Shown here: positions 1 to 64,000 of the stretch, piece after piece | Layout: every line of letters begins with the position of its first letter | How positions within the stretch are numbered: the first letter of the stretch is position 1 | Assembly (NCBI GenBank): GCA_038045185.1 | Contig: JBBSYO010000022.1 | Location: forward strand, 164-64,163 | Direction: 5' to 3' | Length of the DNA stretch: 64,000 nt | DNA from: Nanobdellota archaeon | GTDB lineage: Archaea; Nanobdellota; Nanobdellia; Pacearchaeales; GW2011-AR1 | Position numbers and translations under genes: made by a program | The notes under the pieces: model-generated | Seen by the model: only the letters and a program-made list of their open reading frames with translations | What the model was told of the DNA's origin: nothing | Database searches by the model: none

Positions 1-10
1 ACAAACACAC

Positions 11-937
11 ATGGGAGGACATCAACCAAGATTTGGAAGCCTGCAATACTGGCCGCGGAAACGGGCAGCTAAAGCTGTGCCTCAAGTGAACTGGGACGCG
101 GTTAAGGGAGATGGGGTGTTGGGTTTGATTGCGTTCAAGGTTGGAATGGCGAGTGCAATTGTGCGCGATAAGACGGATAAGTCTTTGACGGCAAATAAGA
201 AAATTGCAATGCCTGTAACGATTCTCGAAGTTCCTAAATTGAAATTATTTTCAGTTAGATTTTACAAACAGGGGATTGTTATGAAAGACGTTATTGTTTC
301 TCATGATAAAGAACTTAAGCGTGTGCTTCGCGTGCCAAAGCAAGTGCCTGCGTTTCATGTCCCTGAGGGATACGACGAAATTCGCGTGATTGCCTATCCG
401 GTTATGAAAGATATGTTCAAAAAGACGCCGCCGATGGTTGAATTAATGGTGCGTGGACAGAACGCGCTGGAGATTGTAAAAGCCTGGATTGGCAAGGAAT
501 TAAGCATGAAAGATATTCTTAAATGGGACTTGCTTGATTTGCGCGGCTTGACGCGTGGCAAGGGTCTTGTTGGACCTGTCAAGCGATTTGGCATTTCGCT
601 TAAGTCACATAAATCAGAGAAGGGCGTGCGCAGACCTGGAAGTTTGGGACCATGGCATCCTGCTCACGTAACTTTCAGAGTTGCCCAAGCAGGGCAGTTG
701 GGCATGTTTACGCGCGTGCAATACAATATCAAACCTATTACACATGCAAATGCACAGCAAGGACCTATTCCTGTGAACCACGGATTCAAACATTACGGTT
801 TAATCGCTGGAGATTATATTGTGGTAGAGGGCAGCGTGCAAGGCGCGGCAAAACGCGAGATTGTTATCACGCCTGCGCTGCGACCGACGAGGAAAATGCT
901 AAAGAAGAAATATGAATTTGCGGAGCTGAAACTATGA
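11..937 (+). CDS. rpl3: 50S ribosomal protein L3 (uL3)
   Basis: 308 aa; N-terminus MGGHQPRFGSLQYWPRKRA typical of archaeal L3; first gene of the conserved ribosomal protein cluster. Confidence 0.9.
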   Translation: MGGHQPRFGSLQYWPRKRAAKAVPQVNWDAVKGDGVLGLIAFKVGMASAIVRDKTDKSLTANKKIAMPVTILEVPKLKLFSVRFYKQGIVMKDVIVSHDKELKRVLRVPKQVPAFHVPEGYDEIRVIAYPVMKDMFKKTPPMVELMVRGQNALEIVKAWIGKELSMKDILKWDLLDLRGLTRGKGLVGPVKRFGISLKSHKSEKGVRRPGSLGPWHPAHVTFRVAQAGQLGMFTRVQYNIKPITHANAQQGPIPVNHGFKHYGLIAGDYIVVEGSVQGAAKREIVITPALRPTRKMLKKKYEFAELKL

Positions 938-1698
938 AAGTTGCAGTTTATGATTTACAAGGCACAAAGAAAGGCGACGTGGAACTGCCTGCAGTATTTG
1001 CGAGTGAAGTGCGTGAAGATTTGGTTTTGAAATGTGTTGAAGCTGAGCGTTTCGGACAGCCGTATGGAACAGACCCGCGAGCAGGCAGACGGCATGTTGC
1101 CTCAGGCATTATCAGCCACAAGCGCCATGACTGGAAGGGTCAGTACGGACGAGGCATGTCACGAGTTCCCCGCAAAATATTATGGCGGCGTGGGACGCAG
1201 TTTAACTGGGTTGGTGCTGAATCATCTGGAACGCGCGGCGGAAGACGACCGCATGCACCTAAGGCAATAACTGTTCGCGATAAAAAGATTAACGATAAAG
1301 AATACCAGAAGGCGTTTGCTTCTGCACTTGCTGCGACTACACATAAGCGGTATATTGAGGCGCGCTATGAGCGCATGAATGAAATGCCGATTGCGTTGCC
1401 GCTTGTTATCTCACTACCGACGCATGTGAAAGCAAAACAGATGATGAACTTCTTTGAAAAGGTTAAGCTATCTGGTCTGGCTGTCAAGGAAAAACAAGTT
1501 CGCGCAGGCAAGGGCAAGAGCCGTGCGCGCAAGTACAAGTCAAATGCAGGAGCGCTTGTAGTCATTGGCGCGAAAGAAAAATTATCAGTTACGGGCATTG
1601 ATGTGCGGAACGTGAAAGAACTTTCTATCAGTGATTTCTATCCTCTGGGAAGAATTACGGTCTTTAGTGAGCATGCGCTGGAGGAATTGAAACAATGA
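934..1698 (+). CDS. rpl4: 50S ribosomal protein L4 (uL4)
   Basis: 254 aa; ATGA overlap with L3; typical L4 sequence, position between L3 and L23. Confidence 0.88.
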   Translation: MKVAVYDLQGTKKGDVELPAVFASEVREDLVLKCVEAERFGQPYGTDPRAGRRHVASGIISHKRHDWKGQYGRGMSRVPRKILWRRGTQFNWVGAESSGTRGGRRPHAPKAITVRDKKINDKEYQKAFASALAATTHKRYIEARYERMNEMPIALPLVISLPTHVKAKQMMNFFEKVKLSGLAVKEKQVRAGKGKSRARKYKSNAGALVVIGAKEKLSVTGIDVRNVKELSISDFYPLGRITVFSEHALEELKQ

Positions 1699-1937
1699 AC
1701 TTCAAACCAGTAACCACGGAAAAAGCAGTCAAGCTTATTGACCTTGAGAATACACTCCTGTTTGAGTTTCCGCGAGGAGCACGCAAAGAAGAAATTAAAC
1801 CAATCGTAGAGAAAATGTTTCATGTCAAGGTGCAGGCAATACGCACCCTTATGCGCAACAACCGAAAGTTTGTTTATATCAGACTTGCAAGCAGTCACAA
1901 GGCTGCAGACGTTGCAACTAAATTAGGATTAATATAA
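1695..1937 (+). CDS. rpl23: 50S ribosomal protein L23 (uL23)
   Basis: 80 aa; size and position (L4-L23-L2) plus conserved L23 core. Confidence 0.82.
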   Translation: MNFKPVTTEKAVKLIDLENTLLFEFPRGARKEEIKPIVEKMFHVKVQAIRTLMRNNRKFVYIRLASSHKAADVATKLGLI

Positions 1938-1938
1938 T

Positions 1939-2631
1939 ATGGGTAAACGAATCATTTCACAGGCGCGGGGCAAGGGAAGTCTTTCCTACAGGGTACGCAA
2001 GCAGGCGTTCGTTTACAGAGTCGGTTATCCGCAGATGCTTGGTCAGGCGCGCATTGTTTCTCTATTGCATTCGGCTGCTCATTCTGCGCCGCTGTTGCAG
2101 ATACATATTGGCAATAGCAAATTTTACAATGTGGCTTTTGCAGGCGCTATTGAAGGACAAAATGTTGTGCTTGGAAATGAAATCAAAGAGGGCAATATTG
2201 TTGCACTAAAGGATATTCCTGTCGCTACACGCATTTACAATGTTGAGTTGAATCCTGGAGATGGGGGAAAGATGGTTCGTACTGCGGGTTCGAGCGCTGC
2301 AGTAGTCAAAATATATGAACATAACAAGGTAGGAATCTTGACTCCGCAAAAGAAAGAAATTATTCTCGATGGCAACTGCAGGGCTACAATCGGCATTATT
2401 GCAGGTCATGGAAAAAAACTCAAGCCGTTCATTAGTGCGGGGAGAAAATTCTATAAAATGAAAGCGCGGGGCAAACTATGGCCGCGCACTTCTGCAGTGA
2501 AAATGAATGCCATTGATCATCCGTTTGGGTCCGGCAGAGGAAAGCGCATCAAGTCCAAGATTGCCAAACGATGGGCGCCTGCGGGAAGACGTGTCGGTCA
2601 CATTGCGCCAAGGAGAACAGGAAGACGATGA
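1939..2631 (+). CDS. rpl2: 50S ribosomal protein L2 (uL2)
   Basis: 230 aa; MGKRIISQARGKG start and C-terminal GRGKR...HPFGSGRG motifs typical of L2. Confidence 0.9.
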   Translation: MGKRIISQARGKGSLSYRVRKQAFVYRVGYPQMLGQARIVSLLHSAAHSAPLLQIHIGNSKFYNVAFAGAIEGQNVVLGNEIKEGNIVALKDIPVATRIYNVELNPGDGGKMVRTAGSSAAVVKIYEHNKVGILTPQKKEIILDGNCRATIGIIAGHGKKLKPFISAGRKFYKMKARGKLWPRTSAVKMNAIDHPFGSGRGKRIKSKIAKRWAPAGRRVGHIAPRRTGRR

Positions 2632-3032
2632 GCATGGAAGTGGTACTCAAATCACGAGAAGAAAAATATCGCGGAAAAACTCTTGCACACTTAAAGAGCC
2701 TTGGCATTAGAGAAGTTGCACAATACCTTCCATCCAGAAGCAGGCGCACTGTGCTGAGACATTTTGAACTCATTGAAAAGTTTGTTCGCGAAATCGAAGA
2801 GAAAGAAGTTAAGAAAAAGAGAATAAGGACGCATTTAAGAGATTTGGTGATAGTGCCGCATTTGGTGGGCAAGACTATTGCAGTGCATAGCGGAAAGACA
2901 TTTGAAGACGTGCATGTCACTGTTGAAATGATTGGTCATCGACTTGGAGAATTTGTCATGACGCGCAAGCGCGTTACTCACTCGGCTGCAGGTATTGGAG
3001 CAACCAAGAGCTCGAAGACACTGAAGAAATAA
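2628..3032 (+). CDS. rps19: 30S ribosomal protein S19 (uS19)
   Basis: ATGA overlap with the L2 stop at 2628-2631; HLRDLVIVPHLVGKTIAVHSGKTFEDVHVTVEMIGHRLGEF is S19-like; the ORF track start at 2571 is probably too long. Confidence 0.85.
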   Translation: MSMEVVLKSREEKYRGKTLAHLKSLGIREVAQYLPSRSRRTVLRHFELIEKFVREIEEKEVKKKRIRTHLRDLVIVPHLVGKTIAVHSGKTFEDVHVTVEMIGHRLGEFVMTRKRVTHSAAGIGATKSSKTLKK

Positions 3033-3033
3033 A

Positions 3034-3597
3034 ATGAACCAGAAAACAGAAACACCAAAAATTGAGAAAGAACACACGCACCCAGCGCCGGCTGAGGTTA
3101 AAGATAAGCACATTGAAAAAAATGCAGACAACCCTGCTGATAAAGTAGAAGTTAAAGCAGATGAGAAGAAACATGAGGAGAAAAAACACGCACCGAAGAA
3201 GGAAGAAGTGAGTGCGCTCGGACGCAATCTGACTGCTTCATTGAAACACAGCATGGCGGTTTGTTCTTTCATCAAAGGTATGCGCATTGAACAGGCTCTT
3301 GGGGAATTAGCGCTTGTTATTAAGAAGAAGCGGGCTGTTCCGATGAAGGGAGAAATTCCGCATCGCCATGGAAAGATTATGGCTGGACGCTATCCGGTTG
3401 CGACTGCGACAGAAATCATAGGCTTGTTGAAAACCTTGAGGGGTAATTGTGTTGCACATGGATTATCGCTTGACAAGGCGCGCATCACGTATGCTTCTCC
3501 AAGCTGGGCAGTACGGCCGCAGAGACGGGGCGGACGATTAGGAAAGCGAACCCATATTCTTATTAAAGTGCGCGAGGCCGCTGAAAAACATGGATGA
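3034..3597 (+). CDS. rpl22: 50S ribosomal protein L22 (uL22) with a Lys/Glu-rich N-terminal extension
   Basis: 187 aa; C-terminal two thirds are L22-like (RYPVATATEIIGLLKTLRGN...), preceded by about 60 aa of charged low-complexity sequence. Confidence 0.82.
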   Translation: MNQKTETPKIEKEHTHPAPAEVKDKHIEKNADNPADKVEVKADEKKHEEKKHAPKKEEVSALGRNLTASLKHSMAVCSFIKGMRIEQALGELALVIKKKRAVPMKGEIPHRHGKIMAGRYPVATATEIIGLLKTLRGNCVAHGLSLDKARITYASPSWAVRPQRRGGRLGKRTHILIKVREAAEKHG

Positions 3598-4288
3598 AAA
3601 AAAATTCGTTAAATTGAAAGAAGAAGAGCTTGAGGTACGCGAGTATATCAAGAACTCTCTTGGTAAGGGGCGCATAAGCGAAGTAACTATAGAATATACT
3701 CCTGTTGGAGAGAAGATTGTTGTTGCAACTAACAGACCAGGCATGGTAATTGGCACGCGCGGGGAGAAAATAAATGAACTAACTCAAACACTGAAAAGAC
3801 GATTTAAATTAGATAATCCTCATATTGAAATCCGAGATATAATTGAAGCGCTGTTTGATGCACAACTCGTGGCAGATGATATTGCCTTGAGCCTTGAACG
3901 CAAGGGCTCCTTGAAATTCAAGCCAATTGCTTACCGTACACTTGAAGCAATTATGCGCGCAGGCGCTCTCGGTGTGGAACTTGTGTTGTCTGGCAAACTG
4001 CCAAGCGACCGCGCGCGAAGCTGGAGATTTGCACAGGGCTATCTTAAGAAAACAGGCGATCCTGCACGAGTAGTAAGACGCGCTATGGCTCAGGCCAAAA
4101 CAATGGCAGGCATTATCGGAATCAAGGTCAGTATTTTGCCACCTGATGCAAAAATTCATGATAAAATTACGATTGACGATGCCCTGCTTGCTACGTTACG
4201 AGCGCGAGCACATGCGATGACTCTGCCGCCTGTTGAGAAACCAGCAGTTATAATTAAGAAGCGAGCTTCTTCTAGGAAGGCGAAATAA
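3590..4288 (+). CDS. rps3: 30S ribosomal protein S3 (uS3)
   Basis: 232 aa; KH-domain region VATNRPGMVIGTRGEKI; position after L22. Confidence 0.88.
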   Translation: MDEKKFVKLKEEELEVREYIKNSLGKGRISEVTIEYTPVGEKIVVATNRPGMVIGTRGEKINELTQTLKRRFKLDNPHIEIRDIIEALFDAQLVADDIALSLERKGSLKFKPIAYRTLEAIMRAGALGVELVLSGKLPSDRARSWRFAQGYLKKTGDPARVVRRAMAQAKTMAGIIGIKVSILPPDAKIHDKITIDDALLATLRARAHAMTLPPVEKPAVIIKKRASSRKAK

Positions 4289-4290
4289 CC

Positions 4291-4506
4291 ATGGCAGTAT
4301 TACGTATGGGTGAGATTCTGAAGATGGACAAGAAGGCGCGCGAAACTAAAATGAACGAATTGCGCCTCGAACTGGTAAGGGTGCAGGCAAGTTCAAGCAG
4401 GACGCCTGCCAAAACCAAAGAGATTAAAAAGGCTATTGCACGACTACTCACATTCGCCCAGACCGAAAAATCAGGACGAAAACACCTCAATAAGACATGG
4501 AGATAG
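4291..4506 (+). CDS. rpl29: 50S ribosomal protein L29 (uL29)
   Basis: 71 aa; helical MAVLRMGEILKMDKKARETKMNELRLELVR typical of L29. Confidence 0.8.
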   Translation: MAVLRMGEILKMDKKARETKMNELRLELVRVQASSSRTPAKTKEIKKAIARLLTFAQTEKSGRKHLNKTWR

Positions 4507-4796
4507 ATCCACGAACAGGATTACCTGTTGAAGCTATCGCATGGGAAGATCTCGCGAAAAGCGAACAGAAGATAACGATTTCGACCGTTGCGCGACGCTA
4601 TGGCAAGCTGACCACGCTGGTTTCAGGATTTGATAATAGCATCGACCTGAAGAGCACCGCAAGAGAGCTCAAAGAAGCGCTCGCCTGCGGCGGGACTGTC
4701 AAGGACGGCGTTATTGAACTGCAGGGGAATCACAGGAGAAGCGTCAGACCAATTTTGGTCAAGATGGGATTCCCTGATTCGTCTATTAGCGACTGA
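4497..4796 (+). CDS. translation initiation factor SUI1 (eIF1/aSUI1)
   Basis: 99 aa; KITISTVARRYGKLTTLVSGFD...ACGGTVKDGVIELQGNHRRSVRPILVKMGF matches the SUI1 fold; this position in the archaeal ribosomal protein cluster is common. Confidence 0.75.
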   Translation: MEIDPRTGLPVEAIAWEDLAKSEQKITISTVARRYGKLTTLVSGFDNSIDLKSTARELKEALACGGTVKDGVIELQGNHRRSVRPILVKMGFPDSSISD

Positions 4797-4825
4797 TCTC
4801 ATACGAGCAGGCTCGGAATTATATT

Positions 4826-5149
4826 ATGAAAACGCAACAGAAACAAGCGACCCCAAAAAGGGAGAAGAATGCTGTAGTGGCTACTCACGGCAGAATATTC
4901 CAGGGTTATGTTACAAAGAAGTTTGCAATGAGAGTTGTTGTGGAATTTGACCGCACGATTTACCTGCCAAAGTATGAAAGATTCATGAAAGATAAGACAC
5001 GCTTGCACGCACGATTGCCTGCAGATATGAGTGTTGCAGTTGGCGATTATGTGAAAGTGCAGGAATGCCGCCCGTTGAGCAAGATTATTCGTTTTGTCGT
5101 TATTGAAGTTGTCAGGAAGGCGCATGCGGAAGAGGTGAAGGGGAAATGA
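4826..5149 (+). CDS. rps17: 30S ribosomal protein S17 (uS17)
   Basis: 107 aa; GYVTKKFAMRVVVEFDRTIYLPKYERFMK... is an S17 OB fold. Confidence 0.85.
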   Translation: MKTQQKQATPKREKNAVVATHGRIFQGYVTKKFAMRVVVEFDRTIYLPKYERFMKDKTRLHARLPADMSVAVGDYVKVQECRPLSKIIRFVVIEVVRKAHAEEVKGK

Positions 5150-5547
5150 AAGCAGTAGCAGCGAAGATAACGCGAGGATTGAACATTGGAAGCAATTTGC
5201 TTGCGAGCGATAACAGCGGAGCGCGCATTGTGCGCATTACAGGCGTAAAACACGGTAAAAGCCGCAAGGGCAGACAGCAGACTGCACGTGTTGGAGATAT
5301 GGTGAAGGTGTCTGTGCAGGCCGGCAAGCCAGACATGATTGGAATAGTTTTTGATGCGATTGTTATCAGGCAAAGAAAATCTTATCGACGTTTGACTGGA
5401 GAGCACATTATGTTTGAAGATAATGCAGTTGCATTAATGAAGGACGATAAGGGCAACCCGAAAGGAACACAAATCAAGGGAGTAATGGCGCGTGAAGCAG
5501 CAGACCGATGGTCTGTTGCTGCGAAAATTGCGCAGTTTGTACTATGA
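5146..5547 (+). CDS. rpl14: 50S ribosomal protein L14 (uL14)
   Basis: 133 aa; ...LLASDNSGARIVRITGV... is highly conserved L14. Confidence 0.9.
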   Translation: MKAVAAKITRGLNIGSNLLASDNSGARIVRITGVKHGKSRKGRQQTARVGDMVKVSVQAGKPDMIGIVFDAIVIRQRKSYRRLTGEHIMFEDNAVALMKDDKGNPKGTQIKGVMAREAADRWSVAAKIAQFVL

Positions 5548-5900
5548 GAGTTATAAAAAATTTAATGGGAAGATTGGGAATGAAAAAAATAGACGGCTCA
5601 ATTACCACTTCCCCCAGCCAGAACTTCCAAGAATATTTAAAAAGAGTAAAAGAAATTAATTCTTGTGTGATCTTGGCTCGAAAAGGTTTAGGCGAGGGAA
5701 GATTAAACGAGGTTAGCTGCTATTTAGATGATATCTTTTTAAAACAATCTGACTTAAAGTTTTATGTAGAAAATAGTGTTGTTTTGGGCATTATGCCTGA
5801 TTATTATCGTGATATGAGCTTAATTTTTTCTAAGGAACTTTTAGCAGAAGTTAGCGGTATTGAAAAAGATTATTTGAATGCGGGGAGAAGAGCGGCATGA
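5544..5900 (+). CDS. hypothetical protein (AT-rich ORF inserted between rpl14 and rpl24)
   Basis: 118 aa from the ATG overlapping the L14 stop (ATGA) to the ATGA overlap with L24; conspicuously AT-rich versus the flanking ribosomal genes; no family recognised. Confidence 0.4.
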   Translation: MRVIKNLMGRLGMKKIDGSITTSPSQNFQEYLKRVKEINSCVILARKGLGEGRLNEVSCYLDDIFLKQSDLKFYVENSVVLGIMPDYYRDMSLIFSKELLAEVSGIEKDYLNAGRRAA

Positions 5901-6310
5901 GACAAACATTTTCAACATCCTGGATTGCAAGCAGACAGCCGCGAAAACAGCGCAAGTATGCGTACAATGCGCCACTTCATATCAAACATAGTTTTTTAAG
6001 TGCTCATTTGTCGAAGGATTTACGCGTTAAACACAAGCGACGCAATCTTTCTTTGCGAAAGGGAGACGAAGTGCTTGTTATGCGAGGAACATTTGCTGGC
6101 AAGAAAGCAAAAATATCTAGCGTTGATGTGAAGCGCACACGGGCGATGCTTGAGGGAATCACGCGACCAAAGCGAGATGGAAGCAAGGTTAATGTCTTTT
6201 TCCATCCAAGCAATCTGCAGATTACCGCGCTGACGCTCGACGACAAAAAACGCCTCAGTGTGAAAGCTGAGGGAACACAGGAGAAGAAAAATGCACCTAA
6301 CAAGATTTGA
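5897..6310 (+). CDS. rpl24: 50S ribosomal protein L24 (uL24)
   Basis: 137 aa; QPRKQRKYAYNAPLH, KOW motif LRKGDEVLVMRGTFAGKKAKI. Confidence 0.85.
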   Translation: MRQTFSTSWIASRQPRKQRKYAYNAPLHIKHSFLSAHLSKDLRVKHKRRNLSLRKGDEVLVMRGTFAGKKAKISSVDVKRTRAMLEGITRPKRDGSKVNVFFHPSNLQITALTLDDKKRLSVKAEGTQEKKNAPNKI

Positions 6311-6908
6311 AGTCACACCATTAGTGCCAGTAGCACGAAAAGGCACAAAGTACATAGCAAGACCGATGAGCCACTACACGTCAAGCGTGAGCGTGTTAAG
6401 TGCGGTGAGGGACATGCTAAAGATTGCACGCACGGCGCGCGAAGTGCATACCCTGATTAAGCAGAAAGCCTTAAGGATTAACGGACGTGTTGTACGCGAT
6501 TATCATGAGCCTCTGCACTTGTTTGGATTGTTTGATGCGGACAAACGTTACAGGCTCGTAATTACAAGCGCTGGTCGATTCTCTCTTGAGGCAACTACGG
6601 CCAAGACGCGCGTTGCCAAAGTTATAGGCAAAACGATGTTGCGGGGAAAAATGCTTCAGGTTAATTTCCACGACGGTACGAATGTTCTCACTAAGGACAA
6701 AGTTGAAGTTGGAAGCTCAGCCGAGCTTGACTTGAGCAACAAGGTTGTGCGCTGGATTGCATTGGGCAAGGGCGCACATGTGTTCGTACGTTCAGGCAGA
6801 AGTCTCGGACAGAGCGGCAAGGTGAAGTCTATTGAAGGAAAAAGCATTCATATTGAATTAGGAGGGCGTGTTGTTGTTTTGGACAGCGACCACGTTATTG
6901 CACAATGA
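6291..6908 (+). CDS. rps4e: 30S ribosomal protein S4e (eS4)
   Basis: 205 aa; archaeal/eukaryotic-type S4e sequence following L24; exact start uncertain. Confidence 0.82.
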   Translation: MHLTRFEVTPLVPVARKGTKYIARPMSHYTSSVSVLSAVRDMLKIARTAREVHTLIKQKALRINGRVVRDYHEPLHLFGLFDADKRYRLVITSAGRFSLEATTAKTRVAKVIGKTMLRGKMLQVNFHDGTNVLTKDKVEVGSSAELDLSNKVVRWIALGKGAHVFVRSGRSLGQSGKVKSIEGKSIHIELGGRVVVLDSDHVIAQ

Positions 6909-7432
6909 AAACGCAAAAAAGCGCAACTGTGAATGTTATGAGAAAGCCCTTTATTTCTAAAGTTGTATTGAGTGCAGGAGCCACTGGTCCTGAGCTTGAC
7001 AAGGCAAAGCGGCTTCTTGAAATTCTGACAAATGCACGGGCGCATATTATCAAGGCAGGTCCAAAGCGACGCATTCCTGAGCTAAACGTGCGGCCAGGAC
7101 TTGAGCTCGGAACGAGAGTTACGCTGCGCGGAGAGAAAGCAATTATGCTATTAAGACGATTGCTGACTGCGATTGATAATACTATGAAGCGAAACCAAGT
7201 AGCCCCGAATCATTTTTCATTTGGTATTGAAGAGTACATCGACATTCCAGACATGGAATATGTCAGGGATATCGGCATTAGGGGTTTCAACGCTACTGTT
7301 GTGTTTGAAAGACCTGGCGTACGCGTGAAAACCAAGAAGATAAAGCGCGGAAACTTGCCTGTGAGGCAACATGTCACAGTTGATGAAATTGTAAGTTACA
7401 TGGAGGAATACTTCAAGACGAAGTTTAACTAA
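6905..7432 (+). CDS. rpl5: 50S ribosomal protein L5 (uL5)
   Basis: 175 aa; typical L5 sequence and position before S14. Confidence 0.88.
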
Positions 7433-7434
7433 CG

Positions 7435-7665
7435 ATGACTGCAAGCGACTGGAATAAAATAGCGCGACAACTGCGCAGCAAACCCGCTATCTTCAAGAAA
7501 TTTACCAAACATAACAAGCCAAAAGAGCGCAAGACAGGTGTTGCGTCCAAGAAATGCCGCCGATGTGGCAGGCTGGGAGCACATATGGGCCAGTATAATC
7601 TGGGATTGTGCAGGCAATGTTTCCGAGAGATTGCGGAGGAAATCGGATTCAAAAAATATAGTTAA
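7435..7665 (+). CDS. rps14: 30S ribosomal protein S14 type Z (uS14, zinc-binding)
   Basis: 76 aa (long for type-Z S14, normally about 50-60 aa; start may be too upstream); [22 protein letters not shown] zinc-ribbon. Confidence 0.85.
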
Positions 7666-7667
7666 CC

Positions 7668-8045
7668 ATGAGCCAAGATATTGTTGCAGATACGCTTAAC
7701 CAAATAATGAATGCCAAGCGCGCAGGCAAAACAACGCTTCAAGTTAAGCGGCACTCGAAATTTCTGCTCGCGGTTTTAGCTATCGGAAAGTTAAGAGGAT
7801 ACATCAAATCATACAAAGTAGAAGGTAGAAATCTTGACATTGAACTTGGAAATTTATTGAATGCGTGCCGAGCCATAAAGCCGCGTTATGTTGCGCGCAC
7901 TGATGAAATCATGAAATATGTGCGACGCTACCTGCCTGCGCGAAATATGGGCATTGTCATTGTTTCGACCAGCAAGGGGCTTATGACTCATTATACAACA
8001 CTTGAGAATAACCTTGGAGGGGGCATCATTGCATACTTTTACTAA
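7668..8045 (+). CDS. rps8: 30S ribosomal protein S8 (uS8)
   Basis: 125 aa; DTLNQIMNAKRAGK... is S8-like. Confidence 0.88.
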   Translation: MSQDIVADTLNQIMNAKRAGKTTLQVKRHSKFLLAVLAIGKLRGYIKSYKVEGRNLDIELGNLLNACRAIKPRYVARTDEIMKYVRRYLPARNMGIVIVSTSKGLMTHYTTLENNLGGGIIAYFY

Positions 8046-8047
8046 TC

Positions 8048-8590
8048 ATGAGAACGCCAATACAAGAAGTTATAGCTGTCCCTGAAGGAATCACGTGCGA
8101 GCTGAAGCACAATATGCTGGCATGCAAAAAAGGAGGCGAAACGCTTACGAAGAAATTTGACAGGCCGGGAATCACTTTGAAAGTTAGCGGAAAAACGATT
8201 GAAGTTAATCATGTACGCGCCAACAGAAAAGATATTGCCATCATAAAGACGGTTGCGGCCCACATACGCAATCTTTTCCGAGGTCTTGAGACAGGGTTTG
8301 TTTACCACATGGAGATTTGCAACGTGCACTTCCCGATGACAGTAAAGATTGAAGGGTCTAAGCTGATTATCAATAACTTCTTGGGTGAGAAGGAAAAGCG
8401 ATTCGCTTCCATTGTTCCTGGAGTGAAGGTTGATGTCAAGGGCCAGCAGATTATACTTTCTGGAGCTGACGTTGAATCAGTTGGTCAGAGTGCGGCAAAC
8501 ATTGAGAAAGCCACATGGGTGGCGAATCGAGATAGGCGTGTGTTTCAGGACGGTATTTTCATCACCTCTAAGGATGGAGAAGAAATATAA
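8048..8590 (+). CDS. rpl6: 50S ribosomal protein L6 (uL6)
   Basis: 180 aa; duplicated L6 alpha/beta domains; position after S8. Confidence 0.88.
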   Translation: MRTPIQEVIAVPEGITCELKHNMLACKKGGETLTKKFDRPGITLKVSGKTIEVNHVRANRKDIAIIKTVAAHIRNLFRGLETGFVYHMEICNVHFPMTVKIEGSKLIINNFLGEKEKRFASIVPGVKVDVKGQQIILSGADVESVGQSAANIEKATWVANRDRRVFQDGIFITSKDGEEI

Positions 8591-8943
8591 TGTCAAAGAA
8601 ATTTACCCGAAGTGAGACTGTGCGGTTCATGCGACTGGGTAAGAATCGTCCTAAATTGCAGAAATGGCGACGTCCGCGTGGAAGACATAACAAAATGCGC
8701 AAGAAGCGCGTGGGCTATCCGGCATCTCCCTCTATCGGGCATGGAACACAGCGTGCAACTTCAGGACTTGTACAAGGCAAGAAACCGCTGGTTGTGCATA
8801 ACATGAAAGAGCTTGAACAAGCTTCTGCAAGTCGCCTAATTATCTTCGCAAGAACATTGGGTGCAAAACAACGTATCGAGTTTATGAAGCAGGCACAGGA
8901 ACGCGGTCTTCAAGTATTCAGTCGAGGGAGGAAAGCTAAATGA
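8590..8943 (+). CDS. rpl32e: 50S ribosomal protein L32e (eL32)
   Basis: 117 aa; FMRLGKNRPKLQKWRRPRGRHNKMR typical of L32e. Confidence 0.83.
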   Translation: MSKKFTRSETVRFMRLGKNRPKLQKWRRPRGRHNKMRKKRVGYPASPSIGHGTQRATSGLVQGKKPLVVHNMKELEQASASRLIIFARTLGAKQRIEFMKQAQERGLQVFSRGRKAK

Positions 8944-9353
8944 ACTTGGAAAAGAAAAGAAATCTTGCAGCACGCGCGCTTGGCGTTGGCGTGAACAGAA
9001 TAAGGTTCAATAAGGAACGTCTTGCTGATGTGAAAGAAGCGATTACTAAACAAGATATTCGGGACCTTGTAAAAAATGGTGCTTTGAGCATTCGAGAAGT
9101 GCGCGGTCGAAGCGCCGAACGCACGGAACGTCCGCGCAGACGGGCAGGAAGTGTGCGCATTCATGTTGACAAGTCTAAACGAACGTATGTTTTGTTCATC
9201 CGCAAGATGCGCGCATATCTTACTGAACTGCGAAAACAAGAAATTATTAACTCAGGGCAGTTCATCGTATTACGAAAGGAACTTAAAGGTCGTCACATCA
9301 ACAGCAAGACGCATCTGAAGGAGCGGATCGCGCAGCTTAAAACAAGCAAATGA
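8940..9353 (+). CDS. rpl19e: 50S ribosomal protein L19e (eL19)
   Basis: 137 aa; LAARALGVGVNRIRF... is L19e-like. Confidence 0.83.
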   Translation: MNLEKKRNLAARALGVGVNRIRFNKERLADVKEAITKQDIRDLVKNGALSIREVRGRSAERTERPRRRAGSVRIHVDKSKRTYVLFIRKMRAYLTELRKQEIINSGQFIVLRKELKGRHINSKTHLKERIAQLKTSK

Positions 9354-9862
9354 ACAGAATAAGCAGAACAATCAAACGACGCCGGCACGAAGCAAAAACA
9401 GACTATAACGCCAGATTAAGCCTGCTGATGTCCAAGTCACCACGCCTCGTCGTACGAAAAACTAACAAGTATATCATTGCCCAGATTGTGCGAGCAAGCA
9501 TTGCGCAGGACAGCGTGGTTGTTGGAGTTAGTTCCAAAGACTTGTTGCAGCATGGATGGCCTGGCTCGCATGCAGGCAGCCTGAAGAGCCTGAGCGCAGC
9601 TTATCTGACAGGGCTACTACTCGCTGGAAAAGCAAAATCATCAACACCGCAGGCTATTTTGGATATTGGAATGCAGAGAAATGTTAAAAATGGCCGCGTT
9701 TATGCAGCCTTACGGGGTGTTGTCGACGGCGGCTTGAGCGTGCCGCACAATGCGAGCGCCCTGCCTGATGACAAACGATTGGAAAGCAATCCGCGCACAC
9801 GTGAACTATTCATAAAGCTGAAAGGAAATTTACACCATGGCAGAAAAGGAAACAAAGAATAA
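9350..9862 (+). CDS. rpl18: 50S ribosomal protein L18 (uL18)
   Basis: 170 aa; RLVVRKTNKYIIAQIV... is L18-like. Confidence 0.83.
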   Translation: MNRISRTIKRRRHEAKTDYNARLSLLMSKSPRLVVRKTNKYIIAQIVRASIAQDSVVVGVSSKDLLQHGWPGSHAGSLKSLSAAYLTGLLLAGKAKSSTPQAILDIGMQRNVKNGRVYAALRGVVDGGLSVPHNASALPDDKRLESNPRTRELFIKLKGNLHHGRKGNKE

Positions 9863-10616
9863 ACCGAAAGACCTGATTGAAGCAGTGCCTGAAGAGATTC
9901 AGAAACTTGGCAATGATGGTTCTATTGCAGCAGAAGCTCAGCCGGAAGTTTCTCCTGAAGAGCGCGATCGGGCGAATCGCGTTGATGCCTGGGCGCCTAA
10001 AACGCAAATCGGGCGCGATGTTAAATCTGGAAAAGAAACTGATATTGATAATATTCTTAACTTGCGAAAGAAAATCCTTGAGCCTGAAATTGTGGACAGC
10101 CTGCTTAAGCTTGAAAGCGACCTGATATTAATAGGGCAGGCAAAGGGAAAGTTTGGCGGCGGAAAACGGCGCGCCTGGCGCCAGACGCAGCGCAAGACCA
10201 TGGAAGGAAATGTTGTTTCGTTTTCGGCAATGGTTGTGGTTGGGGATAAGAAAGGTCATGTGGGTGTTGGCCTCGGAAAAGGCAAGGAAACAAAACCCGC
10301 ACGGGAGAAAGCGCAACGGGAAGCAAGACTTAGCATACAACGCATTGAGTTAGGATGTGGTCACTTTGACTGTTCGTGCAGTGAGAAACATAGCATTCCA
10401 TTTATTGTACAAGGCAAGTGCGGCAGCGTTCGCGTGAAGCTGATGCCTGCTCCGCAGGGAACAGGTCTTGTAGTTGGAGACCAGTTGAAAAAGCTATTGC
10501 GACTCGCCGGCATAAAAGACATCTATGGGGTAACTGATGGACAGACGCGCACCACGTTTAATGCTGTCAAGGCGTGTTTCTACGCTCTCTTGAAGACAAC
10601 TGAGGTGAAAAGATGA
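9837..10616 (+). CDS. rps5: 30S ribosomal protein S5 (uS5)
   Basis: 259 aa; VVVGDKKGHVGVGLGKGKE ... GTGLVVGDQLKKLLRLAGIKD; contains the Cys cluster CGHFDCSC. Confidence 0.88.
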   Translation: MAEKETKNKPKDLIEAVPEEIQKLGNDGSIAAEAQPEVSPEERDRANRVDAWAPKTQIGRDVKSGKETDIDNILNLRKKILEPEIVDSLLKLESDLILIGQAKGKFGGGKRRAWRQTQRKTMEGNVVSFSAMVVVGDKKGHVGVGLGKGKETKPAREKAQREARLSIQRIELGCGHFDCSCSEKHSIPFIVQGKCGSVRVKLMPAPQGTGLVVGDQLKKLLRLAGIKDIYGVTDGQTRTTFNAVKACFYALLKTTEVKR

Positions 10617-11029
10617 TTTTGGCGATACGCATTTCTGGCATGGTGAGCATAAATCACGACGCGCAAGAGACAATGTATCGCATGCGATTGCGGCGCAAGT
10701 ATGCAGCGACGCTTATTGCAGACACGCCCCAGAACAGAAAGATGCTTGAAGGTGTGAGAAACTTTATTGCATATGGAGATATTTCCAAAGAGATGCTGCA
10801 AGAACTTCTGGAGAAAAGAGCTGAGCCTCTGAAGGGAAAGAAAATTGATGTTGAACAAGTTATGTCGCAGATTGATAAAAAGAGATTAGATGAACTTGGA
10901 GTAAAGCCGTTCTTTAGGCTGCATCCGCCACGCGGAGGCATTGAGAGCAAGAGGCACTTTGGCACTGGAAGGGGCGTTCTTGGAAATCATAAAGATGCTA
11001 TCGATAAATTAGTGGGGCGGATGTTATGA
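10613..11029 (+). CDS. rpl30: 50S ribosomal protein L30 (uL30)
   Basis: 138 aa; AIRISGMVSINHDAQETMYRMRLRRKYAATL is an L30 ferredoxin-like fold. Confidence 0.83.
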   Translation: MILAIRISGMVSINHDAQETMYRMRLRRKYAATLIADTPQNRKMLEGVRNFIAYGDISKEMLQELLEKRAEPLKGKKIDVEQVMSQIDKKRLDELGVKPFFRLHPPRGGIESKRHFGTGRGVLGNHKDAIDKLVGRML

Positions 11030-11478
11030 AACTGAAAAAAAGACGCAAGTTTTCCCGTTGGAGGGGCTCGCGCACGCATGGACGAGGCAGGAAAAATCGT
11101 ACACGCGGCTCTGGAAATCAAGGCGGTGTAGGCATGTCAGGCACTGGCAAGCGCGGCGACCAGAAGAAAACCCTTGTGATTAATCTTTATGGCAATGACT
11201 ATTTCGGCAAGGACAAAACTTTACGCAGAGGAAGGCGTGCGCGCATACAGAGCATAACTCTGCGGAGCATCTTAGACACGCTTTCCACGATGGTGAAGAA
11301 AGGCACGGCAAAGCAGGAGAAAGGACATTACGTTGTAGATTTGAATAATTACAAGATTATTGGCAATGATAAACTGTCTATCGCACTCAAAATCAGCGCG
11401 CGCGCGGCCACGCAGTCCGCCAAAGATGCTGTTGCGAAGGCTGGCGGGGAGATTAGCACTGTGAATAAAAGTAAGTAG
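11026..11478 (+). CDS. rpl15: 50S ribosomal protein L15 (uL15)
   Basis: 150 aa; Gly/Arg-rich N-terminus RGSRTHGRGRKNRTRGSGNQGG typical of L15. Confidence 0.85.
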   Translation: MKLKKRRKFSRWRGSRTHGRGRKNRTRGSGNQGGVGMSGTGKRGDQKKTLVINLYGNDYFGKDKTLRRGRRARIQSITLRSILDTLSTMVKKGTAKQEKGHYVVDLNNYKIIGNDKLSIALKISARAATQSAKDAVAKAGGEISTVNKSK

Positions 11479-11550
11479 TTGCAAAGAAGAAGAGATGTTG
11501 TGCCACTGCCGTCGTCTGGGTTCAGCGTGTATTTTCGAGGGGATGCGGGC

Positions 11551-11892
11551 TTAATTGAAACCTGTTGGACCGATTGTTCTCAAGATGTGCTTTATCTCTT
11601 CGATGACTTTTTGTTGTTCCTTCTTATCTGACATTCTCACAAATCGTATTAGTAAGTCAGTTAATGCTTCTTGATTAAAAACTCGGATCTTATGAGAATC
11701 TGTAATAAAATAAAACCTAAAACCCTCATATTTCAGTTCTTTTACTACAATTCCTCCCACATGGCCAAGAGACTTTCCTTTAGATGGAGAGTGTTCCAAA
11801 GACCGCAGATGTTCTAGTATTTCAATAGAATTTCCTTTAAATCGCTTATAAATTTCCTCTTTTAAGGAAGGTACAATTTCTACTTTGGCCAT
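11551..11892 (-). CDS. hypothetical small protein; possible RelE/ParE-HigB-like toxin of an inserted two-gene module
   Basis: 113 aa; AT-rich; 13-nt overlap with the upstream small ORF; beta-rich C-terminal segment GFRFYFITDSHKIRVFN loosely resembles RelE/HigB-type toxins. Confidence 0.35.
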   Translation of the reverse strand: MAKVEIVPSLKEEIYKRFKGNSIEILEHLRSLEHSPSKGKSLGHVGGIVVKELKYEGFRFYFITDSHKIRVFNQEALTDLLIRFVRMSDKKEQQKVIEEIKHILRTIGPTGFN

Positions 11893-12080
11893 TTTTTCTT
11901 AGCTTCAGCGATTGCTTCTTCAATAGGTATTGCATCTCCTTCAAATAAGAACTGGCGTAGCTGCTCTTTAACAGCCATTGAATATAGGTGATTGATTATG
12001 TCATCATAAGAATCTCCTTTAGTTCCGAATGATTGGAGCTTCTTTTTTGTACTCTCATTGACTTGTATTGTAGTTGCCAT
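11880..12080 (-). CDS. putative antitoxin-like small protein (ribbon-helix-helix/VapB-DUF217-like)
   Basis: 66 aa; TIQVNESTKKKLQSFGTKGDSYDDIINHL resembles archaeal putative RHH antitoxins; overlaps the downstream ORF. Confidence 0.4.
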   Translation of the reverse strand: MATTIQVNESTKKKLQSFGTKGDSYDDIINHLYSMAVKEQLRQFLFEGDAIPIEEAIAEAKKKWPK

Positions 12081-12109
12081 AGTTTCTATAGTAGCTATAG
12101 TTGCTATAT

Positions 12110-12382
12110 TTATAAAGATTTCGGTGATGCTTTTCTTGCTTTTCTTCTTAAAATCAAAAGTCTCAGTTTTTTATTCCATCTTTTAACATCAAAATAGTTT
12201 GAGAAGTGCATATGCTCGTCTCTCAGCATTTTTCTATCGTCACAACCTCTTACTCCGTCTCTATAATCAAGCCAATCGTTCCAATATGGTTGAGGCTCTA
12301 GTCCTTCTTTAATAAGGATCTCTTTTTTATTTTTAAATCTTGGAGTTTTTCTTCCACTATGTCTTCTTGTTTTGCTATTCAC
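12110..12382 (-). CDS. hypothetical basic protein
   Basis: 90 aa; AT-rich; Arg/Lys-rich; third minus-strand ORF of the insertion between rpl15 and secY. Confidence 0.3.
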   Translation of the reverse strand: MNSKTRRHSGRKTPRFKNKKEILIKEGLEPQPYWNDWLDYRDGVRGCDDRKMLRDEHMHFSNYFDVKRWNKKLRLLILRRKARKASPKSL

Positions 12383-12518
12383 TTATTTAGAAGCCAATTA
12401 AAATATATAATTTTAAGCTGTAACTCTGTAATAGAAATTTTTTACAAGTCAGTCAAAAATGACCAGTTGGTCTTATGCTCCCGCCGAGCCCAACCCTGCA
12501 AAAACCCATTATCAAGAT

Positions 12519-12529
12519 ACGTTTAAAAA
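12519..12529 (+). promoter_or_regulatory. TATA-like box (GTTTAAAAAGT) upstream of secY
   Basis: AT box about 25 nt upstream of the secY ATG at 12551, giving archaeal leaderless spacing. Confidence 0.4.
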
Positions 12530-12550
12530 GTCTTTTTTTGTAAAGCACTG

Positions 12551-13936
12551 ATGGGATTGCAAGAAATTATTTCCTATTTGCCAGAGGTGCGCAAGCCAGT
12601 TGAGAAGAAAGTAAGTTTCAACGTTAAGCTGCGCTGGACGCTCGTTATTATGGGGGCGTTCTTTATTCTTTATAATATTCCCTTGCATGGGCTGAGCAAT
12701 AATGCGCTGGAACGTTTTCGATATTTAGCAGTGCTGTTTGGCACGGACTTTGGAAGCGTCATTAGCTTAGGCATCGGGCCGATTGTTATGTCATCGATTA
12801 TCCTGCAGCTGCTCGTAGGCTCTGGAATTCTGACGATTAACACAAAAACAGAAGAAGGCAAGAAATTGTATCAGGGCTTGCAGAAACTTGGAGTTCTTTT
12901 CTTCATTGTGTTTGAAGCGATGGTGTATGTTCTTATGCAGGGATTGCAGGCAGCTCCGGGCTTTACTGGTATTTTGATTATTCAACTTATACTTGGAGGA
13001 CTGGCGATTATGTTCATGGACGAGGTTGTTAGCAAGTGGGGATTTGGTTCAGGCGTGTCGCTCTTCATCGTTGCAGGTGTTGCATTGAATCTGTTCACAG
13101 GACTGTTCCAGTTTATTGGTCCTACTGGAACCAGCTGCCTCACTGATTTTGGAACAACAGCGTGCACAGGCAAGGTGCTGGTCGTGCTACAATCAATTAT
13201 TAACGGGGCTCCGCGCGAGGCACTTTTAGCATTCGCGATTATTGCGATTACTGCTGCTCTTTTCTTAGGCATTGTATGGGCGCAGAGTTTGAAGATTGAA
13301 CTGCCACTTAGCTTTGATCGTCTGCGAGGGCATATGGTAAAGTGGCCGTTGCCGCTATTCTATGCTTCGAACATTCCAGTTATCCTGGTTGCGGCGCTTG
13401 TTGCAAATCTGCAGCTGTTTGCAGGCCTGATTGAAGGATGGTTGGGTCGTGCTACGTTCCTCGGTACTTTTTCCAATGGAGTTCCTGTTGCAGGATTTGC
13501 GTACTGGATTGGAAGCACAGATTTGGTAACCTCTGTAATTACAGGAAGCCTGCAGACATCGCATATTTTTCAGGCGGTAACGCACCTCGTGTTCTACATT
13601 TTGCTGTCTATTATGTTCTCGGTATTTTGGGTTAAGACTGCAGGTATGGATGCCGCAAGCATTGCGCGCAATATCATGGCCTCTGGATTGCAGATTCCTG
13701 GATTCAGAAAAGACGAGCGCGTGCTTGAGAGCATTTTAAGCAGATATGTGATGCCATTAACCATTATGGGGGGCATCGCTGTCGGGGCGCTTGCCGCGAT
13801 TGCAGACTTGTTCGGAGTTTTGACCTCTGGAACATCACTCTTGCTTGCTATTACCATAACTTACCAATTGTTCCAGAATATCGCGCAGCAGCATGCGGTC
13901 GACATGCATCCTGCGCTGCGCAAATTCGTCGGATAA
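12551..13936 (+). CDS. secY: preprotein translocase subunit SecY
   Basis: 461 aa; 10-TM profile and SecY signature regions; canonical position after rpl15. Confidence 0.93.
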   Translation: MGLQEIISYLPEVRKPVEKKVSFNVKLRWTLVIMGAFFILYNIPLHGLSNNALERFRYLAVLFGTDFGSVISLGIGPIVMSSIILQLLVGSGILTINTKTEEGKKLYQGLQKLGVLFFIVFEAMVYVLMQGLQAAPGFTGILIIQLILGGLAIMFMDEVVSKWGFGSGVSLFIVAGVALNLFTGLFQFIGPTGTSCLTDFGTTACTGKVLVVLQSIINGAPREALLAFAIIAITAALFLGIVWAQSLKIELPLSFDRLRGHMVKWPLPLFYASNIPVILVAALVANLQLFAGLIEGWLGRATFLGTFSNGVPVAGFAYWIGSTDLVTSVITGSLQTSHIFQAVTHLVFYILLSIMFSVFWVKTAGMDAASIARNIMASGLQIPGFRKDERVLESILSRYVMPLTIMGGIAVGALAAIADLFGVLTSGTSLLLAITITYQLFQNIAQQHAVDMHPALRKFVG

Positions 13937-13987
13937 ATTGCTTGGGAAGGTCAATAAGTTTAAATAGGATTTTCAGCTCAAAAGAAT

Positions 13988-14389
13988 ATGCCTCTTACCA
14001 CTCTTGTAAACGCGTATCCGCTCGCTAGTGTCGTCACGATTTCAGCACTTGTTTCATTCTTTATTTCATTAGTAAACTATTTTGTACTGGACAAGGAGCG
14101 TATGCGCGAGCTTAAGGAAAAGCAGAAATCGCTTCAAAGCGAGATAAAAAACCAGCCTGATTCCCAGAAAAAGATGGAGCTAACCAACCAGATGCTCAAG
14201 CACAGCATGGAAACCATGAAGCACTCCATGAAGCCTGCGCTAATAACGATGATTCCTCTTTTGATTATATTCTGGTTTATCAAGGGAATGTTTGAGACGA
14301 CTTCGCTTGCAGGAAGCTGGATATGGTACTACATTGGGAGTGCTTTGGCATTTAGTCTGGTCTTCAGAAAACTTTTTAAACTGCCTTAA
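13988..14389 (+). CDS. DUF106/EMC3-Oxa1-like membrane insertase family protein
   Basis: 133 aa; TM-coiled coil-TM architecture resembles archaeal DUF106 (YidC/EMC3-like) proteins, which are usually found near secY. Confidence 0.55.
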   Translation: MPLTTLVNAYPLASVVTISALVSFFISLVNYFVLDKERMRELKEKQKSLQSEIKNQPDSQKKMELTNQMLKHSMETMKHSMKPALITMIPLLIIFWFIKGMFETTSLAGSWIWYYIGSALAFSLVFRKLFKLP

Positions 14390-14402
14390 GTGCTTTGCGT
14401 TC

Positions 14403-14801
14403 ATGGAACAGGAATTATTTGCGCGCGCGCAAATCGCTTATCAGCAAGCCCAAGCGCATGAGGAACGGCTCGGATTTATCAATCAGCAGATTCAGGAAAT
14501 GGAAGAATTTAATTCTGGCTTGAAACAACTCGCGCATAACAAGCAAGGAGAGATTTTAGCATCTTTAGGAAAGGGCGTTTTTGTAAAGACTAAAAGAATT
14601 GAGCAGGATTTTTTTGTTGATGTTGGATCACAGGTGTTCGTCAAAAGAAATCTTTCTGACATACAAATGACACTTGGCGAGCAAATTAATCGTCTTACCG
14701 AATTGCGAGAAGAAATAAAAGAAGAACTGGCTGACTTAAAGCAGGATCTGAGCGAGATGATGGAGTCAGTTGAACCTGTTCAGAAGCACAAAACTATTTA
14801 A
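14403..14801 (+). CDS. prefoldin subunit (alpha-like)
   Basis: 132 aa from an internal ATG; coiled coils flank the beta-hairpin region ASLGKGVFVKTKRIEQDFFVDVGSQVFVKRNL, which matches the prefoldin signature. Confidence 0.55.
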   Translation: MEQELFARAQIAYQQAQAHEERLGFINQQIQEMEEFNSGLKQLAHNKQGEILASLGKGVFVKTKRIEQDFFVDVGSQVFVKRNLSDIQMTLGEQINRLTELREEIKEELADLKQDLSEMMESVEPVQKHKTI

Positions 14802-14832
14802 GCGTCTGAAGGGTAAATCGATTAAGTGCAAT

Positions 14833-15693
14833 ATGTTAGAGATGATTATCGGTCCAAAAAAGGCTGAACGACGACCGTGGGAAATGTTCTTCATTGGACT
14901 GTTCTATGCCAGTGCTTCAATATTGCTTGTTAATTGGATTTTTTCCCGTGATGCAGTATTGATGAAATATTCTGGTGTGCTTGTTGTCACTTTTACTGTG
15001 ATGTTCTCCCTGCCTTTCGTATATTATCTAATCAAGCTTGAGGAAAAGAAAGCGGTTTCTAATTTGGGCGCTTTCCCATTGCTCAAAGAACACCGAAAGG
15101 CACTCTGGGCTTTCCTCTGGCTTTTTGTTGGTTTCGTAGTAGCTTACTCGTTCTGGTATATACTTTTGCCGACGACGCAGAGCTTCAAGGCCCAAGTTGA
15201 GACGTATTGCGCGATTAATCGACCGGCAGAATACGATGGCTGCTTAGCTCAATACGGGGGAGCTAAAGGCGTGCAGCAGACGGCTTTTGCTGGCAACAAG
15301 GAACGGCTTTTCCTTATTTTTGCGAACAATATTTATGTGCTTATATTTACAATAGTGTTCTCCTTGTTATTTGGGGCGGGAGCTATCTTTATCTTAGCAT
15401 GGAACGCGAGCGTCATAGCGGCAGCCATAAGCATTTTTACGCGGTCGAGTCTTGCGGAGTTGCCGATAGGGCTCGTGAGGTATATGATTCACGGACTGCC
15501 TGAAATAGCAGCATACTTTATTGCAGCGATGGCAGGAGGAATTATTTCAGTAGCAGTTATACGCCATGAAGCTACGTCTGACCGATTCTGGAATATTCTG
15601 CAGGACTCGCTTAATCTTATTATCGCGGCGGTACTTGTGCTTTTCCTTGCTGCGCTGATGGAAGTGTTTCTGACGCCGCTGCTCTTTAATTGA
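14833..15693 (+). CDS. SpoIIM/DUF95-like integral membrane protein
   Basis: about 287 aa from the ATG at 14833; multiple TM helices; C-terminal HGLPEIAAYFIAAMAGG motif typical of the COG1300 family. Confidence 0.45.
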   Translation: MLEMIIGPKKAERRPWEMFFIGLFYASASILLVNWIFSRDAVLMKYSGVLVVTFTVMFSLPFVYYLIKLEEKKAVSNLGAFPLLKEHRKALWAFLWLFVGFVVAYSFWYILLPTTQSFKAQVETYCAINRPAEYDGCLAQYGGAKGVQQTAFAGNKERLFLIFANNIYVLIFTIVFSLLFGAGAIFILAWNASVIAAAISIFTRSSLAELPIGLVRYMIHGLPEIAAYFIAAMAGGIISVAVIRHEATSDRFWNILQDSLNLIIAAVLVLFLAALMEVFLTPLLFN

Positions 15694-15726
15694 AAGATTT
15701 ATATAAGTCCTGAGACGCTAAGCTTT

Positions 15727-15879
15727 GTGGAACAAGTATGCCGTCATTGTCGATACCGTTATGAGGGACTTAACCCTAAAAAAACGTGTCCTTATTGCGG
15801 CGAAACTGGTCTCGTTACGGTTGAAGGGGCAGAGGATCTTATTGATGACCTTAATAAATCACGAATAATTCTTGCATAA
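15727..15879 (+). CDS. possible small zinc-ribbon protein (GTG start)
   Basis: 50 aa ORF with CRHC...CPYC (two CxxC pairs); no ATG, so a GTG start is assumed; overlaps the possible TTG start of the next gene. Confidence 0.25.
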   Translation: MEQVCRHCRYRYEGLNPKKTCPYCGETGLVTVEGAEDLIDDLNKSRIILA

Positions 15880-15880
15880 C

Positions 15881-16894
15881 ATGATAGCCATTTACCCCCT
15901 TGTATTGTTTGCCGTCAGTTTTTTTCTTACTCTTATTATAATGCCTTATTGGATACGGAAAGCTCATCAAATAAAGTTGGTTTGGGGAGACATGAACAAA
16001 TATGAAAGCCGTCTTGTCGCTGGCTCTGGAGGAGTAATTGTTCTGGGCAGCTTTATTGTTGGGGTTTTGTTTTTTATTGCCTATCGAATATTCTATTTGC
16101 AGGTCTCGGATTATTTGGTTGAAATATTGAGTTTGCTTGTGACTATGACGTTATTGGGAGGCATCGGTCTTATTGATGACCTGTTGGGATGGCAACACGG
16201 AGGATTATCACGGCGCTCGCGCATCCTGCTCGTCAGTCTTGCTTCGCTGCCCCTTATGGCGATAAATGCCGGAAAGGCAAGCATGGATTTACCTGTCTTG
16301 GGCGTGGTTGACTTCGGTCTTGTCTACCCTTTAGTTTTAATCCCGTTGGGAATTGCTGGTGCGTCTGCTACTTTTAATTTCCTTGCGGGTTTTAACGGTC
16401 TGGAAGCTGGACAAGGAATATTAATATTGGGCGCGTTGAGTGTTGCTGCCTACTTCACAGGGAATCATTGGTTGGCAGTTATTGGAATTTGCATGATTGC
16501 AAGCCTCCTCGGATTTTTGCTATTTAACTTCTTTCCTGCGCAAGTTTTTCCTGGTGATTGTTTAACATATCCTGTTGGGGGCATGATTGCAATTATGGCA
16601 ATATTGGGAAATTTCGAGAAGATTGCTGTCTGGTTCTTCATTCCGGTGATAATCGAAGTTGTGCTAAAGGCAAGGGGGCGGTTTGTCAAGCCGTCGTTCG
16701 GTAAGCCGCAGAAGAACGGTTCACTTGAGACTCCTTACCCAGAATTGTATGGATTGACACATGTAGCCCTTTGGGTGCAGAAGCGGCTCGGACTAGTGCC
16801 TACTGAACGCAGAGCAGTACTTCTTATTTGGGGATTCCAACTAATTATTATTCTTATTGGCTTCATCATTTTTAGAGGAGGAGTATTCTCTTAA
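15881..16894 (+). CDS. aglH: UDP-GlcNAc:dolichyl-phosphate GlcNAc-1-phosphate transferase (AglH/Alg7/GPT, MraY-WecA family)
   Basis: about 337 aa from ATG 15881 (ORF track uses TTG 15872); polytopic; DDLLG and FNFLAGFNGLEAG motifs of the GT4/MraY family. Confidence 0.8.
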   Translation: MIAIYPLVLFAVSFFLTLIIMPYWIRKAHQIKLVWGDMNKYESRLVAGSGGVIVLGSFIVGVLFFIAYRIFYLQVSDYLVEILSLLVTMTLLGGIGLIDDLLGWQHGGLSRRSRILLVSLASLPLMAINAGKASMDLPVLGVVDFGLVYPLVLIPLGIAGASATFNFLAGFNGLEAGQGILILGALSVAAYFTGNHWLAVIGICMIASLLGFLLFNFFPAQVFPGDCLTYPVGGMIAIMAILGNFEKIAVWFFIPVIIEVVLKARGRFVKPSFGKPQKNGSLETPYPELYGLTHVALWVQKRLGLVPTERRAVLLIWGFQLIIILIGFIIFRGGVFS

Positions 16895-18106
16895 ATGTTT
16901 AACAGAGAGTTTATTCGTGGCGGCCTCATTCTCGTTTTTTGTTTTGGCGTAGCCAACCTCATCAATTTTGCGTTTCACTTAAGCATGGCTAGATTTTTGA
17001 GCGTTGCGGATTATGGTCTGCTCGCAACACTTTTAGCCATCATCTATCTGCTTTCAATTTTATCAGAGTCTGTTCAGACCATTGTCTCAAAAAACGCTAG
17101 TAATAAAGAAGTTGATGTTCTTGGGGTAATGAATCGGTCTATGCGAAAAATGATGCGCCCCGCATTATTGCTATTCGCAACTTATCTAATTGTGTCTATA
17201 CCCTTGTCCGTCTTTCTCGATATCCCTTACTTCCTTCTTTCTCTAAACGGATTAATGATATTTGGTTCACTTTATATGCCAATTAACCGCGGATTGCTTC
17301 AGGGAAAAAAGAGGTTTCTGCCTCTCGGAGGCAACATGGTTATAGAGTCTGTCGGCAAGTTGGCTCTTTCTCTTGTTCTCGTTATAATTGGGTTTGCAGT
17401 ATATGGTGCAATTATCGGGGGTCTGCTAGGGGCCGGACTCGCTTATGCCGTGTCTTTTATCAACCTCAAGCCCCTATTCAATCGCAGCAAGAAGTTGGTT
17501 AAGAAAGAAATAGAATATAATTACGATAAAAAATCTTTCCTTACGATATTTTCTATAATGACTTTCTTTGCTATTGACATCGTTGTGGCGCGAATAGTTT
17601 TTGAGCCAAGCGTTGTTGGGACATATGCAATTGCGTCTACTATTGCCAAGACTATATTCTTTGCAACGATGCCGGTGGGCAAGGCAATGTTTTCATTTAC
17701 TGCTGAAAAATCCAGCGCGGAAAAATCTGAGAAAGTCTTTCTCAATGCACTAACATTTATTGGTTTTGGGATAATTGTTGCCTTAACCATGTTTTATTTC
17801 TTCCCCGGCTTGTGGGTGTTTATCTTTTCTGGTAAGCATTTACCGCTGGCGGCAGGTTCGCTCTTTATCCTTGGCATAGCTTATAGCCTAATTAGTCTTA
17901 CGAATCTGGTTCTTCTTTATAAAATTTCTATCGGCAATGTGCGCCACATATGGCTTATCGTCCTAATGCCAGTTATAGAAGTTGTGCTTCTATTCATTTT
18001 CTCTAAAAACATAATGCAATTTTCATTTGCCCTTGTAACGAGTTCAGCGTTGTTCTTGTGGGTTTCCCTTAGCAGCGATTATAGTTATAGTAGAAGACAT
18101 AAATAA
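16895..18106 (+). CDS. polytopic membrane protein, probable oligosaccharide flippase (Wzx/MATE-like)
   Basis: 403 aa, about 10-12 TM helices; located between aglH and the glycosyltransferase genes; family assignment is tentative. Confidence 0.45.
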   Translation: MFNREFIRGGLILVFCFGVANLINFAFHLSMARFLSVADYGLLATLLAIIYLLSILSESVQTIVSKNASNKEVDVLGVMNRSMRKMMRPALLLFATYLIVSIPLSVFLDIPYFLLSLNGLMIFGSLYMPINRGLLQGKKRFLPLGGNMVIESVGKLALSLVLVIIGFAVYGAIIGGLLGAGLAYAVSFINLKPLFNRSKKLVKKEIEYNYDKKSFLTIFSIMTFFAIDIVVARIVFEPSVVGTYAIASTIAKTIFFATMPVGKAMFSFTAEKSSAEKSEKVFLNALTFIGFGIIVALTMFYFFPGLWVFIFSGKHLPLAAGSLFILGIAYSLISLTNLVLLYKISIGNVRHIWLIVLMPVIEVVLLFIFSKNIMQFSFALVTSSALFLWVSLSSDYSYSRRHK

Positions 18107-18715
18107 AGAAAATCGTTGAAATTTCCTACCGAACCGGAGCAAGCTCCGCGGTATAAAAAACTCCTTGAATTCATCTTGGCAGTTTTTTAGCCAGAGAACA
18201 AAAGACTAAAATCTACTCCGATTTAGATAAAGGATTTTGTTCTCTGTATTCGGAAATGTCAAGATGCCTGATGACTTGCATCTTGAGCACACAAGGTTTG
18301 CAACTTTAAGCAAATCTTGCTGTTTCTGATTCACGATTTTCTAATTAGAATCGTCAAGAACAAAGTTCTTGAGCGCCTCGAAAATCTTACGAGATTTTCG
18401 CAGTTTTACTCCACAGCAAGCTGCGGGGTATTCAACCCAAAAATTCTAATCAAAAAGTCCTTGAGTTTTACCACATGTCAAAAACCACTGGTTTTTGAGC
18501 ACTGCCAAGAATGCAACGCCAGGCATCCTTGAGGGTTGGATGTGTCAAAAACTTCTTTTTTGAGACCTCGCAAATATAGACATTCCAGTTGATTGTGCTG
18601 TATCGGTGTGGGAATGTATAGACAGAGATTCTTGAGCAATAAGTAGCTTAATCAGGGGGAATCTCTGTATCTTGGATTCGTAAAGTTTTAAAAAGCCCCA
18701 TCTTCTCGAGTTGAT
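18107..18715. repeat. 609-nt noncoding region packed with TCAAGA...TCTTGA-type hairpin palindromes (hairpin array A)
   Basis: At least 8 perfect stems of 8-11 bp, e.g. 18193-18245, 18259-18286, 18354-18372, 18379-18400; shares conserved blocks with 40651-41308. Confidence 0.6.
18686..18694 (+). promoter_or_regulatory. TATA box TTTTAAAAA for the GT2-alg14-alg13-methyltransferase operon
   Basis: 22-30 nt upstream of the ATG at 18716 (leaderless spacing); followed by AGCCCC, as seen at 43971. Confidence 0.45.
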
Positions 18716-19507
18716 ATGCGCGTTTCGATTATTATACCTGCGTATAACGAGGAGAGACGTATATTGCCAATGCTCAGGCGATACGGAGAGTATTTTGAAG
18801 ACCTGAGAAAGAAGCGGGAGCTGAACTATGAATTTCTCGTTGTAATTAACAATACGACCGACAATACTCTTTCTGTGGTGAAGAATGCGCAAAAAACCAA
18901 CCCGCGTATCCACTATCTCGACCTCAAACTAGGCGGAAAGGGGCTTGCCATTATTGCGGGATTCAAAGACGCGCTCAAGCGACCCAACGACCTAATCGGG
19001 TTTGCCGATGCCGACATGGCAACTCCCCCAGAGGCCTTTTACGACCTTGTGCGTTCTGTTAATCGGTGCGATGGGGTCATTGCAGCCAGATGGAGACGCG
19101 AGAGCGTTATTACAAGGCAGACATCATTATTCAGAGTCAAGAGCTTCATTTTCAACCTAATCGTGCGTTCGCTCTTCCTTTTTCCCTATAGGGACACACA
19201 ATGTGGGGCGAAACTATTTACGCGGCGCGCCATTGAACATGTGCATGATAAAATGAGCATTACGAAGTGGGCCTTTGATATTGACCTTTTATACAAATTA
19301 CGAAAACTTGGATTCGCAGTTATAGAAAGACCTACTATTTGGGAGAGTAAAGAAGATTCACGCATTCGGCTCGTTACCGCATCTGTAGAAATGTTTTTGG
19401 CTGTTATTCGCCTGCGGCTTGTTCATTCCCCAATGGCATTTATCGTGCGAACCTATGACGCTCTCCCGCAACAATTAAAAATGCACCACCGTATCTGGAT
19501 TCAATGA
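18716..19507 (+). CDS. GT2 glycosyltransferase, dolichyl-phosphate hexosyltransferase-like (DPM1/AglD-AglJ-like)
   Basis: 263 aa; IIIPAYNEE...DxD-type motif FADADMATPPE...QCGAKLF typical of Dol-P sugar synthases. Confidence 0.78.
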   Translation: MRVSIIIPAYNEERRILPMLRRYGEYFEDLRKKRELNYEFLVVINNTTDNTLSVVKNAQKTNPRIHYLDLKLGGKGLAIIAGFKDALKRPNDLIGFADADMATPPEAFYDLVRSVNRCDGVIAARWRRESVITRQTSLFRVKSFIFNLIVRSLFLFPYRDTQCGAKLFTRRAIEHVHDKMSITKWAFDIDLLYKLRKLGFAVIERPTIWESKEDSRIRLVTASVEMFLAVIRLRLVHSPMAFIVRTYDALPQQLKMHHRIWIQ

Positions 19508-19983
19508 CGATTGCATTAGTTTCTTCACAAGGCGGGCATTCTGGACAAATGCGTATTCTTTTTACACCTAGCGTCTTGGAAAATCATCGTGCCATTTTCA
19601 TAACAGAGTCCGAATCTGCGCCAATGACTGTTCGTGATAAAGGATTTCAGGGGAAGTATAAGACGTATTACCTTGAGAAGGATGTTCTTTTACAACTCAA
19701 TCCTGTAGCTTACATAAAGAGCGTGATGGATTTGTACAATGTCTTCAAGCGCGAGAAAGTTCATCTTGTAATTACGAATGGTGCCCAGATTTCTATAACC
19801 GCAGGTATTGCCGCGCGTATTCTTGGCATACCCCTTGTTTTTATTGACACTGTTGTGCGCGTTAAGACTCCTGACTGGTCTGCTCGCGTCTGCTATTTTC
19901 TCTCTGACGTTTTTATAGTGCAGCATGCCTCAATGGCTCGCAGATATGGTCGTCGTGCGATTTATCGCGGAGAGATTCTATGA
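19504..19983 (+). CDS. Alg14-like UDP-GlcNAc transferase membrane-anchoring subunit
   Basis: 159 aa; SQGGHSGQM motif (compare the Alg14 GGHTxEM motif); ATGA-coupled to the Alg13-like gene. Confidence 0.72.
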   Translation: MTIALVSSQGGHSGQMRILFTPSVLENHRAIFITESESAPMTVRDKGFQGKYKTYYLEKDVLLQLNPVAYIKSVMDLYNVFKREKVHLVITNGAQISITAGIAARILGIPLVFIDTVVRVKTPDWSARVCYFLSDVFIVQHASMARRYGRRAIYRGEIL

Positions 19984-20456
19984 TTTTTGTCACTGTGGGC
20001 ACTCACCCTGGTGGATTTGACCGTCTTATACGCCACATGGACAAGATTGCAGGATTATTGAAAGAGAAAGTTATTATTCAGAGGGGATTCAATAAATACA
20101 CTCCGCAGAATGCGGAGTACTTCGATTTTGCAGATAACCTTGAACCGTACTTTTCCAAGGCGCGCATCGTCATCAGCCATTCTGCCACCTCGCTCGTTGA
20201 ATTTGTTCTAACCCAAAAGAAACCAATCATCGCAGTACCTAGGCGTGCAGATTTCGGTGAGCATATTAATGACCATCAAGTCGAATTCGCACGTTATCTC
20301 GAGCATAAACTTGGCATTAAGGCAGTAATGAATATACATGAGATTACTTCTGCGTTGTTGATTGGATACAATACTCTACCGCGCGTTGATCGCAGCGGAA
20401 TGAAACGTTTGCAAAATTTTTTAAAAAATATTATTTCGACTTATGAACCCAATTGA
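19980..20456 (+). CDS. Alg13-like UDP-GlcNAc transferase catalytic subunit (GT28 C-terminal domain)
   Basis: 158 aa; MIFVTVGTHPGGFDRL start typical of Alg13/MurG C-terminal domain proteins. Confidence 0.72.
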   Translation: MIFVTVGTHPGGFDRLIRHMDKIAGLLKEKVIIQRGFNKYTPQNAEYFDFADNLEPYFSKARIVISHSATSLVEFVLTQKKPIIAVPRRADFGEHINDHQVEFARYLEHKLGIKAVMNIHEITSALLIGYNTLPRVDRSGMKRLQNFLKNIISTYEPN

Positions 20457-21102
20457 ACCGTTTGCTTTCACGCGCATAGATTATGTTATCAACCTTATAG
20501 CACCACACAAAAAACAGAGAATATTGCACATTGGAGTTTCCAATATACCTGACATTGAAAAGCTAGTTGAAAATACTGTTGCTGAGTCAGTGACAGTTGA
20601 TATCGATAAGGAGAAGATAGAAAAGGCAAGGTCGCATGTTACAAAGGCGCGTATTCTTGAAGACGACATTATGCGCCCGGCAAAGCTAAAGAAGGGGCAT
20701 TTCGACGTGGTTGTCATGCTTGAAGTTCTTGAACATTTGAAAGATGATGTTGGTGCGCTTAACACGATACATCGCCTTCTGAAAAAGGGAGGCCATCTTA
20801 TCATATCTGTGCCAAACAAGGACTTGCGCCATGTGATAAACCCAGTTAAATATTTTGAACATGAAAGACACTATTCAAATGAAGATATTATCGAAAAGCT
20901 GCGCGGCGCTGGATTTGGTATCGAGCATTTTAACGTAGTGGAATCATTCAGTTTGCTGGCTAATCTCTACCTGCATATCATCATGAAATTTCTATTAAGG
21001 AAGAACGTTCCGTTCAATTTCTTTGACCGGCATCATAACAAGACGTATGCACAATATAATCGGCATGGTCTTGACATTATTTTGAAGGCGCGTAAAATTT
21101 AG
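20443..21102 (+). CDS. class I SAM-dependent methyltransferase
   Basis: 219 aa; LHIGVS... motif I region, VVMLEVLEHL and KKGGHLIISVP motifs. Confidence 0.7.
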   Translation: MNPIEPFAFTRIDYVINLIAPHKKQRILHIGVSNIPDIEKLVENTVAESVTVDIDKEKIEKARSHVTKARILEDDIMRPAKLKKGHFDVVVMLEVLEHLKDDVGALNTIHRLLKKGGHLIISVPNKDLRHVINPVKYFEHERHYSNEDIIEKLRGAGFGIEHFNVVESFSLLANLYLHIIMKFLLRKNVPFNFFDRHHNKTYAQYNRHGLDIILKARKI

Positions 21103-22103
21103 CGTTTACTAACGTACCCGATATAGTTTCTAATGAAGAATAGAGTTATAATCCCATATTCGAGAGTTATGAAAAATGTGTAAAGCGGATGAAGCAACCA
21201 GAATAATTTTCTTTTCTTGCTGAATTGTTTAATCGCAGTTATAAACGGAACAAGCAGGCTAAGGTTTGAAGCAACGCGCAACCAAAATCGTATCTTGCTT
21301 CTCAAATCATTCCCGGCCCAGTTATACTTCTTCCAGGAATAATCGTTCCTGATGAAGCGGCAATAATATTTTCCTTTCTTTATCATAAATGATGACAGAC
21401 TGTTTGAGGTTTTGTGATATAACCTTGATTTCTGAGGGATGGCGACTTTCATTCCGCAATCTGCCATGTCCTTAAAGACATCGACATCTCTAGTGTAACC
21501 TCCGATTATCCCGAAAACTTCCTTTCTGAAAAGGCATCCGTTAGCTCCTCCAAAGAGGACATGTTTTGGATTTAGCGTGTGGACATAGTATCCGTTTACG
21601 GACTCGAATTGCTCTGGACGCAAAACTGCTTGCGATACCAGAGAGTAGTCTACGGCGAAGGGGTCTTCCACTCCAAGCGCGTTCACGTACTTCAAAAATG
21701 GAGGATCTCCAGGCAGATACATAAGAAATGATTGCGAAGCCATTATTTGGTTGTCTTCTCCCATTGGCCGCATCATTTCAGCCAGCCAGTCATTATGGAG
21801 AAGGATATTGTCATGATCTAAAAAAACTATATATTCGCCTCTTGCGGAAGAAACACCCTGATCTTTCCCGTTACCTTTTCCTTCGGATAGAGTGAAGGGG
21901 TTGTGCATGAGCTTTATCTGTGCGTTTTCTTTCTGGAGCACCCTTACAGCGGAGAGAGTTCCGTCATTTGAACCCCCATCAATGACAATAATTTCATAGT
22001 TACCCGATGGGTAATCTTGAGAGAGTATCGATGCAAGGCATTCTTTAATGGTCGAGATTCCATTAAGTACGGCTATCACGAAACTGACTTTTATTTTGTT
22101 CAT
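21099..22103 (-). CDS. GT2 family glycosyltransferase
   Basis: 334 aa; SFVIAVLNG...IIVIDGGSNDGT...FLDHDN (DxD) motifs. Confidence 0.75.
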   Translation of the reverse strand: MNKIKVSFVIAVLNGISTIKECLASILSQDYPSGNYEIIVIDGGSNDGTLSAVRVLQKENAQIKLMHNPFTLSEGKGNGKDQGVSSARGEYIVFLDHDNILLHNDWLAEMMRPMGEDNQIMASQSFLMYLPGDPPFLKYVNALGVEDPFAVDYSLVSQAVLRPEQFESVNGYYVHTLNPKHVLFGGANGCLFRKEVFGIIGGYTRDVDVFKDMADCGMKVAIPQKSRLYHKTSNSLSSFMIKKGKYYCRFIRNDYSWKKYNWAGNDLRSKIRFWLRVASNLSLLVPFITAIKQFSKKRKLFWLLHPLYTFFITLEYGIITLFFIRNYIGYVSKR

Positions 22104-23953
22104 TAGATTTTTATCTTGCGCGGATTTTGTCCGTCTATGTATTCCTTATACCATAGTTCTAGGTTCAACAGTACCCAGAGACGATGATCGTTTCTAAATG
22201 CGCCGGTATTTTTCATTATTTTGTCAATCTCGGTTCCTTTAATGATATGACGCGACTTCAAATCTTCGATGTGCGGCTTAATTCTCTGGACAAATTCTTT
22301 CCGTTGCATCCAACTGGACAAGGGCAGAGTGAAACCTTTCTTTGACCTGCGGAGGATAGTCTTGGGCAAAAGATCCTTAACAACCTCTCTAAAAAGTCTC
22401 CGATTATACTTATATTCTAGACCAATCTTCGAATAATACTCTACTAGCTTGACGTCGAGAAAGGGGGCGCGCACCTCTAATCCGTGAGCCATGCTCGTTT
22501 TATCTACTTTCATGAGCAAATCGTTGGGCAACCACTCTTTGAAATAAAACTGAATTACCTGGTTTTCTATATTTTTTTCTGAATTTATCAGCGAGTCAAC
22601 GGCGGTTGCGGGATTAATCTTTTTTACAACTCCTGCAACAAAAAGATTTCTTTTATCAGCTCTATTAAACGGAAAATAAAATAATCGCTTGGTATTTTCT
22701 ACTAAATCTTTTGGATGCGCTGCTATTTCCGCAGCTAGATTTGACATTTGTTTGTAAGGATATCGTAAGATGGCTGAGCTTGCAGATAGTGCAGGAGAAA
22801 CAACTCCCTTTGATAAAAATGAGGGCGTCCGGGCTATCCTTCTCAATGCAGGGATTTTGTTAAAGGAGTCGTAGCCTCCGAAGACCTCATCTCCTCCTTC
22901 TCCAGAGAGCGCAACCTTAACCTTCTTCGAAACTTCCTTGCATAAAAGATAGGTGGGTAGCGAGGCGGGATCTGCCAATGGCTCGTCGAGATGCCATACA
23001 ACCTGAGGTAGAATGCCTAAGATGTCTCGGTCTAGCATGATGCTTGTATGATTTGTATTGTAGGCTCGTGCGACTTTCTCCGCGTAGGGAGATTCGTCTG
23101 AGCCGTCGCTGAAACCTACTGAAAATGTTTGGATATTATCTGTGAAACGAGACATGTAAGATACTATTGTGCTTGAGTCTAAACCGCCAGAAAGAAAGAC
23201 TCCGATTGGGACATCTGCAAGTAACCTTTTTTTGACTGAATCTGCTATCAAGGAATCTACTTCTTTTCTTGAAGGTTTTTGAGTTTCTGATAATACTGGC
23301 AACTTCCAATAAGAGTGCCTTTTTATCCTTCCTTGAGAGAATAAAATTGCGGTTCCAGGTTCGAGCTTTCGCACAGCAGAAAAGATAGTTGTGTTTCCTG
23401 AAGAGAAACGAAGGGTGAGAAAATTAGAGATGGATTGCATATCTATTCCCCTATCAAGTTCTGTATCTTCAAGCAATGCTTTTATTTCGGAAGCAAATGC
23501 AATTCCATTTTCGTTCTTGTAATAGTATAGCGGTTTTTTTCCTAATCTGTCGCGCGCAAGCACTAACTCCTTTTTGCGCCTGTCCCATAGTGCAAAGGTG
23601 AACATGCCATCCAAATGCTGTAAAACTTTAACCCCGTACTCTTGATAACCATGAAGAATTGCTTCTGTGTCTGAATTGCTACTGAATCTGTACCTGAGTT
23701 TTATTAGCTGCTCCTTAAGTTGGGGATAGTTGTAGATCTCTCCGTTGAATATAATGACATAGTTATCGTCTTCAGTAAACATTGGTTGGTGACCTTTCTC
23801 TGATAAGTCGAGAATACTCAACCTCCTATGCCCAAGAGATATGTCTTTATCTATATAGAAACCTTCGTCGTCTGGACCGCGATGCTGAATGGCTCGCGTC
23901 ATCTTTCTTATAAGGGATTTATCTTCCCAGGTGAAACCTGCTATTCCGCACAT
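22103..23953 (-). CDS. asnB: asparagine synthase (glutamine-hydrolysing)-like amidotransferase
   Basis: 616 aa; N-terminal MCGIAGF Ntn nucleophile and PP-loop SGGLDSS. Confidence 0.9.
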   Translation of the reverse strand: MCGIAGFTWEDKSLIRKMTRAIQHRGPDDEGFYIDKDISLGHRRLSILDLSEKGHQPMFTEDDNYVIIFNGEIYNYPQLKEQLIKLRYRFSSNSDTEAILHGYQEYGVKVLQHLDGMFTFALWDRRKKELVLARDRLGKKPLYYYKNENGIAFASEIKALLEDTELDRGIDMQSISNFLTLRFSSGNTTIFSAVRKLEPGTAILFSQGRIKRHSYWKLPVLSETQKPSRKEVDSLIADSVKKRLLADVPIGVFLSGGLDSSTIVSYMSRFTDNIQTFSVGFSDGSDESPYAEKVARAYNTNHTSIMLDRDILGILPQVVWHLDEPLADPASLPTYLLCKEVSKKVKVALSGEGGDEVFGGYDSFNKIPALRRIARTPSFLSKGVVSPALSASSAILRYPYKQMSNLAAEIAAHPKDLVENTKRLFYFPFNRADKRNLFVAGVVKKINPATAVDSLINSEKNIENQVIQFYFKEWLPNDLLMKVDKTSMAHGLEVRAPFLDVKLVEYYSKIGLEYKYNRRLFREVVKDLLPKTILRRSKKGFTLPLSSWMQRKEFVQRIKPHIEDLKSRHIIKGTEIDKIMKNTGAFRNDHRLWVLLNLELWYKEYIDGQNPRKIKI

Positions 23954-23975
23954 AAAGAGATTATTTAAGAACGCT

Positions 23976-25580
23976 TTATAAATTGTCTGAAAGATAAGTT
24001 ATTTTATAAATGAAGATGCCGTTAAGCGAGTCTTGTGGATAGATATAGTCGAATTGGTATTTCTTATCGAGTACAGTGCGCGGTTTAAGATCCAGGCTTT
24101 TGAGCGTGCCCTGGGGTGCAATGCTAATTGAAGAGTTGAAGAAGGGCATTACTATCTCCATACTCCCGTCAGAATATCTTCTTTGAGTGATAAGCCAGTC
24201 TGGATGATTGGGCTCGATGATAGATAACATGATGTAGGCAGGTTTCTTTTCGTCTAAAAGTTTAGTAAAGTTTTCTGGAGATAAACGAGCATAAGTGAAA
24301 ACCAATCTCTCGGAGTAGGTTACGGTTTGGGTGTAAGAAACGCTGAGAATACTGTCTTGCGGGTTTGAGTTATCTTTTATCCAGAGAGATGCTTCTTTAA
24401 TAGGAAGATAAGAAGACTTCTTTATCTCGACGAGAGAGTTTGTATGTTGTATTTGGTAATAGATAAAAATAGATAAGAGGATTATAATCAGTATGGCTGC
24501 GATTTTTTTGTTATGGGGCGAGATTTTTTCAGAGAAGAAGGTTAGTCCAGTGGCAGAAAAGTACATGACGAACGGAATCATGAGAAAAACCCATCGGTCC
24601 TCTATTGTTCCTCTAATGTAGAAGATATAGAACAGACTAAGCGTGAGCAAGATTATTAAAGAGAACACATTTGCGTCAAGCCTTTTCTCCTTATTTTGAA
24701 GTAGGATATCAAATGAAATCGCGAGATTGAACAACGCAACGCAAATCCCTGATATAAACAGGACAAAAAATATGCCTTTGGGAAATTGGTAAAAGTAGTT
24801 TAAGACCATCCAGCCCAAATCCCAGCCTTGCCCTATGCCTGTTCCTCCTATATACGATGGAGCGAATGCGGCAGGATTGCCGAATAACGCGTATTGCCAT
24901 ATGGCAAATGGCACCAGAGTTATAATGAAGGCAAGAAGAGCAATCCAATATCTCTTATGTTTTATGAAAGATAATCCGTCTTTGAACAATATGAATAAAA
25001 ACAGTGAGAGTGGGACTAATAATGCGGAAATTTTGAAGTAGAAACCAAGTGCTGCAAAAACTCCCCCATAGATGGCGTGCGATTTTTTATTGTCCTTAAA
25101 GAGCTTCCAGAAAAATAGAAGAGATAACAGTTGGAAGCTCAATGATAGATAGTCTGGCTGAAATCTTGCGCTCCAGAACAATAGAGACCATATGAAAGAA
25201 GAAGCGAATGCAGCAATAAGTGCGATTTTTTTAGTGAAGAGTTCCTTACCTAGGAGGTATATGCAGACGATTACAAAAGTTGAAGGGACCAAAACAAGCA
25301 AAAATTTCAGAGCACCTTCCGCAAGCCCTATCTTTAATAAGGGAACTGCTAGAAGTTGAAATAATGGGGGTCGTTGCGGATTAAGATTATACGGCACGCC
25401 AAACGCCCAGTGTTTTGCCGTTGACATATATTCGGCTTCATCCCACCAAAGCGGTTGATTATAAGCTTGGATGAAAAAATAGAGGCGCAACAGAAATGCG
25501 GTAACTATGAGCAGAACAAATCCAATATTGTATTTGTCCTTCAGCCAAATTTTGATTGCGTCTTGTGGTCGTACAGCCAT
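23976..25580 (-). CDS. GT-C fold membrane glycosyltransferase (ArnT/PMT-like, GT39/83)
   Basis: 534 aa; about 11 N-terminal TM helices plus a C-terminal soluble domain; N-terminal YFFIQAYNQPLWWDEAEY loop typical of the GT-C family. Confidence 0.65.
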   Translation of the reverse strand: MAVRPQDAIKIWLKDKYNIGFVLLIVTAFLLRLYFFIQAYNQPLWWDEAEYMSTAKHWAFGVPYNLNPQRPPLFQLLAVPLLKIGLAEGALKFLLVLVPSTFVIVCIYLLGKELFTKKIALIAAFASSFIWSLLFWSARFQPDYLSLSFQLLSLLFFWKLFKDNKKSHAIYGGVFAALGFYFKISALLVPLSLFLFILFKDGLSFIKHKRYWIALLAFIITLVPFAIWQYALFGNPAAFAPSYIGGTGIGQGWDLGWMVLNYFYQFPKGIFFVLFISGICVALFNLAISFDILLQNKEKRLDANVFSLIILLTLSLFYIFYIRGTIEDRWVFLMIPFVMYFSATGLTFFSEKISPHNKKIAAILIIILLSIFIYYQIQHTNSLVEIKKSSYLPIKEASLWIKDNSNPQDSILSVSYTQTVTYSERLVFTYARLSPENFTKLLDEKKPAYIMLSIIEPNHPDWLITQRRYSDGSMEIVMPFFNSSISIAPQGTLKSLDLKPRTVLDKKYQFDYIYPQDSLNGIFIYKITYLSDNL

Positions 25581-25666
25581 ACCCCCCCCACTTAGAGAAG
25601 CTATTTATACCTTATCGATTTTCTATAAGAACAGCGAGATAGGTTTTTTTATCGGTGTTAACACAA

Positions 25667-28396
25667 TTAAACCCGAAGTAGCTCTGGAGGCCATTCCTCG
25701 CTGAGGTATTCTTTCTTAAATTCGATATCGCTTGGGTAGTGTATTTCCCATATTTTTATTGGACCACGTAGCGCGTCATAACTTATGATTGATGAGTTAA
25801 AGCTGGGCACTTGCTTTTTTATTTCGGCAACAAAAAAATCATCCTCTGAATGAACCAATTCGAAATTTGGATTGACCTCATTGTAGAAGTATAGCCGTGC
25901 AAATTGAGAATTTACGGCCCTAGAGCTTAGATAGAGTAGTGAACCGTCATCTTGTATTTGCAATCCATTGGCGCCGTTAATCAAACGGGGAATGAAAAAT
26001 ACACCAGATTCGATGCCGCTACCGAAGTCTTTTAGCTCTCCATCAAATGCATATCTTAAAGGAAGGTTATACTGTCGGTCTTGGTTCACGAATATGCCTA
26101 CTGGCTGGCTTATCATCTCCCCAGTTGTAGATGATTTTTCTATTAAGAGGGCACCAAGAGCAGCCGTGCCTTCGGGCAGAAATATTCTTGTCCCGTTATC
26201 TTCATAAATTATATCTGCGTCCAGTAGAACGCCTCCAGAATATAAAAAGACGGTTGAGTTCTTTCTTTCCTGAATCTGGCTTAAATCTTGATTGAATGTT
26301 GCAAAGAAGCTAACGCGATCATAGTTTTTATCAGAGCCTATACTGGAAAAGGCGCTATATTTCCCGATATCTGTAGAATCGATGAGGAAATGAGTGGTAT
26401 TGTGCGCGTACAGAAATTCTAACGCTTCCTTATTGCTTGTTCCTGTAAGTGCGTATCTACCCATAAGATGATTCCAATAAGATTTTGCGTTGCCCCCGTC
26501 CAGAACAGTAGCACGTTCGCCTAGAGTCTGAACCCAATACCCGTAATCCCACCAATGACCAAATACTGCGTTTGGGGGCGTGCTTTCTCGCACCCAAGCC
26601 ATTGCCTTCTGCCATTGTTGATTGTACGGACTTGGAATGTAACCTGCGGCCGTGGCGACTGAAGTCTTATAAAACTGATATCCTGAAAAGATAAAGGCTA
26701 CGATTATTATGCCTGCACAGATTATTGAGATTGTGCGCTTAGTTGACTTCTCTGTATTTAGTGCGAGACTTGCTATTTCAACCGAGAGATATGCGGCAAG
26801 TATAGATGCCGCAGGGACTAGCATCATAACCAGTCTAATGCCGCCCCTGGCAGATATTAGACTTATCAAAAAGAAGCACAAGACAAAGATAGAACTGAAT
26901 TCTATATTTTTGAGCCGTTCTTGTTCTCCAGACTTGTAGTGTAGGCGATAGTAATAACCTAATGTTGCCAGAAGCACTATGGGTCCGAGGGCGTAAAATA
27001 ACAGGCTCAAACCATTTGTGCCGTTGAAGGTGCTGTTTCCGGAATATCTGCTAAAGATGATTGAAGTTAAAAATAACGTAAATGCCAATGTGGAGAGCAT
27101 TCTCTCTCTTGAGTTAAGAGACTTGATTGCCCTGTAGAACAAGCCAATGGCCCCAAAAAAGAATGACCAGAATATTATTTTTACTCCTGCTATTTTAGGT
27201 CCGAAACTGTCGGCCCATTCAACAAAATAGGGCTGTTTATTTTCTGCAACAGTGACGCTCAAACGATCTGTAGACGTCGTCACTAGGAATTTCTTCAGAG
27301 TTAGGACTTTCTCTCCTATCAGACTTGGTCCGAAAACAATAGCGCTAACAACTAGTACAAGGACTATCGTTGTTAAAAGAGAAAAAATCGGTCTTGGAAT
27401 TTTAGCTATTTTCTCATGGGATAAATAGTTCTTTATACGTGTATCAAATAAAATTGAATCGACTATTATAACGAGAAGCGCAAGGACGCTGGGAAGATTT
27501 GTCGTTGAGGTCAACAGTTCAGAGAGGGAATAACGGTTCGTGCCAAGGAACAGGAGGATGAAAGCGGTAAGAAGCCAGACTGCATAAAGGTATTTTTTCC
27601 CTTTATCCATCTTTCCCAAAAGGAACGCAATTAGAACTGCCGGACCTATGGTAAGAATGATGTAGAGATATCCGCCCCATACGAGGCCCATGAGATCTGT
27701 AGATATTCCTGCAAGCAGACCATAGGTGTATCTACTGATTTGACCTCTTGCTTTCCATCCGCACATGAAAAAATAGAACGCGAGGAAGAGGAACAAAATT
27801 CCGCTTGCTTCCTTTTCTGGAATGCCTGCAATTGTTCGCGGCAGCAGGGCTGGAATGACTGATAAGAAGAGAGATGCGACAAGCGCGATAATGTTGGCCT
27901 TGTTTTTGCCCATATTTTCTGCAAAGAACTTTCGAGTCATAAAAAAGAAGGTAATAACTGCCAAGGCGAACATGACTGCAGGATATAGCACTGCAGATTG
28001 AGTTATTGAGCCCGACCCAAAAAATACAGCTATTTTGTGGAACCAAGTAATTAGATAGACGTGCAGATTGAGTTCGTATGCGGTGTCGTATCCGAGCGGC
28101 GCATATCGCATAGTATCGACAACCATCAAAGCGCCATGCTCTAGGATATACTTAGCCCATCTCAAGAATAGAAAGGGATCGAGGTCTGGTCCAAGTGTCC
28201 AGTCTCCAGTCGTTATATCTCTCAGCCCTGGCAGATTAGCGATTCTTATTCTTATGGCAAGGAAGGTTATGATTGCGAGAAGAACGTAAGAGATAAAATT
28301 CGTGTCTTTTTTTATAAAATTCAGAACTTTTTCTTTTCTTTCCCGTATAATGGTTTCGCTATGGTCTGAGGCGCTTGATTCGTCCATTGCTACCAA
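25667..28396 (-). CDS. aglB: oligosaccharyltransferase AglB (STT3 family)
   Basis: 909 aa; 13-TM N-terminal region, WWDYGYW motif, DIGK (DK-type) motif, early DLD loop. Confidence 0.9.
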   Translation of the reverse strand: MVAMDESSASDHSETIIRERKEKVLNFIKKDTNFISYVLLAIITFLAIRIRIANLPGLRDITTGDWTLGPDLDPFLFLRWAKYILEHGALMVVDTMRYAPLGYDTAYELNLHVYLITWFHKIAVFFGSGSITQSAVLYPAVMFALAVITFFFMTRKFFAENMGKNKANIIALVASLFLSVIPALLPRTIAGIPEKEASGILFLFLAFYFFMCGWKARGQISRYTYGLLAGISTDLMGLVWGGYLYIILTIGPAVLIAFLLGKMDKGKKYLYAVWLLTAFILLFLGTNRYSLSELLTSTTNLPSVLALLVIIVDSILFDTRIKNYLSHEKIAKIPRPIFSLLTTIVLVLVVSAIVFGPSLIGEKVLTLKKFLVTTSTDRLSVTVAENKQPYFVEWADSFGPKIAGVKIIFWSFFFGAIGLFYRAIKSLNSRERMLSTLAFTLFLTSIIFSRYSGNSTFNGTNGLSLLFYALGPIVLLATLGYYYRLHYKSGEQERLKNIEFSSIFVLCFFLISLISARGGIRLVMMLVPAASILAAYLSVEIASLALNTEKSTKRTISIICAGIIIVAFIFSGYQFYKTSVATAAGYIPSPYNQQWQKAMAWVRESTPPNAVFGHWWDYGYWVQTLGERATVLDGGNAKSYWNHLMGRYALTGTSNKEALEFLYAHNTTHFLIDSTDIGKYSAFSSIGSDKNYDRVSFFATFNQDLSQIQERKNSTVFLYSGGVLLDADIIYEDNGTRIFLPEGTAALGALLIEKSSTTGEMISQPVGIFVNQDRQYNLPLRYAFDGELKDFGSGIESGVFFIPRLINGANGLQIQDDGSLLYLSSRAVNSQFARLYFYNEVNPNFELVHSEDDFFVAEIKKQVPSFNSSIISYDALRGPIKIWEIHYPSDIEFKKEYLSEEWPPELLRV

Positions 28397-28458
28397 GAAA
28401 AAGTCCTTCTTATATAAACCTTTATCCGCGAACAGATAGCCTCAAAATCGCTTAAACG

Positions 28459-29259
28459 CTACACCGTCTGTTTTCCGGAAAAAAATCCCTTCCAGAAGCC
28501 ATGCAGAAAGTAAGGGTGGCTTATAACAGATGTAACTAAATAAGCAGGGAGCAGGGCAAGACCTTTACGCCAAGGGTAGCTGACAAATTGGAGTAGTATT
28601 CCGGCAATTGGTAATGCTTTCAAAAGACCCACATATCCTCGTGGTATGCGAAACCCGTACATTCTTAAGAGTGCTCCAAATCCATTAGCATATTGATAGG
28701 TCTTTCTGAGGCGTTGTTTGAACGTCGTTGGGTGAACGTGGAGCACGACTGCGTTAGGATAAGCAATTTTACCTTTCTCTTTTATTTTCATATACATGTC
28801 AAAATCCTCCCCAGCTGTTCTGAAATGAGTTTCGTTAAAGAGACCTACTTCTTTTAGAGTGCTTTTACGATAGGCATCTCCTTTCTCATCTAACAGAGGA
28901 GTTATAGTTCCTTTCTCATTAAGAGTCATGGCGCGAGTAAAAATACCAAATCTGCCCCATAACTGCACGGGAAAATGCACCTTCGATGCACTTGCAACTA
29001 TTGCTGAATCCTTGAGAGGTCCAACCAGATTTTCGAGCCAGTGCTCGCCTTCGGGAATACAATCTTGGGGGAGAGTAACTACAATTTCATACTTTGATTT
29101 GTTGATTCCGTAATTCATTTGTTTGGCCATCCCCCAACCCTTGTCAATGGGAAGCACTTCAACACCCCCAGAAAACTTTTGTTTTTTTACTGCAGTCAAG
29201 ACCCTTTGCAAAATTTCCTTGTTCGCCTTGTAGATGGGAAGAACAATCGACACATTCAT
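28459..29259 (-). CDS. GT2 family glycosyltransferase
   Basis: Likely start MNVSIVLPIYK at 29259 (the ORF track extends to 29433); GT2 N-terminal region and DxD-type motifs. Confidence 0.65.
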   Translation of the reverse strand: MNVSIVLPIYKANKEILQRVLTAVKKQKFSGGVEVLPIDKGWGMAKQMNYGINKSKYEIVVTLPQDCIPEGEHWLENLVGPLKDSAIVASASKVHFPVQLWGRFGIFTRAMTLNEKGTITPLLDEKGDAYRKSTLKEVGLFNETHFRTAGEDFDMYMKIKEKGKIAYPNAVVLHVHPTTFKQRLRKTYQYANGFGALLRMYGFRIPRGYVGLLKALPIAGILLQFVSYPWRKGLALLPAYLVTSVISHPYFLHGFWKGFFSGKQTV

Positions 29260-29469
29260 GATGATGACGTGGAAGACTGCTTTAAATATCTTTTCAGAAG
29301 TGCCAAGAACCGCCAGTCGCAGACCGAGGTATGTAAACGCCATACTTCGCGTGGTCGTCGAGAATCTTTGTTCTTGATGACCGTCAAAGTTAAAAATCTT
29401 TGGGGGCGTGGTTTTTTTCAAGTTCCTTGACATCAGAAGATTTTGAGGTCTCAGAATTTCCCTAGAGAT

Positions 29470-29500
29470 TAAACCACTCGTCTTTGACGAGTGGAATTCC
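29470..29500. repeat. 9-bp stem hairpin (CCACTCGTC ttt GACGAGTGG) plus GAATTC and an AGTTTAAAAG box
   Basis: Perfect inverted repeat between two minus-strand genes; the 14-mer GACGAGTGGAATTC recurs at 41198-41211. Confidence 0.55.
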
Positions 29501-29505
29501 TCAGT

Positions 29506-30066
29506 TTAAAAGAGCGCACCTATCTCCTTAAATAAAGGATGCTTCTTGTCACGTTCAGAGAGAATTGGATTTTTTATACCCCAGATGATTGCCAGTTCGG
29601 AATCGTTCCAGATTATTCCTCCTTCGGATTCTTTATTATAAGGAGAGGTCGCTTTGTAGTGCATGATTGTATCGTCTTCAAGCGCGAGGAAACCGTGAGC
29701 AAAACCCGCAGGTATCCAGAGCATCTTATTATTCTCTCCTGAAAGAATCGTGGAAAACCATTTCCCATTGGTTGGAGAATGCTCTCGTATATCGACTGTT
29801 ACATCAAGCGCCTTGCCTCGTATCACCCTGACCAGTTTTCCTTGTGCAGAGGGATATTTCTGAAAATGCAAACCACGTATAACTCCTTTTTTTGAGCGTG
29901 ATTGGAATTCTAAGGGAAATTTAAGCGGAATATGCATGGACTTTAATTTCTCATAGTTATAGTTTTCGAAGAAAGTACCACGAGCATCTGTAAACACATC
30001 TGGTAAAATCTCAACAAGACCTTCGAATGGTGTCTTCTTGATTTCCATAGGAATGCAAACGCGCAT
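29506..30066 (-). CDS. rmlC: dTDP-4-dehydrorhamnose 3,5-epimerase
   Basis: 186 aa; cupin with RGLHFQ and WIPAGFAHGF motifs characteristic of RmlC. Confidence 0.85.
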   Translation of the reverse strand: MRVCIPMEIKKTPFEGLVEILPDVFTDARGTFFENYNYEKLKSMHIPLKFPLEFQSRSKKGVIRGLHFQKYPSAQGKLVRVIRGKALDVTVDIREHSPTNGKWFSTILSGENNKMLWIPAGFAHGFLALEDDTIMHYKATSPYNKESEGGIIWNDSELAIIWGIKNPILSERDKKHPLFKEIGALF

Positions 30067-30104
30067 ACATTTTTAATGGTTTCGATGACACAAAAGTATT
30101 TAAA

Positions 30105-31355
30105 GTGAACCTTGAGTCAGCACGTATGGACAAGGAAGGACTATTGGCGCTCATCCGCGATGATGCGCGTGTATTTAATGCAATCAATGCACTGAGAAAC
30201 TCCTTTAGCCCGTTGCGATTTAATGATGTTCGCATTCCTAACGCCACACCGGCGGAGGCAATTAAACGAGGAATTCGGACTGTTCAAGAAACGCTTACGG
30301 CGTATGATGCTTTTGGTTTGAAGGTTGACGACATGGACCCTGGTCACGGAGTAGGGCACTTAGCGCGAGATTATATTAATGCCTTGCGACTTACGCATAT
30401 GGATTACGTAACTGATCCCAGCCATCTCTTTGTAGGGTTTGTTGGGGGAGTTTTACATGATATGGGAAATGCGATTGTTGAACGCTATGAAGAAGGTAAG
30501 CGGGTTACACGCCACGGTGAAGCTGGAGCGCTCCTTTTCAATGAGGCGACAAAAGACCTTGACCTTAATGATGCAGAACGTACTCTTATTGCTCATTCTA
30601 TTGCGGCTCACACCCATTACCTGAAACCCTTGTGTGTTAAGGGAGTAGATGGTATAGAACGTACTTTGCCTCCCTACCAAGATACGGATGAGGAAGGCAA
30701 GCCTGTCATGGGGGTATGGCTGCCTCGATGGATTGATAGACTGGATTGTAATGGTTCGGCTTTCTTGGGCAGACACTTTTTGACACTCGTGAACCCACGA
30801 GATGAATTTGACGGCGAGAAATTCTATCAAACTGATATTGTGAGCGCGTTGAATCCTCTATTGCGACCAGAAGTAGAGATTAAGGTGGCTGGAGCACATC
30901 CCCTTACTATGCGTGAGCATTTACGCAGGTATGCACGCACCCAAAGCAATAATTCTCCCTATGGAAAGCATGATAACGGAACTATGCAATCTCTGCGCGA
31001 TACCAATACAACCGCGCTTAATGCTATAATCGGAGCAGTCGATCGCGACGCGCTTCTTGGCTCGTCAGACATAGAACACATTCTGGGAAGGTGGACCACG
31101 TTCTTATCTGGAAATGTTGAGCCTAGCATGCTTGGAAGACACGCTGCTGAAAAAATGCGCAGCAAGTTTGGCGAACTTGATGAGTCCACACGGCGGGCTT
31201 GGGCATCTGGTTTTGATCAGGCTTTAGAGACGTATCGTGTCTGGGCCGCAATGGCAAAGAGTCAGGTCGGGGAAATTATTGGTTCAGATGAAGAAGCTCA
31301 GAAGCTACCTCTTTTAAACAAGAATGTTTTTGACGTCCTGAAACCTGCCTACTAA
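30105..31355 (+). CDS. HD-domain phosphohydrolase family protein with an uncharacterised C-terminal half
   Basis: 416 aa; H...HD...H...D pattern (GHGVGH, VLHDMGN, RHGEAG, AHSIAAHTH); GC-richer than its neighbours; opposite strand inside the rml cluster. Confidence 0.55.
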   Translation: MNLESARMDKEGLLALIRDDARVFNAINALRNSFSPLRFNDVRIPNATPAEAIKRGIRTVQETLTAYDAFGLKVDDMDPGHGVGHLARDYINALRLTHMDYVTDPSHLFVGFVGGVLHDMGNAIVERYEEGKRVTRHGEAGALLFNEATKDLDLNDAERTLIAHSIAAHTHYLKPLCVKGVDGIERTLPPYQDTDEEGKPVMGVWLPRWIDRLDCNGSAFLGRHFLTLVNPRDEFDGEKFYQTDIVSALNPLLRPEVEIKVAGAHPLTMREHLRRYARTQSNNSPYGKHDNGTMQSLRDTNTTALNAIIGAVDRDALLGSSDIEHILGRWTTFLSGNVEPSMLGRHAAEKMRSKFGELDESTRRAWASGFDQALETYRVWAAMAKSQVGEIIGSDEEAQKLPLLNKNVFDVLKPAY

Positions 31356-32545
31356 GATTTATTCTTACTATCCAAAAACTGCTTGAGAATTCCATAATAA
31401 TCGTTTTTCTGATTATTCGGCATACCCCAACACGGGATAAACATGCCGGATTCTTCGATTTCATCCCCTATTTTGAAGACATCGTGCATGGGGATTGACT
31501 CAACAGTGCGAAATATTTTCTGTTTGAGAATATTGCCGCACATAACAGGTCTAATTTCCACTTTCTTCTCCGTCAAGTACGACACAAACTCTGCGCGAGA
31601 AAAGGGAGCATCATGTTTTACCACTAAAGGATATGCAAACCAACTCGGTTGTGCCTTTGGGTGCGATTGAGGAAGGTGAAAGAAATTATATTGTCTAAAT
31701 AACGAATTAATTTCGTCAAATTGCTTTTTTCTGGCAGATACAATATTAGGTAATCTGCCCATTTGTTGTGCACCGAATGCGGCTTGAATTGCAGTCATTT
31801 GGCTGTCGGTTCCGAGGGTGAGATATTTGTAGCGATTGAGAAACTCTTCACCCGCACCGAAATCCCTTCCCCAAAAGATGATGCTGCGCGCGATGGGACT
31901 TAACTCGTCGCGATTAGTTCCGAAAGCCCCGCCTACGCCGGCAGCAGTTATGTGATGTGAACCATAAAAACTAAATGCGGCTGCTGTGCCAAATGAACCT
32001 ACGTGTTTACCATTAAAATAACATCCCAGTGTGTCGCAGCAATCTTCAATAAGGAATCGATTTCCAAGGGCTGCGAGAATACGATTCATGTCAGGTACAT
32101 TTCCTAGCAAATGAGGCAGGATAAGACCCTTAATTTGGGGGTATTTCTTGATAGCGCGCTCGACTTCTTCAGGATCAATAACATATGTGTATGGTTTTGT
32201 CTCCACAAAAACAGGAATTACGCCGAAATCGATAGCTGATGAAATACTCGTGGCAAACGTGGTTATTGGGTGAATCACTAAATCGCCGCGCCTTAGTGCG
32301 CCTTGGTGAATCAGACTCTTTATCGCAACGAGAATGGCAGATGAACCGCTATTCGTCAAATGAATATGCTTTATGCCAGTATAGTCTGAAAGTTTCTTCT
32401 CAAAATCCTTATTGAATTCCCCGTATCCGAACCAATCTGCATTAAAGACGCCTTGGACTGCTTCGATTTCTTTTTGAGTCCATTGTATACGATTTATCAG
32501 ATGAGAATCTCCTGTCTTTTCCCACTTTTTCCATTCCAAGGTCAT
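31352..32545 (-). CDS. DegT/DnrJ/EryC1-family PLP enzyme; His replaces the PLP-Lys, predicting a sugar 3-dehydratase (ColD/E1-like)
   Basis: 397 aa; fold type I aminotransferase-like; where aminotransferases have SFHxxK, this protein has SFYGSHHITAAG. Confidence 0.7.
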   Translation of the reverse strand: MTLEWKKWEKTGDSHLINRIQWTQKEIEAVQGVFNADWFGYGEFNKDFEKKLSDYTGIKHIHLTNSGSSAILVAIKSLIHQGALRRGDLVIHPITTFATSISSAIDFGVIPVFVETKPYTYVIDPEEVERAIKKYPQIKGLILPHLLGNVPDMNRILAALGNRFLIEDCCDTLGCYFNGKHVGSFGTAAAFSFYGSHHITAAGVGGAFGTNRDELSPIARSIIFWGRDFGAGEEFLNRYKYLTLGTDSQMTAIQAAFGAQQMGRLPNIVSARKKQFDEINSLFRQYNFFHLPQSHPKAQPSWFAYPLVVKHDAPFSRAEFVSYLTEKKVEIRPVMCGNILKQKIFRTVESIPMHDVFKIGDEIEESGMFIPCWGMPNNQKNDYYGILKQFLDSKNKS

Positions 32546-32559
32546 TACATTGGAACCTC

Positions 32560-33426
32560 TTAGCGGTTTTTATAACTTTGTATTTTTGTCTGTATTGCTT
32601 GCAAGGAATTAACCAAACTTGGACAGGAATATCCTGTTAATTTTCTGAGGTTTATTGAATTAGTCCCATTGTTAAGCGGGCGTTGCGCCGTCTGGTTCAG
32701 GGCTGCTGTTGTAATAGGCTCTAAAAGATATTTATTTAGGTTAAAAACGTCTGCGACAAGACATGCGAAATCGAATCGATTGACCTGTGTTGGGCCTGTT
32801 GCAACATATAACCCATTAATATTTTTATTGAGTATGTGCTCTATGTAGTCGCCTAAAACCGCTATATCTGTCGGATTACTTATTTGGTCTTTGGGTATCT
32901 TGCGGGGACCGGTAAGATTGAGAAGTTGCATAAGGAAATTTAGACCTCCGGGGTCATATCCAAAAACGACAGTCGTTCTTAGAATAGCGTGAAGGGGAAG
33001 TGTGCGCACAATATTTTCAGCCTCCAACTTTGTTTTTCCGTAGATGTTGAGCGGGTTCGTTTCTGATTTCTCATCGTAATTATTGGTTTGCCCCGAGTAG
33101 ACATAGTCCGTGGAAATATAGATTATTTTTTTATTATTCTTATTTGCCCATTCAACTAAATTTTTAGTTGCGTAGACATTATTTTTATAGGACTCATCTT
33201 GGTGTGTTTCGCAGTAGTCAACATTAGTTAAGGCTGCGCAGTGAATTATAACATCCGGATTCAGCTCCCCGAGCACTTTTTCTGTTTGCTGTGAAGTTAA
33301 GTCTAATACGAGGGTAGTTGTGGGAGATTTCCTCCTTGAAATCCCAAAAATCTCATGTTTTAATTTAAGTCGCTCGCACAGTTTCTTCCCGACAAATCCC
33401 GCTGAACCAGTTATAAGAACTTTCAT
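32560..33426 (-). CDS. rmlD: dTDP-4-dehydrorhamnose reductase
   Basis: 288 aa; ITGSAGFVG Rossmann motif, YxxxK (YGKTK); RmlD-like length. Confidence 0.78.
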   Translation of the reverse strand: MKVLITGSAGFVGKKLCERLKLKHEIFGISRRKSPTTTLVLDLTSQQTEKVLGELNPDVIIHCAALTNVDYCETHQDESYKNNVYATKNLVEWANKNNKKIIYISTDYVYSGQTNNYDEKSETNPLNIYGKTKLEAENIVRTLPLHAILRTTVVFGYDPGGLNFLMQLLNLTGPRKIPKDQISNPTDIAVLGDYIEHILNKNINGLYVATGPTQVNRFDFACLVADVFNLNKYLLEPITTAALNQTAQRPLNNGTNSINLRKLTGYSCPSLVNSLQAIQTKIQSYKNR

Positions 33427-33430
33427 AAGT

Positions 33431-34984
33431 TTACATTATTTGGAGGACGTCGTGAGAACCGTTTTTGACGAGGCTATTAGCTCTGAAAAGGCTTTCGAAC
33501 GCCCCCGCATCGGTCCAGTACCCCTTAACAAAGTCAAATGTAAGCTGGTTTATTTTTATATATGCGTTATTCACATCCGTAATTTCAAGCTCCCCACGTT
33601 CTGATGGAATTATAGTATCTATAATATTAAAGACCTTATTATCGTACAAATATAAACCGGTAACGGCATAGTTTGATTTGGGATTTTTCGGCTTTTCTTC
33701 AATTGAAACTATTTTGTCATCATTTATTTCTGCAATTCCGAACCTGTGCGGGTCTTCTACTTGTTTAACAAATACTTTTGCTCCTTCTTTGAACTCAGAT
33801 ATATCAAATATGTCCTGAAAAATATTGTCTCCCAATATTACTGCAATGCCGCTGTCTCCTGCAAAATCTCTTGCGAGTCCCAAGGCTTGGGCTATCCCTC
33901 CGGATTCTTCTTGGATTTCGTAGGATAAATTGAGACCGAGTTCTTTTCCGCTCCCCAATAAACTAAGAATTTGCCCGCAGTGTTCTCTTCCTGAAACAAC
34001 CAAGATATCAGTTAAGCCCATCGCCTTTAGTGTTTCAAGAGGATAGAATATCATTGGCTTATTGTAAATCGGGAGCAGGTGTTTATTGATAACTTTAGTG
34101 AGAGGCAATAACCGCGAACCTGTTCCACCGGCAAGCACAATGCCCTTTATTTTTCTTTGCGAGTCCATATTCTTTCGGTATTCCATCAAACATTGGCGCA
34201 CTGCGATTCGTGTATCAGAAACTTCGATGGATAGAGATTCTAGTTTCTTAGTGGACAACACAGAGTTTGAACGTTTTGCCTTTGAAACCGCATCAAGCTG
34301 GGCGGGAGAGATAACCTGATAAGCCATTTTCCGATTAGTTATTTCCTGATAAATTCCCAATATCTCTTCGTGAGTAATTGCTCCCTTGTTTACCAAATTA
34401 AATACTCCGCTTTGGTTTCGATCCATTAATTCTTTTGTTATTCTAAGCATGTCGGGAATAACGGTTACTGAATTTTCTGCGCCTATAATTTTCTTATAGA
34501 TAAGAAGTCGCGATATTAGATTCTTGTTGTGGGGTATGTTATCTATAGGCATTCGTATCCGTATTTGAAGCACGTTGTTAAACTCCTTAAGCAAATTTTC
34601 TGCAGAAATCTTTGTTCTGGCATAATGATTTTCCGTAAAGTTTGGCTCATCGCCTTCTGAAAATCCATTGCCATTATTATTTCCTTCATAAATGTCGCCG
34701 CTCCCTATATGAACCAATCGCTTTTTTAGAGATTGACATGCTTGCAGTAAATAGCCGGGCACAAGAATGTTCGATTCGGTTGTTTCTATTCTATGCTCCT
34801 CACACCAGTCAATACCTGTTTTTCCTATACAATTGATAACAATCTCTGGGTCGTATTTCGTTATCTCTTCTATTGCGTTTGCAACACTCACAATCTTAGA
34901 TCCCGAGAGTACACTATTTTCAAGAAATGCTCTGAAACGATTGCCCAAATACCCGTTTCCGAGAATGAGATATTTGCAAGTCAT
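33431..34984 (-). CDS. rmlA: bifunctional RmlD-like reductase / glucose-1-phosphate thymidylyltransferase (RmlA) fusion
   Basis: about 518 aa from the ATG that overlaps the rmlB stop (ATGA at 34981-34984); N-terminal SDR-like (LILGNGYLG...YARTK); C-terminal GIVLAGGTGSRLLPLT nucleotidyltransferase. Confidence 0.78.
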   Translation of the reverse strand: MTCKYLILGNGYLGNRFRAFLENSVLSGSKIVSVANAIEEITKYDPEIVINCIGKTGIDWCEEHRIETTESNILVPGYLLQACQSLKKRLVHIGSGDIYEGNNNGNGFSEGDEPNFTENHYARTKISAENLLKEFNNVLQIRIRMPIDNIPHNKNLISRLLIYKKIIGAENSVTVIPDMLRITKELMDRNQSGVFNLVNKGAITHEEILGIYQEITNRKMAYQVISPAQLDAVSKAKRSNSVLSTKKLESLSIEVSDTRIAVRQCLMEYRKNMDSQRKIKGIVLAGGTGSRLLPLTKVINKHLLPIYNKPMIFYPLETLKAMGLTDILVVSGREHCGQILSLLGSGKELGLNLSYEIQEESGGIAQALGLARDFAGDSGIAVILGDNIFQDIFDISEFKEGAKVFVKQVEDPHRFGIAEINDDKIVSIEEKPKNPKSNYAVTGLYLYDNKVFNIIDTIIPSERGELEITDVNNAYIKINQLTFDFVKGYWTDAGAFESLFRANSLVKNGSHDVLQIM

Positions 34985-35970
34985 GATGTTCGCTTTCCCT
35001 GCGTTAGTTTTAATGGTCGCCACCATCCTTCATTTGAAGTGTACCACTGGACTGTGTAATTAAGCATTTCCTGAAAACTTGATGCGGGCAACCATCCAAG
35101 CGCACAGAGTTTTGAACAATTGAGCGAGTAACGTAAATCGTGACCTTTTCTATCTTCAACATAGTTGATGTGCAGTTCATCTTTCATCATAATTGCAAGT
35201 ATGAGCTTGGTGAGATCTTTATTAGTTATTTCGTTCCGCCCCCCTATATTATATACTTCTCCCGGGCTGCCTTTGTGGATTACTGTGTCAATTGCCCCGC
35301 AATTATCTCGTACATACATCCAGTCCCTTACATTTTTTCCTTCGCCGTATAAGGGAACCTTCTTTCCGTCAATAATATTTGTTATAAAGAGAGGTATTAC
35401 CTTTTCTGGAAATTGGTACGGCCCAAAATTATTCGAGGATCGCGTGATAATGATGGGCTGTTTGTGAGTGTGTATGTTCGCAAAACAGAGCATTTCTGCA
35501 GCAGCCTTAGAAGCACTATAAGGCGAGGAAGGTTTCAACGTATCTGTTTCTACAGAGGGGGGCTGTTCAAAACTAAGTGACCCGTATACTTCGTCAGTCG
35601 ATATTTGGACAAAGAGTTTAGCTTTTTTTTCACGGGCTACGTCTAAAAGAACCTGAGTTCCCAACACATTCGTTTTTATGAATATCTCAGGATCCAAAAG
35701 AGAATTATCTACGTGGGATTCCGCGGCAAAATTAACAATGACGTCTCCTTCATCAAGTATATTAGACATCGCTTTTCTATCGCATATATCTTCTTTAAAG
35801 AACTTATAATTCTGTTCTTTCTCTATATCTAAGAGGTTGTTTAGGTTACCAGAATAGGTCAACTTATCGATATTTACGAAAGAGTAATTGGGATATCTCT
35901 TTATCATGTGACGGATGAAATTACTACCTATAAACCCTGCCCCCCCCGTTATAACAAATCTTTGCTCCAT
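34981..35970 (-). CDS. rmlB: dTDP-glucose 4,6-dehydratase
   Basis: 329 aa; ITGGAGFIGSNF, YSASKAA catalytic motif. Confidence 0.9.
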   Translation of the reverse strand: MEQRFVITGGAGFIGSNFIRHMIKRYPNYSFVNIDKLTYSGNLNNLLDIEKEQNYKFFKEDICDRKAMSNILDEGDVIVNFAAESHVDNSLLDPEIFIKTNVLGTQVLLDVAREKKAKLFVQISTDEVYGSLSFEQPPSVETDTLKPSSPYSASKAAAEMLCFANIHTHKQPIIITRSSNNFGPYQFPEKVIPLFITNIIDGKKVPLYGEGKNVRDWMYVRDNCGAIDTVIHKGSPGEVYNIGGRNEITNKDLTKLILAIMMKDELHINYVEDRKGHDLRYSLNCSKLCALGWLPASSFQEMLNYTVQWYTSNEGWWRPLKLTQGKRTS

Positions 35971-36159
35971 GAGATAATAAAAAAGTGTAACTTGGCGATT
36001 ATAAACTTAATGGTGGTTAAAACGCTGTGTAAGCACAAGACATATGTCGTGAAGCTACCGAAAATTAGTTCTCAAGGCTGGTTTACACCAGCCCGTGAAA
36101 TTGACATCAAAAAATGACCTTCCAGAAAGATTTTTTAATGCTGAAAAATGGAGATTTAT

Positions 36160-37128
36160 ATGTATTCCCTTAAAGATGTCTCGGTAATTATACCCACCTA
36201 TAACCGAGCTGATGACCTTAGAGAGACATTGGATTCGTTCAAAGAAATTATTCCCAAGATTGGAGAGGTAATCGTTGTTGACCAGAGCACAGAGGATAAA
36301 ACGAAAAAACTTGTGCAAAACCTGAAGAACGCAAAAATACGTTATATTTACTCATCGGCCCCCTCCCTTACTCGAGCACGCAACGCGGGAATAAAAAAAA
36401 TCAGCAGATTATCGCGTATTGTGTTGTTTTTGGACGATGATGTATCGCTTGAGAGATATTATTTTGAAGAGATTTTACGCGTTTTTAATGATAATCCTGA
36501 GGCTTTAGGAGCGAGCGGCTATTATCTGCCTCCTGAAATAAAGATGGGAAAAACTGAAACAGCCTTACGCAAGATGTTTTATATCGAGCACAAGTCTCCG
36601 AATAGCGCGCGTGTTTTGTCAGCTTATGGAACAGTATACCCTTCAGTACTCACCAAAGTCATCATGGCTGATTGGTTATCTGGTTTCAACATGGCATTCA
36701 AAAGAGAGGTATTTCAGCACGAGCAGTTCGATGAAAACTTATCGCAATATGCATTGGGAGAGGATTTTGATTTCAGTTATAGGGTGCACCTGCGGCGTCC
36801 CGCTTCTTTGTATCTAACCCCTTATGCAAAACTCATTCATCGCGTCTCGAGTGTTGAACGTGTTCCCACCAGAAAAATAAATTACATGAATCAAATATAT
36901 CACTTCTACTTTAACTTCAAGAACTTTAACCGCACCGCACTACAGAAGATAGCATTTGCTTGGGCGGTATTCGGAATAACGATTTTAAGAACGTGGCAGT
37001 TTATAGGCTGCCCAACTCTACATGAGGGATTGCGTCTACGATACTACATTTCTTCTTTGTGGTACTGTTTGAAATATTTAAGCAAGATAAGGCGTGGGGA
37101 AATAGAAATCCCTGAAAATACTATTTAG
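36160..37128 (+). CDS. GT2 family glycosyltransferase
   Basis: VSVIIPTYNRADDL... ; FLDDDV DxD motif; start 36160 is preferred over 36148 because of the TATA-like TTTTTTAA at 36131-36138. Confidence 0.72.
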   Translation: MYSLKDVSVIIPTYNRADDLRETLDSFKEIIPKIGEVIVVDQSTEDKTKKLVQNLKNAKIRYIYSSAPSLTRARNAGIKKISRLSRIVLFLDDDVSLERYYFEEILRVFNDNPEALGASGYYLPPEIKMGKTETALRKMFYIEHKSPNSARVLSAYGTVYPSVLTKVIMADWLSGFNMAFKREVFQHEQFDENLSQYALGEDFDFSYRVHLRRPASLYLTPYAKLIHRVSSVERVPTRKINYMNQIYHFYFNFKNFNRTALQKIAFAWAVFGITILRTWQFIGCPTLHEGLRLRYYISSLWYCLKYLSKIRRGEIEIPENTI

Positions 37129-37846
37129 TTGCCTCTGCCGTATAACCCATTGTCCAGAAATGTTTTCGGTCTATAAAGTCCATATGGAATAAGATGAATG
37201 AAGCAAGTATGCGAAACAGCATGAGGTCGATAAGCCAGAGTGGAAAATAAATCAACTTATTATGCTTCCATTGTTCGAAAATGCTGTTGAATCTTAGAGC
37301 GTCTGCAAGAAATTTGAAATATCCACCCATGGGTTTTATTTTGAATTTCTTAAATCCCGCATTTCTGAGAAGACTCTCAAGTCCGTAGCGTGTGAAATAA
37401 TAGTAATTGTGCGGAGCTTGATGAATCATCCAACCCTGGGGAGTTGTGAGGAAAAGTTTGCCTCCTTTCTTGAGGATTCGGTATATTTCATCCATAACTT
37501 TTTGAGGGTATTCGACGTGTTCGAGCACCTCTGTCGAAAGTACTGCATCGTAGGTATTGGTTGACTTGGGAATTTTATCCAGCGTACAGGTAAAATCAAG
37601 GATATGGTGCGGATTTGCGTAGTCTGTCGCCTCGTAACGGCAGTGCTTGAAGAACGATTTGTATGGACATGGACCGGCTCCGGCATCTAGCACGCGTGCG
37701 TCGCGCGGCATCTTCTGTGCCGCGTATTGAACGAACTTCTCAATAGCATGGCGTCTCGGATTAAAGCGTAGTCGAAGGGATTTAGGAAAAAGGTTGATGA
37801 AAAACTGTACGCGTTTATCACGCCCAGTTACAATATCCTCAGCCAT
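37121..37846 (-). CDS. class I SAM-dependent methyltransferase
   Basis: 241 aa; VLDAGAGPC motif I; LSTEVLEHV; KKGGKLFLTTP. Confidence 0.7.
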   Translation of the reverse strand: MAEDIVTGRDKRVQFFINLFPKSLRLRFNPRRHAIEKFVQYAAQKMPRDARVLDAGAGPCPYKSFFKHCRYEATDYANPHHILDFTCTLDKIPKSTNTYDAVLSTEVLEHVEYPQKVMDEIYRILKKGGKLFLTTPQGWMIHQAPHNYYYFTRYGLESLLRNAGFKKFKIKPMGGYFKFLADALRFNSIFEQWKHNKLIYFPLWLIDLMLFRILASFILFHMDFIDRKHFWTMGYTAEATK

Positions 37847-37896
37847 AGGTATACACCGCCCGTATTGTTTTTAAATTGTTCTTACTATGAAGATGG

Positions 37897-39450
37897 ATGC
37901 AAAAGCAGGATAAAACGAGGAATTACCTCAATACATTTGTCAAGACATCCATATTCGTATTTTTTAGCATAGTGCTTTCAAAGGTATTCACTTATGGGTA
38001 TAAAATCGTCATCGCCCGCAATTTTGGTGCTGGAGTCTATGGTAACTTTTCATTAGCAATCATTATAACGGGATTTTTTATAGCCTTTGCCTCTTTAGGT
38101 TTTTCTGATGGATTAGTGCGATACATTTCGTACTATCTTGGGAAAAATGATAGCGCGCGGATTAAGTATTTTCTTTCTGTTACGACGCGTTTGATGTTGT
38201 GCTCGGGAATTGTTGGAGGTTTGCTTTTATTCTTTCTTGCAGAAGTTATTGCGGTTGGCATCTTTAGAAATGCAGAGCTAGCGGTCTTCCTTAGGATATT
38301 CAGCTTTATTGTGCCACTCTCGCTTTTGGGAAGCATTGGTATCGCGTTCTTGCGGAGTTATGAACGTGCAAAAACGGCTTCATTTCTTGTTGGCATATTT
38401 CATAATGGAATACGCCTTGTAATAATTGCAGGACTCATGGCTATCGGGTTGGGTATGCTGTCGACCCCATATTCGTACGTTCTGTCTTATGTGTTTGCAA
38501 TTGCAGCAATACTCTATTTTGCAAAGAGCCAATTAATTTCGGTCGTGCGCGTGCGCGTGTCGATTGGAAGTTCAGAGAAAAGCAAACTCTTGCGCGAACT
38601 GTTTTCGTATTCGTGGCCGCTTGTTCTAGTGGGGCTGTTATTAAGCATGTTTTACTGGATAGATTCTCTTGTTCTGGGTTATTTTACCAACGCAGAGATT
38701 GTTGGATTTTACAGCGCAGCCACTACTCTTGCTGGCCTGTTTGTCATGGCCCCAGACTTGTTTAGCCAGCTCTTCCTGCCTGTTATCTCAAAAGAGTTGT
38801 CGCGTAATAACAAGACCGTGATACGAACTCTTACCAAACAAATCACTAAATGGATTTATATGATTAACATACCTGTTCTTGGAGTTATCTTCTTCTTTCC
38901 GGGAGCTATTCTTAACTTATTTTTCGGACCAGAATTTATGGTCGCGCAGGCGGCTTTGCGCATTCTTGCCTTAGGGGGAATGTTCTCAGGGTTCATCAAC
39001 ATATTTACAAACCTGCTATCTGCGAAGAAAGAGACCAAACTTATATTGTATAACTTCGCGGCGTTCTCGGCAGTCAATTTGGCATTGAGCGTGCTTTTGA
39101 TAAAATATGGAATGGTTGGAGTTGCCATTGGAACTGCAGTTTCGTGGATTGGATTCTACCTAACTCTCTTTTTCCAGATAAAGAAGAAATGCGGATTCTA
39201 TCCTGTGAAACGAAATATCTTAAGAGTGACTGGTGTGGCAATCGTTCCCATAGTTCTCCTATATGTTATGGCCATTTCATTTGGGCAAAGCCGTAGTGGA
39301 ATGATTATTAGTGCGGCCGTCTTTGGAGTTTTATATGTCTCTCTTCTTATTGCGACCAAGTCGCTGGATGAAAGAGATTGGGCAGTAGTGCGCGACATCA
39401 AGACGAAGGTGATGCGGAGCATTGCTCCTGCGGTGCGATTGGTCGAATAA
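37897..39450 (+). CDS. polysaccharide biosynthesis protein / Wzx-type flippase (MOP superfamily)
   Basis: 517 aa; about 14 TM helices; located in the glycan cluster. Confidence 0.6.
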   Translation: MQKQDKTRNYLNTFVKTSIFVFFSIVLSKVFTYGYKIVIARNFGAGVYGNFSLAIIITGFFIAFASLGFSDGLVRYISYYLGKNDSARIKYFLSVTTRLMLCSGIVGGLLLFFLAEVIAVGIFRNAELAVFLRIFSFIVPLSLLGSIGIAFLRSYERAKTASFLVGIFHNGIRLVIIAGLMAIGLGMLSTPYSYVLSYVFAIAAILYFAKSQLISVVRVRVSIGSSEKSKLLRELFSYSWPLVLVGLLLSMFYWIDSLVLGYFTNAEIVGFYSAATTLAGLFVMAPDLFSQLFLPVISKELSRNNKTVIRTLTKQITKWIYMINIPVLGVIFFFPGAILNLFFGPEFMVAQAALRILALGGMFSGFINIFTNLLSAKKETKLILYNFAAFSAVNLALSVLLIKYGMVGVAIGTAVSWIGFYLTLFFQIKKKCGFYPVKRNILRVTGVAIVPIVLLYVMAISFGQSRSGMIISAAVFGVLYVSLLIATKSLDERDWAVVRDIKTKVMRSIAPAVRLVE

Positions 39451-39498
39451 CTGCGGGGGTTAAAAAGTTTTAAATATGCCCTCCGAGAAGAGAAGTAG

Positions 39499-40245
39499 AT
39501 GCGCTATCAAAACATTCTAATTACCGGAGGCACGGGAAAACTCGGAAAGGCGTTGCTTGCTTCCAACTTCTTCAAAAGGAAAGTGTTCGCGCCTACGCAT
39601 ACCGATATGGACATTACCAACAAAGAACAGGTAGGGCGCTACTTCAATGAGCATGAGATTGATGCAATCATACACTGCGCTGCGCTTATTAATATGAAAG
39701 AGTGCGAGACTAATCCTGCCTCGGCTATCAAAGTCAATATTAATGGGACAGGCAATTTGGTAGAAGCGGCATTAAATAAACCTCACACGAGATTCGTTTA
39801 TATCTCTACTGATTACGTGTACCCTTGTGAAAATGGACCCTATAGCGAAAGTGATTCTGCGATTCCATTTACTTCCTATGGCTGGACAAAGTTGGGCGGA
39901 GAATGTGCTGCACGCACAATTAAAGACCACTGCATTGTCCGAACAAGTTTTTTTAACCCGGTGAATATTCCTTATGACGCTGCTCCTCTTGATTCATTTT
40001 GTTCAAAGATTCCCATATCTGAGTTAGCCGAGGCAATTATTGCTCTGCTTGACAGCGATTTTGTTGGGGTGATAAATGTCGGACAGGAACGAGCGAGCCT
40101 TTATGAGATATTTAAGAAGTATAAGCCTAGTATCCAATCACAGACGCTTGAAGAAATTAATCGTGCGGCTCCAATAAAGCGCGCGAAAGATTCTTCATTA
40201 GACGTGAGCCTTTGGAATAAATTTAAGGCGCTGGCGAAGACTTAA
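39499..40245 (+). CDS. NAD(P)-dependent sugar-nucleotide reductase/epimerase (RmlD-like SDR)
   Basis: 248 aa; ITGGTGKLG, YGWTK (YxxxK); third RmlD-like paralogue in the window. Confidence 0.62.
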   Translation: MRYQNILITGGTGKLGKALLASNFFKRKVFAPTHTDMDITNKEQVGRYFNEHEIDAIIHCAALINMKECETNPASAIKVNINGTGNLVEAALNKPHTRFVYISTDYVYPCENGPYSESDSAIPFTSYGWTKLGGECAARTIKDHCIVRTSFFNPVNIPYDAAPLDSFCSKIPISELAEAIIALLDSDFVGVINVGQERASLYEIFKKYKPSIQSQTLEEINRAAPIKRAKDSSLDVSLWNKFKALAKT

Positions 40246-40248
40246 ATA

Positions 40249-40650
40249 GTGAGAAGAAAATCTTTTTTTATGGCAATTGAAAAGGTCGTGTATGAGGCGA
40301 AGCATGACGTGCAGACGAACGATGCGCGAACGATTACCACCTTGTTCGACGGAGATATATCTGATTTTTCTTGCGAACAGATACGAATCGCGCATATTAT
40401 TAAGGGTGGCTGGATGGGAAATCATTGGAGGGAGTATCCTGAATTGTACGGAGTTATTGGCACGGCGACTTTTGTTCTTGAAGATATTAATGCCAAACAG
40501 CGAAAAAAATATACACTTGACACTGGAGACCGGCTTTTTGTCCCCCCACGGGTGGCACTCAAGGTACGCGGAAAAGTTGGAACAGTTATAATTGTTTGTG
40601 CGTCCAAAGCAGATAGGAGTACAGGGACACATGCGTACCAAGTAGATTAA
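40249..40650 (+). CDS. cupin-fold protein, possibly a sugar-nucleotide ketoisomerase/epimerase (WxcM/FdtA-like)
   Basis: 133 aa; beta-rich sequence; location in the deoxysugar cluster; weak similarity to FdtA-like cupins. Confidence 0.35.
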   Translation: MRRKSFFMAIEKVVYEAKHDVQTNDARTITTLFDGDISDFSCEQIRIAHIIKGGWMGNHWREYPELYGVIGTATFVLEDINAKQRKKYTLDTGDRLFVPPRVALKVRGKVGTVIIVCASKADRSTGTHAYQVD

Positions 40651-41308
40651 ATGATAGATTCATTAGCAGTAGTTTTGTCAAGAATCAAAAACACGATGCG
40701 CCACCACACCTTAAAACGTCAGGAATCATGGATTCCTGAGCGCCTCGAAATTCAAAGAATTTCTCAGCCTCAAGAACTACGGTTCTTGATGGCCATCAAA
40801 GATTAAAAATCTTTGAGGGGTGTGGTTTGAAAAGGCGCTCGTGTCATCAAGGACTTGTGTCCTTGAATGCCATCAAGAATGTAAATTTCCAACATTCTTG
40901 AGGTTTGGATGCTCAAGAAGCGACCACACCATAAATGGTGTGGTTTTAGTCAAGCTTCTTGACATCAAAAAGTCCTTGGGTTTTTTTGTGTTGGACTCAT
41001 CAAGAACTTGGTTCTTGACATTATAAATTCTTGATGATTCAATTGCAAGAGAAATATTTTATGGATTTCTCTGCACAGAGAATTACCATTGTCAGCAATT
41101 CTCTTGTGTCAGAATTCTTGGTGTCTTGAACATGTCGGAAATCTTCGATTTCTGAGTACTCTCAGGAATTTCATTCCTGAAGCTGTCAGAATTCGACGAG
41201 TGGAATTCTGAAGTTTAAAAGCGTTTAAATTGGTTCAATAAAGAGAGCCATAAGAAAAATTTGGTCAAGCCAAGATAGATTTTTAAACAAGAAAGTTTTT
41301 GATTAATT
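40651..41308. repeat. 658-nt noncoding region with nested TCAAGA...TCTTGA hairpins (hairpin array C), homologous to array A
   Basis: Perfect stems at 40721-40737, 40770-40789 and approximately 40923-40946, among others; shares TGAGCGCCTCGAAA (40737-40750) and ATCAAAAAGTCCTTG (40964-40978) with array A. Confidence 0.6.
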
Positions 41309-42055
41309 ATGTTAAGGCAAATTCAGAAGAGTGTATATCTATTCTTAGCAAAATACAAGATTTTCTATCCCCTGCTCTTTAGAATATTAATAAAGAAAGG
41401 CTACTTAGAAGAAGATTTTGACAAAATAATAAAGAGATATTCAAATAAAAATAAAAATTTATTTTTCATTCAGATAGGGGCTAATGACGGAATGAAATTT
41501 GATCCAACTTACTTATACGCAAAAAAATATAGGTGGAAAGGCATTTTAGTAGAGCCCGTTGATTATGTATTTGGAAAACTCAAAAATAATTACAGAGGAT
41601 TTAATGGCTTAATTTTTGAAAATGTAGCAATAGGAGAAAAAAATGGCTTCAAAAAATTCTATATGTTAAAAAAGAGCGAGGGGGAAGATATTCCGTTATG
41701 GTATGATGAAATAGGCTCATTTTTTAAAGAAAATGTTATTAAACATAGAGACAGAATTAAGGATTTGGATAAAAGATTGATAACTAAAAAGATAAAAGTT
41801 CTAACTCTTAAATCCTTGCTTGGAAGGCATAAAGTTAACAGAATAGACTTCCTGCAGATTGATACGGAAGGATATGATTATCATATATTGAAACAGATTC
41901 CATTTGATAAAATAAAGCCGTCTATGATAGTTTTTGAAGATAGACATCTACCAAAAAATCAAAAAGAATATTGCCAAAGATTGTTAATTGATAACGGTTA
42001 TACCATTGTTCGCGGTTTAGATTGTTTTGCTTATCTCCGAAGTCGACAACCCTGA
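41309..42055 (+). CDS. FkbM-family methyltransferase
   Basis: 248 aa; very AT-rich; FIQIGANDG motif typical of Methyltransf_21/FkbM. Confidence 0.72.
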   Translation: MLRQIQKSVYLFLAKYKIFYPLLFRILIKKGYLEEDFDKIIKRYSNKNKNLFFIQIGANDGMKFDPTYLYAKKYRWKGILVEPVDYVFGKLKNNYRGFNGLIFENVAIGEKNGFKKFYMLKKSEGEDIPLWYDEIGSFFKENVIKHRDRIKDLDKRLITKKIKVLTLKSLLGRHKVNRIDFLQIDTEGYDYHILKQIPFDKIKPSMIVFEDRHLPKNQKEYCQRLLIDNGYTIVRGLDCFAYLRSRQP

Positions 42056-42122
42056 AGCAAGTTTGGGATATTATAGTGGGGGCGCAAACTGATAAAATAT
42101 TCGCGTCCTTCGCTATATCTTT

Positions 42123-43874
42123 TTAGGCGGCCGACTTTATCAAAGCAGTCGGTTTGAATAACTTGCTGAAGAAGTTAGATATCTTGACTGCGCGGGGATG
42201 CTTGCTTCTCTTCAAGACATTTACTAAGAGATGTTTGAGTATTTGGGGGTTGATAAATATCGAATAAAATAACAGTTTGTAGATGAAGGGGTTTGTGAAT
42301 AACCTTTTTTGATTGCGTAGAACAACTAAGTCTAAATCTAAATAAGTAAAGAGAATGTGGTCGACATTTATTACAGGGATGCGCTTTATTTTTTTGGCTC
42401 GCACTAATGGCATGGTCAAGAACGCGACTTCATTTGGATTGAGGGGGAATTTTTTACCCCTGTACATCGAAGCGAATTTATCCATATTGTTGATAAAATA
42501 AGCTCTTTCGACCATATATTGTGATATATCGAGATTGTCATAAACATAGCTTTGGTCTGCCAGATAGTTATAAGCGTAATAAAGAGAAAGTGTTGCATAG
42601 TCTCCTACGAGTGAAGAATATAGGTAGGCATCGCAGACGGAGATGGGCTTTTTTATCAAGTCCATTGAGTATGTTTGGAAGCAATCCTTATAGGGAAGGA
42701 TTTCGTGGTGCTGGCTTGTGAAACCTACGTAGCGCGAGTTTCCCACTTTGTTTTTGATATAATCGGAGCCCTTGTCAAAATCAGATTCTTCAAGATAAAC
42801 TGGATGCTCATTCAGATTTTTTCTCGCAGTTGTGCTGTACAAAGGTCGTTTGTCTTTTTCGATGGACTTATAGGCATCGCCCAACAGCTTTTGGTTCGAA
42901 AACTTTTTTGTTACTTTTTGATAGGCTTTCTCTGCAATATTTTCCCGTTCTTTCTCATGTTTGAGATAATAATTGAGTTTATCATATAGCTCCTCTTCGT
43001 TCTTGAATGTCGCAAAGTCTACTCCTTCAGTGAACTTGGGAAAGTATCCCTCGACATATTCTGTCAGGGCAAATGATTTGCAGGCATTTACCGCCATTGA
43101 CCTTTCAAGAACGTGGGGTACGCTAAAAAAGTTTTGTGAGAAACAGAGATTAATTTTAGATTCGTTAATGAACTTGACAAATTCCTCGTCTGAGAGCTTG
43201 CCGATATAATGTTTTTTGAATTCTGGATAATCGTCCCATCCTGCCCCCGCGAGCGTGAAATTGACATTTTTCTTGAGAAGATATCTCATGTATTTCAATC
43301 GGTCGCCCTTAGGTGTGCCGACAAATACAACGTCATACTTTTTCTTGAGGTTCATAGGTCTAAATTTGACAATGTCCGCCCCCAGCACATCAAACCATGG
43401 GATGCCTGCTCCGTCGTATTGCTTGGTAAACTGAAGCTGGCTGATGAGCTGATAGTCTATTGCCAAAGAATAGGGAATTGTATAATGCTCGAACTTTATG
43501 TCGTCGTCTCCGTTCCAGTGAGTTACTCTTACTTCTGGAAGTATTTCTTTAATCTTGACAAGGGTTTCCGGATAAAACTCATCCCAGACTAAAAACAAAT
43601 GTATGTAATCTGGGCGTTCTTTTTTCAATACCTCTAGGAATTTTTGGTTCATCACTTTCTTGCCATATTTATACGTCTCTTCTTGTGGATCAAAATTAAT
43701 TACTTCCCTAAAAATATTTCTCAGGGGAATATTGTACGCCTGATTGATAATCCAATTGGGGTTGTTAATGGACCATGCGGCTAAAAGCATTTTTTTGTCT
43801 ATTTTTCTGGGCATTGGGGAGGCATGAGGCTTCTGCTTAAAAACATTTGTTCGATGCCCAGAGCTGTGTTGCAT
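42123..43874 (-). CDS. CgeB-like glycosyltransferase (GT1-like) with an uncharacterised C-terminal domain
   Basis: 583 aa; central VFVGTP...NLCFSQ...ACKSFALTEY...EKAYQ region resembles the CgeB/Glyco_trans_1_2 family. Confidence 0.5.
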   Translation of the reverse strand: MQHSSGHRTNVFKQKPHASPMPRKIDKKMLLAAWSINNPNWIINQAYNIPLRNIFREVINFDPQEETYKYGKKVMNQKFLEVLKKERPDYIHLFLVWDEFYPETLVKIKEILPEVRVTHWNGDDDIKFEHYTIPYSLAIDYQLISQLQFTKQYDGAGIPWFDVLGADIVKFRPMNLKKKYDVVFVGTPKGDRLKYMRYLLKKNVNFTLAGAGWDDYPEFKKHYIGKLSDEEFVKFINESKINLCFSQNFFSVPHVLERSMAVNACKSFALTEYVEGYFPKFTEGVDFATFKNEEELYDKLNYYLKHEKERENIAEKAYQKVTKKFSNQKLLGDAYKSIEKDKRPLYSTTARKNLNEHPVYLEESDFDKGSDYIKNKVGNSRYVGFTSQHHEILPYKDCFQTYSMDLIKKPISVCDAYLYSSLVGDYATLSLYYAYNYLADQSYVYDNLDISQYMVERAYFINNMDKFASMYRGKKFPLNPNEVAFLTMPLVRAKKIKRIPVINVDHILFTYLDLDLVVLRNQKRLFTNPFIYKLLFYSIFINPQILKHLLVNVLKRSKHPRAVKISNFFSKLFKPTALIKSAA

Positions 43875-43970
43875 GATTCGATATAGTCTCGACGATAAAA
43901 AATTAAGCGAACATTTAGATTATCGACGATAAGGAGACAATCGTGCAACACAGCAATGCCCAGATAAAGC

Positions 43971-43978
43971 TTATAAAT
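43971..43978 (+). promoter_or_regulatory. TATA box TTATAAAT upstream of the C-methyltransferase gene
   Basis: 23-30 nt upstream of the ATG at 44001; followed by GCCCCC as at 18691. Confidence 0.4.
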
Positions 43979-44000
43979 GCCCCCTAGCAGACGTTAGAGT

Positions 44001-45227
44001 ATGGTACGTAAGAAATGCTTGGTATGTGATTCGGAAGAATTAAAGCAGATTATTGATTTGGGAAGTCATCCGTTTGCAGATACATTCGTGCCTGAATCGC
44101 GACTGAACGAGCCCGACAGCATTTATCCGCTTGTTTGTGATTTGTGCATGCAATGCGGTCATGTGCAGACGCGATACGAAACAAATCCTATAGCGCGATA
44201 CTCACAGGTCGATTATTCGTACACTTCTTCCAATTCTAATTTCTCGCGCAAACACTGGGAAGATTATGCGAAAGAAGTTTCATCTGAAGTGAAAATCAAG
44301 CCCGACGCCTTGGTGGTGGAAATTGGTTCTAATGATGGTTATCTTGGCGAACAATTTACTAAATCAGGGCAGAAGGCAGTTGGAGTGGATCCTTCGCCTT
44401 ACATGGCTGAGTTGGCTAAACAAAGAGGCGTGGAAACAATTGTTGGTTTGTTTGGAAAGGGGTCTGCTCAAAAAATTCTTGCCCGATATGGACAAGCAGA
44501 TTTAGTAATTGCAAATAACGTGTTCAACCACGCTGACAACCCTGTTGAATTTACCAATGCCGTTGCAGATATTCTTAGCGTGGGAGGAAGTTTTGTATTT
44601 GAGCAGCCCTATTGGCTAATTGGTGTCGAGAGCGGGAAGTTTGACCAGATTTATCATGAGCATGTAAGCTATTTTACCGTGCGCTCTGCAGCCGCAGTAC
44701 TCGCGCGGGCGGGAATGGTACTCACATCTGCTAAAGTTGTTGATTATCACGGGGGGTCGTTGAGAATTATCGCGCAGAAGAAAGAGGACGCTCATGGAGT
44801 GTCTGAAGAGGCGCAAAAAAGGATACGGGAAGAAGAGGCGCGCGGGCTGTTTAAACTTGAAATTTACAAGCAGTTCATGCGGCGCAATCTCTTGCAACGA
44901 AGCAGATTTTTACAGAAAGTTCATCAGATAAAAGAGGCAGGAAACTCGATTATTGCTGTTGGTGCGGCGGCTAAGGGAAATACTTTTCTGAATTTCTACA
45001 AACTTGATGGCAGTTTAATTGATTACGTAACTGATTCTTCACCACATAAAAAAGGAAAGTACACGCCAGCTACGCGAATCCCGATAGTTGGGGATGAAAT
45101 ATTTTTAAAATATGGTAAAGTGTACGCGCTCATCCTTTCTTGGAACATAGCCCCTCAACTCAAAGAAACTTTATCCAAGTTCAATAAAAACATTGAATTT
45201 ATTTCTCCTGAGGTTGAGAAAATTTAA
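44001..45227 (+). CDS. NDP-hexose C-methyltransferase-like protein (TylCIII family; Zn-ribbon + SAM MTase + C-terminal domain)
   Basis: 408 aa; N-terminal CxxC...CxxC (CLVCDS...CDLCMQCG), then VVEIGSNDG motif I and the characteristic C-terminal domain. Confidence 0.68.
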   Translation: MVRKKCLVCDSEELKQIIDLGSHPFADTFVPESRLNEPDSIYPLVCDLCMQCGHVQTRYETNPIARYSQVDYSYTSSNSNFSRKHWEDYAKEVSSEVKIKPDALVVEIGSNDGYLGEQFTKSGQKAVGVDPSPYMAELAKQRGVETIVGLFGKGSAQKILARYGQADLVIANNVFNHADNPVEFTNAVADILSVGGSFVFEQPYWLIGVESGKFDQIYHEHVSYFTVRSAAAVLARAGMVLTSAKVVDYHGGSLRIIAQKKEDAHGVSEEAQKRIREEEARGLFKLEIYKQFMRRNLLQRSRFLQKVHQIKEAGNSIIAVGAAAKGNTFLNFYKLDGSLIDYVTDSSPHKKGKYTPATRIPIVGDEIFLKYGKVYALILSWNIAPQLKETLSKFNKNIEFISPEVEKI

Positions 45228-46342
45228 CCTTGTTGAGATGTTTTGTAATCTTGCAAACGAGCTGCAAGAAAGTCATCTGCTTCTCTGAAGTTTAGGGGGC
45301 TGAAAGCATAGTCTGCTTCTATGGCTGCAGGCAATCCGCGCTCACGTGCCGTTTTTATGCAGAGTTTGTAAGTTTTAACATCAGTCAAATCAGGACCTGT
45401 CCCGTCACCCCATCGTGCGCCCTCATGACTTCCTTTCGGAACTCGGATGCCAAGACCATCTGTAGGCGAAAAATGAAACGCTTTGGTATATGGCAAGTAA
45501 TCTCCTATCGCTCCAGCCTTAGCTGTAAATTCGTCCCAAGAACTTATGCCGAGAACAGCAAAGAGTGAATTAGGAGAGATTACATCTGCATTTCTTTTAA
45601 ATCGTGCTGGAATATTTTGCATAGCGGTTAAATGATTTAAATCCAATACAATATTGCCTTGGGAGATATCTTTTAGGCTTGCAAAATCCTGGAAGGCTTG
45701 ATAGTTCATTCCGAAATTAAGCGCAGAGTCTTTAGGATTCTTTTCCCAAAATCCTGCGTTTTCAAATACCGCAGAATATGTATTCTCCAGTGCAAGCTGC
45801 AACCCTCGTGATGAACCAAACTGATGCAACTGCGCAAATCTATCTTTTGCTGTATTGTAAAGTTGTTCTCTGCGCGCAACAAAATCCGGAACTGAATAAT
45901 ATGAAGGAAGCCTAAAATCGCCTTGTTTGAGTGAATCAACAACTAATAGACCCACATGGGGCGCTACAACGAGACTCCCGCTTGCGGTTGGGTCTAAATC
46001 CCTTAGAACGGCAACTTGCTCTAGTGTACGCTCTAAGTCTGACAATTTGTCTGGTCTGAAAGTTGGATTGTTGGGACTATATACAAGACTATTAGCTTGC
46101 TGAACGCCTGTTTCGACCAGTCGGATAGGTAATCTATGTTTAGCCTGATTTTCTCGTTGTTTGGCAAACGCCTCTGGCGTTCTGCTGCGACCTGGTAAAT
46201 AAAGAAGAAATGCTCCGACTTCAATAGGAACGCCGTGGGCATCCCCGACGACTTTTAAACGTTCCTGAGCTTGCTTAAATGCTGCAATTTCTTCATCTAC
46301 ATGCAACATGACTGGAAGCGTTATTTTGAGAGGTTGATTCAT
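45224..46342 (-). CDS. hypothetical protein, possibly a xylose-isomerase-like TIM-barrel sugar isomerase/epimerase
   Basis: 372 aa; GC-richer than its neighbours; LALEN and LDLNHL-type segments weakly reminiscent of AP endonuclease 2/TIM-barrel enzymes. Confidence 0.3.
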   Translation of the reverse strand: MNQPLKITLPVMLHVDEEIAAFKQAQERLKVVGDAHGVPIEVGAFLLYLPGRSRTPEAFAKQRENQAKHRLPIRLVETGVQQANSLVYSPNNPTFRPDKLSDLERTLEQVAVLRDLDPTASGSLVVAPHVGLLVVDSLKQGDFRLPSYYSVPDFVARREQLYNTAKDRFAQLHQFGSSRGLQLALENTYSAVFENAGFWEKNPKDSALNFGMNYQAFQDFASLKDISQGNIVLDLNHLTAMQNIPARFKRNADVISPNSLFAVLGISSWDEFTAKAGAIGDYLPYTKAFHFSPTDGLGIRVPKGSHEGARWGDGTGPDLTDVKTYKLCIKTARERGLPAAIEADYAFSPLNFREADDFLAARLQDYKTSQQG

Positions 46343-46360
46343 ACAAAAAGCTAAGAGGGA

Positions 46361-46378
46361 GGATATTTAAATATATCC
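46361..46378. promoter_or_regulatory. palindromic AT box GGATATTTAAATATATCC in a divergent promoter region
   Basis: Perfect 6-bp arms around TTTAAATA; 24-31 nt upstream of the minus-strand ATG at 46342 and 36-53 nt upstream of the plus-strand ATG at 46414. Confidence 0.4.
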
Positions 46379-46413
46379 TTTTAGTTACTATTAAATTAAT
46401 ACGGCTCCAAAAT

Positions 46414-46839
46414 ATGATAAAGAAAATTTATTCTAAAATAAATCCGTCTGTGTTGTTACACATAGTGTACTCGCGTGAAACAGATAAAGAAACGATAACG
46501 GAAAAGAGAAGTCACGCGATTAGCGAGCCTGACCATTTCCTTCAGGCCATTGCTTTTGAAATGCCTGCGGGCGAGGCAAGCAAACCGCACGCGCACAACG
46601 CACAAAAGCGACAGACGGACATGACTCATGAAGCTCTGCTTGTTTTCAAGGGGTCTATTGAGCTTTCTGTATACGATACTGATAAAAGTTTTGTTGAGAA
46701 ACTTGTGCTAAACGAGGGGGACTGTTATGTAATTCTTAACGGAGGGCACTGCATTAAAGCTCTCACACCAGCAAAACTTTTTGAGTTCAAGAACGGACCA
46801 TATAACGGACCTGAAAAAGATAAGACTTGTTTTAGTTAA
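46414..46839 (+). CDS. cupin-domain protein (WxcM/FdtA-like sugar ketoisomerase candidate)
   Basis: 141 aa; PHAHNAQ metal-site-like motif and a beta-sandwich profile. Confidence 0.45.
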   Translation: MIKKIYSKINPSVLLHIVYSRETDKETITEKRSHAISEPDHFLQAIAFEMPAGEASKPHAHNAQKRQTDMTHEALLVFKGSIELSVYDTDKSFVEKLVLNEGDCYVILNGGHCIKALTPAKLFEFKNGPYNGPEKDKTCFS

Positions 46840-46840
46840 T

Positions 46841-47395
46841 TCACTTGATAGCCTCCATCTCAATATGACAAGATCCTGTATGTTTGGGCATTAACTTATA
46901 CAAAAATATTTTTAACTTATTGCTTGCCCCATAAAAATAATTAAACTTATGATTTTTAAATTTGCCAAACAAATATTTTAAGTGACTTGCGACAAACACA
47001 GTGTAATGATGGTCTTCTGTTTCTCCTTCTTTTTGCTTATGTCCAAATGCTTCGGTAGCGTATTGAATATCGATAGCCCTGTTAGATTCATGTCTTTTCC
47101 AAAAATAAGTTAAAATAAATCCCGCATGGTCTGTTCTAAGCCATATCTTTCCTCCTTTTTTGAGAACCCTATAGCACTCATCTGAAAAAGTTCCTAAATT
47201 CTTAATATGTTCTAAGACAGATTTACAATAAATTTCATCAAAATAATTGTTTGGATAAGGCAGTTTTCCGTTAATGTCCGCTACTTCCGTTGTAGAAGAA
47301 GTTTTAAAAATATCTATCCTATGAGTGCCATAAGTATCATTTCCACAGCCAACATTTAATATTTTTTTTACTTTTTCCATATTTAATATATGCAT
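46841..47395 (-). CDS. class I SAM-dependent methyltransferase
   Basis: 184 aa; ILNVGCGND motif I; KSVLEHI; KKGGKIWL. Confidence 0.65.
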   Translation of the reverse strand: MHILNMEKVKKILNVGCGNDTYGTHRIDIFKTSSTTEVADINGKLPYPNNYFDEIYCKSVLEHIKNLGTFSDECYRVLKKGGKIWLRTDHAGFILTYFWKRHESNRAIDIQYATEAFGHKQKEGETEDHHYTVFVASHLKYLFGKFKNHKFNYFYGASNKLKIFLYKLMPKHTGSCHIEMEAIK

Positions 47396-47397
47396 AA

Positions 47398-47664
47398 TTG
47401 TGCAGACTTGCTATAAAAATATATCTGTCCTTTTATGCAGATATGGTTAGAAAGTCCATTATAAAAATTATTAAGGAAATTAAGGTGCTTTTGGAAAAAG
47501 AAAGAGAATTGTCCACTAGACAAATTTCTATTAAAACGCGTTCTCAATGGAGAACTGCAAATAAAGCTTTAGAAGTTCTTGTTTTTCTTGATGTAATAAA
47601 GAAAAGAAAAAATAAAGAAACGGATAGAGTTGAAATTTTATATTCTTTAAAGGATTGTAACTAA
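47398..47664 (+). CDS. hypothetical small basic protein (possible winged-helix)
   Basis: 88 aa; AT-rich; no family recognised. Confidence 0.2.
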   Translation: MCRLAIKIYLSFYADMVRKSIIKIIKEIKVLLEKERELSTRQISIKTRSQWRTANKALEVLVFLDVIKKRKNKETDRVEILYSLKDCN

Positions 47665-47671
47665 AAAAACT

Positions 47672-48799
47672 TTAGTTAATTTTTACGCCGCGTTGTTTGA
47701 GGATTTCCTTGGCTTTCTCGATGTAGAATCCCTTGGGCTTGACTTCTCCATTTTTAATTGGGATGATTCCCTCAGATTCCAATTTCTCCTTGATATCAGC
47801 TTCGACCATCATTTCAGCTATCTCCTTAAATTTCACCTTGGATTCCCATTTAAGAATGTCTTTTGCCTTAGAATAGTCTCCCAATAATGCCGGAACTTCA
47901 GCAGGCCGTTTAAAACGGTCGTCAATGATAACATAATCTTCATAGTTTAGTCCGACTAATGAAAAAGCAAATTGTAAAAATTCGCGCACAGTATGAGTTT
48001 CATTGGTCGCAATAACGAAATCATCAGGATGTGAATGCTGCAATATGTGCCACATAGCTTGCACATACTCTGCGGAAAACCCCCAGTCGCGCTTGGCATC
48101 AAGATTGCCCATTTTAATTTTATTTATTTCGCCAACTACGATTCTGGCCAGTTCCATTGTAATCTTTCTTGTCACGAAATTATGACCTCGCCTTGGAGAT
48201 TCGTGATTGAAAAGAATTCCGTTCGAGGCGAAAATATTATAAGCGTTCCTGTACATTTTTACTAGATGAAACGCAGCCACCTTTGATATGCCATATGGGC
48301 TTTGTGGCTGAAATGGGGTGCTTTCATTTTGCGGGGGCGGAGAAATACCGAACATTTCAGAAGACGAGGCTTGATAAAATTTACATGGCAGGTTCATGTC
48401 CCTGACTGCGTCTAACAGTCGCAGGGTTCCGAGGGCGTTTATATCAAACGTAGAAAGCGGATTGTTAAAACTAATTCCTACGTGGCTCTGCGCACCTAAA
48501 TTATATATTTCGTCAGGCTTAACGAGTTCTAATATTGAACGCAAGCTTGGAGCATCGGTTAAGTCCGCGTAATAAAGTGCAAACTGCACTTCGGAATTTT
48601 GCATCATGTCAGAGTTATAAGTTTTATAAAGGTGGTCTATTCTGCGCGTGTGAAGCGTGGAAGAGCGGCGCATGATGCCTCTGACGAAATAACCTTTTTT
48701 TAGCAAAAATTCTGCCAAATATGAGCCGTCTTGCCCAGTTATTCCTGTGATGAGGGCGACTTTTTTATTTTCCATGAAACGTAACAAAAACCGCTCCAT
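47672..48799 (-). CDS. gmd: GDP-mannose 4,6-dehydratase
   Basis: 375 aa; ALITGITGQDGSYLAEFLL, YGISK, and the highly conserved GMD segments NHESPRRG. Confidence 0.9.
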   Translation of the reverse strand: MERFLLRFMENKKVALITGITGQDGSYLAEFLLKKGYFVRGIMRRSSTLHTRRIDHLYKTYNSDMMQNSEVQFALYYADLTDAPSLRSILELVKPDEIYNLGAQSHVGISFNNPLSTFDINALGTLRLLDAVRDMNLPCKFYQASSSEMFGISPPPQNESTPFQPQSPYGISKVAAFHLVKMYRNAYNIFASNGILFNHESPRRGHNFVTRKITMELARIVVGEINKIKMGNLDAKRDWGFSAEYVQAMWHILQHSHPDDFVIATNETHTVREFLQFAFSLVGLNYEDYVIIDDRFKRPAEVPALLGDYSKAKDILKWESKVKFKEIAEMMVEADIKEKLESEGIIPIKNGEVKPKGFYIEKAKEILKQRGVKIN

Positions 48800-48862
48800 T
48801 TAAACCTTTTTATGCCAAGAGTGTTTATAAAACAAGGATACCTCCAGTCATATGTGGGCAGC

Positions 48863-50683
48863 ATGGACAAAAACAGTAAAATTGATTCTTTTTTAGGAAA
48901 GGTCGTGGACTTTGTCTTTTCCCGAGATGAGCGAAAATGGCTACTTTTGATACTCATTTTGGGAGTTGTGCTGCGCGTCATTGTAGCCTCAAACATACCT
49001 CCAGTAGCAGATGAAATGGTTCATGGAACGCACGCCATTGGTGTATCAAAGCTTGCCCCGTTGAGCACCATGACACAGGGTCCTGTCTGGTTCTACCTTA
49101 CAGATTACGCATATCGCATCTTTAACGTGCATCTCCTGACGGCTCGATTTTTGTCCGTTGTCTTTGGTTCTCTGTCTATTGTACTCGTGTACTTGATTGC
49201 AGGCATGCTTTTCAATAAACGGGCGGGACTTGTTGCAGCTTTCTTGCTCGCCGTCTCTATTTTTCACATTACATGGGCTGCAAGTTACCAAGACCAGACC
49301 ATGATGTTCTTCGTGCTGCTGGCCTCCTACTTTTTCATCAAAAAATATCAGAAAACAAAACAGATTTCTATCTTGAGTTCTGTTTTATTAGGAATTGCAC
49401 TATTGGTAAAAATAATTACCGGAGTTTTCATTGTCGTGTTCGGAGCATTTATGCTCGGAATATTATATAAGGATTATAAAAAAGATTCAAAAAGATTCAA
49501 AAATAATCTAAAAAGAACGCTTATTTTCGGCCTTATTTTGGTCGTGTCTATGCTGCCGTTATTTTCTTACAATTATTTTCTCTATAAAGAAAAGGGAATC
49601 GTTGACCTGCCCTTCGCACAATTTCTGAAGATTAACGTTGAGTTTTATAGCGGACCGGGTCTGGCACACGGAGAAGGATTTGTAATCAATAAACTACCGA
49701 GGAATTTGTATACCGTAATTACTCATTACTTCATTAAGGAAGATGTAATTTCTTTTGTGCTCGGACTATTTGGAATAGGATATCTCGCAAGCAGATTTAG
49801 AGAAAAACGTTTTGGAGAGTTATTTTTGCTTGCAATGTTCTTCTTTAGCATGCTGTTTATTGCTTCGGCGATAGTTCTACAGACTCATTACACCTCTTTC
49901 TTCCCCCTATTTTCAATCTTTGCAGCAGGATTCTTGACAGATAGTGCAGAAAGACTAAAGAAATTCAAGTATTGTCGCCATATGGCGTATGGCGGAGCGA
50001 TTATCCTTCTTATTTTCATGCTTTACTCGCTCAGAGGACCGCTCACTTCGCAGAGCGCAGTAGAAAAGGCGAGAAGCTTTGCCATCAATTCTATTGATGG
50101 AAATACATTGGTTGTACTTGATTCAAGAATTTATCGGGGGACGAATGCCTGGACGTTCAATGATAAACATTACGTAGAATCCAACTATCTTGCCCAGATT
50201 ATGGACATATCTGATGTCACGTCGGAGCGGGTTCCAGTAAAGATGATGTTTATAGAATGTGTAACTGACGATTGCGGATGGGGCACAGTCAAGGATCAAC
50301 CTGAGTTTAATCGGTCAGTTGAACAAATAGTTGAAGCTTTTAAGAGTGCTTCACAGAAGACAACTGTTATTTCTGGAGGGGGTTCAATAAGCGGCGTGCG
50401 TGGAGCGGAAATTACTGGAGAGCCATTCTTTAGGACATACGAAGTCATCGTCCGGCTCAAGCCTGCGATGCTAAATGCGGTTGATTCGACACATAGCCAT
50501 TTCTTTTACCATATCCCACGCAACGAGAATCCGGAACAGGCCTTTGATTATTATTCTGTCAATGGGGGACCAGACACGCTGTTGAATGTCATATCCTACG
50601 CAGCGCTTTATGTTATTCTAGGTCTTGCTACGCTTTCCATTGGTCTGCCTTTCTATCTTCTTTTTCGGCGCAATACTAAATAG
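48863..50683 (+). CDS. GT-C fold membrane glycosyltransferase (ArnT/PMT-like), second paralogue
   Basis: about 606 aa from ATG 48863 (TATA-like TTTATAAAA at 48833-48841); many TM helices plus a C-terminal soluble domain; contains the 11-nt tandem duplication at 49478-49500. Confidence 0.6.
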   Translation: MDKNSKIDSFLGKVVDFVFSRDERKWLLLILILGVVLRVIVASNIPPVADEMVHGTHAIGVSKLAPLSTMTQGPVWFYLTDYAYRIFNVHLLTARFLSVVFGSLSIVLVYLIAGMLFNKRAGLVAAFLLAVSIFHITWAASYQDQTMMFFVLLASYFFIKKYQKTKQISILSSVLLGIALLVKIITGVFIVVFGAFMLGILYKDYKKDSKRFKNNLKRTLIFGLILVVSMLPLFSYNYFLYKEKGIVDLPFAQFLKINVEFYSGPGLAHGEGFVINKLPRNLYTVITHYFIKEDVISFVLGLFGIGYLASRFREKRFGELFLLAMFFFSMLFIASAIVLQTHYTSFFPLFSIFAAGFLTDSAERLKKFKYCRHMAYGGAIILLIFMLYSLRGPLTSQSAVEKARSFAINSIDGNTLVVLDSRIYRGTNAWTFNDKHYVESNYLAQIMDISDVTSERVPVKMMFIECVTDDCGWGTVKDQPEFNRSVEQIVEAFKSASQKTTVISGGGSISGVRGAEITGEPFFRTYEVIVRLKPAMLNAVDSTHSHFFYHIPRNENPEQAFDYYSVNGGPDTLLNVISYAALYVILGLATLSIGLPFYLLFRRNTK

Positions 50684-50784
50684 TCTTAGAAGCCTTAGAA
50701 TCCAAATCACGCAGATAATCTCTAAGCGCTTCCTGCCAAGGCCTTAACGGAAAAGTGGTCGGCGCAAGCACTTCACCCTTCGAC

Positions 50785-51042
50785 CTATAGCAAAGGACGC
50801 TCTTGTTTCCCCACGGTGTGCGCCTTTGCCATCAGTGAACGACAGACTATCGGGTAAAAACTTATGTCGTTCACTATATTTACCACGCCCTGCGCTGATG
50901 CGGTAGGTTCGATATTTGAAGAGCTTCTGAGAAAATCCTTCATTTTAGATACAATTTCAAATGCTGATGCTCCGCCGCTGTTTGCAATATGCACCACCCC
51001 TTTCTTCTCCGAAACAATTGGCTTGGCAAGTGGATGCCAAAG
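50785..51042 (-). pseudogene. C-terminal fragment of an RmlD-like sugar-nucleotide reductase (gene remnant)
   Basis: An 85-codon frame LWHPLAKPIVSEKKGVVHIANSGGASAFEIVSKMKDFL... resembles the RmlD C-terminal segment; no N-terminal Rossmann part or ATG. Confidence 0.4.
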
Positions 51043-51109
51043 TTAACACTCGTTAAAATCCGCAGACTTTAGTCTGCAGTTGTTTTTGCTGCAGATTTTC
51101 TAAGTGGCT

Positions 51110-51225
51110 ACAAAACCACGAACAAGCCCCGCATCTCAAGAATGCCTAATCTACATTCTTGATGACCATCAAGAAATAAAATTTCTTGAGGCTTTAGTGC
51201 GGGGTTAAAACTAGCAGGTTTTGTG
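51110..51225. repeat. nested multi-helix element (hairpin array D core); possible structured RNA
   Basis: Outer stem 51110-51117/51217-51224; inner stem 51127-51133/51198-51204; internal hairpins 51137-51163 and 51169-51189, both of the TCAAGAA(T) type. Confidence 0.5.
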
Positions 51226-51277
51226 ACTTTCCTTCTCAATTAAACCTCCTGCTCCTATGATTACAACTCTTGATAAA

Positions 51278-52510
51278 TCAGCCAAATGAAACCACCTCCA
51301 ACTTAGGGAAGGGCGTGATTAGCCTAAAACGCTTAAACATGGTCTTTAAACGATTTACGAAACTGTCTTTGTAGTTCCATGATAATAAGATGAATGTCCT
51401 GTCTTTCTCTGATTTGAGTGCGTCAATTGGTCTGACAGGGATATGCACGCCCGGAGTAAGTTTGCCCTGTTTTAAGGAAGTGTCATCGACGATATACTCG
51501 ATATCTTCTTTTGTTATCCCACAATAATTCATTATCACTACGCCTCTCGCTGGGGCTCCAAGACCAATGAGCTTGCCATTCCTGCTTTTTTCTTCTTCTA
51601 TAACTTTTCTTAAATCTGCCCTGTATTTTTCAACCTTTGATCCGACGGAATCATAGATGCTGGAATTGACAAGCCCCATTTCATTCTCTTCCTTGAGCAA
51701 CCGTGCGACTGCATCAGAGGCAGGTCGCGCATGTTCGTCTTTCATGGCGTAGACGCGCAATGAGCCTCCCTGCGTAGGAATTTTTTCGACATTTACAATC
51801 TTTAATCCTGCCATTCTAAATGTTGAAGCTAATGAGTGCAGCGAGAATGTGTACACATGTTCATGATAAATAGTGTCAAATTCTCCGTTCAATATTGTTT
51901 CCAATGCGTATACTCCCTCCATTACGAGCACTCCGGAATCTTTCAATACTATGCGGGTCGCTTTCAACAAGTCTATATTATTTGGGGTGTGAGGTATAAC
52001 GTTTAATGCAATAACAAAGTCAAATTTCCCTCGTGTCTTTGCTATGTGGGAAGCGGTCGAGGTGTTGAAGAATTCTGGGATGTAATCGACTCCCTTTTCT
52101 TCATTCAATTGAATAAGATTACGCGCTGGATCAACTCCAACGATATTAGGGGTATATTTTTTAAGGAACTCAAGCAGAGTCCCGTCATTTGAGCCTATCT
52201 CTAATATTTTAGCGCTTGAATTCAAATTGAATGCGGCTGCCAAATAATCTGCAACTTCCTTGAGATGGTTTATATTAGTTTGTGAGCCTGCTGATAAGTG
52301 CAGATAGTTTCTAAATAGTTCTTCAGGTGGTACAATTTGTTCTAATTGAACTAAAAGGCAATGCGGGCAATAAGCGAGATTTAGGGGATATGCCTTTTCA
52401 TTTTCTATTTCTTCAGGATGAATAAAGGCATTTACTGGAGGGATGTCCCCTAATTCAAGGAAACGATTCAGGCCCTCATAGCCACAGGATTTACATTTTA
52501 AATCATCCAT
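51278..52510 (-). CDS. NDP-hexose C-methyltransferase-like protein (TylCIII family), paralogue of 44001-45227
   Basis: 410 aa; CKSCG...CPHC Zn-ribbon, ILEIGSNDG motif I; same three-domain architecture. Confidence 0.68.
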   Translation of the reverse strand: MDDLKCKSCGYEGLNRFLELGDIPPVNAFIHPEEIENEKAYPLNLAYCPHCLLVQLEQIVPPEELFRNYLHLSAGSQTNINHLKEVADYLAAAFNLNSSAKILEIGSNDGTLLEFLKKYTPNIVGVDPARNLIQLNEEKGVDYIPEFFNTSTASHIAKTRGKFDFVIALNVIPHTPNNIDLLKATRIVLKDSGVLVMEGVYALETILNGEFDTIYHEHVYTFSLHSLASTFRMAGLKIVNVEKIPTQGGSLRVYAMKDEHARPASDAVARLLKEENEMGLVNSSIYDSVGSKVEKYRADLRKVIEEEKSRNGKLIGLGAPARGVVIMNYCGITKEDIEYIVDDTSLKQGKLTPGVHIPVRPIDALKSEKDRTFILLSWNYKDSFVNRLKTMFKRFRLITPFPKLEVVSFG

Positions 52511-52530
52511 CTATAACGTGCCAAATACAT

Positions 52531-53295
52531 TCACTTAAATACTTTGTTGTGATATAATCCTGTTCTGGCGAGTATAAACTGTGTTAGCACGCTGAAAGTT
52601 CGTATCGCATACCATACTGCCCCCTTAAGGGCGTGAGATGTATGCTCTCCCTTATAGTCTGCTTCTACTGGGACTTCCCGCACGGGCATTCTGTAGTAAG
52701 CTGCTTGCGCGATGATTTGGAAGCTGAACAAATAATCATTTGTATTTGCATCATAAGGCACATTTTCAAGCAATTTGCGACCGTAGATTCTAAATCCGGT
52801 ATGGAATTCTGTCAAGGAGAGACCCAAGACAATTCTGTCAAAGAAGCTTAGGAATTTGTTGGCAATAAACCGTATGACTGGCATGCCGTTCTCCAAAGCT
52901 TTTCCTGGCACAGAAAATCTTGAGCCTAAAATAAGCTGTGCATTGCCTTCTTTCATGTGGGGCATTGCGTAGGTTATAGATATTGGATTGAACTGCGCCC
53001 CATCGCCATGAATTTCTACAATATAATCTGCGCCCATCTCCAAGGCTTTTTTCAGGCCGGCTTTGAGATTTCCTCCGTAGCCGCGATTAGGGACATGCCG
53101 AAAAGCCTTGACCCCTAACTTCTTTGCTACCTCATAAGTTCCATCTTTTGAGCCGTCATCCATAACAATTAAATCGTCTAAAAGACCTTTGGGAATTCTC
53201 TGAATGGCGCGAGGAAGCATACTTGCAACATTGTAGGCCAGTATGACTCCGATAATCTTCGGTTTTTTTGAGGAGGAGGTTTTTTGAGTTGGCAC
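52531..53295 (-). CDS. GT2 family glycosyltransferase (Dol-P-sugar synthase-like)
   Basis: 254 aa; IIGVILAYN..., VMDDGSKDGT, EIHGDG motifs. Confidence 0.75.
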   Translation of the reverse strand: MPTQKTSSSKKPKIIGVILAYNVASMLPRAIQRIPKGLLDDLIVMDDGSKDGTYEVAKKLGVKAFRHVPNRGYGGNLKAGLKKALEMGADYIVEIHGDGAQFNPISITYAMPHMKEGNAQLILGSRFSVPGKALENGMPVIRFIANKFLSFFDRIVLGLSLTEFHTGFRIYGRKLLENVPYDANTNDYLFSFQIIAQAAYYRMPVREVPVEADYKGEHTSHALKGAVWYAIRTFSVLTQFILARTGLYHNKVFK

Positions 53296-53353
53296 GGTAA
53301 ATTAGGAAGGGGACATAAAAAACGTTTATAAACTTATATATTGCATAAAGTGT

Positions 53354-53779
53354 ATGTCCAAAGCAAAGGGCTACTCTATTTGGCTTATGCCTGAAGGAAA
53401 GCACTACAGATTATTAAACAATACTATCTACGAATTCAGCAAGAAATACTCGACGCCTTCCTTTCTACCACATGTGACGTTGTTAGGAGATGTAGAAGGA
53501 AACGAGAGTGACATATCAAATAAAACAACTCTTTTAGCGCAGAATTTAAAAGAGTTTTATGTGACTTTGCAATCAGGCAATTACGGAGATACATATTTTA
53601 AGAGTTTATTTCTCACAGCATTAAAAGAGCAGGACATTTTAAAAGCAAACCAGCAAGCAAGAACCCGATTTGGAAGAGAAAAAGATTCGACTTTTATAGC
53701 GAGATTCCTTCCCCCGGAAGAGATTTTTGTTGAAAGTCCATTAATCCCCGTTATAATTCAAAGTCCAACGCGGACTTGA
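53354..53779 (+). CDS. hypothetical protein, possibly a 2H phosphoesterase (CPDase-like)
   Basis: 141 aa; YSIWLMPEGK...FLPHVTLLG resembles the first H-x-T motif of cyclic phosphodiesterases; the second motif is not evident; 3' end overlaps the convergent gene. Confidence 0.3.
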   Translation: MSKAKGYSIWLMPEGKHYRLLNNTIYEFSKKYSTPSFLPHVTLLGDVEGNESDISNKTTLLAQNLKEFYVTLQSGNYGDTYFKSLFLTALKEQDILKANQQARTRFGREKDSTFIARFLPPEEIFVESPLIPVIIQSPTRT

Positions 53780-54823
53780 AGCGATGCTATAATCTATTAG
53801 GGGTCCTTTAATGATGTTCTTCATAACCTCAAGGTTATAATAAATAGCGTCATCCATATTGACTAATTGGCCTGACTTTAAGGCCTGCTCTATTTCCTTG
53901 ACTCCTTCTTCTATTCCAAACTGCGCTTGAAAGTTGCAAATTCTGCTAAATTTCCTGAAACTCACATTATAAGAACGATTGTCTTTGTTGTTTTCTATTT
54001 TTTCAACTTGTACATTTGGAAAATGCTTGTGTATTAATGGCACAAGGTCTTTTATCATGAAATTTAATTTTTCATTTCCGACATTAAATATTTGCTTGTT
54101 TGTTATGATTTTGTCTTCATCCATTACAGTAATAATTGCGCGCGCCGCGTCTTTAACATGTAAAAATGGCCTGTACTGCATTCCATCTCCGAACAGAAGT
54201 ATATTCTTTCCCTGGAGAGCACGTTTTGCCATAACGTTTACTGCTAAGTCAAACCTCATTCTTGGAGAATATCCAAAGAGTGTTGCGAATCTCAGGATAG
54301 TAACTGAAAATTTAGAATCAGCCAGAGGCAATAATTCATTTTCACATTGCAACTTTGAAAGCGCGTATAAAGTTACCGGTCCGACTTCTGACTGCTCGTC
54401 TAAAAATTCCTTGCCGCTCGCCCCATAAACGCTGCAAGAAGATATGAATATCACTTGTTTGACGCCCTCTACCTTGGCTCTTCTTGCAAGAGAAAGTGTT
54501 GCTAAAAAATTAGTTTGAATTGTCAAATTTGGATCAATGTCACCCGAAGGGTCATTTGAGATGCTGGCTAAATGAATGAAGATATCTGCTCCTTTAAATA
54601 AGATTGGAATGTTTTCGTGATGTGATATGTCTATTTCAGTTAATTTCAAGTTAGGATTTGCTGCGCATGAAGCAAGCGAATTTTTCCCAAAATAAAATCT
54701 GTCTATCACGTGAACGTGATGCCCTGCATCTAACAGCATTGGGACTAAAATAGAACCAAGATAACCTGCCCCGCCTGTGACTACTATTTTCTGCTCTGTC
54801 CTGCCATTTAATCTGTTTAACAT
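53741..54823 (-). CDS. NAD-dependent epimerase/dehydratase family protein
   Basis: 360 aa; VTGGAGYLGS, YALSK (YxxxK). Confidence 0.75.
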   Translation of the reverse strand: MLNRLNGRTEQKIVVTGGAGYLGSILVPMLLDAGHHVHVIDRFYFGKNSLASCAANPNLKLTEIDISHHENIPILFKGADIFIHLASISNDPSGDIDPNLTIQTNFLATLSLARRAKVEGVKQVIFISSCSVYGASGKEFLDEQSEVGPVTLYALSKLQCENELLPLADSKFSVTILRFATLFGYSPRMRFDLAVNVMAKRALQGKNILLFGDGMQYRPFLHVKDAARAIITVMDEDKIITNKQIFNVGNEKLNFMIKDLVPLIHKHFPNVQVEKIENNKDNRSYNVSFRKFSRICNFQAQFGIEEGVKEIEQALKSGQLVNMDDAIYYNLEVMKNIIKGPLIDYSIASSPRWTLNYNGD

Positions 54824-54894
54824 AAATGGAAAGACAATGTTGCCTATATAAATTTTTAGGGTTATGTTTATATAATGCGTGATTAAGAAATATT

Positions 54895-56082
54895 ATGGTG
54901 CGACCGCATGTTGTTATCGGAGCAGGAATTATAGGTTCTACAATTGCACGCGAACTGGCATTTAGAGGTATTGAAACGCTTGTTCTTGAAAAAGAAGATG
55001 AGCCCGGAAGGCACGCAAGTGGACGAAATAGCGGAGTAATACATTCAGGCATTAACCACAAACCTAATTCCATTAAAGCTAAATACTGCCTTGAAGGAAG
55101 CAGACGCTTACGCGAGTATTGCGTAAATAAACGAGTTCCGATGAAGCAATGCGGCACTCTGGTAATTGCACGCACGGATATTGAAGAGGAGAGATTGATG
55201 TGCGTGTGGCAGATGGGAAAAGAACTTGGTGTTCCTGAACTCTCAATCCTCGAAAAGAGAGATATTCGAAGGGTTGAGCCTGTATGCACTTTTTCTGCTC
55301 GGCGTGCAATATATTCTCCGACAGGCGCTATTGTTGACAGCAAAGCACTTTTGCAATCAGTAATAAAAGACGCACAATATATGGGTGCTAAATTCTCATT
55401 TGGGGAAAGAGTAAAAAACATGGTTGAAGGAAACGTGATAACCGATAAGCGAAAAATAGAATATGCTTATCTTGTAAATTGTGGAGGTTTAGAAGCAGAC
55501 CGTCTGGCACATGTGCGTGGAATTAGAAGAGATTTGTTTATTGCGCCGTTTAAAGGGTCTTATTGGCAAATTGACGGGCTTCATCTAAAAACTATGATAT
55601 ATGCTCCTCCAAACCCTAAGTTTCCTTTTCTCGGAATTCATCTTACGCCAACAACTGAAGGATTGAGCCTTGCGGGACCTAATGCAGCACTCGCATTCGG
55701 CAGAGAATCGTACGGCTCAGAAGTTAATATAAAGGATTTGGCAGAAATGATTGGGTGCAAAGGATTTTGGAAAATGGCAAGAAAGAGAGACTTTATGCAA
55801 CAAGCAGTTCAGAATTTACGAACAACATTTTTGAAGTCGGCTTTTCTGCAAGAAATAAATGGCTTAACTTCAGAGAAGATAGATAAAAGAGACGTAATCC
55901 CTTACAGAGCAGGGATACGCGCACAGCTTGTGGATTCGTCCGGCTTTTTAGTTAATGATATAGTAGTTCATCATGGGGAACGTGAAACTCATGTGTTGAA
56001 TGCGGTTTCTCCAGGAATGACTTGCAGTTTAGCCTTCGCTGAAAATATTGTTGATTTTATTGGTAAAAAAAATTATTCTTAG
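54895..56082 (+). CDS. FAD-dependent oxidoreductase, L-2-hydroxyglutarate oxidase-like (LhgO/DAO family)
   Basis: 395 aa; VVIGAGIIGSTIAREL dinucleotide-binding motif, C-terminal HVLNAVSPGMTCSLA. Confidence 0.68.
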   Translation: MVRPHVVIGAGIIGSTIARELAFRGIETLVLEKEDEPGRHASGRNSGVIHSGINHKPNSIKAKYCLEGSRRLREYCVNKRVPMKQCGTLVIARTDIEEERLMCVWQMGKELGVPELSILEKRDIRRVEPVCTFSARRAIYSPTGAIVDSKALLQSVIKDAQYMGAKFSFGERVKNMVEGNVITDKRKIEYAYLVNCGGLEADRLAHVRGIRRDLFIAPFKGSYWQIDGLHLKTMIYAPPNPKFPFLGIHLTPTTEGLSLAGPNAALAFGRESYGSEVNIKDLAEMIGCKGFWKMARKRDFMQQAVQNLRTTFLKSAFLQEINGLTSEKIDKRDVIPYRAGIRAQLVDSSGFLVNDIVVHHGERETHVLNAVSPGMTCSLAFAENIVDFIGKKNYS

Positions 56083-57590
56083 TTTCCTTCTATCTTCTTA
56101 ATCATCTCTGCAAACGCTGGTCTGCTAATCAAGACGCCTGCTGTAATTCCTATGATAGTTGTTACTGCAAATCCCTTGAAGAGTCCGGCACCTGCCCAGT
56201 ACAATGGCAGAAGCGAAACAAGGGCTGTCGCGTATGCAGAAAACACGACGAAGAGGGCACGTTTCATGCGCGCCTTAAGTGCAAGTTCGCGGTTTCTGCG
56301 GGCTTCGTCCAAGATAATTATCTGTTGGTCTACCCCTGTGCCTATCGTGGCAAGAATACCTGCAATTGAAGGCAAATCAAGATTCCAGCCAATGAGGGCC
56401 GCGACGCCCAGGATTATAACTATCTCTGAGAACGAGGTGAAGAGAACGGCGAACGATTCCTTAATATTTCTATATCTCCCGAATATTATCAGACCGACTG
56501 CGAGCAAGGCAACAGAACCTGCCAGAAAGAGGGTACGCACGAAATCGCCGCCCAACAAGGGAGCGATTGTGTCGAGCTTTACAATCGTCAGTTTATACGG
56601 CAGGCTGCCTGTGATAAGCACGGTCTGTAATCTATGCATAGAGACGCGCGCGTCATTGAGCGCGTCTTCCTGTGTTGCCCCATTTCCTGAACCCTGTATT
56701 GATATCTGCGTGGTAACCTGACCTTTCAAATCGCGGCTGATGAGCAATTCGTCCACTAATTGATCGTCTAACAACAAAGACAAATTGGCCTTGAGATATT
56801 GACCGCCTGAAAGCAAATCAACATCGATTCCGCGCGTGATATTTGCATGGCGACGTGCCGCTTCTTCGCTAAGATAAATAGTGAATGCAAAATTACAGGC
56901 GTATCCTGCTTGCACAGGAGTGCAGCTTCTCACGCCAGAACAACTTGCGTCATTGCGGCAGACTGAAGTTATGTCTTCGCTGCCGCCTGCGAAAACAGTT
57001 TGATTGCCGATTCTGGCTTCAAATTTGCCCTGTTTAGAGATTAGGTCTTGCAAATCAGAAGGTGTTGCTCCTGCTACTTCAATTAACATGAATTTATTGC
57101 CTGAAAGGTCTGTTACGCCTCTTATCTTAACATCTGATAATCCAAATACATTAAGTCGGTTATTGCTAACTGCTATCAGGTCCTGTAGTTGTTCATTGGT
57201 GAGTTTCTGCTCTGGCTCAATGAGCGCGCGTGCTCCGCCCTGAATGTCTAAACCGGTTTTGATTCGTGTTCTGGGAACGGTCTGCACGACAATATCGGGA
57301 GTCTGATTTATGAAGACAACATATTTGCCATCCTTAGTTACGACATCAACGCGCATATCTGTGTTGTTCGTGAATAGTTGGTTCATTACATCTGCGTAGT
57401 CTGCTGCGACTGAAATTGGCTTTCGATTTATTTCCTTGATGATTGCGCCTTGTCTGAGACCTTGTTCAAAGAGAGGAGAATCTTTAGCTATAGATTTTAC
57501 TACGACGCCAGACTCAAAGATTGGGCTTATAGCTAACAATGACAAAAGCAATGCGATGATAAGAGCCCATATGCGCCAGCCCCATTTCAT
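56079..57590 (-). CDS. secD: protein-export membrane protein SecD
   Basis: about 503 aa from the ATG forming an ATGA overlap with the secF stop; GLDIQGG motif and C-terminal 6 TM helices. Confidence 0.85.
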   Translation of the reverse strand: MKWGWRIWALIIALLLSLLAISPIFESGVVVKSIAKDSPLFEQGLRQGAIIKEINRKPISVAADYADVMNQLFTNNTDMRVDVVTKDGKYVVFINQTPDIVVQTVPRTRIKTGLDIQGGARALIEPEQKLTNEQLQDLIAVSNNRLNVFGLSDVKIRGVTDLSGNKFMLIEVAGATPSDLQDLISKQGKFEARIGNQTVFAGGSEDITSVCRNDASCSGVRSCTPVQAGYACNFAFTIYLSEEAARRHANITRGIDVDLLSGGQYLKANLSLLLDDQLVDELLISRDLKGQVTTQISIQGSGNGATQEDALNDARVSMHRLQTVLITGSLPYKLTIVKLDTIAPLLGGDFVRTLFLAGSVALLAVGLIIFGRYRNIKESFAVLFTSFSEIVIILGVAALIGWNLDLPSIAGILATIGTGVDQQIIILDEARRNRELALKARMKRALFVVFSAYATALVSLLPLYWAGAGLFKGFAVTTIIGITAGVLISRPAFAEMIKKIEGN

Positions 57591-58477
57591 TGTGCTAGAT
57601 GACGTGCCTCCGCATACCACTTGAGCAATGTAGCGTTAGTTACCCATGTATTAAAAATATCAAACCCTAATCCGATTAGCAAGATGGTGAACATCTGACG
57701 AAGAGTCTCTGAGTTGCCGTAAACAAAAAATAAGCTCACGCCGATGGCTACGATTGCTGTCAACGTCATGGTTATTCCTGTCTTGAAAGCTCCCCATATT
57801 CTAGTGTTTATTGGGCCTTCTCCTCGCAATACACGTGTCGTGAGAAGCATGTCTGTGTCTACAGCGTATCCGATAAGCATGAGCAAGGCGACGATGCCTG
57901 CAAGCGAAATCTGCATTCCTATGAAATCGACGAGAGCAAGAGTCATCACGATGTCTGCAAACCCCGCCGCAATGATGCTCAAGCTACGGAAAGGAGTCTT
58001 GAATATAACGAACACCACAAGCCCCATGCCTACGAACGCAATTAGTACCGCAAGACGTAGCTGCTGGTAAAAGCTTGAAGAAAGCGCTGAGCCGGTAAAT
58101 TCGATGGATGAGTTCTCCTGTGTGAGCTTGAATCCGAGAAGCTCTTCTATAGCAGATTTAAGTTCATCTGCTGATGCAGTTGATTCAACGAAGAAGCCTA
58201 TCTGTTCACCTGTGCGGATGTTCGAAATAGAACGTGCCGTGACATCTGGAAAACGCGTTCTAAGCGCGTTCTGAATTTCTTCTGGACTGTTGGCGCCTGA
58301 AACAGTAATCGTGGTGCCTCCAGTGAGAGAGATGTCTTTGTGAATGATGTCGCCGTTCACGCTGTAAAAGAACGCGAGGTATCCGAGCGCAAAAGCCAAC
58401 ACGATGACGGATAAAATCAGCTGATATTTGTATGTGCGGTCATACCATGACTTATGCGAAACAATATTTTCAGCCAT
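57587..58477 (-). CDS. secF: protein-export membrane protein SecF
   Basis: about 296 aa from ATG 58477 (TATA-like TTTTAAAG at 58500-58507 on the coding strand); SecF topology. Confidence 0.82.
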   Translation of the reverse strand: MAENIVSHKSWYDRTYKYQLILSVIVLAFALGYLAFFYSVNGDIIHKDISLTGGTTITVSGANSPEEIQNALRTRFPDVTARSISNIRTGEQIGFFVESTASADELKSAIEELLGFKLTQENSSIEFTGSALSSSFYQQLRLAVLIAFVGMGLVVFVIFKTPFRSLSIIAAGFADIVMTLALVDFIGMQISLAGIVALLMLIGYAVDTDMLLTTRVLRGEGPINTRIWGAFKTGITMTLTAIVAIGVSLFFVYGNSETLRQMFTILLIGLGFDIFNTWVTNATLLKWYAEARHLAQ

Positions 58478-58607
58478 GCACACACCATACAAAAAGCGCT
58501 TTTAAAGTTATTCTTGCGGGCGACATTAATAACTTTAATATCGGAATGCGCGCTGTATGGAAATAGACCAATAAGTTTCCTATAAATTCTTCTAACTGGT
58601 TTTTTCG

Positions 58608-58778
58608 CTACATCTTGCTTTCTTCTTCTGCGATTTCATCTTCAAAACCTCTTATTTCCTTTTCCCAATATTCTATGAGGTAAGATTTTCTGCCTGCATA
58701 AGAACTTATTTTCTGCTTGTGTTTTTCCACCTGCTTCTTCAGGCTTTCTATCTTTTTCAGCCGCTTCTTTTTATCCAT
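58608..58778 (-). CDS. possible small coiled-coil protein (56 aa)
   Basis: ATG...TAG ORF MDKKKRLKKIESLKKQVEKHKQ...; overlaps the 3' end of the upstream gene by 22 nt in another frame; unverified. Confidence 0.2.
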   Translation of the reverse strand: MDKKKRLKKIESLKKQVEKHKQKISSYAGRKSYLIEYWEKEIRGFEDEIAEEESKM

Positions 58779-59533
58779 TTCTTTTGTTCTTCTATCTCCT
58801 GAAAGAGATACTCGTATAAGGATTCAGCTTCTTTGCTGTTTATTTTTCTCCTTGCTTTGAGCCCTGCCTTTGAGCGTTGATAAGCGCGATACGCTTCTTC
58901 AGAACCAGAGAGCTTTTTTATTAAGCTAAGCAAGCCGAAGGTTGTTGGCGTATGATTATTAATCAAGCAGTTTACTATGTAAGCTTCCCTTAATCTTAAA
59001 ACCAAAGAGTACCCTATGTTGTCGGATAGTTTCTCGTCTTTCTCTTTTGCGAGATTCATTGCTTCTCTGATTAATTTTAGCGCGGAAAGTGTTGTTTCTA
59101 TATGGCTTTTTAAATTATATTTAGTGAGAATTAATTTCTTATACCCTTCAAGCAATTCCTTATTTATTATAGGCAGTGCCTCTTTTAACATGGACAACAG
59201 TGGGAGGGCGTTTTCCTTAACCTGGCTTTCAACCTCGTCTTTTGAAATTAATATAATCTCATATTTGCCCTTTTTTATCTTTTTGTTTATGTTATCCGTA
59301 ATCCCAAGTATGTCGATATCGCTGGTGCTGGTTTGCTCTCCTCTTGCATAGCTGCCAACTAAGTAAAGTCCGATAATATGGGGCAAATAGGCATTTAATA
59401 TTTCTAAAGTATTCTGTCTAATGTTTTGGGGTTTCTTAACCAGCGTGACTCTGGCTTCTCCATTAAGCCAATCTTTAGGCACGAGCACGCCTGCTGAGTT
59501 GCCAACTCTAACAATAGGTTTAATCAGTTCCAT
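58757..59533 (-). CDS. nucleotidyltransferase-domain protein with an N-terminal AbrB/MazE-like swapped-hairpin domain
   Basis: 258 aa; VRVGNSAGVLVPKDWL (AbrB/SpoVT-like), GSYARGEQTSTSDIDIL (minimal NTase GS...DxD), helical C-terminal region. Confidence 0.5.
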   Translation of the reverse strand: MELIKPIVRVGNSAGVLVPKDWLNGEARVTLVKKPQNIRQNTLEILNAYLPHIIGLYLVGSYARGEQTSTSDIDILGITDNINKKIKKGKYEIILISKDEVESQVKENALPLLSMLKEALPIINKELLEGYKKLILTKYNLKSHIETTLSALKLIREAMNLAKEKDEKLSDNIGYSLVLRLREAYIVNCLINNHTPTTFGLLSLIKKLSGSEEAYRAYQRSKAGLKARRKINSKEAESLYEYLFQEIEEQKKWIKRSG

Positions 59534-59609
59534 GTTATAACATTGTTATAACTTATATTTAAGGCTTTGGGCAGTTTAGATGCGCATAGAAAATGACTCA
59601 GGGGGCGTA

Positions 59610-59680
59610 TGCGCGGTACGGGAATCGAACCCGTAACCGCGGATTGGAAATCCGCTATTTTGCCATTAAACTAACCGCGC
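59610..59680 (-). tRNA. tRNA-Gly (anticodon UCC)
   Basis: 71 nt; 7-bp acceptor GCGCGGU/ACCGCGC, D stem GUUU/AAAU, anticodon stem GCGGA/UCCGC with loop UUUCCAA, T loop UUCGAUU; no encoded CCA. Confidence 0.75.
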
Positions 59681-59720
59681 TTGTTATTCTTATCAAGAAA
59701 GATGTTTTAAACCTTTTCAA

Positions 59721-59795
59721 CGCCCTCGGCAGGATTTGAACCTGCAACCTTTGGGTTAGGATCCCACTGCGCTATCCGGGTTGCGCCACGAGGGC
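59721..59795 (-). tRNA. tRNA-Arg (anticodon CCU)
   Basis: 75 nt; acceptor GCCCUCG/CGAGGGC, D stem GCGC/GCGC, anticodon loop AUCCUAA, T arm GCAGG-UUCAAAU-CCUGC, discriminator G. Confidence 0.72.
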
Positions 59796-59796
59796 A

Positions 59797-59881
59797 TGTG
59801 GGCGCTAGGATTCGAACCTAGGAAGGCACTAAGCACAGTAGCTCTTGAGGCTACCCCGTTTGACCGCTCCGGCACGCCCAC
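59797..59881 (-). tRNA. tRNA-Leu (anticodon CAA), class II with a long variable arm
   Basis: 85 nt; acceptor GUGGGCG/CGCCCAC, anticodon stem GUAGC/GCUAC with loop CUCAAGA, 16-nt variable arm, T arm CUAGG-UUCGAAU-CCUAG. Confidence 0.72.
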
Positions 59882-59907
59882 ATCTCAATGAGAGATAGAA
59901 AGGCGTT

Positions 59908-61095
59908 TTAAAGGTTATTATGGATAGATGAGAAGATTTTATCTGCGACTTGTTCGGGCGAGAGATTCGAAGTGTCAATTACCAAGGTCGCGTCTTTTTT
60001 CTGCTCACGATAATCGAAACCGTACATCTTTTTCCAGTTTTCCGCCTCCTGCGATTCTCTTTTTGTTAATAACTCGCGCGCGGCTTCAGGAGAAATGCTG
60101 TCTCGCTGGGCTACACGCTGAACACGGGTGTCGAGATCGCCTGTGAGCCATATTTTAGGACGGGCTTGCGGTAGCATATGAAGGGAGAGTTTTCCGTCTA
60201 TAACGACATTTCCTTTTTGTGCATGACGACGTTGAACTTCGTCAATTATCTCATGCGTAACTGGATTTTTTCCAAACGAGGTCTCCCAAAGATTAACAGT
60301 TGCCTGCGAATCATTTGATGCAGTGTAATTTGGGATAGCAATATTGCGAGAGGCACATAGCTCGGCGAAGACAGGATAATATGGCTGGTCTTTGGCGATG
60401 CCTCTCCCTAAATCTTTGAAAATCCTGCCTGGGCTAAGATATTCGAGATTTAGTTTTTTTGCCAAAAGACGCGCGGTTGTTGTACTGCCTGAGCCAGGCA
60501 AGCCGGAAATTGCGATTACCAAAGGAGAGTGTTCATTTTGGGGACATTCTAATTGTTTTATAATTGCCTCGACTTCCTGCCCCGGGGTGAGCTGGGCTGT
60601 ATCAAGTATAATTTTATAGTGTTTTGTATTGCGATGGTCGTATCCGTAGATACGCTGCGCGCGCTCGACTTCCCACTTTTCTCGCTGCTCTAAATCGCGC
60701 TGTATTTCTTCATATGATTTCTCGGGGTGGGCGCGTCTCTGGCGTTCGACGCGGACTGCAAGAGGGGCAGTAACAAAAATGAGCAACGCGTTATTGAGAT
60801 TCTTACAATTTTCAACTGCGAATCGTGAATCTAATATGAGATGTCCTTCCTGCGCAACACTGCAGGCATTATTATTCAGGACGCGAATTTCGTCATCAGA
60901 AAGGTTGCCAAGGTAAGAAAGGAACTGCCCTGAAAATCTGTTCGCTTTGACAAGATCTGCGTGACGCTCACGCAACAACATCCCTGTAGAAATGAATTTC
61001 CACTTCCTTAGAAGCGATAGTTCCTTGAGGGAGTTCGCCAGCGTGGTTTTCCCACTTCCAGGCAGACCTGCTATTGCAATAACTGTATAACGCAT
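59908..61095 (-). CDS. cmk: tandem duplicated cytidylate-kinase-like (archaeal Cmk/AAA) fusion protein
   Basis: about 395 aa from ATG 61095; two P-loops (IAIAGLPGSGKTT and IAISGLPGSGSTT), each followed by an archaeal Cmk-like domain of about 190 aa. Confidence 0.65.
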   Translation of the reverse strand: MRYTVIAIAGLPGSGKTTLANSLKELSLLRKWKFISTGMLLRERHADLVKANRFSGQFLSYLGNLSDDEIRVLNNNACSVAQEGHLILDSRFAVENCKNLNNALLIFVTAPLAVRVERQRRAHPEKSYEEIQRDLEQREKWEVERAQRIYGYDHRNTKHYKIILDTAQLTPGQEVEAIIKQLECPQNEHSPLVIAISGLPGSGSTTTARLLAKKLNLEYLSPGRIFKDLGRGIAKDQPYYPVFAELCASRNIAIPNYTASNDSQATVNLWETSFGKNPVTHEIIDEVQRRHAQKGNVVIDGKLSLHMLPQARPKIWLTGDLDTRVQRVAQRDSISPEAARELLTKRESQEAENWKKMYGFDYREQKKDATLVIDTSNLSPEQVADKIFSSIHNNL

Positions 61096-61299
61096 GCTTG
61101 CTCGACAGAACATGGAAAGCTTTATAAGTACTATTGTAGGACAAAATATGAAGACGGCCATAGTGATCAGGAAACACCTGTTCCCTTTCCGAACACAGCA
61201 GTTAAGCTGATCACGTCGGTCGCGGTAGTCTCCGAACAGAGGCGAAACACCGATGCTGTCTTCGCCATATTCCTTTTTATAATCCAGTTTCTTCTTAAT

Positions 61300-61557
61300 G
61301 TGATGAATAAATTGTCAAAAACAACGGCACGAGAACGCGTCAATGCTTTCTTTGCTAAAGATGCAATCGATAGAGGGGACGTGCGCAAGATTAAACGTCT
61401 CGCTATGCAGTTCAACATTCGACTTGGAAAAAATCGTGCGCGCTTCTGCAATAAGTGTTATACTGATTTGAGAGCGAGTGCGACGAGAATAACTAAAACG
61501 CATAAGACGATAATTTGCGCGGCGTGCGGGTTTAGCAATAAAGTTAAAATTTCTTAG
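61300..61557 (+). CDS. rnp4: ribonuclease P protein component 4 (Rpp21/Rnp4)
   Basis: 85 aa; helical N-terminus then Zn-ribbon FCNKC...CAAC, as in Rpr2/Rpp21. Confidence 0.65.
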   Translation: MMNKLSKTTARERVNAFFAKDAIDRGDVRKIKRLAMQFNIRLGKNRARFCNKCYTDLRASATRITKTHKTIICAACGFSNKVKIS

Positions 61558-61564
61558 CAGAGCT

Positions 61565-61762
61565 TTACGATTTCTTGAACTTAGCAATTTTGGGCAGCAA
61601 CTCTGCGTTGCCCAAAAGGGCTGCTCGGCAGCAATATCTCTCCAGACCTAAATCATTAAGAACTTTTCCGGCTTCTTCGCCGTTAGCAACGCGCTGCTTG
61701 TAAGTCTCCCACAAGTGGGCGATTGGACGACCACATGAAAAACAACGGACAGGAATTATCAT
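61565..61762 (-). CDS. rpoN: DNA-directed RNA polymerase subunit N (Rpo10/RpoN)
   Basis: 65 aa from MIIPVRCFSCG...; C-terminal RYCCR motif. Confidence 0.85.
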   Translation of the reverse strand: MIIPVRCFSCGRPIAHLWETYKQRVANGEEAGKVLNDLGLERYCCRAALLGNAELLPKIAKFKKS

Positions 61763-61836
61763 AGTATCAAGCAAAATTGAGAGTTTTTAAATCTTCTTAT
61801 AGAAAACTTCTTAAATGGAGCATTGGCAGAGGTGGT

Positions 61837-62559
61837 ATGGATGGAAGCGAATTAATTGCGCTCAGAGGCGTAGCAAAATACTACGAAATGGGGGATAACG
61901 TAGTCAAAGCTTTAGATAACATTAACATAAAAATTGAGCAGGGAGATTTTGTTGCAATAATGGGTCCTTCTGGAAGCGGAAAATCAACTGCCATGAATCT
62001 TGTCGGCTCACTCGATATTCCAACTAAAGGAGAGATCAGACTCCACGACCGAAACATCTCGTACCTTAGTGAGTCGGAACTTGCTCAATTGAGAGGTAAA
62101 AAAGTCGGATTTATCTTTCAGAGCTTCAACCTCATTAATAATTTAACAGCGAAGGAAAATGTCATGCTTCCGATGCTTTTCCAAAACGTCTCAAGAGAAG
62201 AAAGAGAGAAAAAGGCTGAAGATATACTGCGTTTAGTCGAATTAGACGAAAGAATGGGCCACTATCCAAACCAGCTCTCTGGAGGGCAGCAGCAACGCGT
62301 TGCCATTGCAAGAGCGCTGGCAAATAACCCTGATATAATCCTCGCAGACGAACCGACAGGAAATTTAGACACGAAAACCGGCGCAAGAGTTCTAGATTTC
62401 CTTGAAAAGCTACATCAACAGGGAAAGACAATAATTATGGTTACTCACGACTCAACTCTTGCGCAAAGCCACGCGCGGAAGATTTATTGGCTTAGAGATG
62501 GCAAGGTTGAGAGAGTTACAAGGAAAGTTAAAGATAAATGGGTGGAAGTGAGGACGTAG
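61837..62559 (+). CDS. ABC transporter ATP-binding protein (MacB/LolD-FtsE-like)
   Basis: Walker [10 protein letters not shown], signature [15 protein letters not shown], Walker B IILADEPT; start at the internal ATG MDGSEL. Confidence 0.85.
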
Positions 62560-62618
62560 TGTTTTAACTATTAAGTAACTACCGAAACGCTTTTAAACAC
62601 TCTATCTCTCAAGTTTTT

Positions 62619-63461
62619 ATGAATAAAATACTTGCCTTGCTGGCTTTAGCAGTTTTGAGTTTTCAGCTAGCTTCGGCAATGACAATCAATTCAGTTTCTG
62701 TAGACAACATCTCTCCAGGTACCGAAGGGGTAATTAGAATAGAAGTTGAAAATACGCTAAATGAACTCGCTAAAGACATTAATCTGAATCTCAACTTTCA
62801 AGGCTTGCCATTTATTCCGGTGGGAAGCTCTTCGGGCGGAGTTGATGAACTTAAAGAAGATGATGAAGAGAATTTTGCTTTTAGAATAAGAGCTTCAAAC
62901 GATGTCGCTCCGGGAGATTATCAAATTCCCTATGTGCTTACATTTAGAATAAACAGCGGACCTCAAACAAGAGAAGGTTCGATAGGAATTTCTGTAAATG
63001 CCCAGCCAGAATTATCATATTCCGCAGACATAGAAAATCCAATCGTGGGCAGGCAGAGCAAAATAAACCTCAAAATTGTCAATAAGGGACTGGCTGATGC
63101 GAGGTTTGTTTCGGTCAATCTCAATCCATCAGGGTTCACGCTCTTATCAGAAAAAGAAGTTTATATCGGAACTGTGGATTCAGATGACTTTGAAACTGCA
63201 ACTTTTGAGGTTATATTCACAAGCGAAAAGCCCAAACTAACAGCAACTGTTGAATATACAGACTTTGACAACAGCAAGAAATTAGATGAAGTTAATCTTC
63301 CTACCAAGGTTTACACGCAAGAAAAAGCAATTGAACTTGGGATTATACAAAGAAACAACTGGCCTATTTATATTGGGGTAATCGTAGCCTTGGTAATTCT
63401 TTGGCTAATTTGGAGAGCGGTTAGAAAAAGGCAAAGAATGAAAAAAAGCATGGAGCGTTAG
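62619..63461 (+). CDS. secreted surface protein with an N-terminal signal peptide and C-terminal TM anchor (COG1361-like)
   Basis: 280 aa; hydrophobic N-terminus, beta-rich body, C-terminal TM helix followed by basic residues. Confidence 0.5.
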   Translation: MNKILALLALAVLSFQLASAMTINSVSVDNISPGTEGVIRIEVENTLNELAKDINLNLNFQGLPFIPVGSSSGGVDELKEDDEENFAFRIRASNDVAPGDYQIPYVLTFRINSGPQTREGSIGISVNAQPELSYSADIENPIVGRQSKINLKIVNKGLADARFVSVNLNPSGFTLLSEKEVYIGTVDSDDFETATFEVIFTSEKPKLTATVEYTDFDNSKKLDEVNLPTKVYTQEKAIELGIIQRNNWPIYIGVIVALVILWLIWRAVRKRQRMKKSMER

Positions 63462-63538
63462 CAGCTTATGAATTCAATCACTTTTTATTCAGATGAAAGG
63501 GGGCTCTAAAAAAGCTTAAATAGAATTTGCGTGTTATA

Positions 63539-64000
63539 TGGTCAATAAAGATTTAGCACACGAACAATTAGCCGCTATTAAACTTTCAATTGAAATAGGT
63601 AGAACATTACAAACAGACCATCCAGAAATAGCAAATTCCTATCGTGTGGGTCGCACTTTATCTGAGATTGCTGAAGCATTAGATGTTCAATCAAAGTATA
63701 AAGTGACGAGGATGGTGGCAGAGAGCAGCGTTTTTCGGGCATTGACTGGTTACAATGGAGGATTTAATGGACGCGCTTATTGCGGACTTATTCAAGAAGA
63801 TGAAAGAAGAATCTTAGGAAGAGAACATCGTCAAAAATACTCTGATATTAGCTACAAAGAGTGTCTTGGAATTCATAAAATGACGCGCCAGCAACGCATA
63901 GAATCTGGTCGCAGTGGCGGACTTATTGCGGGTCCTAAAAATGTTAAAGAAAAAAAAGGAATTCACGGGTTAACTCCCGAACAAAAAAGAGAAGCGTGCT
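63539..64000 (+). CDS. hypothetical protein (3' partial at window end)
   Basis: ORF continues past the end of the window; no family recognised. Confidence 0.3.

Follow-up and report, generated by a model that had tools for sequence, protein, structure and literature searches.

A predicted toxin-antitoxin cassette and an adjoining conserved small gene in the rpl15-secY spacer of a DPANN archaeon

The described toxin that gives the best structural superposition onto the toxin model presented here is aRelE, from the RelE-RelB system of Pyrococcus horikoshii (PHS013/PHS014, PDB 1WMI). Both toxins would share a first beta strand, N-terminal helices, and an antiparallel sheet, and both operons consist of two genes, with the antitoxin gene lying upstream and overlapping the toxin gene. 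However, hhalign detects no sequence similarity between the alignment of our toxin family and the verified aRelE sequence, and the toxin of the window (the whole 64-kb stretch of DNA analysed here) is 23 residues longer, with two predicted helices containing the invariant residues K90 and Q93 in place of the C-terminal strand and tail of aRelE. The antitoxins differ as well: aRelB is a wrapping peptide without a ribbon-helix-helix (RHH) fold, whereas the antitoxin of the window is predicted to be an RHH-like protein of the DUF7557 family. The ParD-ParE systems, such as ParDE of P. aeruginosa (6XRW) and ParDE2 of M. tuberculosis (8C26), combine an RHH antitoxin with a toxin of the RelE/ParE fold, as is predicted for the window pair. 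Contrary to these systems, the C-terminal region, which in ParE is important for toxicity, is replaced in the window toxin, and the pair belongs to an archaeon and has a leaderless promoter. Regarding the regulatory DNA, the operators of MetJ (the met boxes) and of Arc/CopG are tandem short palindromes to which RHH dimers bind cooperatively, and they overlap the core promoter. The putative boxes of the window, on the other hand, read CTATAG with a 9-bp period; an archaeal TATA box precedes them, and a leaderless start follows.

Two further systems are close in their archaeal distribution. For methanogens, Makarova et al. (2009, PMC2701414) predicted partnerships between RHH antitoxins of COG1753 (DUF217, PF02697) and RelE-like toxins, MA0375-MA0376 being one example. 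A small, archaea-specific RHH antitoxin encoded upstream of a toxin of the RelE superfamily is also what we predict for the window; both systems are predictions. However, the window antitoxin belongs to DUF7557 and scores below the cut-off of PF02697, its range is that of the DPANN archaea rather than the methanogens, and its partner toxins, unlike those paired with COG1753, are not recognised by RelE/ParE models. The other one is the MNT-HEPN gene cls.004259 (NEQ050) of DPANN archaea, a TA-derived gene that is unusually conserved and often found in housekeeping neighbourhoods (Makarova, Wolf and Koonin 2019, PMC6393860). Apart from involving other protein families, cls.004259 is fused and has a fairly stable context, whereas the window pair is unfused and mobile.

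We propose that the rpl15-secY spacer of the window would hold two abutting minus-strand mini-cassettes, namely an autoregulated toxin-antitoxin (TA) cassette and orf90, a reading that we consider likely.

Gene content and composition of the spacer

The spacer separating secY from rpl15, the final gene of the upstream ribosomal-protein operon, comprises 1,072 nt of AT-rich DNA and holds three minus-strand ORFs encoding proteins of 113, 66, and 90 aa (Table 1). The original prediction, which described three such ORFs in an AT-rich segment of about 1.07 kb with a 13-nt overlap between the two distal ones, proved accurate in coordinates, sizes, and overlap. It had also suggested a comparison of GC and codon usage with the flanks, where the insert lies well below its neighbours: the GC content is 0.32-0.37 over positions 11450-12650 versus 0.44-0.51 in the flanks, and the GC3 values of the 113-, 66-, and 90-aa ORFs are 0.27, 0.31, and 0.24, respectively, versus 0.55 for L15 and 0.50 for SecY. 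The three ORFs are real genes, whose homologues form 1,694 (113-aa protein), 66 (66-aa protein), and 19 (90-aa protein) clusters at 90% identity. The possibility of chance ORFs in AT-rich DNA was ruled out by these homologue counts and by purifying selection.

Since rpl15 and the toxin gene converge on a 72-nt spacer, a collision between rpl15 transcription and that of the antisense cassette may occur, being geometrically possible. No strong T-run terminator was detected in these 72 nt, in a scan for promoters and terminators that relies on bacterial-type models and is uninformative on archaeal DNA, and an Rfam scan of the spacer gave zero matches.

Table 1. Genes and putative regulatory elements at the rpl15-secY junction of the window.
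Feature	Position	Strand	Basis and remarks
rpl15 (uL15)	11026..11478	+	ORF; Pfam Ribosomal_L27A on identical protein; left flank
Spacer of 72 nt between convergent stops of rpl15 and toxin gene	11479..11550	.	Host-like GC
Predicted toxin gene, 113 aa	11551..11892	-	ORF; AF2, Foldseek, family bridge
Overlap of antitoxin stop and toxin start, 13 nt, ATGGCCAAAGTAG	11880..11892	-	Sequence; kept in homologous loci
Predicted antitoxin gene, 66 aa	11880..12080	-	ORF; PF24434 match
Putative operator, four boxes spaced by 9 bp	12077..12109	-	Repeat family D2; between TATA box and antitoxin start codon
Operator boxes reading ATATAG, CTATAG, CTATAG, CTATGG	12104-12109, 12095-12100, 12086-12091, 12077-12082	-	
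TATA box of the TA cassette, TTTATAAA	12109..12116	-	Sequence; conserved in loci; starts 36 nt 5' of antitoxin ATG
orf90, 90 aa, GTG start	12110..12382	-	ORF; homologues
TATA-like element of orf90, ATTATATAT	12403-12411	-	Starts 29 nt before GTG; 3' of palindrome
Imperfect palindrome AGTTACAGCTTA in the putative promoter of orf90	12414-12425	-	Conserved upstream of homologues
secY TATA box, TTTAAAAA	12522..12529	+	29 nt 5' of secY ATG; downstream of insertion
secY	12551..13936	+	ORF; Pfam SecY on identical protein; right flank

The predicted toxin, antitoxin, and orf90 with their promoters

The AF2 model of the toxin (pLDDT 88.8) consists of a strand at residues 3-6, a helical stretch at 8-33, and strands at 40-45, 48-55, 58-64, and 68-72. 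Its core, formed by beta1, a helical hairpin, and a 3-4-stranded antiparallel sheet, matches the RelE/ParE fold in Foldseek. The top PDB matches are ParE 6xrw (probability 0.98), RelE1 9g12 (0.97), and aRelE 1wmi (0.99), the last one with an rmsd of 2.2 A over 77 columns and a TM-score of 0.68 normalised to the target, and Cami1, ParE2, HigB1, RelE2, and HigB2 are listed as well; despite these probabilities of 0.97-0.99, the E-values are just 0.1-0.2 for ParE, RelE, and aRelE, and 0.1-1 overall. A bridge at the sequence level is provided by a divergent family member (P0267) that scores 37.2 bits against PF05016 (ParE_toxin; cut-off 23) over residues 5-75, with three more divergent members falling slightly under this threshold. 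The window toxin itself has zero matches in Pfam, NCBIfam, PADLOC, and PHROGs, and a direct comparison with PF05016, PF05973, and PF15781 returned nothing at E<=10, let alone at the gathering threshold. Sequence and profile searches with all three proteins against PDB sequences gave nothing significant, and meaningful matches were absent when the toxin model was compared with viral structures (BFVD, Foldseek). Since direct HMM and hhalign matches are absent and the Foldseek E-values are weak, the assignment to RelE/ParE rests on fold probability together with this transitive sequence bridge.

The toxin is thus modelled as a divergent protein of the RelE/ParE fold whose C-terminus, made of two helices, is specific to the family; this family is a previously unannotated one of the RelE/ParE class, fairly ordinary in kind. 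A RelE/HigB-like toxin with a beta-rich end had been anticipated; the fold class holds, in view of the Foldseek probabilities and of the PF05016 match of the divergent member, whereas the end does not, as the sheet spans residues 40-72 and the C-terminus (74-107) is modelled as two helices. Conserved across the family are G39, E52, R59, Y61, F84, K90, Q93, and I97. The catalytic residues of E. coli RelE are K52, K54, R61, R81, and Y87, and K54 and R59 of the toxin would occupy the hairpin positions equivalent to RelE K54 and R61, according to a manual register made without superposition coordinates. Because two helices replace the canonical C-terminal segment of RelE/ParE, the catalytic residues of the toxin are not confidently mappable.

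The antitoxin matches PF24434 (DUF7557) over residues 3-41 with 33.4 bits (cut-off 25), and most of its homologues have a precomputed match to the same family. With PF02697 (VapB_antitox/COG1753/DUF217), it probably has a distant relationship, as suggested by a score of 20.9 bits over residues 4-62 (cut-off 27.9, E 6.4e-4) and by the precomputed PF02697 matches of two homologues (P0330 and P0333); the RHH N-terminal domain of BfmA/BtgA also matches below its cut-off. In the AF2 monomer, an extended segment (1-8) is followed by a helix (9-16), a turn at G19, a second helix (25-46), and a further C-terminal helix, and the invariant residues are T4, I5, and G19, with an N-terminal strand reading TTIQV. 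Foldseek against the PDB gave no significant match for this monomer, the best one being SeqA-N 1xrx (probability 0.69), with ParD2 at rank 11. According to this model, the antitoxin is a DUF7557 protein of RHH-like topology, in agreement with the RHH/VapB-like antitoxin originally proposed, even though it is DUF7557 that scores above the Pfam cut-off and VapB_antitox/COG1753 that scores below it.

An antitoxin homologue lies directly upstream, with both genes intact, in all 79 toxin-homologue loci having upstream DNA, the overlap being 13 nt in 43 of them and 19 nt in the other 36. The 13-nt overlap implies translational coupling. By its operon organisation, toxin superfamily, and mobility, the 66/113-aa pair is predicted to be a type II TA cassette.

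The position of its TATA box relative to the antitoxin ATG would make the mRNA leaderless or nearly so. Between both lies the box array, the last box of which (CTATGG) contains the ATG itself. The motif CTATAGNNNCTATAG occurs three times in the 64 kb, always within 12077-12109, against an expectation of 0.08. Among the homologous loci, 60 of 85 have at least two exact CTATAG boxes (expected 0.034), a spacing of 9 was seen 123 times, and the combination of TATA box and 9-bp-spaced CTATAG boxes is kept in unrelated contexts. We regard this array as a putative operator for autoregulation. As a side observation, the stop codon of orf90 (12110-12112) lies inside the TATA box of the TA cassette, an arrangement also seen in another locus (L188).

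The third gene, orf90, encodes a conserved small basic protein with two invariant motifs, K-x-RRHSGR-x-x-P and EP..W..W.D.RDG.R, and has no match in the family databases (Pfam, NCBIfam, PHROGs), the PDB, or PADLOC. The palindrome upstream of it has the form AAGTTnnnnCTTA, and palindrome and TATA box are kept 5' of its homologues in five of six contexts.

The junction as an insertion site and the history of the cassettes

The original prediction had regarded rpl15-secY as a universally conserved junction and an unusual location for such genes. This part has to be abandoned, since 25 of 67 related species have insertions at the same place, several of them with other TA families: the cargo includes MazEF, MNT-HepT, HEPN-MNT, VapC, Fic, a reverse transcriptase, and a dCTP-deaminase-like gene. 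The spacer is a common landing site for TA/defence cassettes in related archaea. Of 78 related loci, 59 have the TATA motif of secY, at distances that range from -28 to -43 and are most often -29/-30. With insertions this frequent and a conserved promoter belonging to secY, the location is to be seen as a hotspot, not as an oddity. The recurrence of landings appears to stem from secY having become an independent leaderless transcription unit.

In the window, the segment is a lineage-specific, compositionally foreign, laterally acquired insertion. The suggested check of the relatives agrees with this, as rpl15 and secY are contiguous in the six closest ones, 19-45 nt apart, and the three genes of the window are found at the junction in none of 80 relatives. 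In the sister assembly CAYRXU01, the junction is contiguous (L026) and a 74%-identical copy lies elsewhere (L006); owing to N-masking at that junction, we relied on the gap length and on the five relatives next in line rather than on base-level boundaries. Compared with the window toxin, a copy from Pacearchaeota is 84% identical and that of the sister genome 76%, whereas SecY is 92% identical to that of the sister versus at most 79% to all others, and this ranking makes toxin similarity incongruent with phylogeny. Strain variants with identical L15 all have the insertion, so that an empty site was not found in the population. Altogether, 83 homologous loci fall into at least 61 flanking contexts in DPANN archaea. 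The spacer contains no recombinase ORF of the kind expected from an integrative element, and the direct or inverted repeats flanking the insertion measure just 10-14 nt, which is at chance level. Carriage by known viruses was considered and rejected, as a scan of the 2.9 million viral contigs of IMG/VR returned no toxin homologue.

Amino-acid identity within the toxin family is 58-84% over the 86 examined loci and the 120 listed database matches, and the family shrinks from about 1,700 clusters at 90% identity to a few at 50%. The pN values are 0.03-0.25 versus pS values of 0.5-0.8, and dN/dS is 0.04-0.10 where computable, with saturated synonymous sites. Judged from these substitution patterns, family conservation reflects long-term purifying selection. 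A recent sweep as the cause of the high identity was rejected on account of the saturation. The earlier description of the module as recently integrated is hence correct in part: this particular insertion looks recent, in view of the gaps of the relatives and of GC3, whereas the family itself has long been under selection.

Proposed mechanism and alternative readings

According to our proposal, a DPANN archaeon of the Woese-/Pacearchaeota type, a tiny organism from groundwater, would have gained about 0.9 kb of foreign AT-rich DNA between rpl15 and secY. The first cassette (11551-12116) would use its own TATA box to produce a leaderless bicistronic mRNA. The N-terminal RHH-like domain of the antitoxin probably binds, as dimers, to the CTATAG palindromes that separate the TATA box from the start codon, whereby the operon would repress itself. 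The C-terminal helix of the antitoxin probably winds around the toxin and neutralises it, and translation of the toxin would be coupled to that of the antitoxin through the overlap. Free toxin would most likely cleave mRNA on the ribosome, by analogy with archaeal RelE, with E52, K54, R59, and Y61 on the exposed face of the sheet and R86, K90, and Q93 in the C-terminal helices as the candidate active site. Operator binding, RNase activity, toxicity, and neutralisation are thus functions that we infer. The second cassette (12110-12425) would be the independent orf90, equipped with a palindrome and a TATA box of its own. We propose that the insertion is tolerated because secY forms a separate leaderless unit, with its TATA box intact 29 nt before the ATG.

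A different division of the locus is suggested by a pair of loci (L188/L189) where the same three genes recur in the same order and with the same junction, the orf90 stop again lying in the TA TATA box, in an unrelated context. Together with the fact that five of the six orf90 contexts are TA-adjacent, this would fit a single system of three components in which orf90 acts as a regulator or an accessory, as in paaR2-paaA2-parE2 or omega-epsilon-zeta. We find this unlikely: a conserved palindrome and TATA box belong to orf90 itself, the TA pairs immediately beside it are of unrelated types (including ParE_toxin, MNT-HepT, and HEPN+MNT), and one homologue has no TA neighbour at all. Moreover, an orf90 homologue occurs in none of the 86 toxin-homologue loci of the census, and the TA pair is therefore independent of it. 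The 90-aa gene, initially counted within the TA module, does not qualify as a conventional TA component, in spite of its adjacency; it is a separate cassette recurring beside TA pairs. The cargo of the spacer in relatives, with a mix typical of defence islands, could also mean that the spacer is such an island and the pair primarily an antiviral abortive-infection system. This we judge very unlikely, since PADLOC recognises none of the three proteins, homologues are absent from the viral contigs, and nothing at the locus ties the pair to infection; a TA pair may, in any case, serve in defence as well. Of rather low probability is also a broader view, in which the pair would be more than an addiction cassette, namely an anciently maintained module of Woese-/Pacearchaeota for translation control or abortive infection, under strong selection. 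Such cassettes would use the spacer as a preferred pad, in antisense orientation to the ribosomal-protein operon, read-through from which would couple their expression to growth rate, and orf90 would represent an undescribed family of DNA-binding accessories travelling with TA cassettes of more than one type.

Within the TA reading that we prefer, the activity of the toxin may be questioned. The best Foldseek match is a ParE (6xrw_C), several other ParE chains appear alongside RelE, the Pfam family reached through the divergent members is named ParE_toxin, and an RHH antitoxin with its toxin is the ParDE arrangement, all of which would suit a poison of gyrase/topoisomerase rather than a ribosome-dependent mRNA endonuclease. 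However, PF05016 covers RelE as well as ParE, the best TM-score and rmsd are those to archaeal RelE 1wmi, and the conserved E52, R59, and Y61 of the sheet and K90 and Q93 of the helices resemble an enzyme site. A gyrase gene is absent from the 64-kb window, which is weak evidence, and to our knowledge the archaeal members studied to date are RelE-type; a ParE-type activity seems quite improbable to us. The conservation described above bears on whether the pair is selfish at all, as amino-acid conservation with saturated synonymous sites (58-84% identity, dN/dS 0.04-0.10) is unusual for a selfish TA pair and could indicate a host-beneficial role. The pair might then be a domesticated regulator, i.e., a RelE-like ribosome-binding factor and its inhibitor, kept by selection across Woese-/Pacearchaeota, that would throttle translation, for example, in the dormancy of host-dependent cells. 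Both genes being intact in 79 of 79 loci, the few clusters at 50% identity, and neighbours that are often housekeeping genes (S7/S12, SerRS, thymidylate kinase) are in line with this possibility, for which the conserved DPANN MNT-HEPN gene in a housekeeping context offers a precedent (PMC6393860). Nevertheless, domestication is hardly probable for a pair whose position differs (61 contexts for 83 loci), which is missing at the junction in all 80 relatives, whose toxin similarity is incongruent with phylogeny, whose composition is foreign to the genome, and one copy of which adjoins an MNT-HepT pair.

A mobile, putatively autoregulated TA cassette beside an independent orf90 does not overturn current understanding. 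What is now defined is a new toxin family of the RelE/ParE class with its DUF7557 antitoxin and a strikingly conserved promoter-operator, plentiful in DPANN archaea (about 1,700 clusters), whose small genomes are largely "dark matter". Through this pairing, DUF7557 gains a function to test, and rpl15-secY, among the most conserved archaeal gene junctions, is added as a recurrent insertion hotspot for TA/defence genes in this clade. These elements may be of use for the annotation of DPANN genomes, in the search for further mobile cassettes, and in explaining how selfish or defensive genes are housed by streamlined symbiont genomes; the TA-associated orf90 family adds a minor new lead. Regarding the sites where the cassette lands, eight of the homologous loci directly adjoin a tRNA gene at its 3' end, an observation that is suggestive only.

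A mobile toxin-antitoxin cassette and its promoter

The toxin and antitoxin genes of the rpl15-secY spacer constitute a mobile cassette that encodes a RelE/ParE-fold toxin and a DUF7557 antitoxin and carries a conserved promoter made up of a TATA box and palindromes; its insertion into this spacer, itself a regional hotspot, is lineage-specific. Upstream of the spacer lies a typical archaeal ribosomal-protein operon on the plus strand (S8, L6, L32e, L19e, L18, S5, L30, and L15). As the original prediction had it, the spacer is AT-rich (GC 0.32-0.37 versus 0.44-0.51 in the flanks) and carries three minus-strand ORFs; the comparison of codon usage agrees, with GC3 values of 0.27, 0.31, and 0.24 (113-, 66-, and 90-aa ORFs) versus 0.55 in L15 and 0.50 in SecY. 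The source organism is a DPANN archaeon, and identical proteins are present in a 'Nanoarchaeota archaeon' MAG in NCBI (locus tags AABX12_02335, AABX12_02340, and AABX12_02345). An identical L15 is encoded on 19 contigs, including Hainich ('Hain_') metagenome assemblies, and the insertion is present in all eight of these that were listed.

Features of the window, and families matched in the rpl15-secY gaps of relatives (L-numbers are fetched loci)
Feature	Position or locus	Strand	Remarks
rpl15	11026-11478	+	last gene of the ribosomal-protein operon
toxin ORF	11551-11892	-	113 aa
antitoxin ORF	11880-12080	-	66 aa; 13-nt overlap with the 113-aa ORF
cassette TATA box	12109-12116	-	TTTATAAA; from sequence
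orf90	12110-12382	-	90 aa, GTG start
orf90 upstream TATA box	12403-12411	-	conserved upstream of orf90 genes
orf90 upstream palindrome	12414-12425	-	conserved upstream of orf90 genes
secY TATA box	12522-12529	+	TTTAAAAA; 29 nt upstream of the secY ATG
secY	12551-13936	+	right flank of the spacer
MazF/MazE	L036, L102		gap, Pfam
MNT-HepT	L040		gap, Pfam
HEPN-MNT	L056, L079		gap, Pfam
PIN VapC + small upstream partner	L081		gap, Pfam
Fic	L045		gap, Pfam
reverse transcriptase	L078		gap, Pfam
dCTP-deaminase-like protein	L058		gap, Pfam
AsnC-type regulator	L102		gap, Pfam
~160-aa membrane protein, VIT1 family match	L043 (one scanned)		gap, Pfam

Homologues of the 113-aa protein fall into 1,694 clusters. 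Those listed, 120 in number, come from Woese-, Pace-, and Nanoarchaeota and are nearly all 112-113 aa long (range 105-115). The family is compact: clustering at 50% leaves 132 representatives, many of them fragments. No homologue was found in 2.9 million viral contigs. In all six homologous loci obtained via exact protein look-up, a DUF7557 gene lies directly upstream of the toxin with the same overlap, in a different neighbourhood each time (thymidylate kinase, the S12/S7 operon end, DisA, an MNT-HepT pair, SerRS and a helicase, or an NTP-transferase). A metagenome scan added 80 loci, for a total of 86, and an antitoxin homologue precedes the toxin in every one of the 79 with enough upstream DNA. 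The 13-nt overlap originally noted holds in the window and in 43 of these loci, the other 36 having 19 nt. Clustering of flanking ORFs resolved 83 toxin loci into 61 distinct contexts, that of the window being unique.

Some of these contexts deserve mention. In L004/L005 (homologue P0037), the cassette is convergent with the rpsG (S7) end of the S12/S7 operon, with an 8-nt overlap, giving a second example, after the window, of an antisense cassette at the end of a ribosomal-protein operon. In eight loci (L124, L125, L128-L130, L142, L161, and L164), some of them perhaps orthologues of each other, a convergent tRNA gene, mostly tRNA-Val(TAC), with Val(CAC) and Gln(TTG) once each, has its 3' end 3-13 nt past the toxin stop; positions close to tRNA genes may likewise be favoured for insertion.

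Read on the minus strand, the sequence leading to the antitoxin ATG is CTTTATAAATATAGCAACTATAGCTACTATAGAAACTATGG (12117 to 12077). After the TATA box come four boxes spaced by 9 bp, ATATAG, CTATAG, CTATAG, and CTATGG, with the start codon inside the last. The pattern CTATAGNNNCTATAG, with one mismatch allowed, occurs three times in the 64-kb window, always upstream of the antitoxin, versus 0.08 expected. A TATA box, two or three CTATAG boxes with a 9-bp period, and then the ATG recur in nearly all homologous loci, whatever the context: 60 of 85 loci have at least two exact CTATAG boxes within 60 nt upstream (0.034 expected; short contigs affected a few rows of this count), and 123 of the box-to-box distances among the 85 are exactly 9. 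Since the TATA box starts around 36 nt before the ATG, the mRNA would be leaderless or nearly so. The most economical reading of this array is classical type II autoregulation, where ribbon-helix-helix (RHH) dimers, alone or with the toxin, would sit on the palindromes that separate the TATA box from the start site. MetJ on its tandem met-boxes is an analogous arrangement.

Predicted proteins, proposed mode of action, and selection

The window toxin has no direct match in Pfam, NCBIfam, PADLOC, PHROGs, or the PDB sequences. Its AlphaFold2 model (42 homologues; pLDDT 88.8, pTM 0.79) consists of beta1 (residues 3-6), a long helical segment (8-33), four strands (40-72), and two helices (74-87 and 90-107) in place of the beta-rich C-terminus originally proposed. 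The RelE/HigB-like character proposed for the protein fared better. Foldseek against the PDB places RelE/ParE toxins on top, with E-values of only 0.1-1: ParE 6xrw (prob 0.98), M. tuberculosis RelE1 9g12 (prob 0.97), and P. horikoshii aRelE 1wmi (prob 0.99, target-normalised TM 0.68, rmsd 2.2 A over 77 columns), with Cami1, ParE2, HigB1, RelE2, and HigB2 lower in the list. A sequence bridge, built by aligning 27 divergent family members from an exhaustive profile search and scanning each against Pfam, supports this assignment: five match PF05016 (ParE_toxin), the member P0267 with 37.2 bits (cut-off 23; residues 5-75 to profile positions 1-82 of 89), and weak matches to Gp49/HigB and ParE-like also occur. 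The toxin therefore consists of a divergent RelE/ParE core (the first ~75 residues) and a two-helix extension specific to the family (the last ~40). Residues G39, E52, R59, Y61, F84, K90, Q93, and I97 are conserved family-wide in the alignment with the divergent members. By hairpin register, K54 and R59 would occupy the positions of E. coli RelE K54 and R61, E52 and Y61 would lie on the same sheet face, and R86, K90, and Q93 of the C-terminal helices could stand in for RelE R81 and Y87.

The antitoxin matches Pfam DUF7557 (PF24434; 33.4 bits, cut-off 25) and, below cut-off, PF02697 (VapB_antitox, COG1753; E 6e-4), as well as, weakly, the BfmA/BtgA RHH N-terminal domain; a homologue is labelled 'predicted CopG family antitoxin' in one database source. 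Its AlphaFold2 model (pLDDT 86.6) has an extended N-terminus, a helix (9-16), a turn, and two further helices (25-46 and 53-63), which corresponds to a predicted RHH topology plus a C-terminal helix, with T4 and I5 (N-terminus) and G19 (turn) invariant. Because Foldseek on the monomer returned nothing significant, the RHH/VapB-like identity first proposed is kept as probable, not proven. The closest described system is that of COG1753, an archaea-specific RHH antitoxin whose partners are PIN toxins and, in methanogens, also RelE-like toxins (Makarova et al. 2009, PMC2701414); the papers searched made no mention of 'DUF7557'. As a pairing of an RHH-type antitoxin with a RelE/ParE toxin, the system is a new family of a known kind, noteworthy for the helical extension of its toxin, its very conserved operator, strong purifying selection, its hotspot context, and the associated orf90.

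In the mechanism we propose, an RHH-like antitoxin dimer on the CTATAG array would repress the leaderless operon, and the antitoxin C-terminal helix would neutralise the toxin. Upon loss of the labile antitoxin, the toxin would cleave ribosome-bound mRNA and arrest translation. The main mechanistic alternative is that the toxin hits a ParE-like topoisomerase target; the 64-kb window contains no gyrase/topoisomerase gene.

Compared with most homologues, the window copy shows saturation at synonymous sites (pS 0.69-0.82) but few non-synonymous differences (pN 0.08-0.25), with dN/dS of 0.04-0.10 where dS is computable. The amino-acid conservation is therefore the product of long-term purifying selection on both genes; a recent sweep as its cause is ruled out by the same saturation. 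Conservation this strong is rather uncommon among TA families, and it keeps alive the alternative that the pair is a host-beneficial module; a similar remark has been made on a conserved MNT-HEPN gene in DPANN (Makarova et al. 2019, PMC6393860).

The rpl15-secY spacer and the history of the insertion

Near secY, none of 80 species-level relatives retrieved from GTDB genomes via SecY (identity 62-92%) carries the toxin, the antitoxin, or orf90. The L15-secY gap is 19-45 nt in the six closest (SecY 72-92%), although in the nearest (L026) the junction is N-masked and only the gap length is usable. The assembly of this sister (CAYRXU01) harbours a cassette copy elsewhere, adjoining DisA/DAC genes (L006), with 74% DNA identity to the window, versus 82.6% for L008 (Pacearchaeota CG10). 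Likewise, identity to the Pacearchaeota pair is 84% for the window toxin and 92% for the antitoxin, versus 76% and 85% to the sister pair, whereas SecY follows the opposite pattern (92% to the sister, at most 79% to all other relatives). These identity patterns, the empty sites, and the GC3 contrast indicate a lineage-specific lateral acquisition, as expected of the recently integrated module envisaged at the outset; only the window's own insertion looks recent.

The L008 toxin (4001-4318; P0015), the closest non-identical homologue with genome context, adjoins an MNT-HepT pair. It has 105 aa and a divergent C-terminal tail (...DESDYSLP) beside an intact antitoxin, which suggests a frameshift or truncation.

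Among the 67 relatives with rpl15 and secY both on the fetched DNA, the gap is at most 150 nt in 36, 150-400 nt in 6, and 447-2,610 nt in 25. The original description of the junction as universally conserved, and of the location as unusual, goes too far for this clade: in the related Woese-/Pacearchaeota (L026-L105), the spacer is a hotspot where insertions recur. Scanned against Pfam, the ORFs of expanded gaps yielded the families in the table, and in 10 of the 25 an ORF similar to the L043 membrane protein immediately precedes secY.

In the 70 nt that precede secY, the motif TTTAAAAA is present in 59 of 78 relatives (L027-L105), mostly at -29/-30, insertion or not; where it is missing, the gaps are mostly 0-20 nt long and free of insertions, L050 being the only clear exception. 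Given this conserved TATA box of its own, secY would be a separate leaderless transcription unit and not the tail of the ribosomal operon. This is the likely reason for the hotspot, since insertions upstream of the TATA box spare both units. On the other side, the spacer between the convergent rpl15 and toxin genes measures only 72 nt and has no obvious terminator, so ribosomal-operon read-through could produce RNA antisense to toxin and antitoxin.

Elsewhere in the window, the adenylate kinase gene usual in archaea is missing downstream of secY (13988-15693), a region encoding, in order, an EMC3/TMCO1 (DUF106, YidC-like) membrane protein, prefoldin, and a SpoIIM-family membrane protein. In the rest (22103-50683), glycosylation and cell-envelope pathways account for most of the large ORFs (STT3/AglB, two PMT-type mannosyltransferases, a glycosyltransferase, a polysaccharide flippase, and an RmlD/NTP-transferase fusion); this part encodes an asparagine synthase as well.

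orf90, a separate neighbour

Of the three-gene module originally proposed, the 66/113-aa pair stands, and orf90 is separate, with its own promoter element. Most gene callers miss it, with no gene called there in the contigs of L018-L025. It is nonetheless a real gene, and its 19 homologues share invariant K-x-RRHSGR-x-x-P and EP..W..W.D.RDG.R motifs and a basic tail; searches against known families and solved structures gave no match. All 86 loci of the toxin census lack an orf90 homologue, and the TA pair is therefore independent of it. Seen from orf90, the link to TA pairs is a strong one: in five of six contexts, its family lies immediately beside TA pairs of differing types. L188/L189 contain an orf90 homologue (72% identical) followed by DUF7557 and a toxin (62% identical), with the orf90 TAA stop inside the cassette TATA box as in the window. 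In L190 the homologue is followed by a 64-aa gene and an 85-aa ParE_toxin gene, in L014 it stands ahead of an MNT-HepT pair, and in L016 it abuts a HEPN+MNT pair, L186 being the only context without a TA neighbour. Upstream, the orf90 genes have a conserved element of their own, in which the palindrome AAGTTnnnnCTTA precedes a TATA box that lies ~29 nt ahead of the start codon. We read orf90 as an independent small cassette, probably self-regulated, that co-localises with TA cassettes.

Follow-up and report, generated by a model that had tools for sequence, protein, structure and literature searches.

A split Alg14-like/Alg13-like glycosyltransferase pair of the EpsE/EpsF branch in a putative DPANN N-glycosylation locus

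Does a split Alg14-like/Alg13-like gene pair that lies near an Alg7-type enzyme and an AglB oligosaccharyltransferase form a eukaryote-like module for a GlcNAc2 lipid-linked core, as the initial annotation of this DNA had proposed, or does it belong to another branch of the same superfamily? We addressed this question in a window of 64,000 nucleotides (the whole stretch of DNA analysed) from a DPANN "Nanoarchaeota" MAG. Re-reading the window recovered the gene set first described, both ATGA overlaps, both motifs and AglB, as well as the 2.6 kb spacing, which runs from the end of the Alg7-type gene (GT4) to the Alg14-like gene; the Alg7/AglH-type enzyme, the split pair and AglB do lie together in one locus.

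GT4 (15881-16894, + strand) encodes a multi-spanning AglH/Alg7 (DPAGT1)-type polyprenyl-phosphate HexNAc-1-phosphate transferase, with about 9-10 hydrophobic segments by hydropathy and a PF00953 match of 106.2 bits (E = 2e-30); this score and the Pfam scores given below for the operon GT2, Alg14-like and Alg13-like proteins each exceed the gathering cut-off. The computed open reading frame opens at a TTG at 15872, but the true start is likely the ATG at 15881, since this matches homologue N-termini and its 337-aa product is found exactly in the protein collection. Sequence comparison clearly points to an Alg7/DPAGT1-like rather than MraY-like protein: the closest PDB match is human DPAGT1 (59 bits, vs. 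37 bits for MraY), the family profile (A5) scores 107 bits on human DPAGT1 vs. 55 bits on MraY, and three motifs align to DPAGT1 (the DD in GLIDDLLG, NFLAGFNGLEAGQ and FPGD), although no alignment of the DPAGT1 GlcNAc-recognition loop with this profile was obtained. Abutting GT4, and always following it in relatives, is a gene for a multi-spanning MOP/Wzx-type oligosaccharide flippase-like membrane protein (16895-18106, + strand; PF01943, 34.9 bits; PF13440, 30.3 bits).

The flippase gene is followed by a non-coding spacer of about 610 bp (18107-18715) that holds only short repeats and hairpins, with no coding homology found against related loci. Its position in relatives is taken by a variable insert of 0-5.6 kb, which parts the GT4-flippase sub-module from the GT2-pair-methyltransferase sub-module and which carries a GT2 and PMT_2 pair in 3/3 loci examined. 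A TATA-like A/T-rich element (TTTTAAAAA) lies ~25 nt upstream of the ATG of the first operon gene, a GT2 resembling polyprenyl-phosphate sugar synthases of the DPM1/ArnC/GtrB type (18716-19507, + strand; PF00535, 69.5 bits), whose top PDB matches are ArnC (40.6 bits), the Pyrococcus Dol-P-Man synthase 5MLZ (35 bits) and GtrB (32 bits), and whose top NCBIfam matches are PgfS and ArnC. Read directly in the sequence, ATGA overlaps join this GT2 to the Alg14-like gene (19504-19507) and the Alg14-like to the Alg13-like gene (19980-19983), the latter being kept as ATGA or GTGA in 14/16 relatives. The operon extends to a final gene for a SAM-dependent methyltransferase (20443-21102, + strand; PF08241 and PF13489, ~55 bits), which overlaps the Alg13-like gene by 14 nt.

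The Alg14 and Glyco_tran_28_C profiles named in the initial annotation do match the two small proteins. The Alg14-like/PssD (EpsE, Cps14F)-like subunit (19504-19983, + strand; 159 aa; N-terminus MTIALVSSQGGHSGQM) matches PF08660 at 39.7 bits (E = 6e-10) over residues 66-156 only, and aligns by hhalign with eukaryotic Alg14 at 98.4% probability over the post-TM globular part only. Hydropathy reveals no N-terminal transmembrane segment, so the earlier description of this subunit as a membrane anchor has to be abandoned. Its SQGGHxGQ motif is unchanged across 24 homologues, and the His of GGH is essential in Agl24 and MurG (PMC8993221). With an AF2 model of pLDDT 89 whose Foldseek matches are N-domains of GT-B enzymes including MurG, the protein is predicted to be soluble and to supply the N-terminal Rossmann half, on the acceptor side, of a split MurG-like GT-B enzyme.

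Modelling likewise predicts the Alg13-like/PssE (EpsF, Cps14G)-like subunit (19980-20456, + strand; 158 aa; N-terminus MIFVTVGT) to be the C-terminal, nucleotide-sugar-binding half of such a split enzyme: it matches PF04101 at 54.6 bits (E = 2e-14), and its AF2 model (pLDDT 90) retrieves the donor domains of GT1/GT28 enzymes in Foldseek. Invariant residues in the homologue alignment are R15, R62, P87-R88, E94 and N97..H99-Q100, and the clade carries HSATS in place of its relatives' HGGxxS glycine loop. On the fused NCBIfam model WelK, the Alg14-like protein maps to positions 1-150 and the Alg13-like protein to positions 168-300; the family names PssE and WelK point to GlcA.

To which branch, then, does the pair belong? 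By sequence, both subunits belong to that branch of the MurG/Alg13-14 superfamily which is called "EPS-like split" (EpsE/EpsF, PssD/PssE, Cps14F/G) and not to the eukaryotic branch, and the "eukaryote-like" label does not hold. Among named families the top scores go to PssD on the Alg14-like protein (97.8 bits) and PssE on the Alg13-like protein (108.2 bits), and in cross-scoring each of the two subunits fits bacterial profiles better. The Alg14-like protein scores 69 bits with the bacterial vs. 37 bits with the eukaryotic profile, and the bacterial PssE profile gives 124-140 bits on DPANN Alg13-like proteins vs. 29 bits on yeast Alg13. Conversely, a DPANN Alg13-like profile reaches only 15.7 bits on yeast Alg13, the Alg13-like family profile reaches 21 bits over just 48 residues, and single-sequence phmmer with the Alg13-like protein finds no match to yeast Alg13 in PDB. 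A neighbour-joining tree resolves three groups with DPANN most distant from eukaryotes, and in the Alg14 tree the DPANN clade forms a separate long branch, which makes it a divergent subgroup. The PssD and PssE scores fall slightly under their curated cut-offs (110 and 120 bits, respectively). In published trees, DPANN split sequences fall among EpsE/EpsF, interspersed with bacterial ones (Lombard 2016, PMC4973528; Meyer et al. 2022, PMC8993221); the window pair thus joins a group of split EPS-like homologues from Euryarchaeota and DPANN already present in published phylogenies.

Bacterial EpsE/EpsF (NF041549/NF041548) share with the window pair two adjoining, often overlapping ~150-160 aa genes in equal order, partners that both lack a TM segment, SSxGGH and EHxN(D/N)HQ motifs, and 30-43% identity between the Alg13-like protein and PssE proteins of bacterial EPS plasmids. 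They differ in the donor-subunit glycine loop, in their primer (a PF02397 sugar transferase making Glc-PP-Und, vs. an Alg7-type PNPT in the window) and in their context (a Wzx/Wzy EPS cluster, vs. AglB and N-glycosylation). Eukaryotic Alg13/Alg14 share the split architecture, domain order, GGH loop and an Alg7-type genomic partner, but have an N-terminal TM anchor on Alg14, and the Alg13-side likeness is very weak and the Alg14 distances are largest to eukaryotes. The archaeal chitobiose synthase Agl24 of Sulfolobus acidocaldarius also belongs to the superfamily, works after AglH and requires the GGH His, but is one fused polypeptide in a separate clade of Crenarchaeota and Bathyarchaeota, to which the EPS-like clade is sister (PMC8993221). 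The donor of characterised enzymes of the EpsE/EpsF type is UDP-Glc or UDP-Gal (PMC8993221); because branch members transfer Glc or Gal in the literature and GlcA according to family names, the donor sugar is not readable from sequence.

The linkage of the Alg7-type gene, the pair and AglB proved to be conserved across related DPANN genomes, so the pair is very plausibly an early lipid-linked-oligosaccharide glycosyltransferase. The order (AglB)-GT4-flippase-GT2-Alg14-like-Alg13-like-methyltransferase, facing a GT2-AsnB-GT-C block and adjacent to SecY, recurs in 12/14 distinct related genomes with enough flank, and in most relatives an AglB orthologue lies directly upstream of GT4 on the same strand; GT4 was not found in the available upstream flank of two related genomes (L013 and L018). 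The methyltransferase gene follows the Alg13-like gene in all related loci and in a distant archaeal pair (L028). Within the convergent block, positions are conserved for a GT2 (21099-22103, - strand; PF00535, 86 bits; in all related loci), an asparagine-synthase-type glutamine amidotransferase (22103-23953, - strand; TIGR01536, 488 bits; PF00733, 293 bits), which is a candidate sugar-carboxylate amidating enzyme, and a GT-C (PMT_2) membrane glycosyltransferase (23976-25580, - strand; PF13231, 56.7 bits; ~10 hydrophobic segments), which probably uses Dol-P-sugar at the outer face. AglB/STT3 (25667-28396, - strand; PF02516, 65 bits; PF21436, 27.6 bits) has the motif WWDYG at residues 615-619, as well as a DxD close to residue 76. 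In the literature searched we found no description of a conserved AglB-AglH-flippase-GT2-pair-methyltransferase locus beside SecY.

It is possible, if rather doubtful, that the pair is an Alg13/Alg14 (or Agl24) equivalent, namely a UDP-GlcNAc:Dol-PP-GlcNAc beta-1,4-GlcNAc transferase producing a chitobiose-core N-glycan. Its tight and recurrent linkage to an Alg7/DPAGT1-like enzyme and AglB would fit this, as would the resemblance of the Alg14-like G-loop GGHSGQM to eukaryotic GGHTGEM and of TNGA to NGPG, and MurG uses a UDP-GlcNAc donor on a HexNAc-PP-lipid acceptor. The missing TM anchor and a family profile that barely detects yeast Alg13 speak against it, as does, purely as a lead, an Asp in the DPANN clade at what our own alignment suggests to be the position of the disease site Asn107 of human ALG13. 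The other characterised superfamily members that act on HexNAc-PP-lipid acceptors, Alg13/14 and Agl24, also use UDP-GlcNAc, which speaks for this reading, yet both window subunits group by sequence with enzymes of the EpsE/EpsF type, for which the donors known are Glc, Gal and GlcA (PMC8993221). The view that a GlcNAc2 core is uncommon among characterised archaeal pathways is itself partly out of date, chitobiose cores now being on record throughout Thermoproteota as well as from Nitrososphaera (PMC11407970, PMC12153357).

We consider it unlikely that the pair elongates a sugar which the co-transcribed GT2 has linked to Dol-P, for which Methanococcus voltae AglK offers a precedent, or acts later on the glycan, the Alg7-like product not being its acceptor. 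The synthase-like GT2 is translationally coupled to and always adjoins the Alg14-like gene, whereas GT4 is sometimes several kb away, and Dol-P-linked N-glycan precursors that GT2 enzymes prime are known from Euryarchaeota. However, the small GT2s of these loci recur beside GT-C (PMT_2) genes, fitting Dol-P-sugar donors for outer-face transferases. Most archaeal initiation proceeds via GT2-group enzymes (PMC4973528), but all characterised MurG/Alg13-14/EpsEF members take pyrophosphate-linked acceptors (PMC8993221), and the GGH loop is kept. Still more improbable is a module that, like bacterial EpsE/EpsF, makes a non-protein glycoconjugate (for example exopolysaccharide, capsule or glycolipid) and has no part in N-glycosylation: the PssD/PssE assignment and nearest non-archaeal relatives in bacterial EPS plasmid clusters would agree with it, but Wzy, Wzz, tyrosine-kinase machinery and a PF02397 primer or other phosphoglycosyl transferase were not found in the scanned ORFs, and AglB is close by in the window and directly upstream of GT4 in most relatives.

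On balance we favour, with somewhat better than even confidence, a reading in which this part of a conserved DPANN (Nanoarchaeota/Pace-Woesearchaeota-type) N-glycosylation locus serves initiation at the cytoplasmic face, and in which the pair most likely adds the second sugar to Dol-PP-HexNAc. Because the acceptor of bacterial EpsE/EpsF is Glc-PP-lipid, from a primer family different from the window's, this acceptor use is extrapolated. Judging from its family, the Alg7/AglH-type phosphotransferase would load dolichyl phosphate with HexNAc-1-P, which is most likely GlcNAc-1-P. As their fold, their motifs and the conservation of their linkage suggest, the translationally coupled subunits would then form a split GT-B enzyme of the MurG type, in which the Alg14-like subunit provides the GGH loop (turned towards the lipid pyrophosphate in relatives) and the Alg13-like subunit binds the nucleotide sugar; lacking a transmembrane anchor, the pair would reach the membrane peripherally or with the help of a partner, for instance the Alg7-like enzyme. 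The second sugar, probably joined by a beta-1,4 linkage, would yield chitobiose if it is GlcNAc, and may instead be Glc, Gal or GlcA, the branch's known activities. The coupled methyltransferase, other GT2 enzymes and the AsnB-type amidotransferase may elaborate the glycan, which the MOP flippase would translocate; outside the membrane, the Dol-P-sugar synthase-like GT2 and GT-C pair may add further sugars before AglB would transfer the glycan to Asn.

Six-frame ORF calling together with Pfam recovered every gene that the initial annotation had named: a multi-spanning Alg7/AglH/DPAGT1-type enzyme (GT4; 15872/15881-16894, +; PF00953, 106 bits), a GT2 (18716-19507, +; PF00535, 69.5 bits), an Alg14-like protein of 159 aa with the N-terminus MTIALVSSQGGHSGQM (19504-19983, +) and an Alg13-like protein of 158 aa beginning MIFVTVGT (19980-20456, +). 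The profile searches suggested for the two small proteins matched both PF08660 (Alg14; 39.7 bits) and PF04101 (Glyco_tran_28_C; 54.6 bits), and the Pfam matches of all four genes exceeded their gathering thresholds. The ATGA stop/start overlaps proposed between GT2 and the Alg14-like gene and between the Alg14-like and Alg13-like genes were read directly in the sequence at 19504 and 19980, and the co-occurrence with AglB likewise held up, with an AglB gene carrying WWDYG identified in the six-frame and profile annotation of the window (25667-28396, -). The six-frame list additionally contains a flippase-like gene that abuts GT4 (16895-18106, +) and a methyltransferase gene (20443-21102, +). 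A ribosomal-protein/SecY cluster occupies the window start and is followed by a glycosylation island of ~36 kb. Exact GenBank matches of the window proteins are MEK6896285.1 ("hypothetical protein") and MEK6896286.1 ("glycosyltransferase"), from a "Nanoarchaeota archaeon" MAG, and the closest homologues belong to MAGs of Pacearchaeota, Woesearchaeota and Nanoarchaeota, all of them DPANN. We also observed a 50-aa zinc-ribbon ORF (15727-15879, +; CxxC...CxxC, MEQVCRHCRYRYEGLNPKKTCPYCGE...) that stops 2 nt before the GT4 ATG; because copies with ~46% identity occupy the matching place between SpoIIM and GT4/AglB in four related loci (L008, L016, L019 and L020), this ORF is probably a real small gene.

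Sequence and model comparisons indicate that the Alg14-like and Alg13-like proteins together are a split MurG-like GT-B glycosyltransferase. The pair aligns to a model of the fused WelK, the Alg14-like protein to the N-half (1-150) and the Alg13-like protein to the C-half (168-300). AlphaFold models of the two (pLDDT 89 and 90, respectively) were matched by Foldseek to the acceptor-side N-domains of GT-B enzymes including MurG, in the case of the Alg14-like protein, and to nucleotide-sugar-binding C-domains of GT-B enzymes, in the case of the Alg13-like protein. The SQGGH loop is invariant across 24 Alg14-like homologues and aligned to the eukaryotic GSGGH, the His of the GGH loop being essential in Agl24 and MurG (PMC8993221), and the E..N.HQ donor-site motif is retained in the Alg13-like family. 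Single-sequence phmmer searches of the PDB with each small protein gave zero significant matches, yeast Alg13 included; a 33-sequence Alg13-like profile reached yeast Alg13 marginally (21 bits across 48 residues), and the Alg14-like family profile matched no Alg14 chain in the PDB. In the Alg13-like family alignment (A1), residues 68-73 read H/Q-S-A-T-S in the DPANN clade, H-G-G-(P/A)-(A/G)-S in bacterial and other archaeal relatives, and H-A-G-T-G-S in yeast Alg13; the glycines of the glycine-rich donor-phosphate loop are gone in the DPANN clade.

The initial annotation had described the pair as eukaryote-like, a description that our comparisons do not support: by profile scores and tree position, the pair is assigned to the EpsE/EpsF-type (PssD/PssE, Cps14F/Cps14G) "EPS-like" branch and not to the eukaryotic Alg13/Alg14 branch. 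The best NCBIfam models, matched over near full length, were PssD/Cps14F (NF041549) for the Alg14-like protein and PssE/Cps14G (NF041548) for the Alg13-like protein, with scores of 97.8 and 108.2 bits that fall slightly below the curated cut-offs of 110 and 120. The Alg13-like protein shares 30-43% identity with PssE/EpsF proteins of bacterial EPS plasmids. For cross-scoring, bacterial reference EpsE/EpsF pairs were taken from annotated plasmids and eukaryotic Alg14 references from database sequences, while the yeast Alg13 reference was confirmed as 201/201 identical to PDB 2KS6. With this small eukaryotic reference set (fungal and mammalian Alg14, and Alg13 from yeast alone), the window Alg14-like protein scored 69 bits against the bacterial profile vs. 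37 bits against the eukaryotic one; the bacterial PssE profile scored 124-140 bits against DPANN Alg13-like proteins vs. 29 bits against yeast Alg13; and the DPANN Alg13-like profile scored 82-127 bits against bacterial PssE vs. 15.7 bits against yeast Alg13. A bootstrap neighbor-joining tree of Alg14 homologues resolved three groups—DPANN (96.5%), eukaryotes (99.5%), and bacteria together with other archaeal pairs—with the largest mean distance between DPANN and eukaryotes (0.83 vs. 0.72-0.79). This placement agrees with published trees, one of which separates fused-archaeal, split "EPS-like" (bacterial and archaeal) and eukaryotic clades (Lombard 2016, PMC4973528), while in the other archaeal EpsE/EpsF proteins occur mainly in Euryarchaeota and DPANN, interspersed with bacterial ones, and EpsE/EpsF enzymes add Glc or Gal (Meyer et al. 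2022, PMC8993221).

Homology of the Alg14-like protein to eukaryotic Alg14, as judged by hhalign, is real (probability 98.4%, 155 columns), with only the globular part after the TM helix aligned and yeast Alg14 covered at residues 53-236 only. As in eukaryotic Alg13/Alg14, the window enzyme consists of two polypeptides homologous to the N- and C-halves of MurG, and its Alg14-like subunit has a GGH loop with the conserved His. In eukaryotes, however, an N-terminal TM anchor on Alg14 recruits Alg13 to the membrane, and hydropathy analysis places a hydrophobic segment at residues 1-30 of yeast and primate Alg14, whereas none was detected before residue 95 of the window Alg14-like protein. Because that protein, as bacterial PssD proteins, is without an N-terminal TM segment, the label of "membrane anchor" in the initial annotation is unsupported. 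The resemblance to EpsE/EpsF extends to gene arrangement, with adjacent D-then-E genes encoding TM-free proteins of ~150-160 aa (159 and 158 aa here, with an ATGA overlap). Agl24, in contrast, is one fused Alg14-13 polypeptide, while the window has two ORFs with overlapping stop and start, a split retained in 16/16 relatives.

The transferase encoded by GT4 had been annotated as AglH/Alg7-type, and our comparisons bear this out, pointing to an Alg7/AglH/DPAGT1-like enzyme that is closer to DPAGT1 than to MraY or WecA. Among solved structures, human DPAGT1 is its best match (59 bits vs. 37 for MraY), and the gap widened with a 13-member family profile (107 bits for DPAGT1 vs. 55 for MraY), while its NCBIfam MraY and WecA scores fell far below those models' cut-offs. 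Residue-by-residue alignment with DPAGT1 identified the DD, N-G-L-E-A-G-Q and (V/F)xGD (PGD) motifs, all invariant in 13 homologues. The HMM alignments with DPAGT1 end at its residue 289, short of the cytoplasmic loop that recognises GlcNAc, which we take to be Arg301-His302-Arg303. At the corresponding place the window enzyme reads K-A-R-G-R, and relatives read RGK, RGS, RGA or KGK, so that the last Arg varies. The predicted transfer of HexNAc-1-P is well supported by family, and we infer that the donor is specifically GlcNAc.

Using tblastn of window proteins against 20 related loci, plus gene calls, we found a conserved order beside SecY: prefoldin - SpoIIM - [AglB] - GT4 - flippase - (0-5.6 kb insert) - GT2 - Alg14-like - Alg13-like - methyltransferase, continuing into a convergent block of GT2 - AsnB - PMT_2. 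This order was seen in 12/14 distinct genomes with enough upstream flank, the exceptions being loci L013 and L018, and the ATGA/GTGA overlap of the small pair is retained in 14/16 relatives. In most relatives (L002, L005, L009, L010, L012, L014, L016 and L017), AglB lies directly upstream of GT4 on the same strand; the window, L008, L019 and L020 lack it there, and the window AglB is instead located past the convergent GT2-AsnB-PMT_2 block. Remoter archaeal pairs (~43% identity) also sit within glycosylation clusters, one with STT3 close by. The operon GT2 resembles the polyprenyl-phosphate sugar synthases ArnC, Pyrococcus DPMS and GtrB, in keeping with its earlier annotation as Dol-P-hexose synthase-like. 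We found no description of this AglB-Alg7-like-flippase-GT2-pair-methyltransferase architecture in Pace- or Woesearchaeota in the literature searched.

The variable insert carries a small GT2 plus PMT_2 (GT-C) pair in the three relatives examined. In the window, the place of that pair is taken by 610 bp of non-coding sequence that separates the flippase gene from the GT2 operon (18107-18715), a spacer that may thus be the scar of a deletion or rearrangement. The spacer contains short direct repeats (e.g., AGCAAGCTCCGCGGTAT / AGCAAGCTGCGGGGTAT) and hairpins at near chance levels, has no Rfam match, and showed no sign of a pseudogene, with zero coding homology. One related contig, L001 (ENA ERZ2470813 NODE_2070), is ~99% identical to window positions 18355-30400 and has a shortened, 147-aa Alg13-like protein and split methyltransferase, GT2_334, AsnB and PMT_2 genes, a pattern indicative of errors in assembly or sequencing, or of gene decay within a sister strain.

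Starting from the genes, folds and motifs observed, together with the branch assignment and the conserved linkage, we propose a pathway in which the Alg7-like enzyme would make Dol-PP-HexNAc, and the Alg14-like/Alg13-like heterodimer would add a second, probably beta-1,4-linked sugar. The coupled methyltransferase, other GT2 enzymes and an AsnB-type amidotransferase may then elaborate the glycan, the flippase would translocate it, GT2/GT-C pairs would add sugars from Dol-P-sugar outside the membrane, and AglB would transfer the product onto Asn.

That the pair is a true chitobiose synthase, using UDP-GlcNAc and Dol-PP-GlcNAc to make GlcNAc2-PP-Dol, is a reading we consider less likely than not. 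The Alg7-type partner favours a GlcNAc donor, as does the behavior of characterised relatives: to our knowledge, all characterised members of the MurG/Alg13-14 superfamily that act on HexNAc-PP-lipid use UDP-GlcNAc. Membership of the EpsE/EpsF-type branch, however, favours Glc, Gal or GlcA. Sequence offers no guide to the donor; the NDHQ motif is common to enzymes with different donors, and the literature searched yielded no rule for residues separating GlcNAc from Glc, Gal and GlcA donors in the superfamily. Nor does the window contain Ugd, GlmS/GlmU or WecB as hints to the second sugar, its nucleotide-sugar genes being only those for dTDP-rhamnose, GDP-mannose dehydratase, aminotransferase and C-methyltransferase.

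Given its coupling to a polyprenyl-phosphate sugar synthase-like GT2, the pair might extend the Dol-P-sugar from that enzyme, or work later in the pathway, which we consider unlikely. An EPS or glycolipid pathway with no relation to AglB would suit the branch, and seems very improbable: EpsE/EpsF enzymes act after a PF02397-type primer (Glc-PP-Und) in a Wzx/Wzy EPS/CPS cluster, and the Lactococcus reference cluster has such a primer along with chain-length/tyrosine-kinase genes, whereas the partners of the window pair are an Alg7-type PNPT and AglB, with neither a PF02397-type primer nor chain-length/tyrosine-kinase genes among the scanned window ORFs. Extending the chitobiose synthase reading to Pace-/Woesearchaeota-type DPANN in general, we speculate that a eukaryote-type Dol-PP-GlcNAc2 core might be built by the Alg7-like enzyme and a TM-less EPS-like pair that the Alg7-like protein recruits, a proposal we regard as doubtful. 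If true, the logic of the Alg7-Alg13/14 initiation complex, gene split included, would be present in a deep lineage of Archaea other than TACK/Asgard, and genuine chitobiose synthases would also occur within the EPS-like branch.

For a reduced genome, the remainder of the glycosylation island (28459-52510) is unusually well stocked, with RmlC, a DegT aminotransferase, RmlD, GDP-mannose 4,6-dehydratase, an apparent RmlD-RmlA fusion (33431-35026) overlapping RmlB, two TylC3-like sugar C-methyltransferases (44001-45227 and 51278-52510), one FkbM methyltransferase and several GT2 enzymes, besides a further flippase and a further PMT_2 GT-C (48812-50683). The glycans probably consist of deoxy sugars and bear extensive methylation. 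Two further ORFs within the island (30105-31355, +, 416 aa; 45224-46342, -, 372 aa) have neither a Pfam match nor a hydrophobic segment. Toward the window end, we found a tight cluster of three tRNAs (Gly-TCC, Arg-CCT and Leu-CAA; 59610-59882) and a lone 5S rRNA gene (61150-61264) whose 5' end shares 12 nt with the upstream end of a double kinase-like ORF (59908-61161, -, 417 aa); either the start of this ORF was called too early, or the ORF and the 5S rRNA gene abut.

DPANN homologues of the split, EPS-like Alg14/13 type have been published before, and chitobiose cores, described in the initial annotation as uncommon among characterised archaeal pathways, are no longer rare (PMC11407970, PMC12153357). 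The locus is a useful, unsurprising addition that offers a well-defined candidate for a simple enzyme assay. We found no characterisation of the N-glycans of Pace-/Woesearchaeota lineages in the literature searched; the identity of the second sugar, GlcNAc or another, bears both on the spread of the eukaryote-type chitobiose core in Archaea and on the debated bacterial vs. archaeal origin of Alg13/Alg14. Finally, these ultra-small archaea give over a large conserved locus beside SecY to surface glycosylation, which is probably central to their host contacts.

Follow-up and report, generated by a model that had tools for sequence, protein, structure and literature searches.

The 609-nt spacer between a flippase gene and a GT2–Alg14–Alg13 operon in a groundwater DPANN archaeon of the Pacearchaeota (gap A, positions 18107–18715 of the window, the 64,000-nt stretch of DNA analysed here) probably holds a cluster of non-autonomous mobile palindromic DNA repeats, similar to REP/BIME elements and Rickettsia palindromic elements (RPEs), that entered this lineage after its split from syntenic relatives. 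Copies of the repeats are dispersed, insertion-polymorphic between related genomes and nestable; they break short-read assemblies, and a gene carries one copy in frame.

A hairpin array absent from syntenic relatives

A comparison with syntenic regions, which an earlier note on this DNA had called for, gave a flippase–GT2 spacer of 40 nt in L099, 42 nt in L101 and 52 nt in L102/L103, versus 609 nt in the window. These loci have the same flippase–GT2–Alg14–Alg13 order, and a TTTTAAAAA box lies at the same distance in array-free L099, L101 and L102. As relatives with spacers of 40–52 nt keep just this box, approximately 560 nt of gap A are a lineage-specific insertion, and gap A is not a conserved regulatory region of the glycosylation operon. 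The box is likely to be the native archaeal TATA/BRE of the GT2–Alg14–Alg13 operon; because gap A is 5′ of this putative promoter, the array would lie outside the GT2 leader. The features of gap A are as follows, with the strand where one was assigned.

18107–18685, + strand: lineage-specific hairpin-repeat block, between the flippase stop codon and the predicted GT2 promoter box
18135–18154: CGGAG-caag-CTCCG hairpin with a GGTAT tail, copy 1 of the ‘GCAG-cttg-CTGC’ module, a direct repeat
18193–18203 and 18235–18245: 11-bp hairpin AGAGAACAAAA/TTTTGTTCTCT, of a second hairpin class with an AGAGAA...TTCTCT foot
18259–18267 and 18278–18286: TCA-foot hairpin TCAAGATGC-10 nt-GCATCTTGA
18354–18400, + strand: two-hairpin module H1-TGAGCGCC-H2, linker GCGCCT
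18354–18372: H1, TCAAGAAC-aaa-GTTCTTGA
18379–18400: H2, CGAAAATCT-tacg-AGATTTTCG
18411–18431: CCACAGC-aag-CTGCGGGG hairpin with a TAT tail, copy 2 of the ‘GCAG-cttg-CTGC’ module
18449–18566, + strand: degenerate core element, resembling the intact cores of L095, L091 and L087; in order, ATCAAAAAGTCCTTGAG (5′ strand of P1), ACCACA (P2 remnant), nested doublet, TTGGATG and P3 (hairpin TCAAAAA-cttct-TTTTTGA)
18476–18535, + strand: nested hairpin doublet, TG-TCAAAAACC-act-GGTTTTTGA-GCACTG-CCAAGAATGC-8 nt-GCATCCTTGA-GGG
18577–18668: two more hairpins, TAGACATTCC/GGAATGTATA and ACAGAGATTC/GAATCTCTGT
18686–18694, + strand: TTTTAAAAA box, approximately 22–30 nt 5′ of the GT2 ATG and outside the repeats

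All inverted repeats listed in the earlier note were found at the positions it gave. The two blocks that it described as shared with another gap are exact in both places, TGAGCGCCTCGAAA at 18370–18383 and 40737–40750, and ATCAAAAAGTCCTTG at 18449–18463 and 40964–40978. We also recovered its five occurrences of YCTTGAG in gap A, all on the + strand and none on the − strand; the 29 occurrences in the whole 64 kb correspond to an expectation of around 0.28 per 609 nt. Gap A has, as had been proposed, no plausible ORF, and it is not a CRISPR array, as its units are dissimilar in sequence and are not separated by regular spacers. Searches for tRNA and tmRNA genes found none in the gaps, and the scan of gap A for terminators and promoters returned counts at chance level. 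Rfam searches of the whole window at the gathering threshold matched only 5S rRNA and three tRNAs, and those of gaps A and B at E values of up to 10 gave chance-level matches only. Readings of the core as RNase P, SRP or H/ACA RNA, for which there are motifs resembling AAAGUCC and ACA, were dropped because the element is multi-copy, non-syntenic and without Rfam signal.

The hairpin family of gap A also fills gaps at 40.65–41.3 kb (gap B) and 51.1–51.2 kb (gap C) of the window. We counted perfect stems with loops of 3–12 nt and compared them with 500 dinucleotide shuffles. With a minimum stem of 7 bp, gap A has five such hairpins (0.54 expected); with a minimum of 8 bp it has four (0.17 expected), mostly with a TCA...TGA foot, and none of the 500 shuffles reached these counts; gap B has 12 hairpins (0.26 expected) and the 3′ part of gap C has three (0.06 expected). 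Of 30 tight hairpins in the window, 19 fall in gaps A–C, which make up approximately 2.4% of its length, and 13 begin with TCA.

Architecture of the repeat family

The basic unit is a perfect palindrome of 19–30 nt with a TCA...TGA foot and stems of 7–10 bp, most commonly in the form TCAAGA...TCTTGA, and units are mostly paired as doublets through a 6-nt linker of the TGnCCA type. A larger core of approximately 100 nt is built from two helices, ATCAAAAA...TTTGGATGC-TCAnGA...TCnTGA-CAT, in which P1 is closed by an A5/T5 run, an invariant GGATGC joins P1 and P3, and CAT lies 3′ of P3; further doublets are nested in the loops and junctions of the core. The cores have no terminal inverted repeats, their ends (ATCAAAAA... 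and ...TGACAT) not being inverted copies of each other. Arrays were compared by hairpin tokens. The AGAGAA...TTCTCT foot of the second class recurs in gap B (AGAGAAAT/ATTTCTCT and AGAGAATT/AATTCTCT) and in an insert between the S9 and VTT genes of L095, the H1-TGAGCGCC-H2 module recurs with co-varying stems at 40719–40765 of the window and in L071, L084, L088, L089 and L090, and the ‘GCAG-cttg-CTGC’ module occurs in the opposite orientation in L031 (14207–14226) and twice in L054. Gaps B and C contain the following elements.

40684–40968, + strand: core element 1 of gap B, matched by the covariance model, with homologues in L013, L025, L089 and L090; P1 is CACGA(T)GCGCC/GGCGCTCGTG, P2 is ACCACACC/GGTGTGGT, whose loop contains four nested hairpins, a further two lie 5′ of TTTGGATGC, and P3 is TCAAGAAGC...GCTTCTTGA, followed by CAT
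40964–41022, + strand: core element 2 of gap B, a shorter version made up of ATCAAAAAGTCC...GGACT, TCAAGAAC-ttg-GTTCTTGA and CAT, in this order
41023–41211: additional gap B hairpins, from the two classes (AGAGAAAT, AGAGAATT, TCAGGAAT and TCAGAATTC)
51090–51250, − strand: degenerate core of gap C, the reverse-complement counterpart of L091 4832–5003
51127–51133 and 51198–51204: outer stem of gap C, CCCCGCA/TGCGGGG, enclosing the doublet
51136–51189: doublet of gap C, TCAAGAATG-9 nt-CATTCTTGA, TGACCA, TCAAGAAAT-aaa-ATTTCTTGA

The covariance model matches gap B at 40872–40968 with 46.8 bits and also at 40684–40790; its match to gap A at 18449–18517 is weak. Hairpins of gap B begin approximately 26 and 51 nt apart. 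All three arrays of the window lie inside a variable island of glycosylation genes, and the G+C content of a gene next to gap B is low (0.298 at 41–42 kb).

Loops are 3–32 nt long, and stem interiors co-vary instead of being conserved. These properties bear on the suggestion, made in the earlier note, that the palindromes are operator sites, here for a dimeric DNA-binding regulator of glycosylation operons. Recurring TCAAGA/TCTTGA half-sites would suit such a protein, but spacing between half-sites is as variable as the loops, complementarity runs past the conserved hexamer and co-varies, relatives with the same operon and GT2 box lack the region, and the sites are also present in unrelated contexts. 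The operator reading is thus contradicted, and we give it next to no credence.

Dispersed copies and filled and empty sites

Copies of the repeat occur at non-syntenic sites in around 10 of 80 Pacearchaeota loci. They lie after rpoK (L013), upstream of SecY (L025), between the S8 and L6 genes (L021, in which this spacer is 189 nt, versus at most 16 nt in 52 of the 61 loci measured) and between the L30 and L15 genes (L084), and further copies are found in L027, L071, L031 and L054 and in metagenome contigs L087–L090. Six other loci with expanded S8–L6 spacers (L072, L073, L086, L037, L085 and L079) were set aside, as what fills them is a direct repeat, AT-rich hairpins or small ORFs, and not this family. 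A metagenome scan with a 22-nt module pattern yielded four contigs, which served for comparison but are too few for a census. In the 84 kb sampled, the source genome has six sites with arrays of up to 13 hairpins, totalling approximately 1.8 kb; the family accounts for around 2% of the sampled sequence. Genomes that share the core architecture have SecY proteins that are only 64–71% identical, and conservation of this architecture across divergent genomes could reflect function.

In the same genome, a MacB/FtsX permease gene (L095 11597–12919, 440 amino acids) carries an insert of exactly 108 nt, in frame, that encodes 36 amino acids, the sole copy that we saw within an ORF. The 119 other homologues listed are all shorter (321–422 amino acids; 116 have 401–410), the insert appears as one clean 36-residue gap in five aligned homologues (P0002, P0003, P0004, P0008 and P0012), and the syntenic relative L097/L098 lacks it at the DNA level. 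Its core is near-identical to L091 4832–5003. A reading of the insert as a bulge–helix–bulge intron was rejected on inspection, as the A-rich start of exon 2 would find no complementary sequence at the start of such an intron. The S9–VTT insert in L095 (approximately 150 nt) is also absent from L097. A doublet of approximately 61 nt in gap A occurs twice in L089 (after ACCACA and before CC(A/T)TAAA) and once in L090 (after CACTGCA), whereas the homologous hairpins of gap B lack it. Contigs L013, L071, L089 and L032 end inside arrays, as do L003–L006, at window positions 18355 and 18473.

The earlier note had further proposed that the elements delimit glycosylation cassettes, a role that does not fit copies between ribosomal protein genes, at SecY, after rpoK and inside MacB. 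Were the hairpins recombination sites, of the attC or tyrosine recombinase kind, bounding exchangeable cassettes, the location of all three arrays in the variable island, the low-G+C neighbour of gap B and a tyrosine recombinase gene approximately 10 kb beyond the window would be in keeping with this. However, apart from the copies in these other contexts, hairpins form runs without cassettes between them, and the palindromes (19–30 nt, perfect) have neither the R''/L''-L'/R' layout nor the GTTRRRY core of attC; the recombinase gene is kept in L097, which lacks the elements, as expected for a housekeeping Xer enzyme. Recombination sites are accordingly very unlikely. ‘MITE-like elements’ came closest among the three readings of the earlier note, in that the repeats are interspersed, insertion-polymorphic and present at unrelated loci; the terminal inverted repeats of MITEs are what they lack.

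Insertion sites and the origin of new copies

Flanking direct repeats at four insertions measure 0, approximately 8 (imperfect, MacB), 12–13 and 14 nt (S9–VTT and L084). Sequences to the left of the cores show no conservation and include no conserved 4–5-nt target. The doublet is inserted at ACCACA^CC, inside a hairpin and without target duplication, and at S9–VTT the duplicated target overlaps with one arm of a hairpin in the insert. These inconsistent flanking repeats are an objection to mobility, as they fit no single known transposition chemistry, and the two doublet insertions in L089 could represent gene conversion and not independent insertion.

Alternatively, the palindromes could have been made in place by replication errors, without a dedicated transposase, through tandem duplication of a hairpin and linker of approximately 26 nt and template switching (fork stalling and microhomology-mediated copying). 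The hairpin spacing in gap B agrees with this, as do the direct repeats of varying length (approximately 8 and 12–14 nt) and the overlapping hairpin arm at S9–VTT. Template switching also predicts perfect stems with flipped loops, and loops are indeed inverted between copies (atg versus cat; aaa in gap C versus ttt in its L091 counterpart). Moreover, a transposase was found neither in neighbouring genes nor in 1.6 Mb of sampled sequence. Against such an origin stand near-identical complex modules at unlinked loci in different genomes (the MacB core and L091 4832–5003; the gap A doublet in L089 and L090) and the MacB insert, a clean and complete unit; these need long-range copying beyond local slippage, which template switching could in principle supply. 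We consider replication errors alone quite unlikely.

We looked for a mobilizing enzyme and for viral relatives. Pfam scans of 30 neighbouring proteins were negative, and 1.6 Mb of sampled genome fragments gave no match in a tblastn search with an IS608 TnpA query and none to a regular expression for the HUH...Y motif. Three scans of IMG/VR returned 0, 109 and 49 pattern matches, which we attribute to chance because none has the closing hairpins or the ATCAAAA motif; no viral link emerged from these scans.

For mobile repeats, new copies would be made in trans by an enzyme that recognizes the foot of the hairpin when the nucleic acid is single-stranded. The insertion that is cleanest, that of the doublet at ACCACA^CC, is inside a hairpin and lacks a target duplication, and resembles the work of an IS200/IS605-type HUH enzyme. 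Local tandem duplication and intrastrand template switching may subsequently increase the number of units, maintain perfect stems and invert loops.

Orientation, folding and a possible role in RNA

All orientable core copies and H1-TGAGCGC-H2 modules are in the sense orientation relative to neighbouring genes; even in L090, an inverted pair between divergent genes has each member co-oriented with its adjacent gene. Purely selfish DNA does not predict such strict orientation, which hints at RNA-level constraint or function. The earlier note had suggested a family of structured sRNAs and had recommended folding and covariance analyses. Gap A folds much better than its shuffles on either strand, with z = −7.8 on the + strand and −6.0 on the − strand. 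Among paralogues, 95.8% of cells in the core helices are paired and 13 of 25 pairs are compensatory, with 0 of 500 shuffles doing as well. Of 82 scored stems, 36 are perfect. Sense-strand mismatches divide equally between G·T and A·C (11 versus 11), so that the wobble asymmetry test for a transcribed strand, in which the method over-extends stems past the foot, detected no signal. Together with the loops inverted between copies, the perfect stems and the equal mismatches are signs of palindrome turnover in the DNA itself, and the co-variation of the core helices among paralogues counts for mobile repeats as well.

The arrays might thus be functional structured RNA, such as 3′-end stabilizers, processing sites, leaders or small RNA genes, with hairpins selected on the transcript and copies recruited where useful. 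Co-orientation, co-varying core helices, the slightly better fold of the + strand and conservation of the core across distant Pacearchaeota all favour this. Yet the region is missing from syntenic relatives that have this operon and promoter box, copy number and position vary between related genomes, and one copy is in frame in an ORF; the stems are perfect Watson–Crick palindromes, folding equally well in either strand, G·U wobble has no strand asymmetry, no Rfam family matches even at E values of up to 10, and gap A would lie outside the GT2 leader. As a primary explanation, structured RNA is therefore disfavoured, given that insertions are polymorphic, that one copy is inside an ORF, that contigs break in the arrays and that G·U asymmetry and Rfam matches are absent, and we judge it unlikely; with their strict sense orientation, the elements may still have a role at the RNA level. 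Lying 3′ of the flippase stop codon and 5′ of the GT2 box, the array is most likely transcribed only as the 3′ tail of the flippase mRNA.

Comparison with known repeat systems

REP/BIME elements (REPINs) are mobilized by RAYT, a Y1 HUH transposase whose gene is typically flanked by the repeats. They are palindromic stem-loops of 20–40 nt with a conserved foot, mostly extragenic and in mosaic clusters; doublets are frequent, copies occasionally occur in ORFs, and sites between unidirectional and convergent genes are preferred (PMC3733652; PMC3116915). The archaeal units are likewise short stem-loop palindromes (19–30 nt) with a foot, doublets, clusters and an in-ORF copy, and they appear to share the mostly extragenic location and the preference for such sites. 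They differ in their foot (TCA...TGA, with no GTAG or CGTC tag), in stem interiors that are far more diverse among copies, in their nesting in the loops of a larger two-helix core and in their DPANN host, and no RAYT-like gene was found in the sampled sequence. RAYT classes are reported only from bacteria, and IS200-type TnpA is the sole Y1 subclass known in Archaea (PMC6006769).

RPEs, of approximately 100–150 nt, occur in frame in coding genes as well as between genes of a small, reduced genome (PMC3733652). The 108-nt archaeal core, in frame and adding 36 residues to the MacB permease, is alike in this one case; unlike RPEs, the archaeal family is built of much smaller perfect hairpin units. 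Sequence homology to RPE families would not be expected across domains.

Miniature elements derived from IS200/IS605 (PATEs) share with the archaeal repeats the lack of terminal inverted repeats, hairpins near both ends and, in the doublet, insertion at a defined site (ACCACA^CC) without target duplication, into a hairpin that would be single-stranded. Unlike PATEs, other archaeal insertions have direct repeats of 8–14 nt, there is no conserved 4–5-nt left target, and no TnpA or TnpB gene was found nearby. DDE-derived MITEs differ from the archaeal cores, which have no terminal inverted repeats of approximately 15–30 bp and no target-site duplication with a constant length.

BOX elements of Streptococcus pneumoniae and other small repeats of this kind are modular, with a variable number of internal units between conserved ends, are predicted to be strongly structured and are intergenic. 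The modular build, strong predicted secondary structure and intergenic location are shared by the archaeal family, whereas sequence and host domain differ and the archaeal palindromic unit is much smaller. Integron attC sites are imperfect palindromes of 57–141 nt that have extrahelical bases, a GTTRRRY core and the layout R''-L''/L'-R', and they bound cassettes next to intI; the archaeal units, by contrast, are perfect, of 19–30 nt and in cassette-free runs.

Significance

Tentatively, and with the balance of probability against it, this could be a REPIN- or RPE-like system, the first to be described from Archaea, and a hairpin-guided copy-and-paste family of DPANN genomes with an unrecognized enzyme, inserted through or selected on the transcript. 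The enzyme would be of an unrecognized kind because RAYTs are unknown in Archaea. If so, insertion might proceed via the single-stranded non-template strand of transcribed genes; alternatively, the repeats may be an RNA element able to ride inside operons and even ORFs.

DPANN genomes, of approximately 1 Mb, are gene-dense and thought to be poor in repetitive DNA. Here a palindromic family that is probably proliferating splits ribosomal protein operons, lengthens a transporter by 36 residues and repeatedly breaks metagenome assemblies, and so bears on genome evolution and on the assembly and annotation of metagenome-assembled genomes. A mobilizing activity, if found, would either extend the REP/RAYT type of host–element association to Archaea or reveal a different hairpin-recognizing mechanism.

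Hairpin excess in three intergenic gaps

Gap A (18107–18715) lies 3′ of the ribosomal protein–SecY cluster, where a long glycosylation island begins, in a window of about 42% G+C. Its immediate neighbours are the following:

16895–18106, + strand, Polysacc_synt flippase gene, 5′ of gap A
18716 onward, + strand, GT2–Alg14–Alg13–methyltransferase operon, 3′ of gap A

Exact-protein look-ups found proteins identical to those of the window in a Hainich groundwater assembly (ERZ1292617, 0.1 µm filter fraction). The relatives of the window's SecY come only from MAGs of Pacearchaeota, ‘Woesearchaeota’ and Nanoarchaeota, and the closest GTDB representative is 92% identical, which makes the organism a DPANN archaeon.

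We recovered, in the same places, all of the inverted repeats and shared blocks that the earlier note had listed; YCTTGAG is present five times on the + strand of gap A and never on the − strand (29 occurrences in the whole 64 kb). Counting perfect stems with loops of 3–12 nt, and taking expectations from dinucleotide shuffles, we found four hairpins in gap A whose stems are 8 bp or longer (0.17 expected; 0 of 500 shuffles), 12 in gap B at 40.65–41.3 kb (0.26 expected) and three in the 3′ part of gap C at 50.7–51.3 kb (0.06 expected). These gaps contain 19 of the 30 such hairpins in the window, and 13 of the 30 start with TCA. Gap A also folds much better than its shuffles on both strands (z = −7.8 and −6.0). 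The pile-up of hairpins there is real and far beyond chance.

Three tRNA genes that sit side by side on the − strand at 59610–59882 (Gly-TCC, Arg-CCT and Leu-CAA) are free of hairpin repeats, as is an isolated 5S rRNA gene (61150–61264, + strand).

Anatomy of the repeats

Splitting the gaps into hairpin and linker tokens revealed a repeat unit, a perfect palindrome of 19–30 nt with the foot TCA...TGA, most commonly TCAAGA...TCTTGA (variants TCAGGA, TCAAAG, TCAAGG, TCAGAA and TCAAAA). The inner stem varies among copies, with complementarity always kept, and the loop is 3–10 nt, now and then up to 32 nt. Units are mostly paired across a 6-nt linker, for example TGGCCA, ATGCCA, CTGCCA or GCACTG. 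Hairpins of another class, with the foot AGAGAA...TTCTCT, occur at 18193–18245 and in gap B.

Comparison of the window with copies elsewhere uncovered a larger core of approximately 95–125 nt. It starts with ATC and A5, followed by the variable 5′ strand of helix P1, the likewise variable hairpin P2 (such as ACCACACC/GGTGTGGT or CCTCGGC/GCCGAGG), the P1 3′ strand with T4–6, an invariant GGATGC, the hairpin P3 with the foot TCAnGA...TCnTGA, and CAT. Because P1 is itself a TCA-type hairpin, TCA(A5)...(T5)G(G)A, one kind of unit builds the whole family. Additional doublets are nested within the loop of P2 or lie between the P1 3′ strand and TTTGGATGC. The gaps contain the following copies:

40684–40968, gap B, full core with six nested hairpins
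40964–41022, gap B, short core
18449–18566, gap A, degenerate core
18354–18400, gap A, two-hairpin module H1–TGAGCGCC–H2
gap A, CnGCAG-hairpin module (two copies), with further hairpins besides
gap C, degenerate core, orientation opposite to the gap A and gap B cores

A covariance model, an approach suggested in the earlier note, was built from seven hand-trimmed cores and finds copies in the window, in six compared contigs (L013, L021, L025, L027, L089 and L090) and in two flanking loci of the same genome (L091 and L095). In the core alignment, which was fitted to the model so that counts lean to its structure, 95.8% of cells are paired and 13 of 25 pairs have compensatory changes (equalled in 0 of 500 shuffles).

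The first ~340 nt of gap C (gap 50684–51277) are unlike the hairpin repeats; a 70-amino-acid ORF (MVHIANSGGASAFEIV...) on the − strand at 50785–50997 may mark a gene remnant. Directly 3′ of gap B, an FkbM-type methyltransferase gene (41309–42055) falls in a stretch of low G+C (0.298 at 41001–42000 versus ~0.42 elsewhere), which suggests recent acquisition of the gene.

Insertion into conserved gene neighbourhoods

Through homologues of GT2 we reached three syntenic contigs that share the order GT4, flippase, GT2, Alg14 and Alg13. Here the flippase stop is only 40, 42 and 52 nt from the GT2 ATG, and the array is not conserved. All three contigs and the window (18686–18694) have a TTTTAAAAA box ~22–30 nt 5′ of that ATG, which is likely to be the archaeal TATA/BRE of GT2. 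The short spacers and retained box show that this lineage alone has gained ~560 nt of hairpins, located after the flippase stop and before the native promoter of GT2. Such a lineage-specific insertion upstream of the promoter box rules out both a conserved operator array and a leader RNA for GT2; the earlier note's reading as operator arrays for a palindrome-binding regulator is rejected.

The strongest case of insertion is a 108-nt core lying in frame within a MacB/FtsX permease gene just past the 3′ end of the window (L095 12266–12378). It adds 36 residues, which brings the protein to 440 amino acids; all 119 other listed homologues are shorter (321–422 amino acids; 401–410 in 116), and the five that were aligned lack the insert as a single clean 36-amino-acid gap. 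The empty site in a syntenic relative (L097/L098; protein 91% identical) reads GTGCAAATAAAAGACCAAGAT, and in the filled site GTGCAAATC and AAAAAATCAAGAT flank the 108 nt. L097 also lacks a second insert, of ~150 nt, that separates the S9 gene from the VTT gene. Between the tandem MacB/FtsX genes, which overlap directly in L097/L098, L095 has a 117-amino-acid ORF with no Pfam match (12921–13274, ~0.9–1.3 kb past the window).

Nested insertion is apparent in two metagenome contigs, L089 and L090, the cores of which closely resemble that of gap B plus an extra doublet of ~61 nt (TGTCAAAAACC-act-GGTTTTTGA-GCACTn-TCAAGAATGC-loop-GCATTCTTGA-AG). In L089 the doublet sits twice between ACCACA and CC(A/T)TAAA; in L090 it follows CACTGCA. 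None of these sites shows a target duplication. Gap A has the same doublet at 18476–18535, after ACCACA.

At 1,073 nt, the window's L15–SecY junction (11479–12550) is far longer than that of two syntenic relatives, L099 and L102 (~36 nt), and looks like a further lineage-specific insertion into a conserved operon. It encodes two small reverse-strand ORFs, possibly a toxin–antitoxin-like pair: one of 113 amino acids (no Pfam match) and one of 66 amino acids (DUF7557, called in L001/L002). The EMC3/TMCO1 (YidC-like) ORF 3′ of SecY (13988–14389) has 133 amino acids versus 175–177 in L099 and L102, which may reflect truncation or a frameshift; it overlaps a TTG-started ORF (14292–14801) that includes the prefoldin gene.

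Dispersal in other genomes

Related modules occur at unrelated sites in ~10 of 80 Pacearchaeota loci, including the following:

L013, 3′ of rpoK
L025, 5′ of SecY
L071, 3′ of SecY
L027, adjoining the proteasome alpha gene
L021, between the S8 and L6 genes (spacer 189 nt versus at most 16 nt in 52 of 61 loci measured)
L084, between the L30 and L15 genes, with a 14-nt direct repeat on the flanks

No family copies were found in the nearest relatives sampled (L007–L012) or in the syntenic contigs L097–L103. Four contigs (L013, L071, L089 and L032) end inside arrays, and four independent assemblies of the window strain stop at window position 18355 or 18473, as expected of multi-copy repeats in short-read assemblies.

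The S8–L6 spacers of other Pacearchaeota are also expanded, with different contents, a 50-nt direct repeat in L072 (5779–5932) and small ORFs in L073 (3290–3689) and L086 (5449–5687); insertions seem to recur at this operon junction. In metagenome contig L087 (1–500, reverse complement), a tRNA-like sequence is followed by a second partial copy; the two share the ending CCACCTTCCGCT and sit immediately 5′ of a hairpin-repeat core located where the contig ends, perhaps as the product of a tRNA-linked insertion or duplication. Defence genes vary at the strain level: L091 encodes an MmeI-like type IIL restriction–modification protein of 938 amino acids (5683–8499, ~1.5–4.3 kb upstream of window position 1), where the otherwise collinear L092 (GCA_964361575.1) has a 160-amino-acid ORF.

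DNA level or RNA level

Watson–Crick-perfect stems make up 36 of the 82 scored hairpins, and sense-strand mismatches, by a crude method, show no wobble asymmetry (11 G·T versus 11 A·C). Some copies differ from one another only in that the loop is inverted (atg in the window versus cat in L089; aaa in gap C versus ttt in L091), exactly what intrastrand template switching at palindromes yields. These features favour a DNA-level phenomenon and make the earlier suggestion of structured sRNAs a disfavoured one, although that reading gains from a strict co-orientation that fits a link to transcripts: all cores and H1–TGAGCGC–H2 modules with callable neighbours (~18 of 18) are sense to the adjacent gene, even the inverted pair between divergent genes in L090. 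Co-orientation points away from a purely DNA-level phenomenon, and as replication-strand bias cannot account for the divergent cases, some transcription-linked constraint acts on the insertion or survival of copies. T-runs are present in both orientations of the element; that TTTTAA in P3 serves as an outward promoter is a guess.

Relation to known repeats and possible mechanism

The closest analogues are the bacterial REP/BIME/REPIN and Rickettsia palindromic elements. Common traits are small palindromic units, a conserved foot, mosaic clusters, doublets, sites between unidirectional or convergent genes and occasional in-frame ORF copies (PMC3733652, PMC3116915). The archaeal repeats differ in missing the GTAG or CGTC tag that defines REP elements; RAYT transposases have been reported only from bacteria, and the IS200 type is the sole Y1 subclass seen in Archaea (PMC6006769). 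Unlike MITEs, the repeats have neither terminal inverted repeats nor target duplications of fixed length, and in layout and context they differ from integron attC sites. No Rfam family matches them, and a CRISPR identity is rejected, in agreement with the earlier note. That note had also proposed MITE-like elements delimiting glycosylation cassettes; MITE-like is the nearest of its three readings, but the cassette-delimiting part is not supported.

The family is modular and nested, is inserted at operon junctions and in one ORF, is missing in close syntenic relatives and disrupts assemblies. Copies are presumably made in trans, by an enzyme that recognises the foot of the hairpin in single-stranded nucleic acid, after which tandem duplication and template switching would add units and keep the stems perfect. 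Site-specific insertion of a doublet into a hairpin without target duplication resembles IS200/IS605-type HUH chemistry, whereas the direct repeats of 8–14 nt that flank three other insertions do not fit it, so two or more processes may be involved. The search for a transposase was negative both in the neighbouring genes and across the 1.6 Mb of loci sampled, and IMG/VR contained no genuine counterpart to any repeat pattern.

Full-text literature, with incomplete coverage, yielded no account of repeats like these in DPANN archaea, Pacearchaeota included. The observation is confirmed, and the arrays are taken to be interspersed palindromic repeats, a known kind of element, here with a DPANN archaeon as host.
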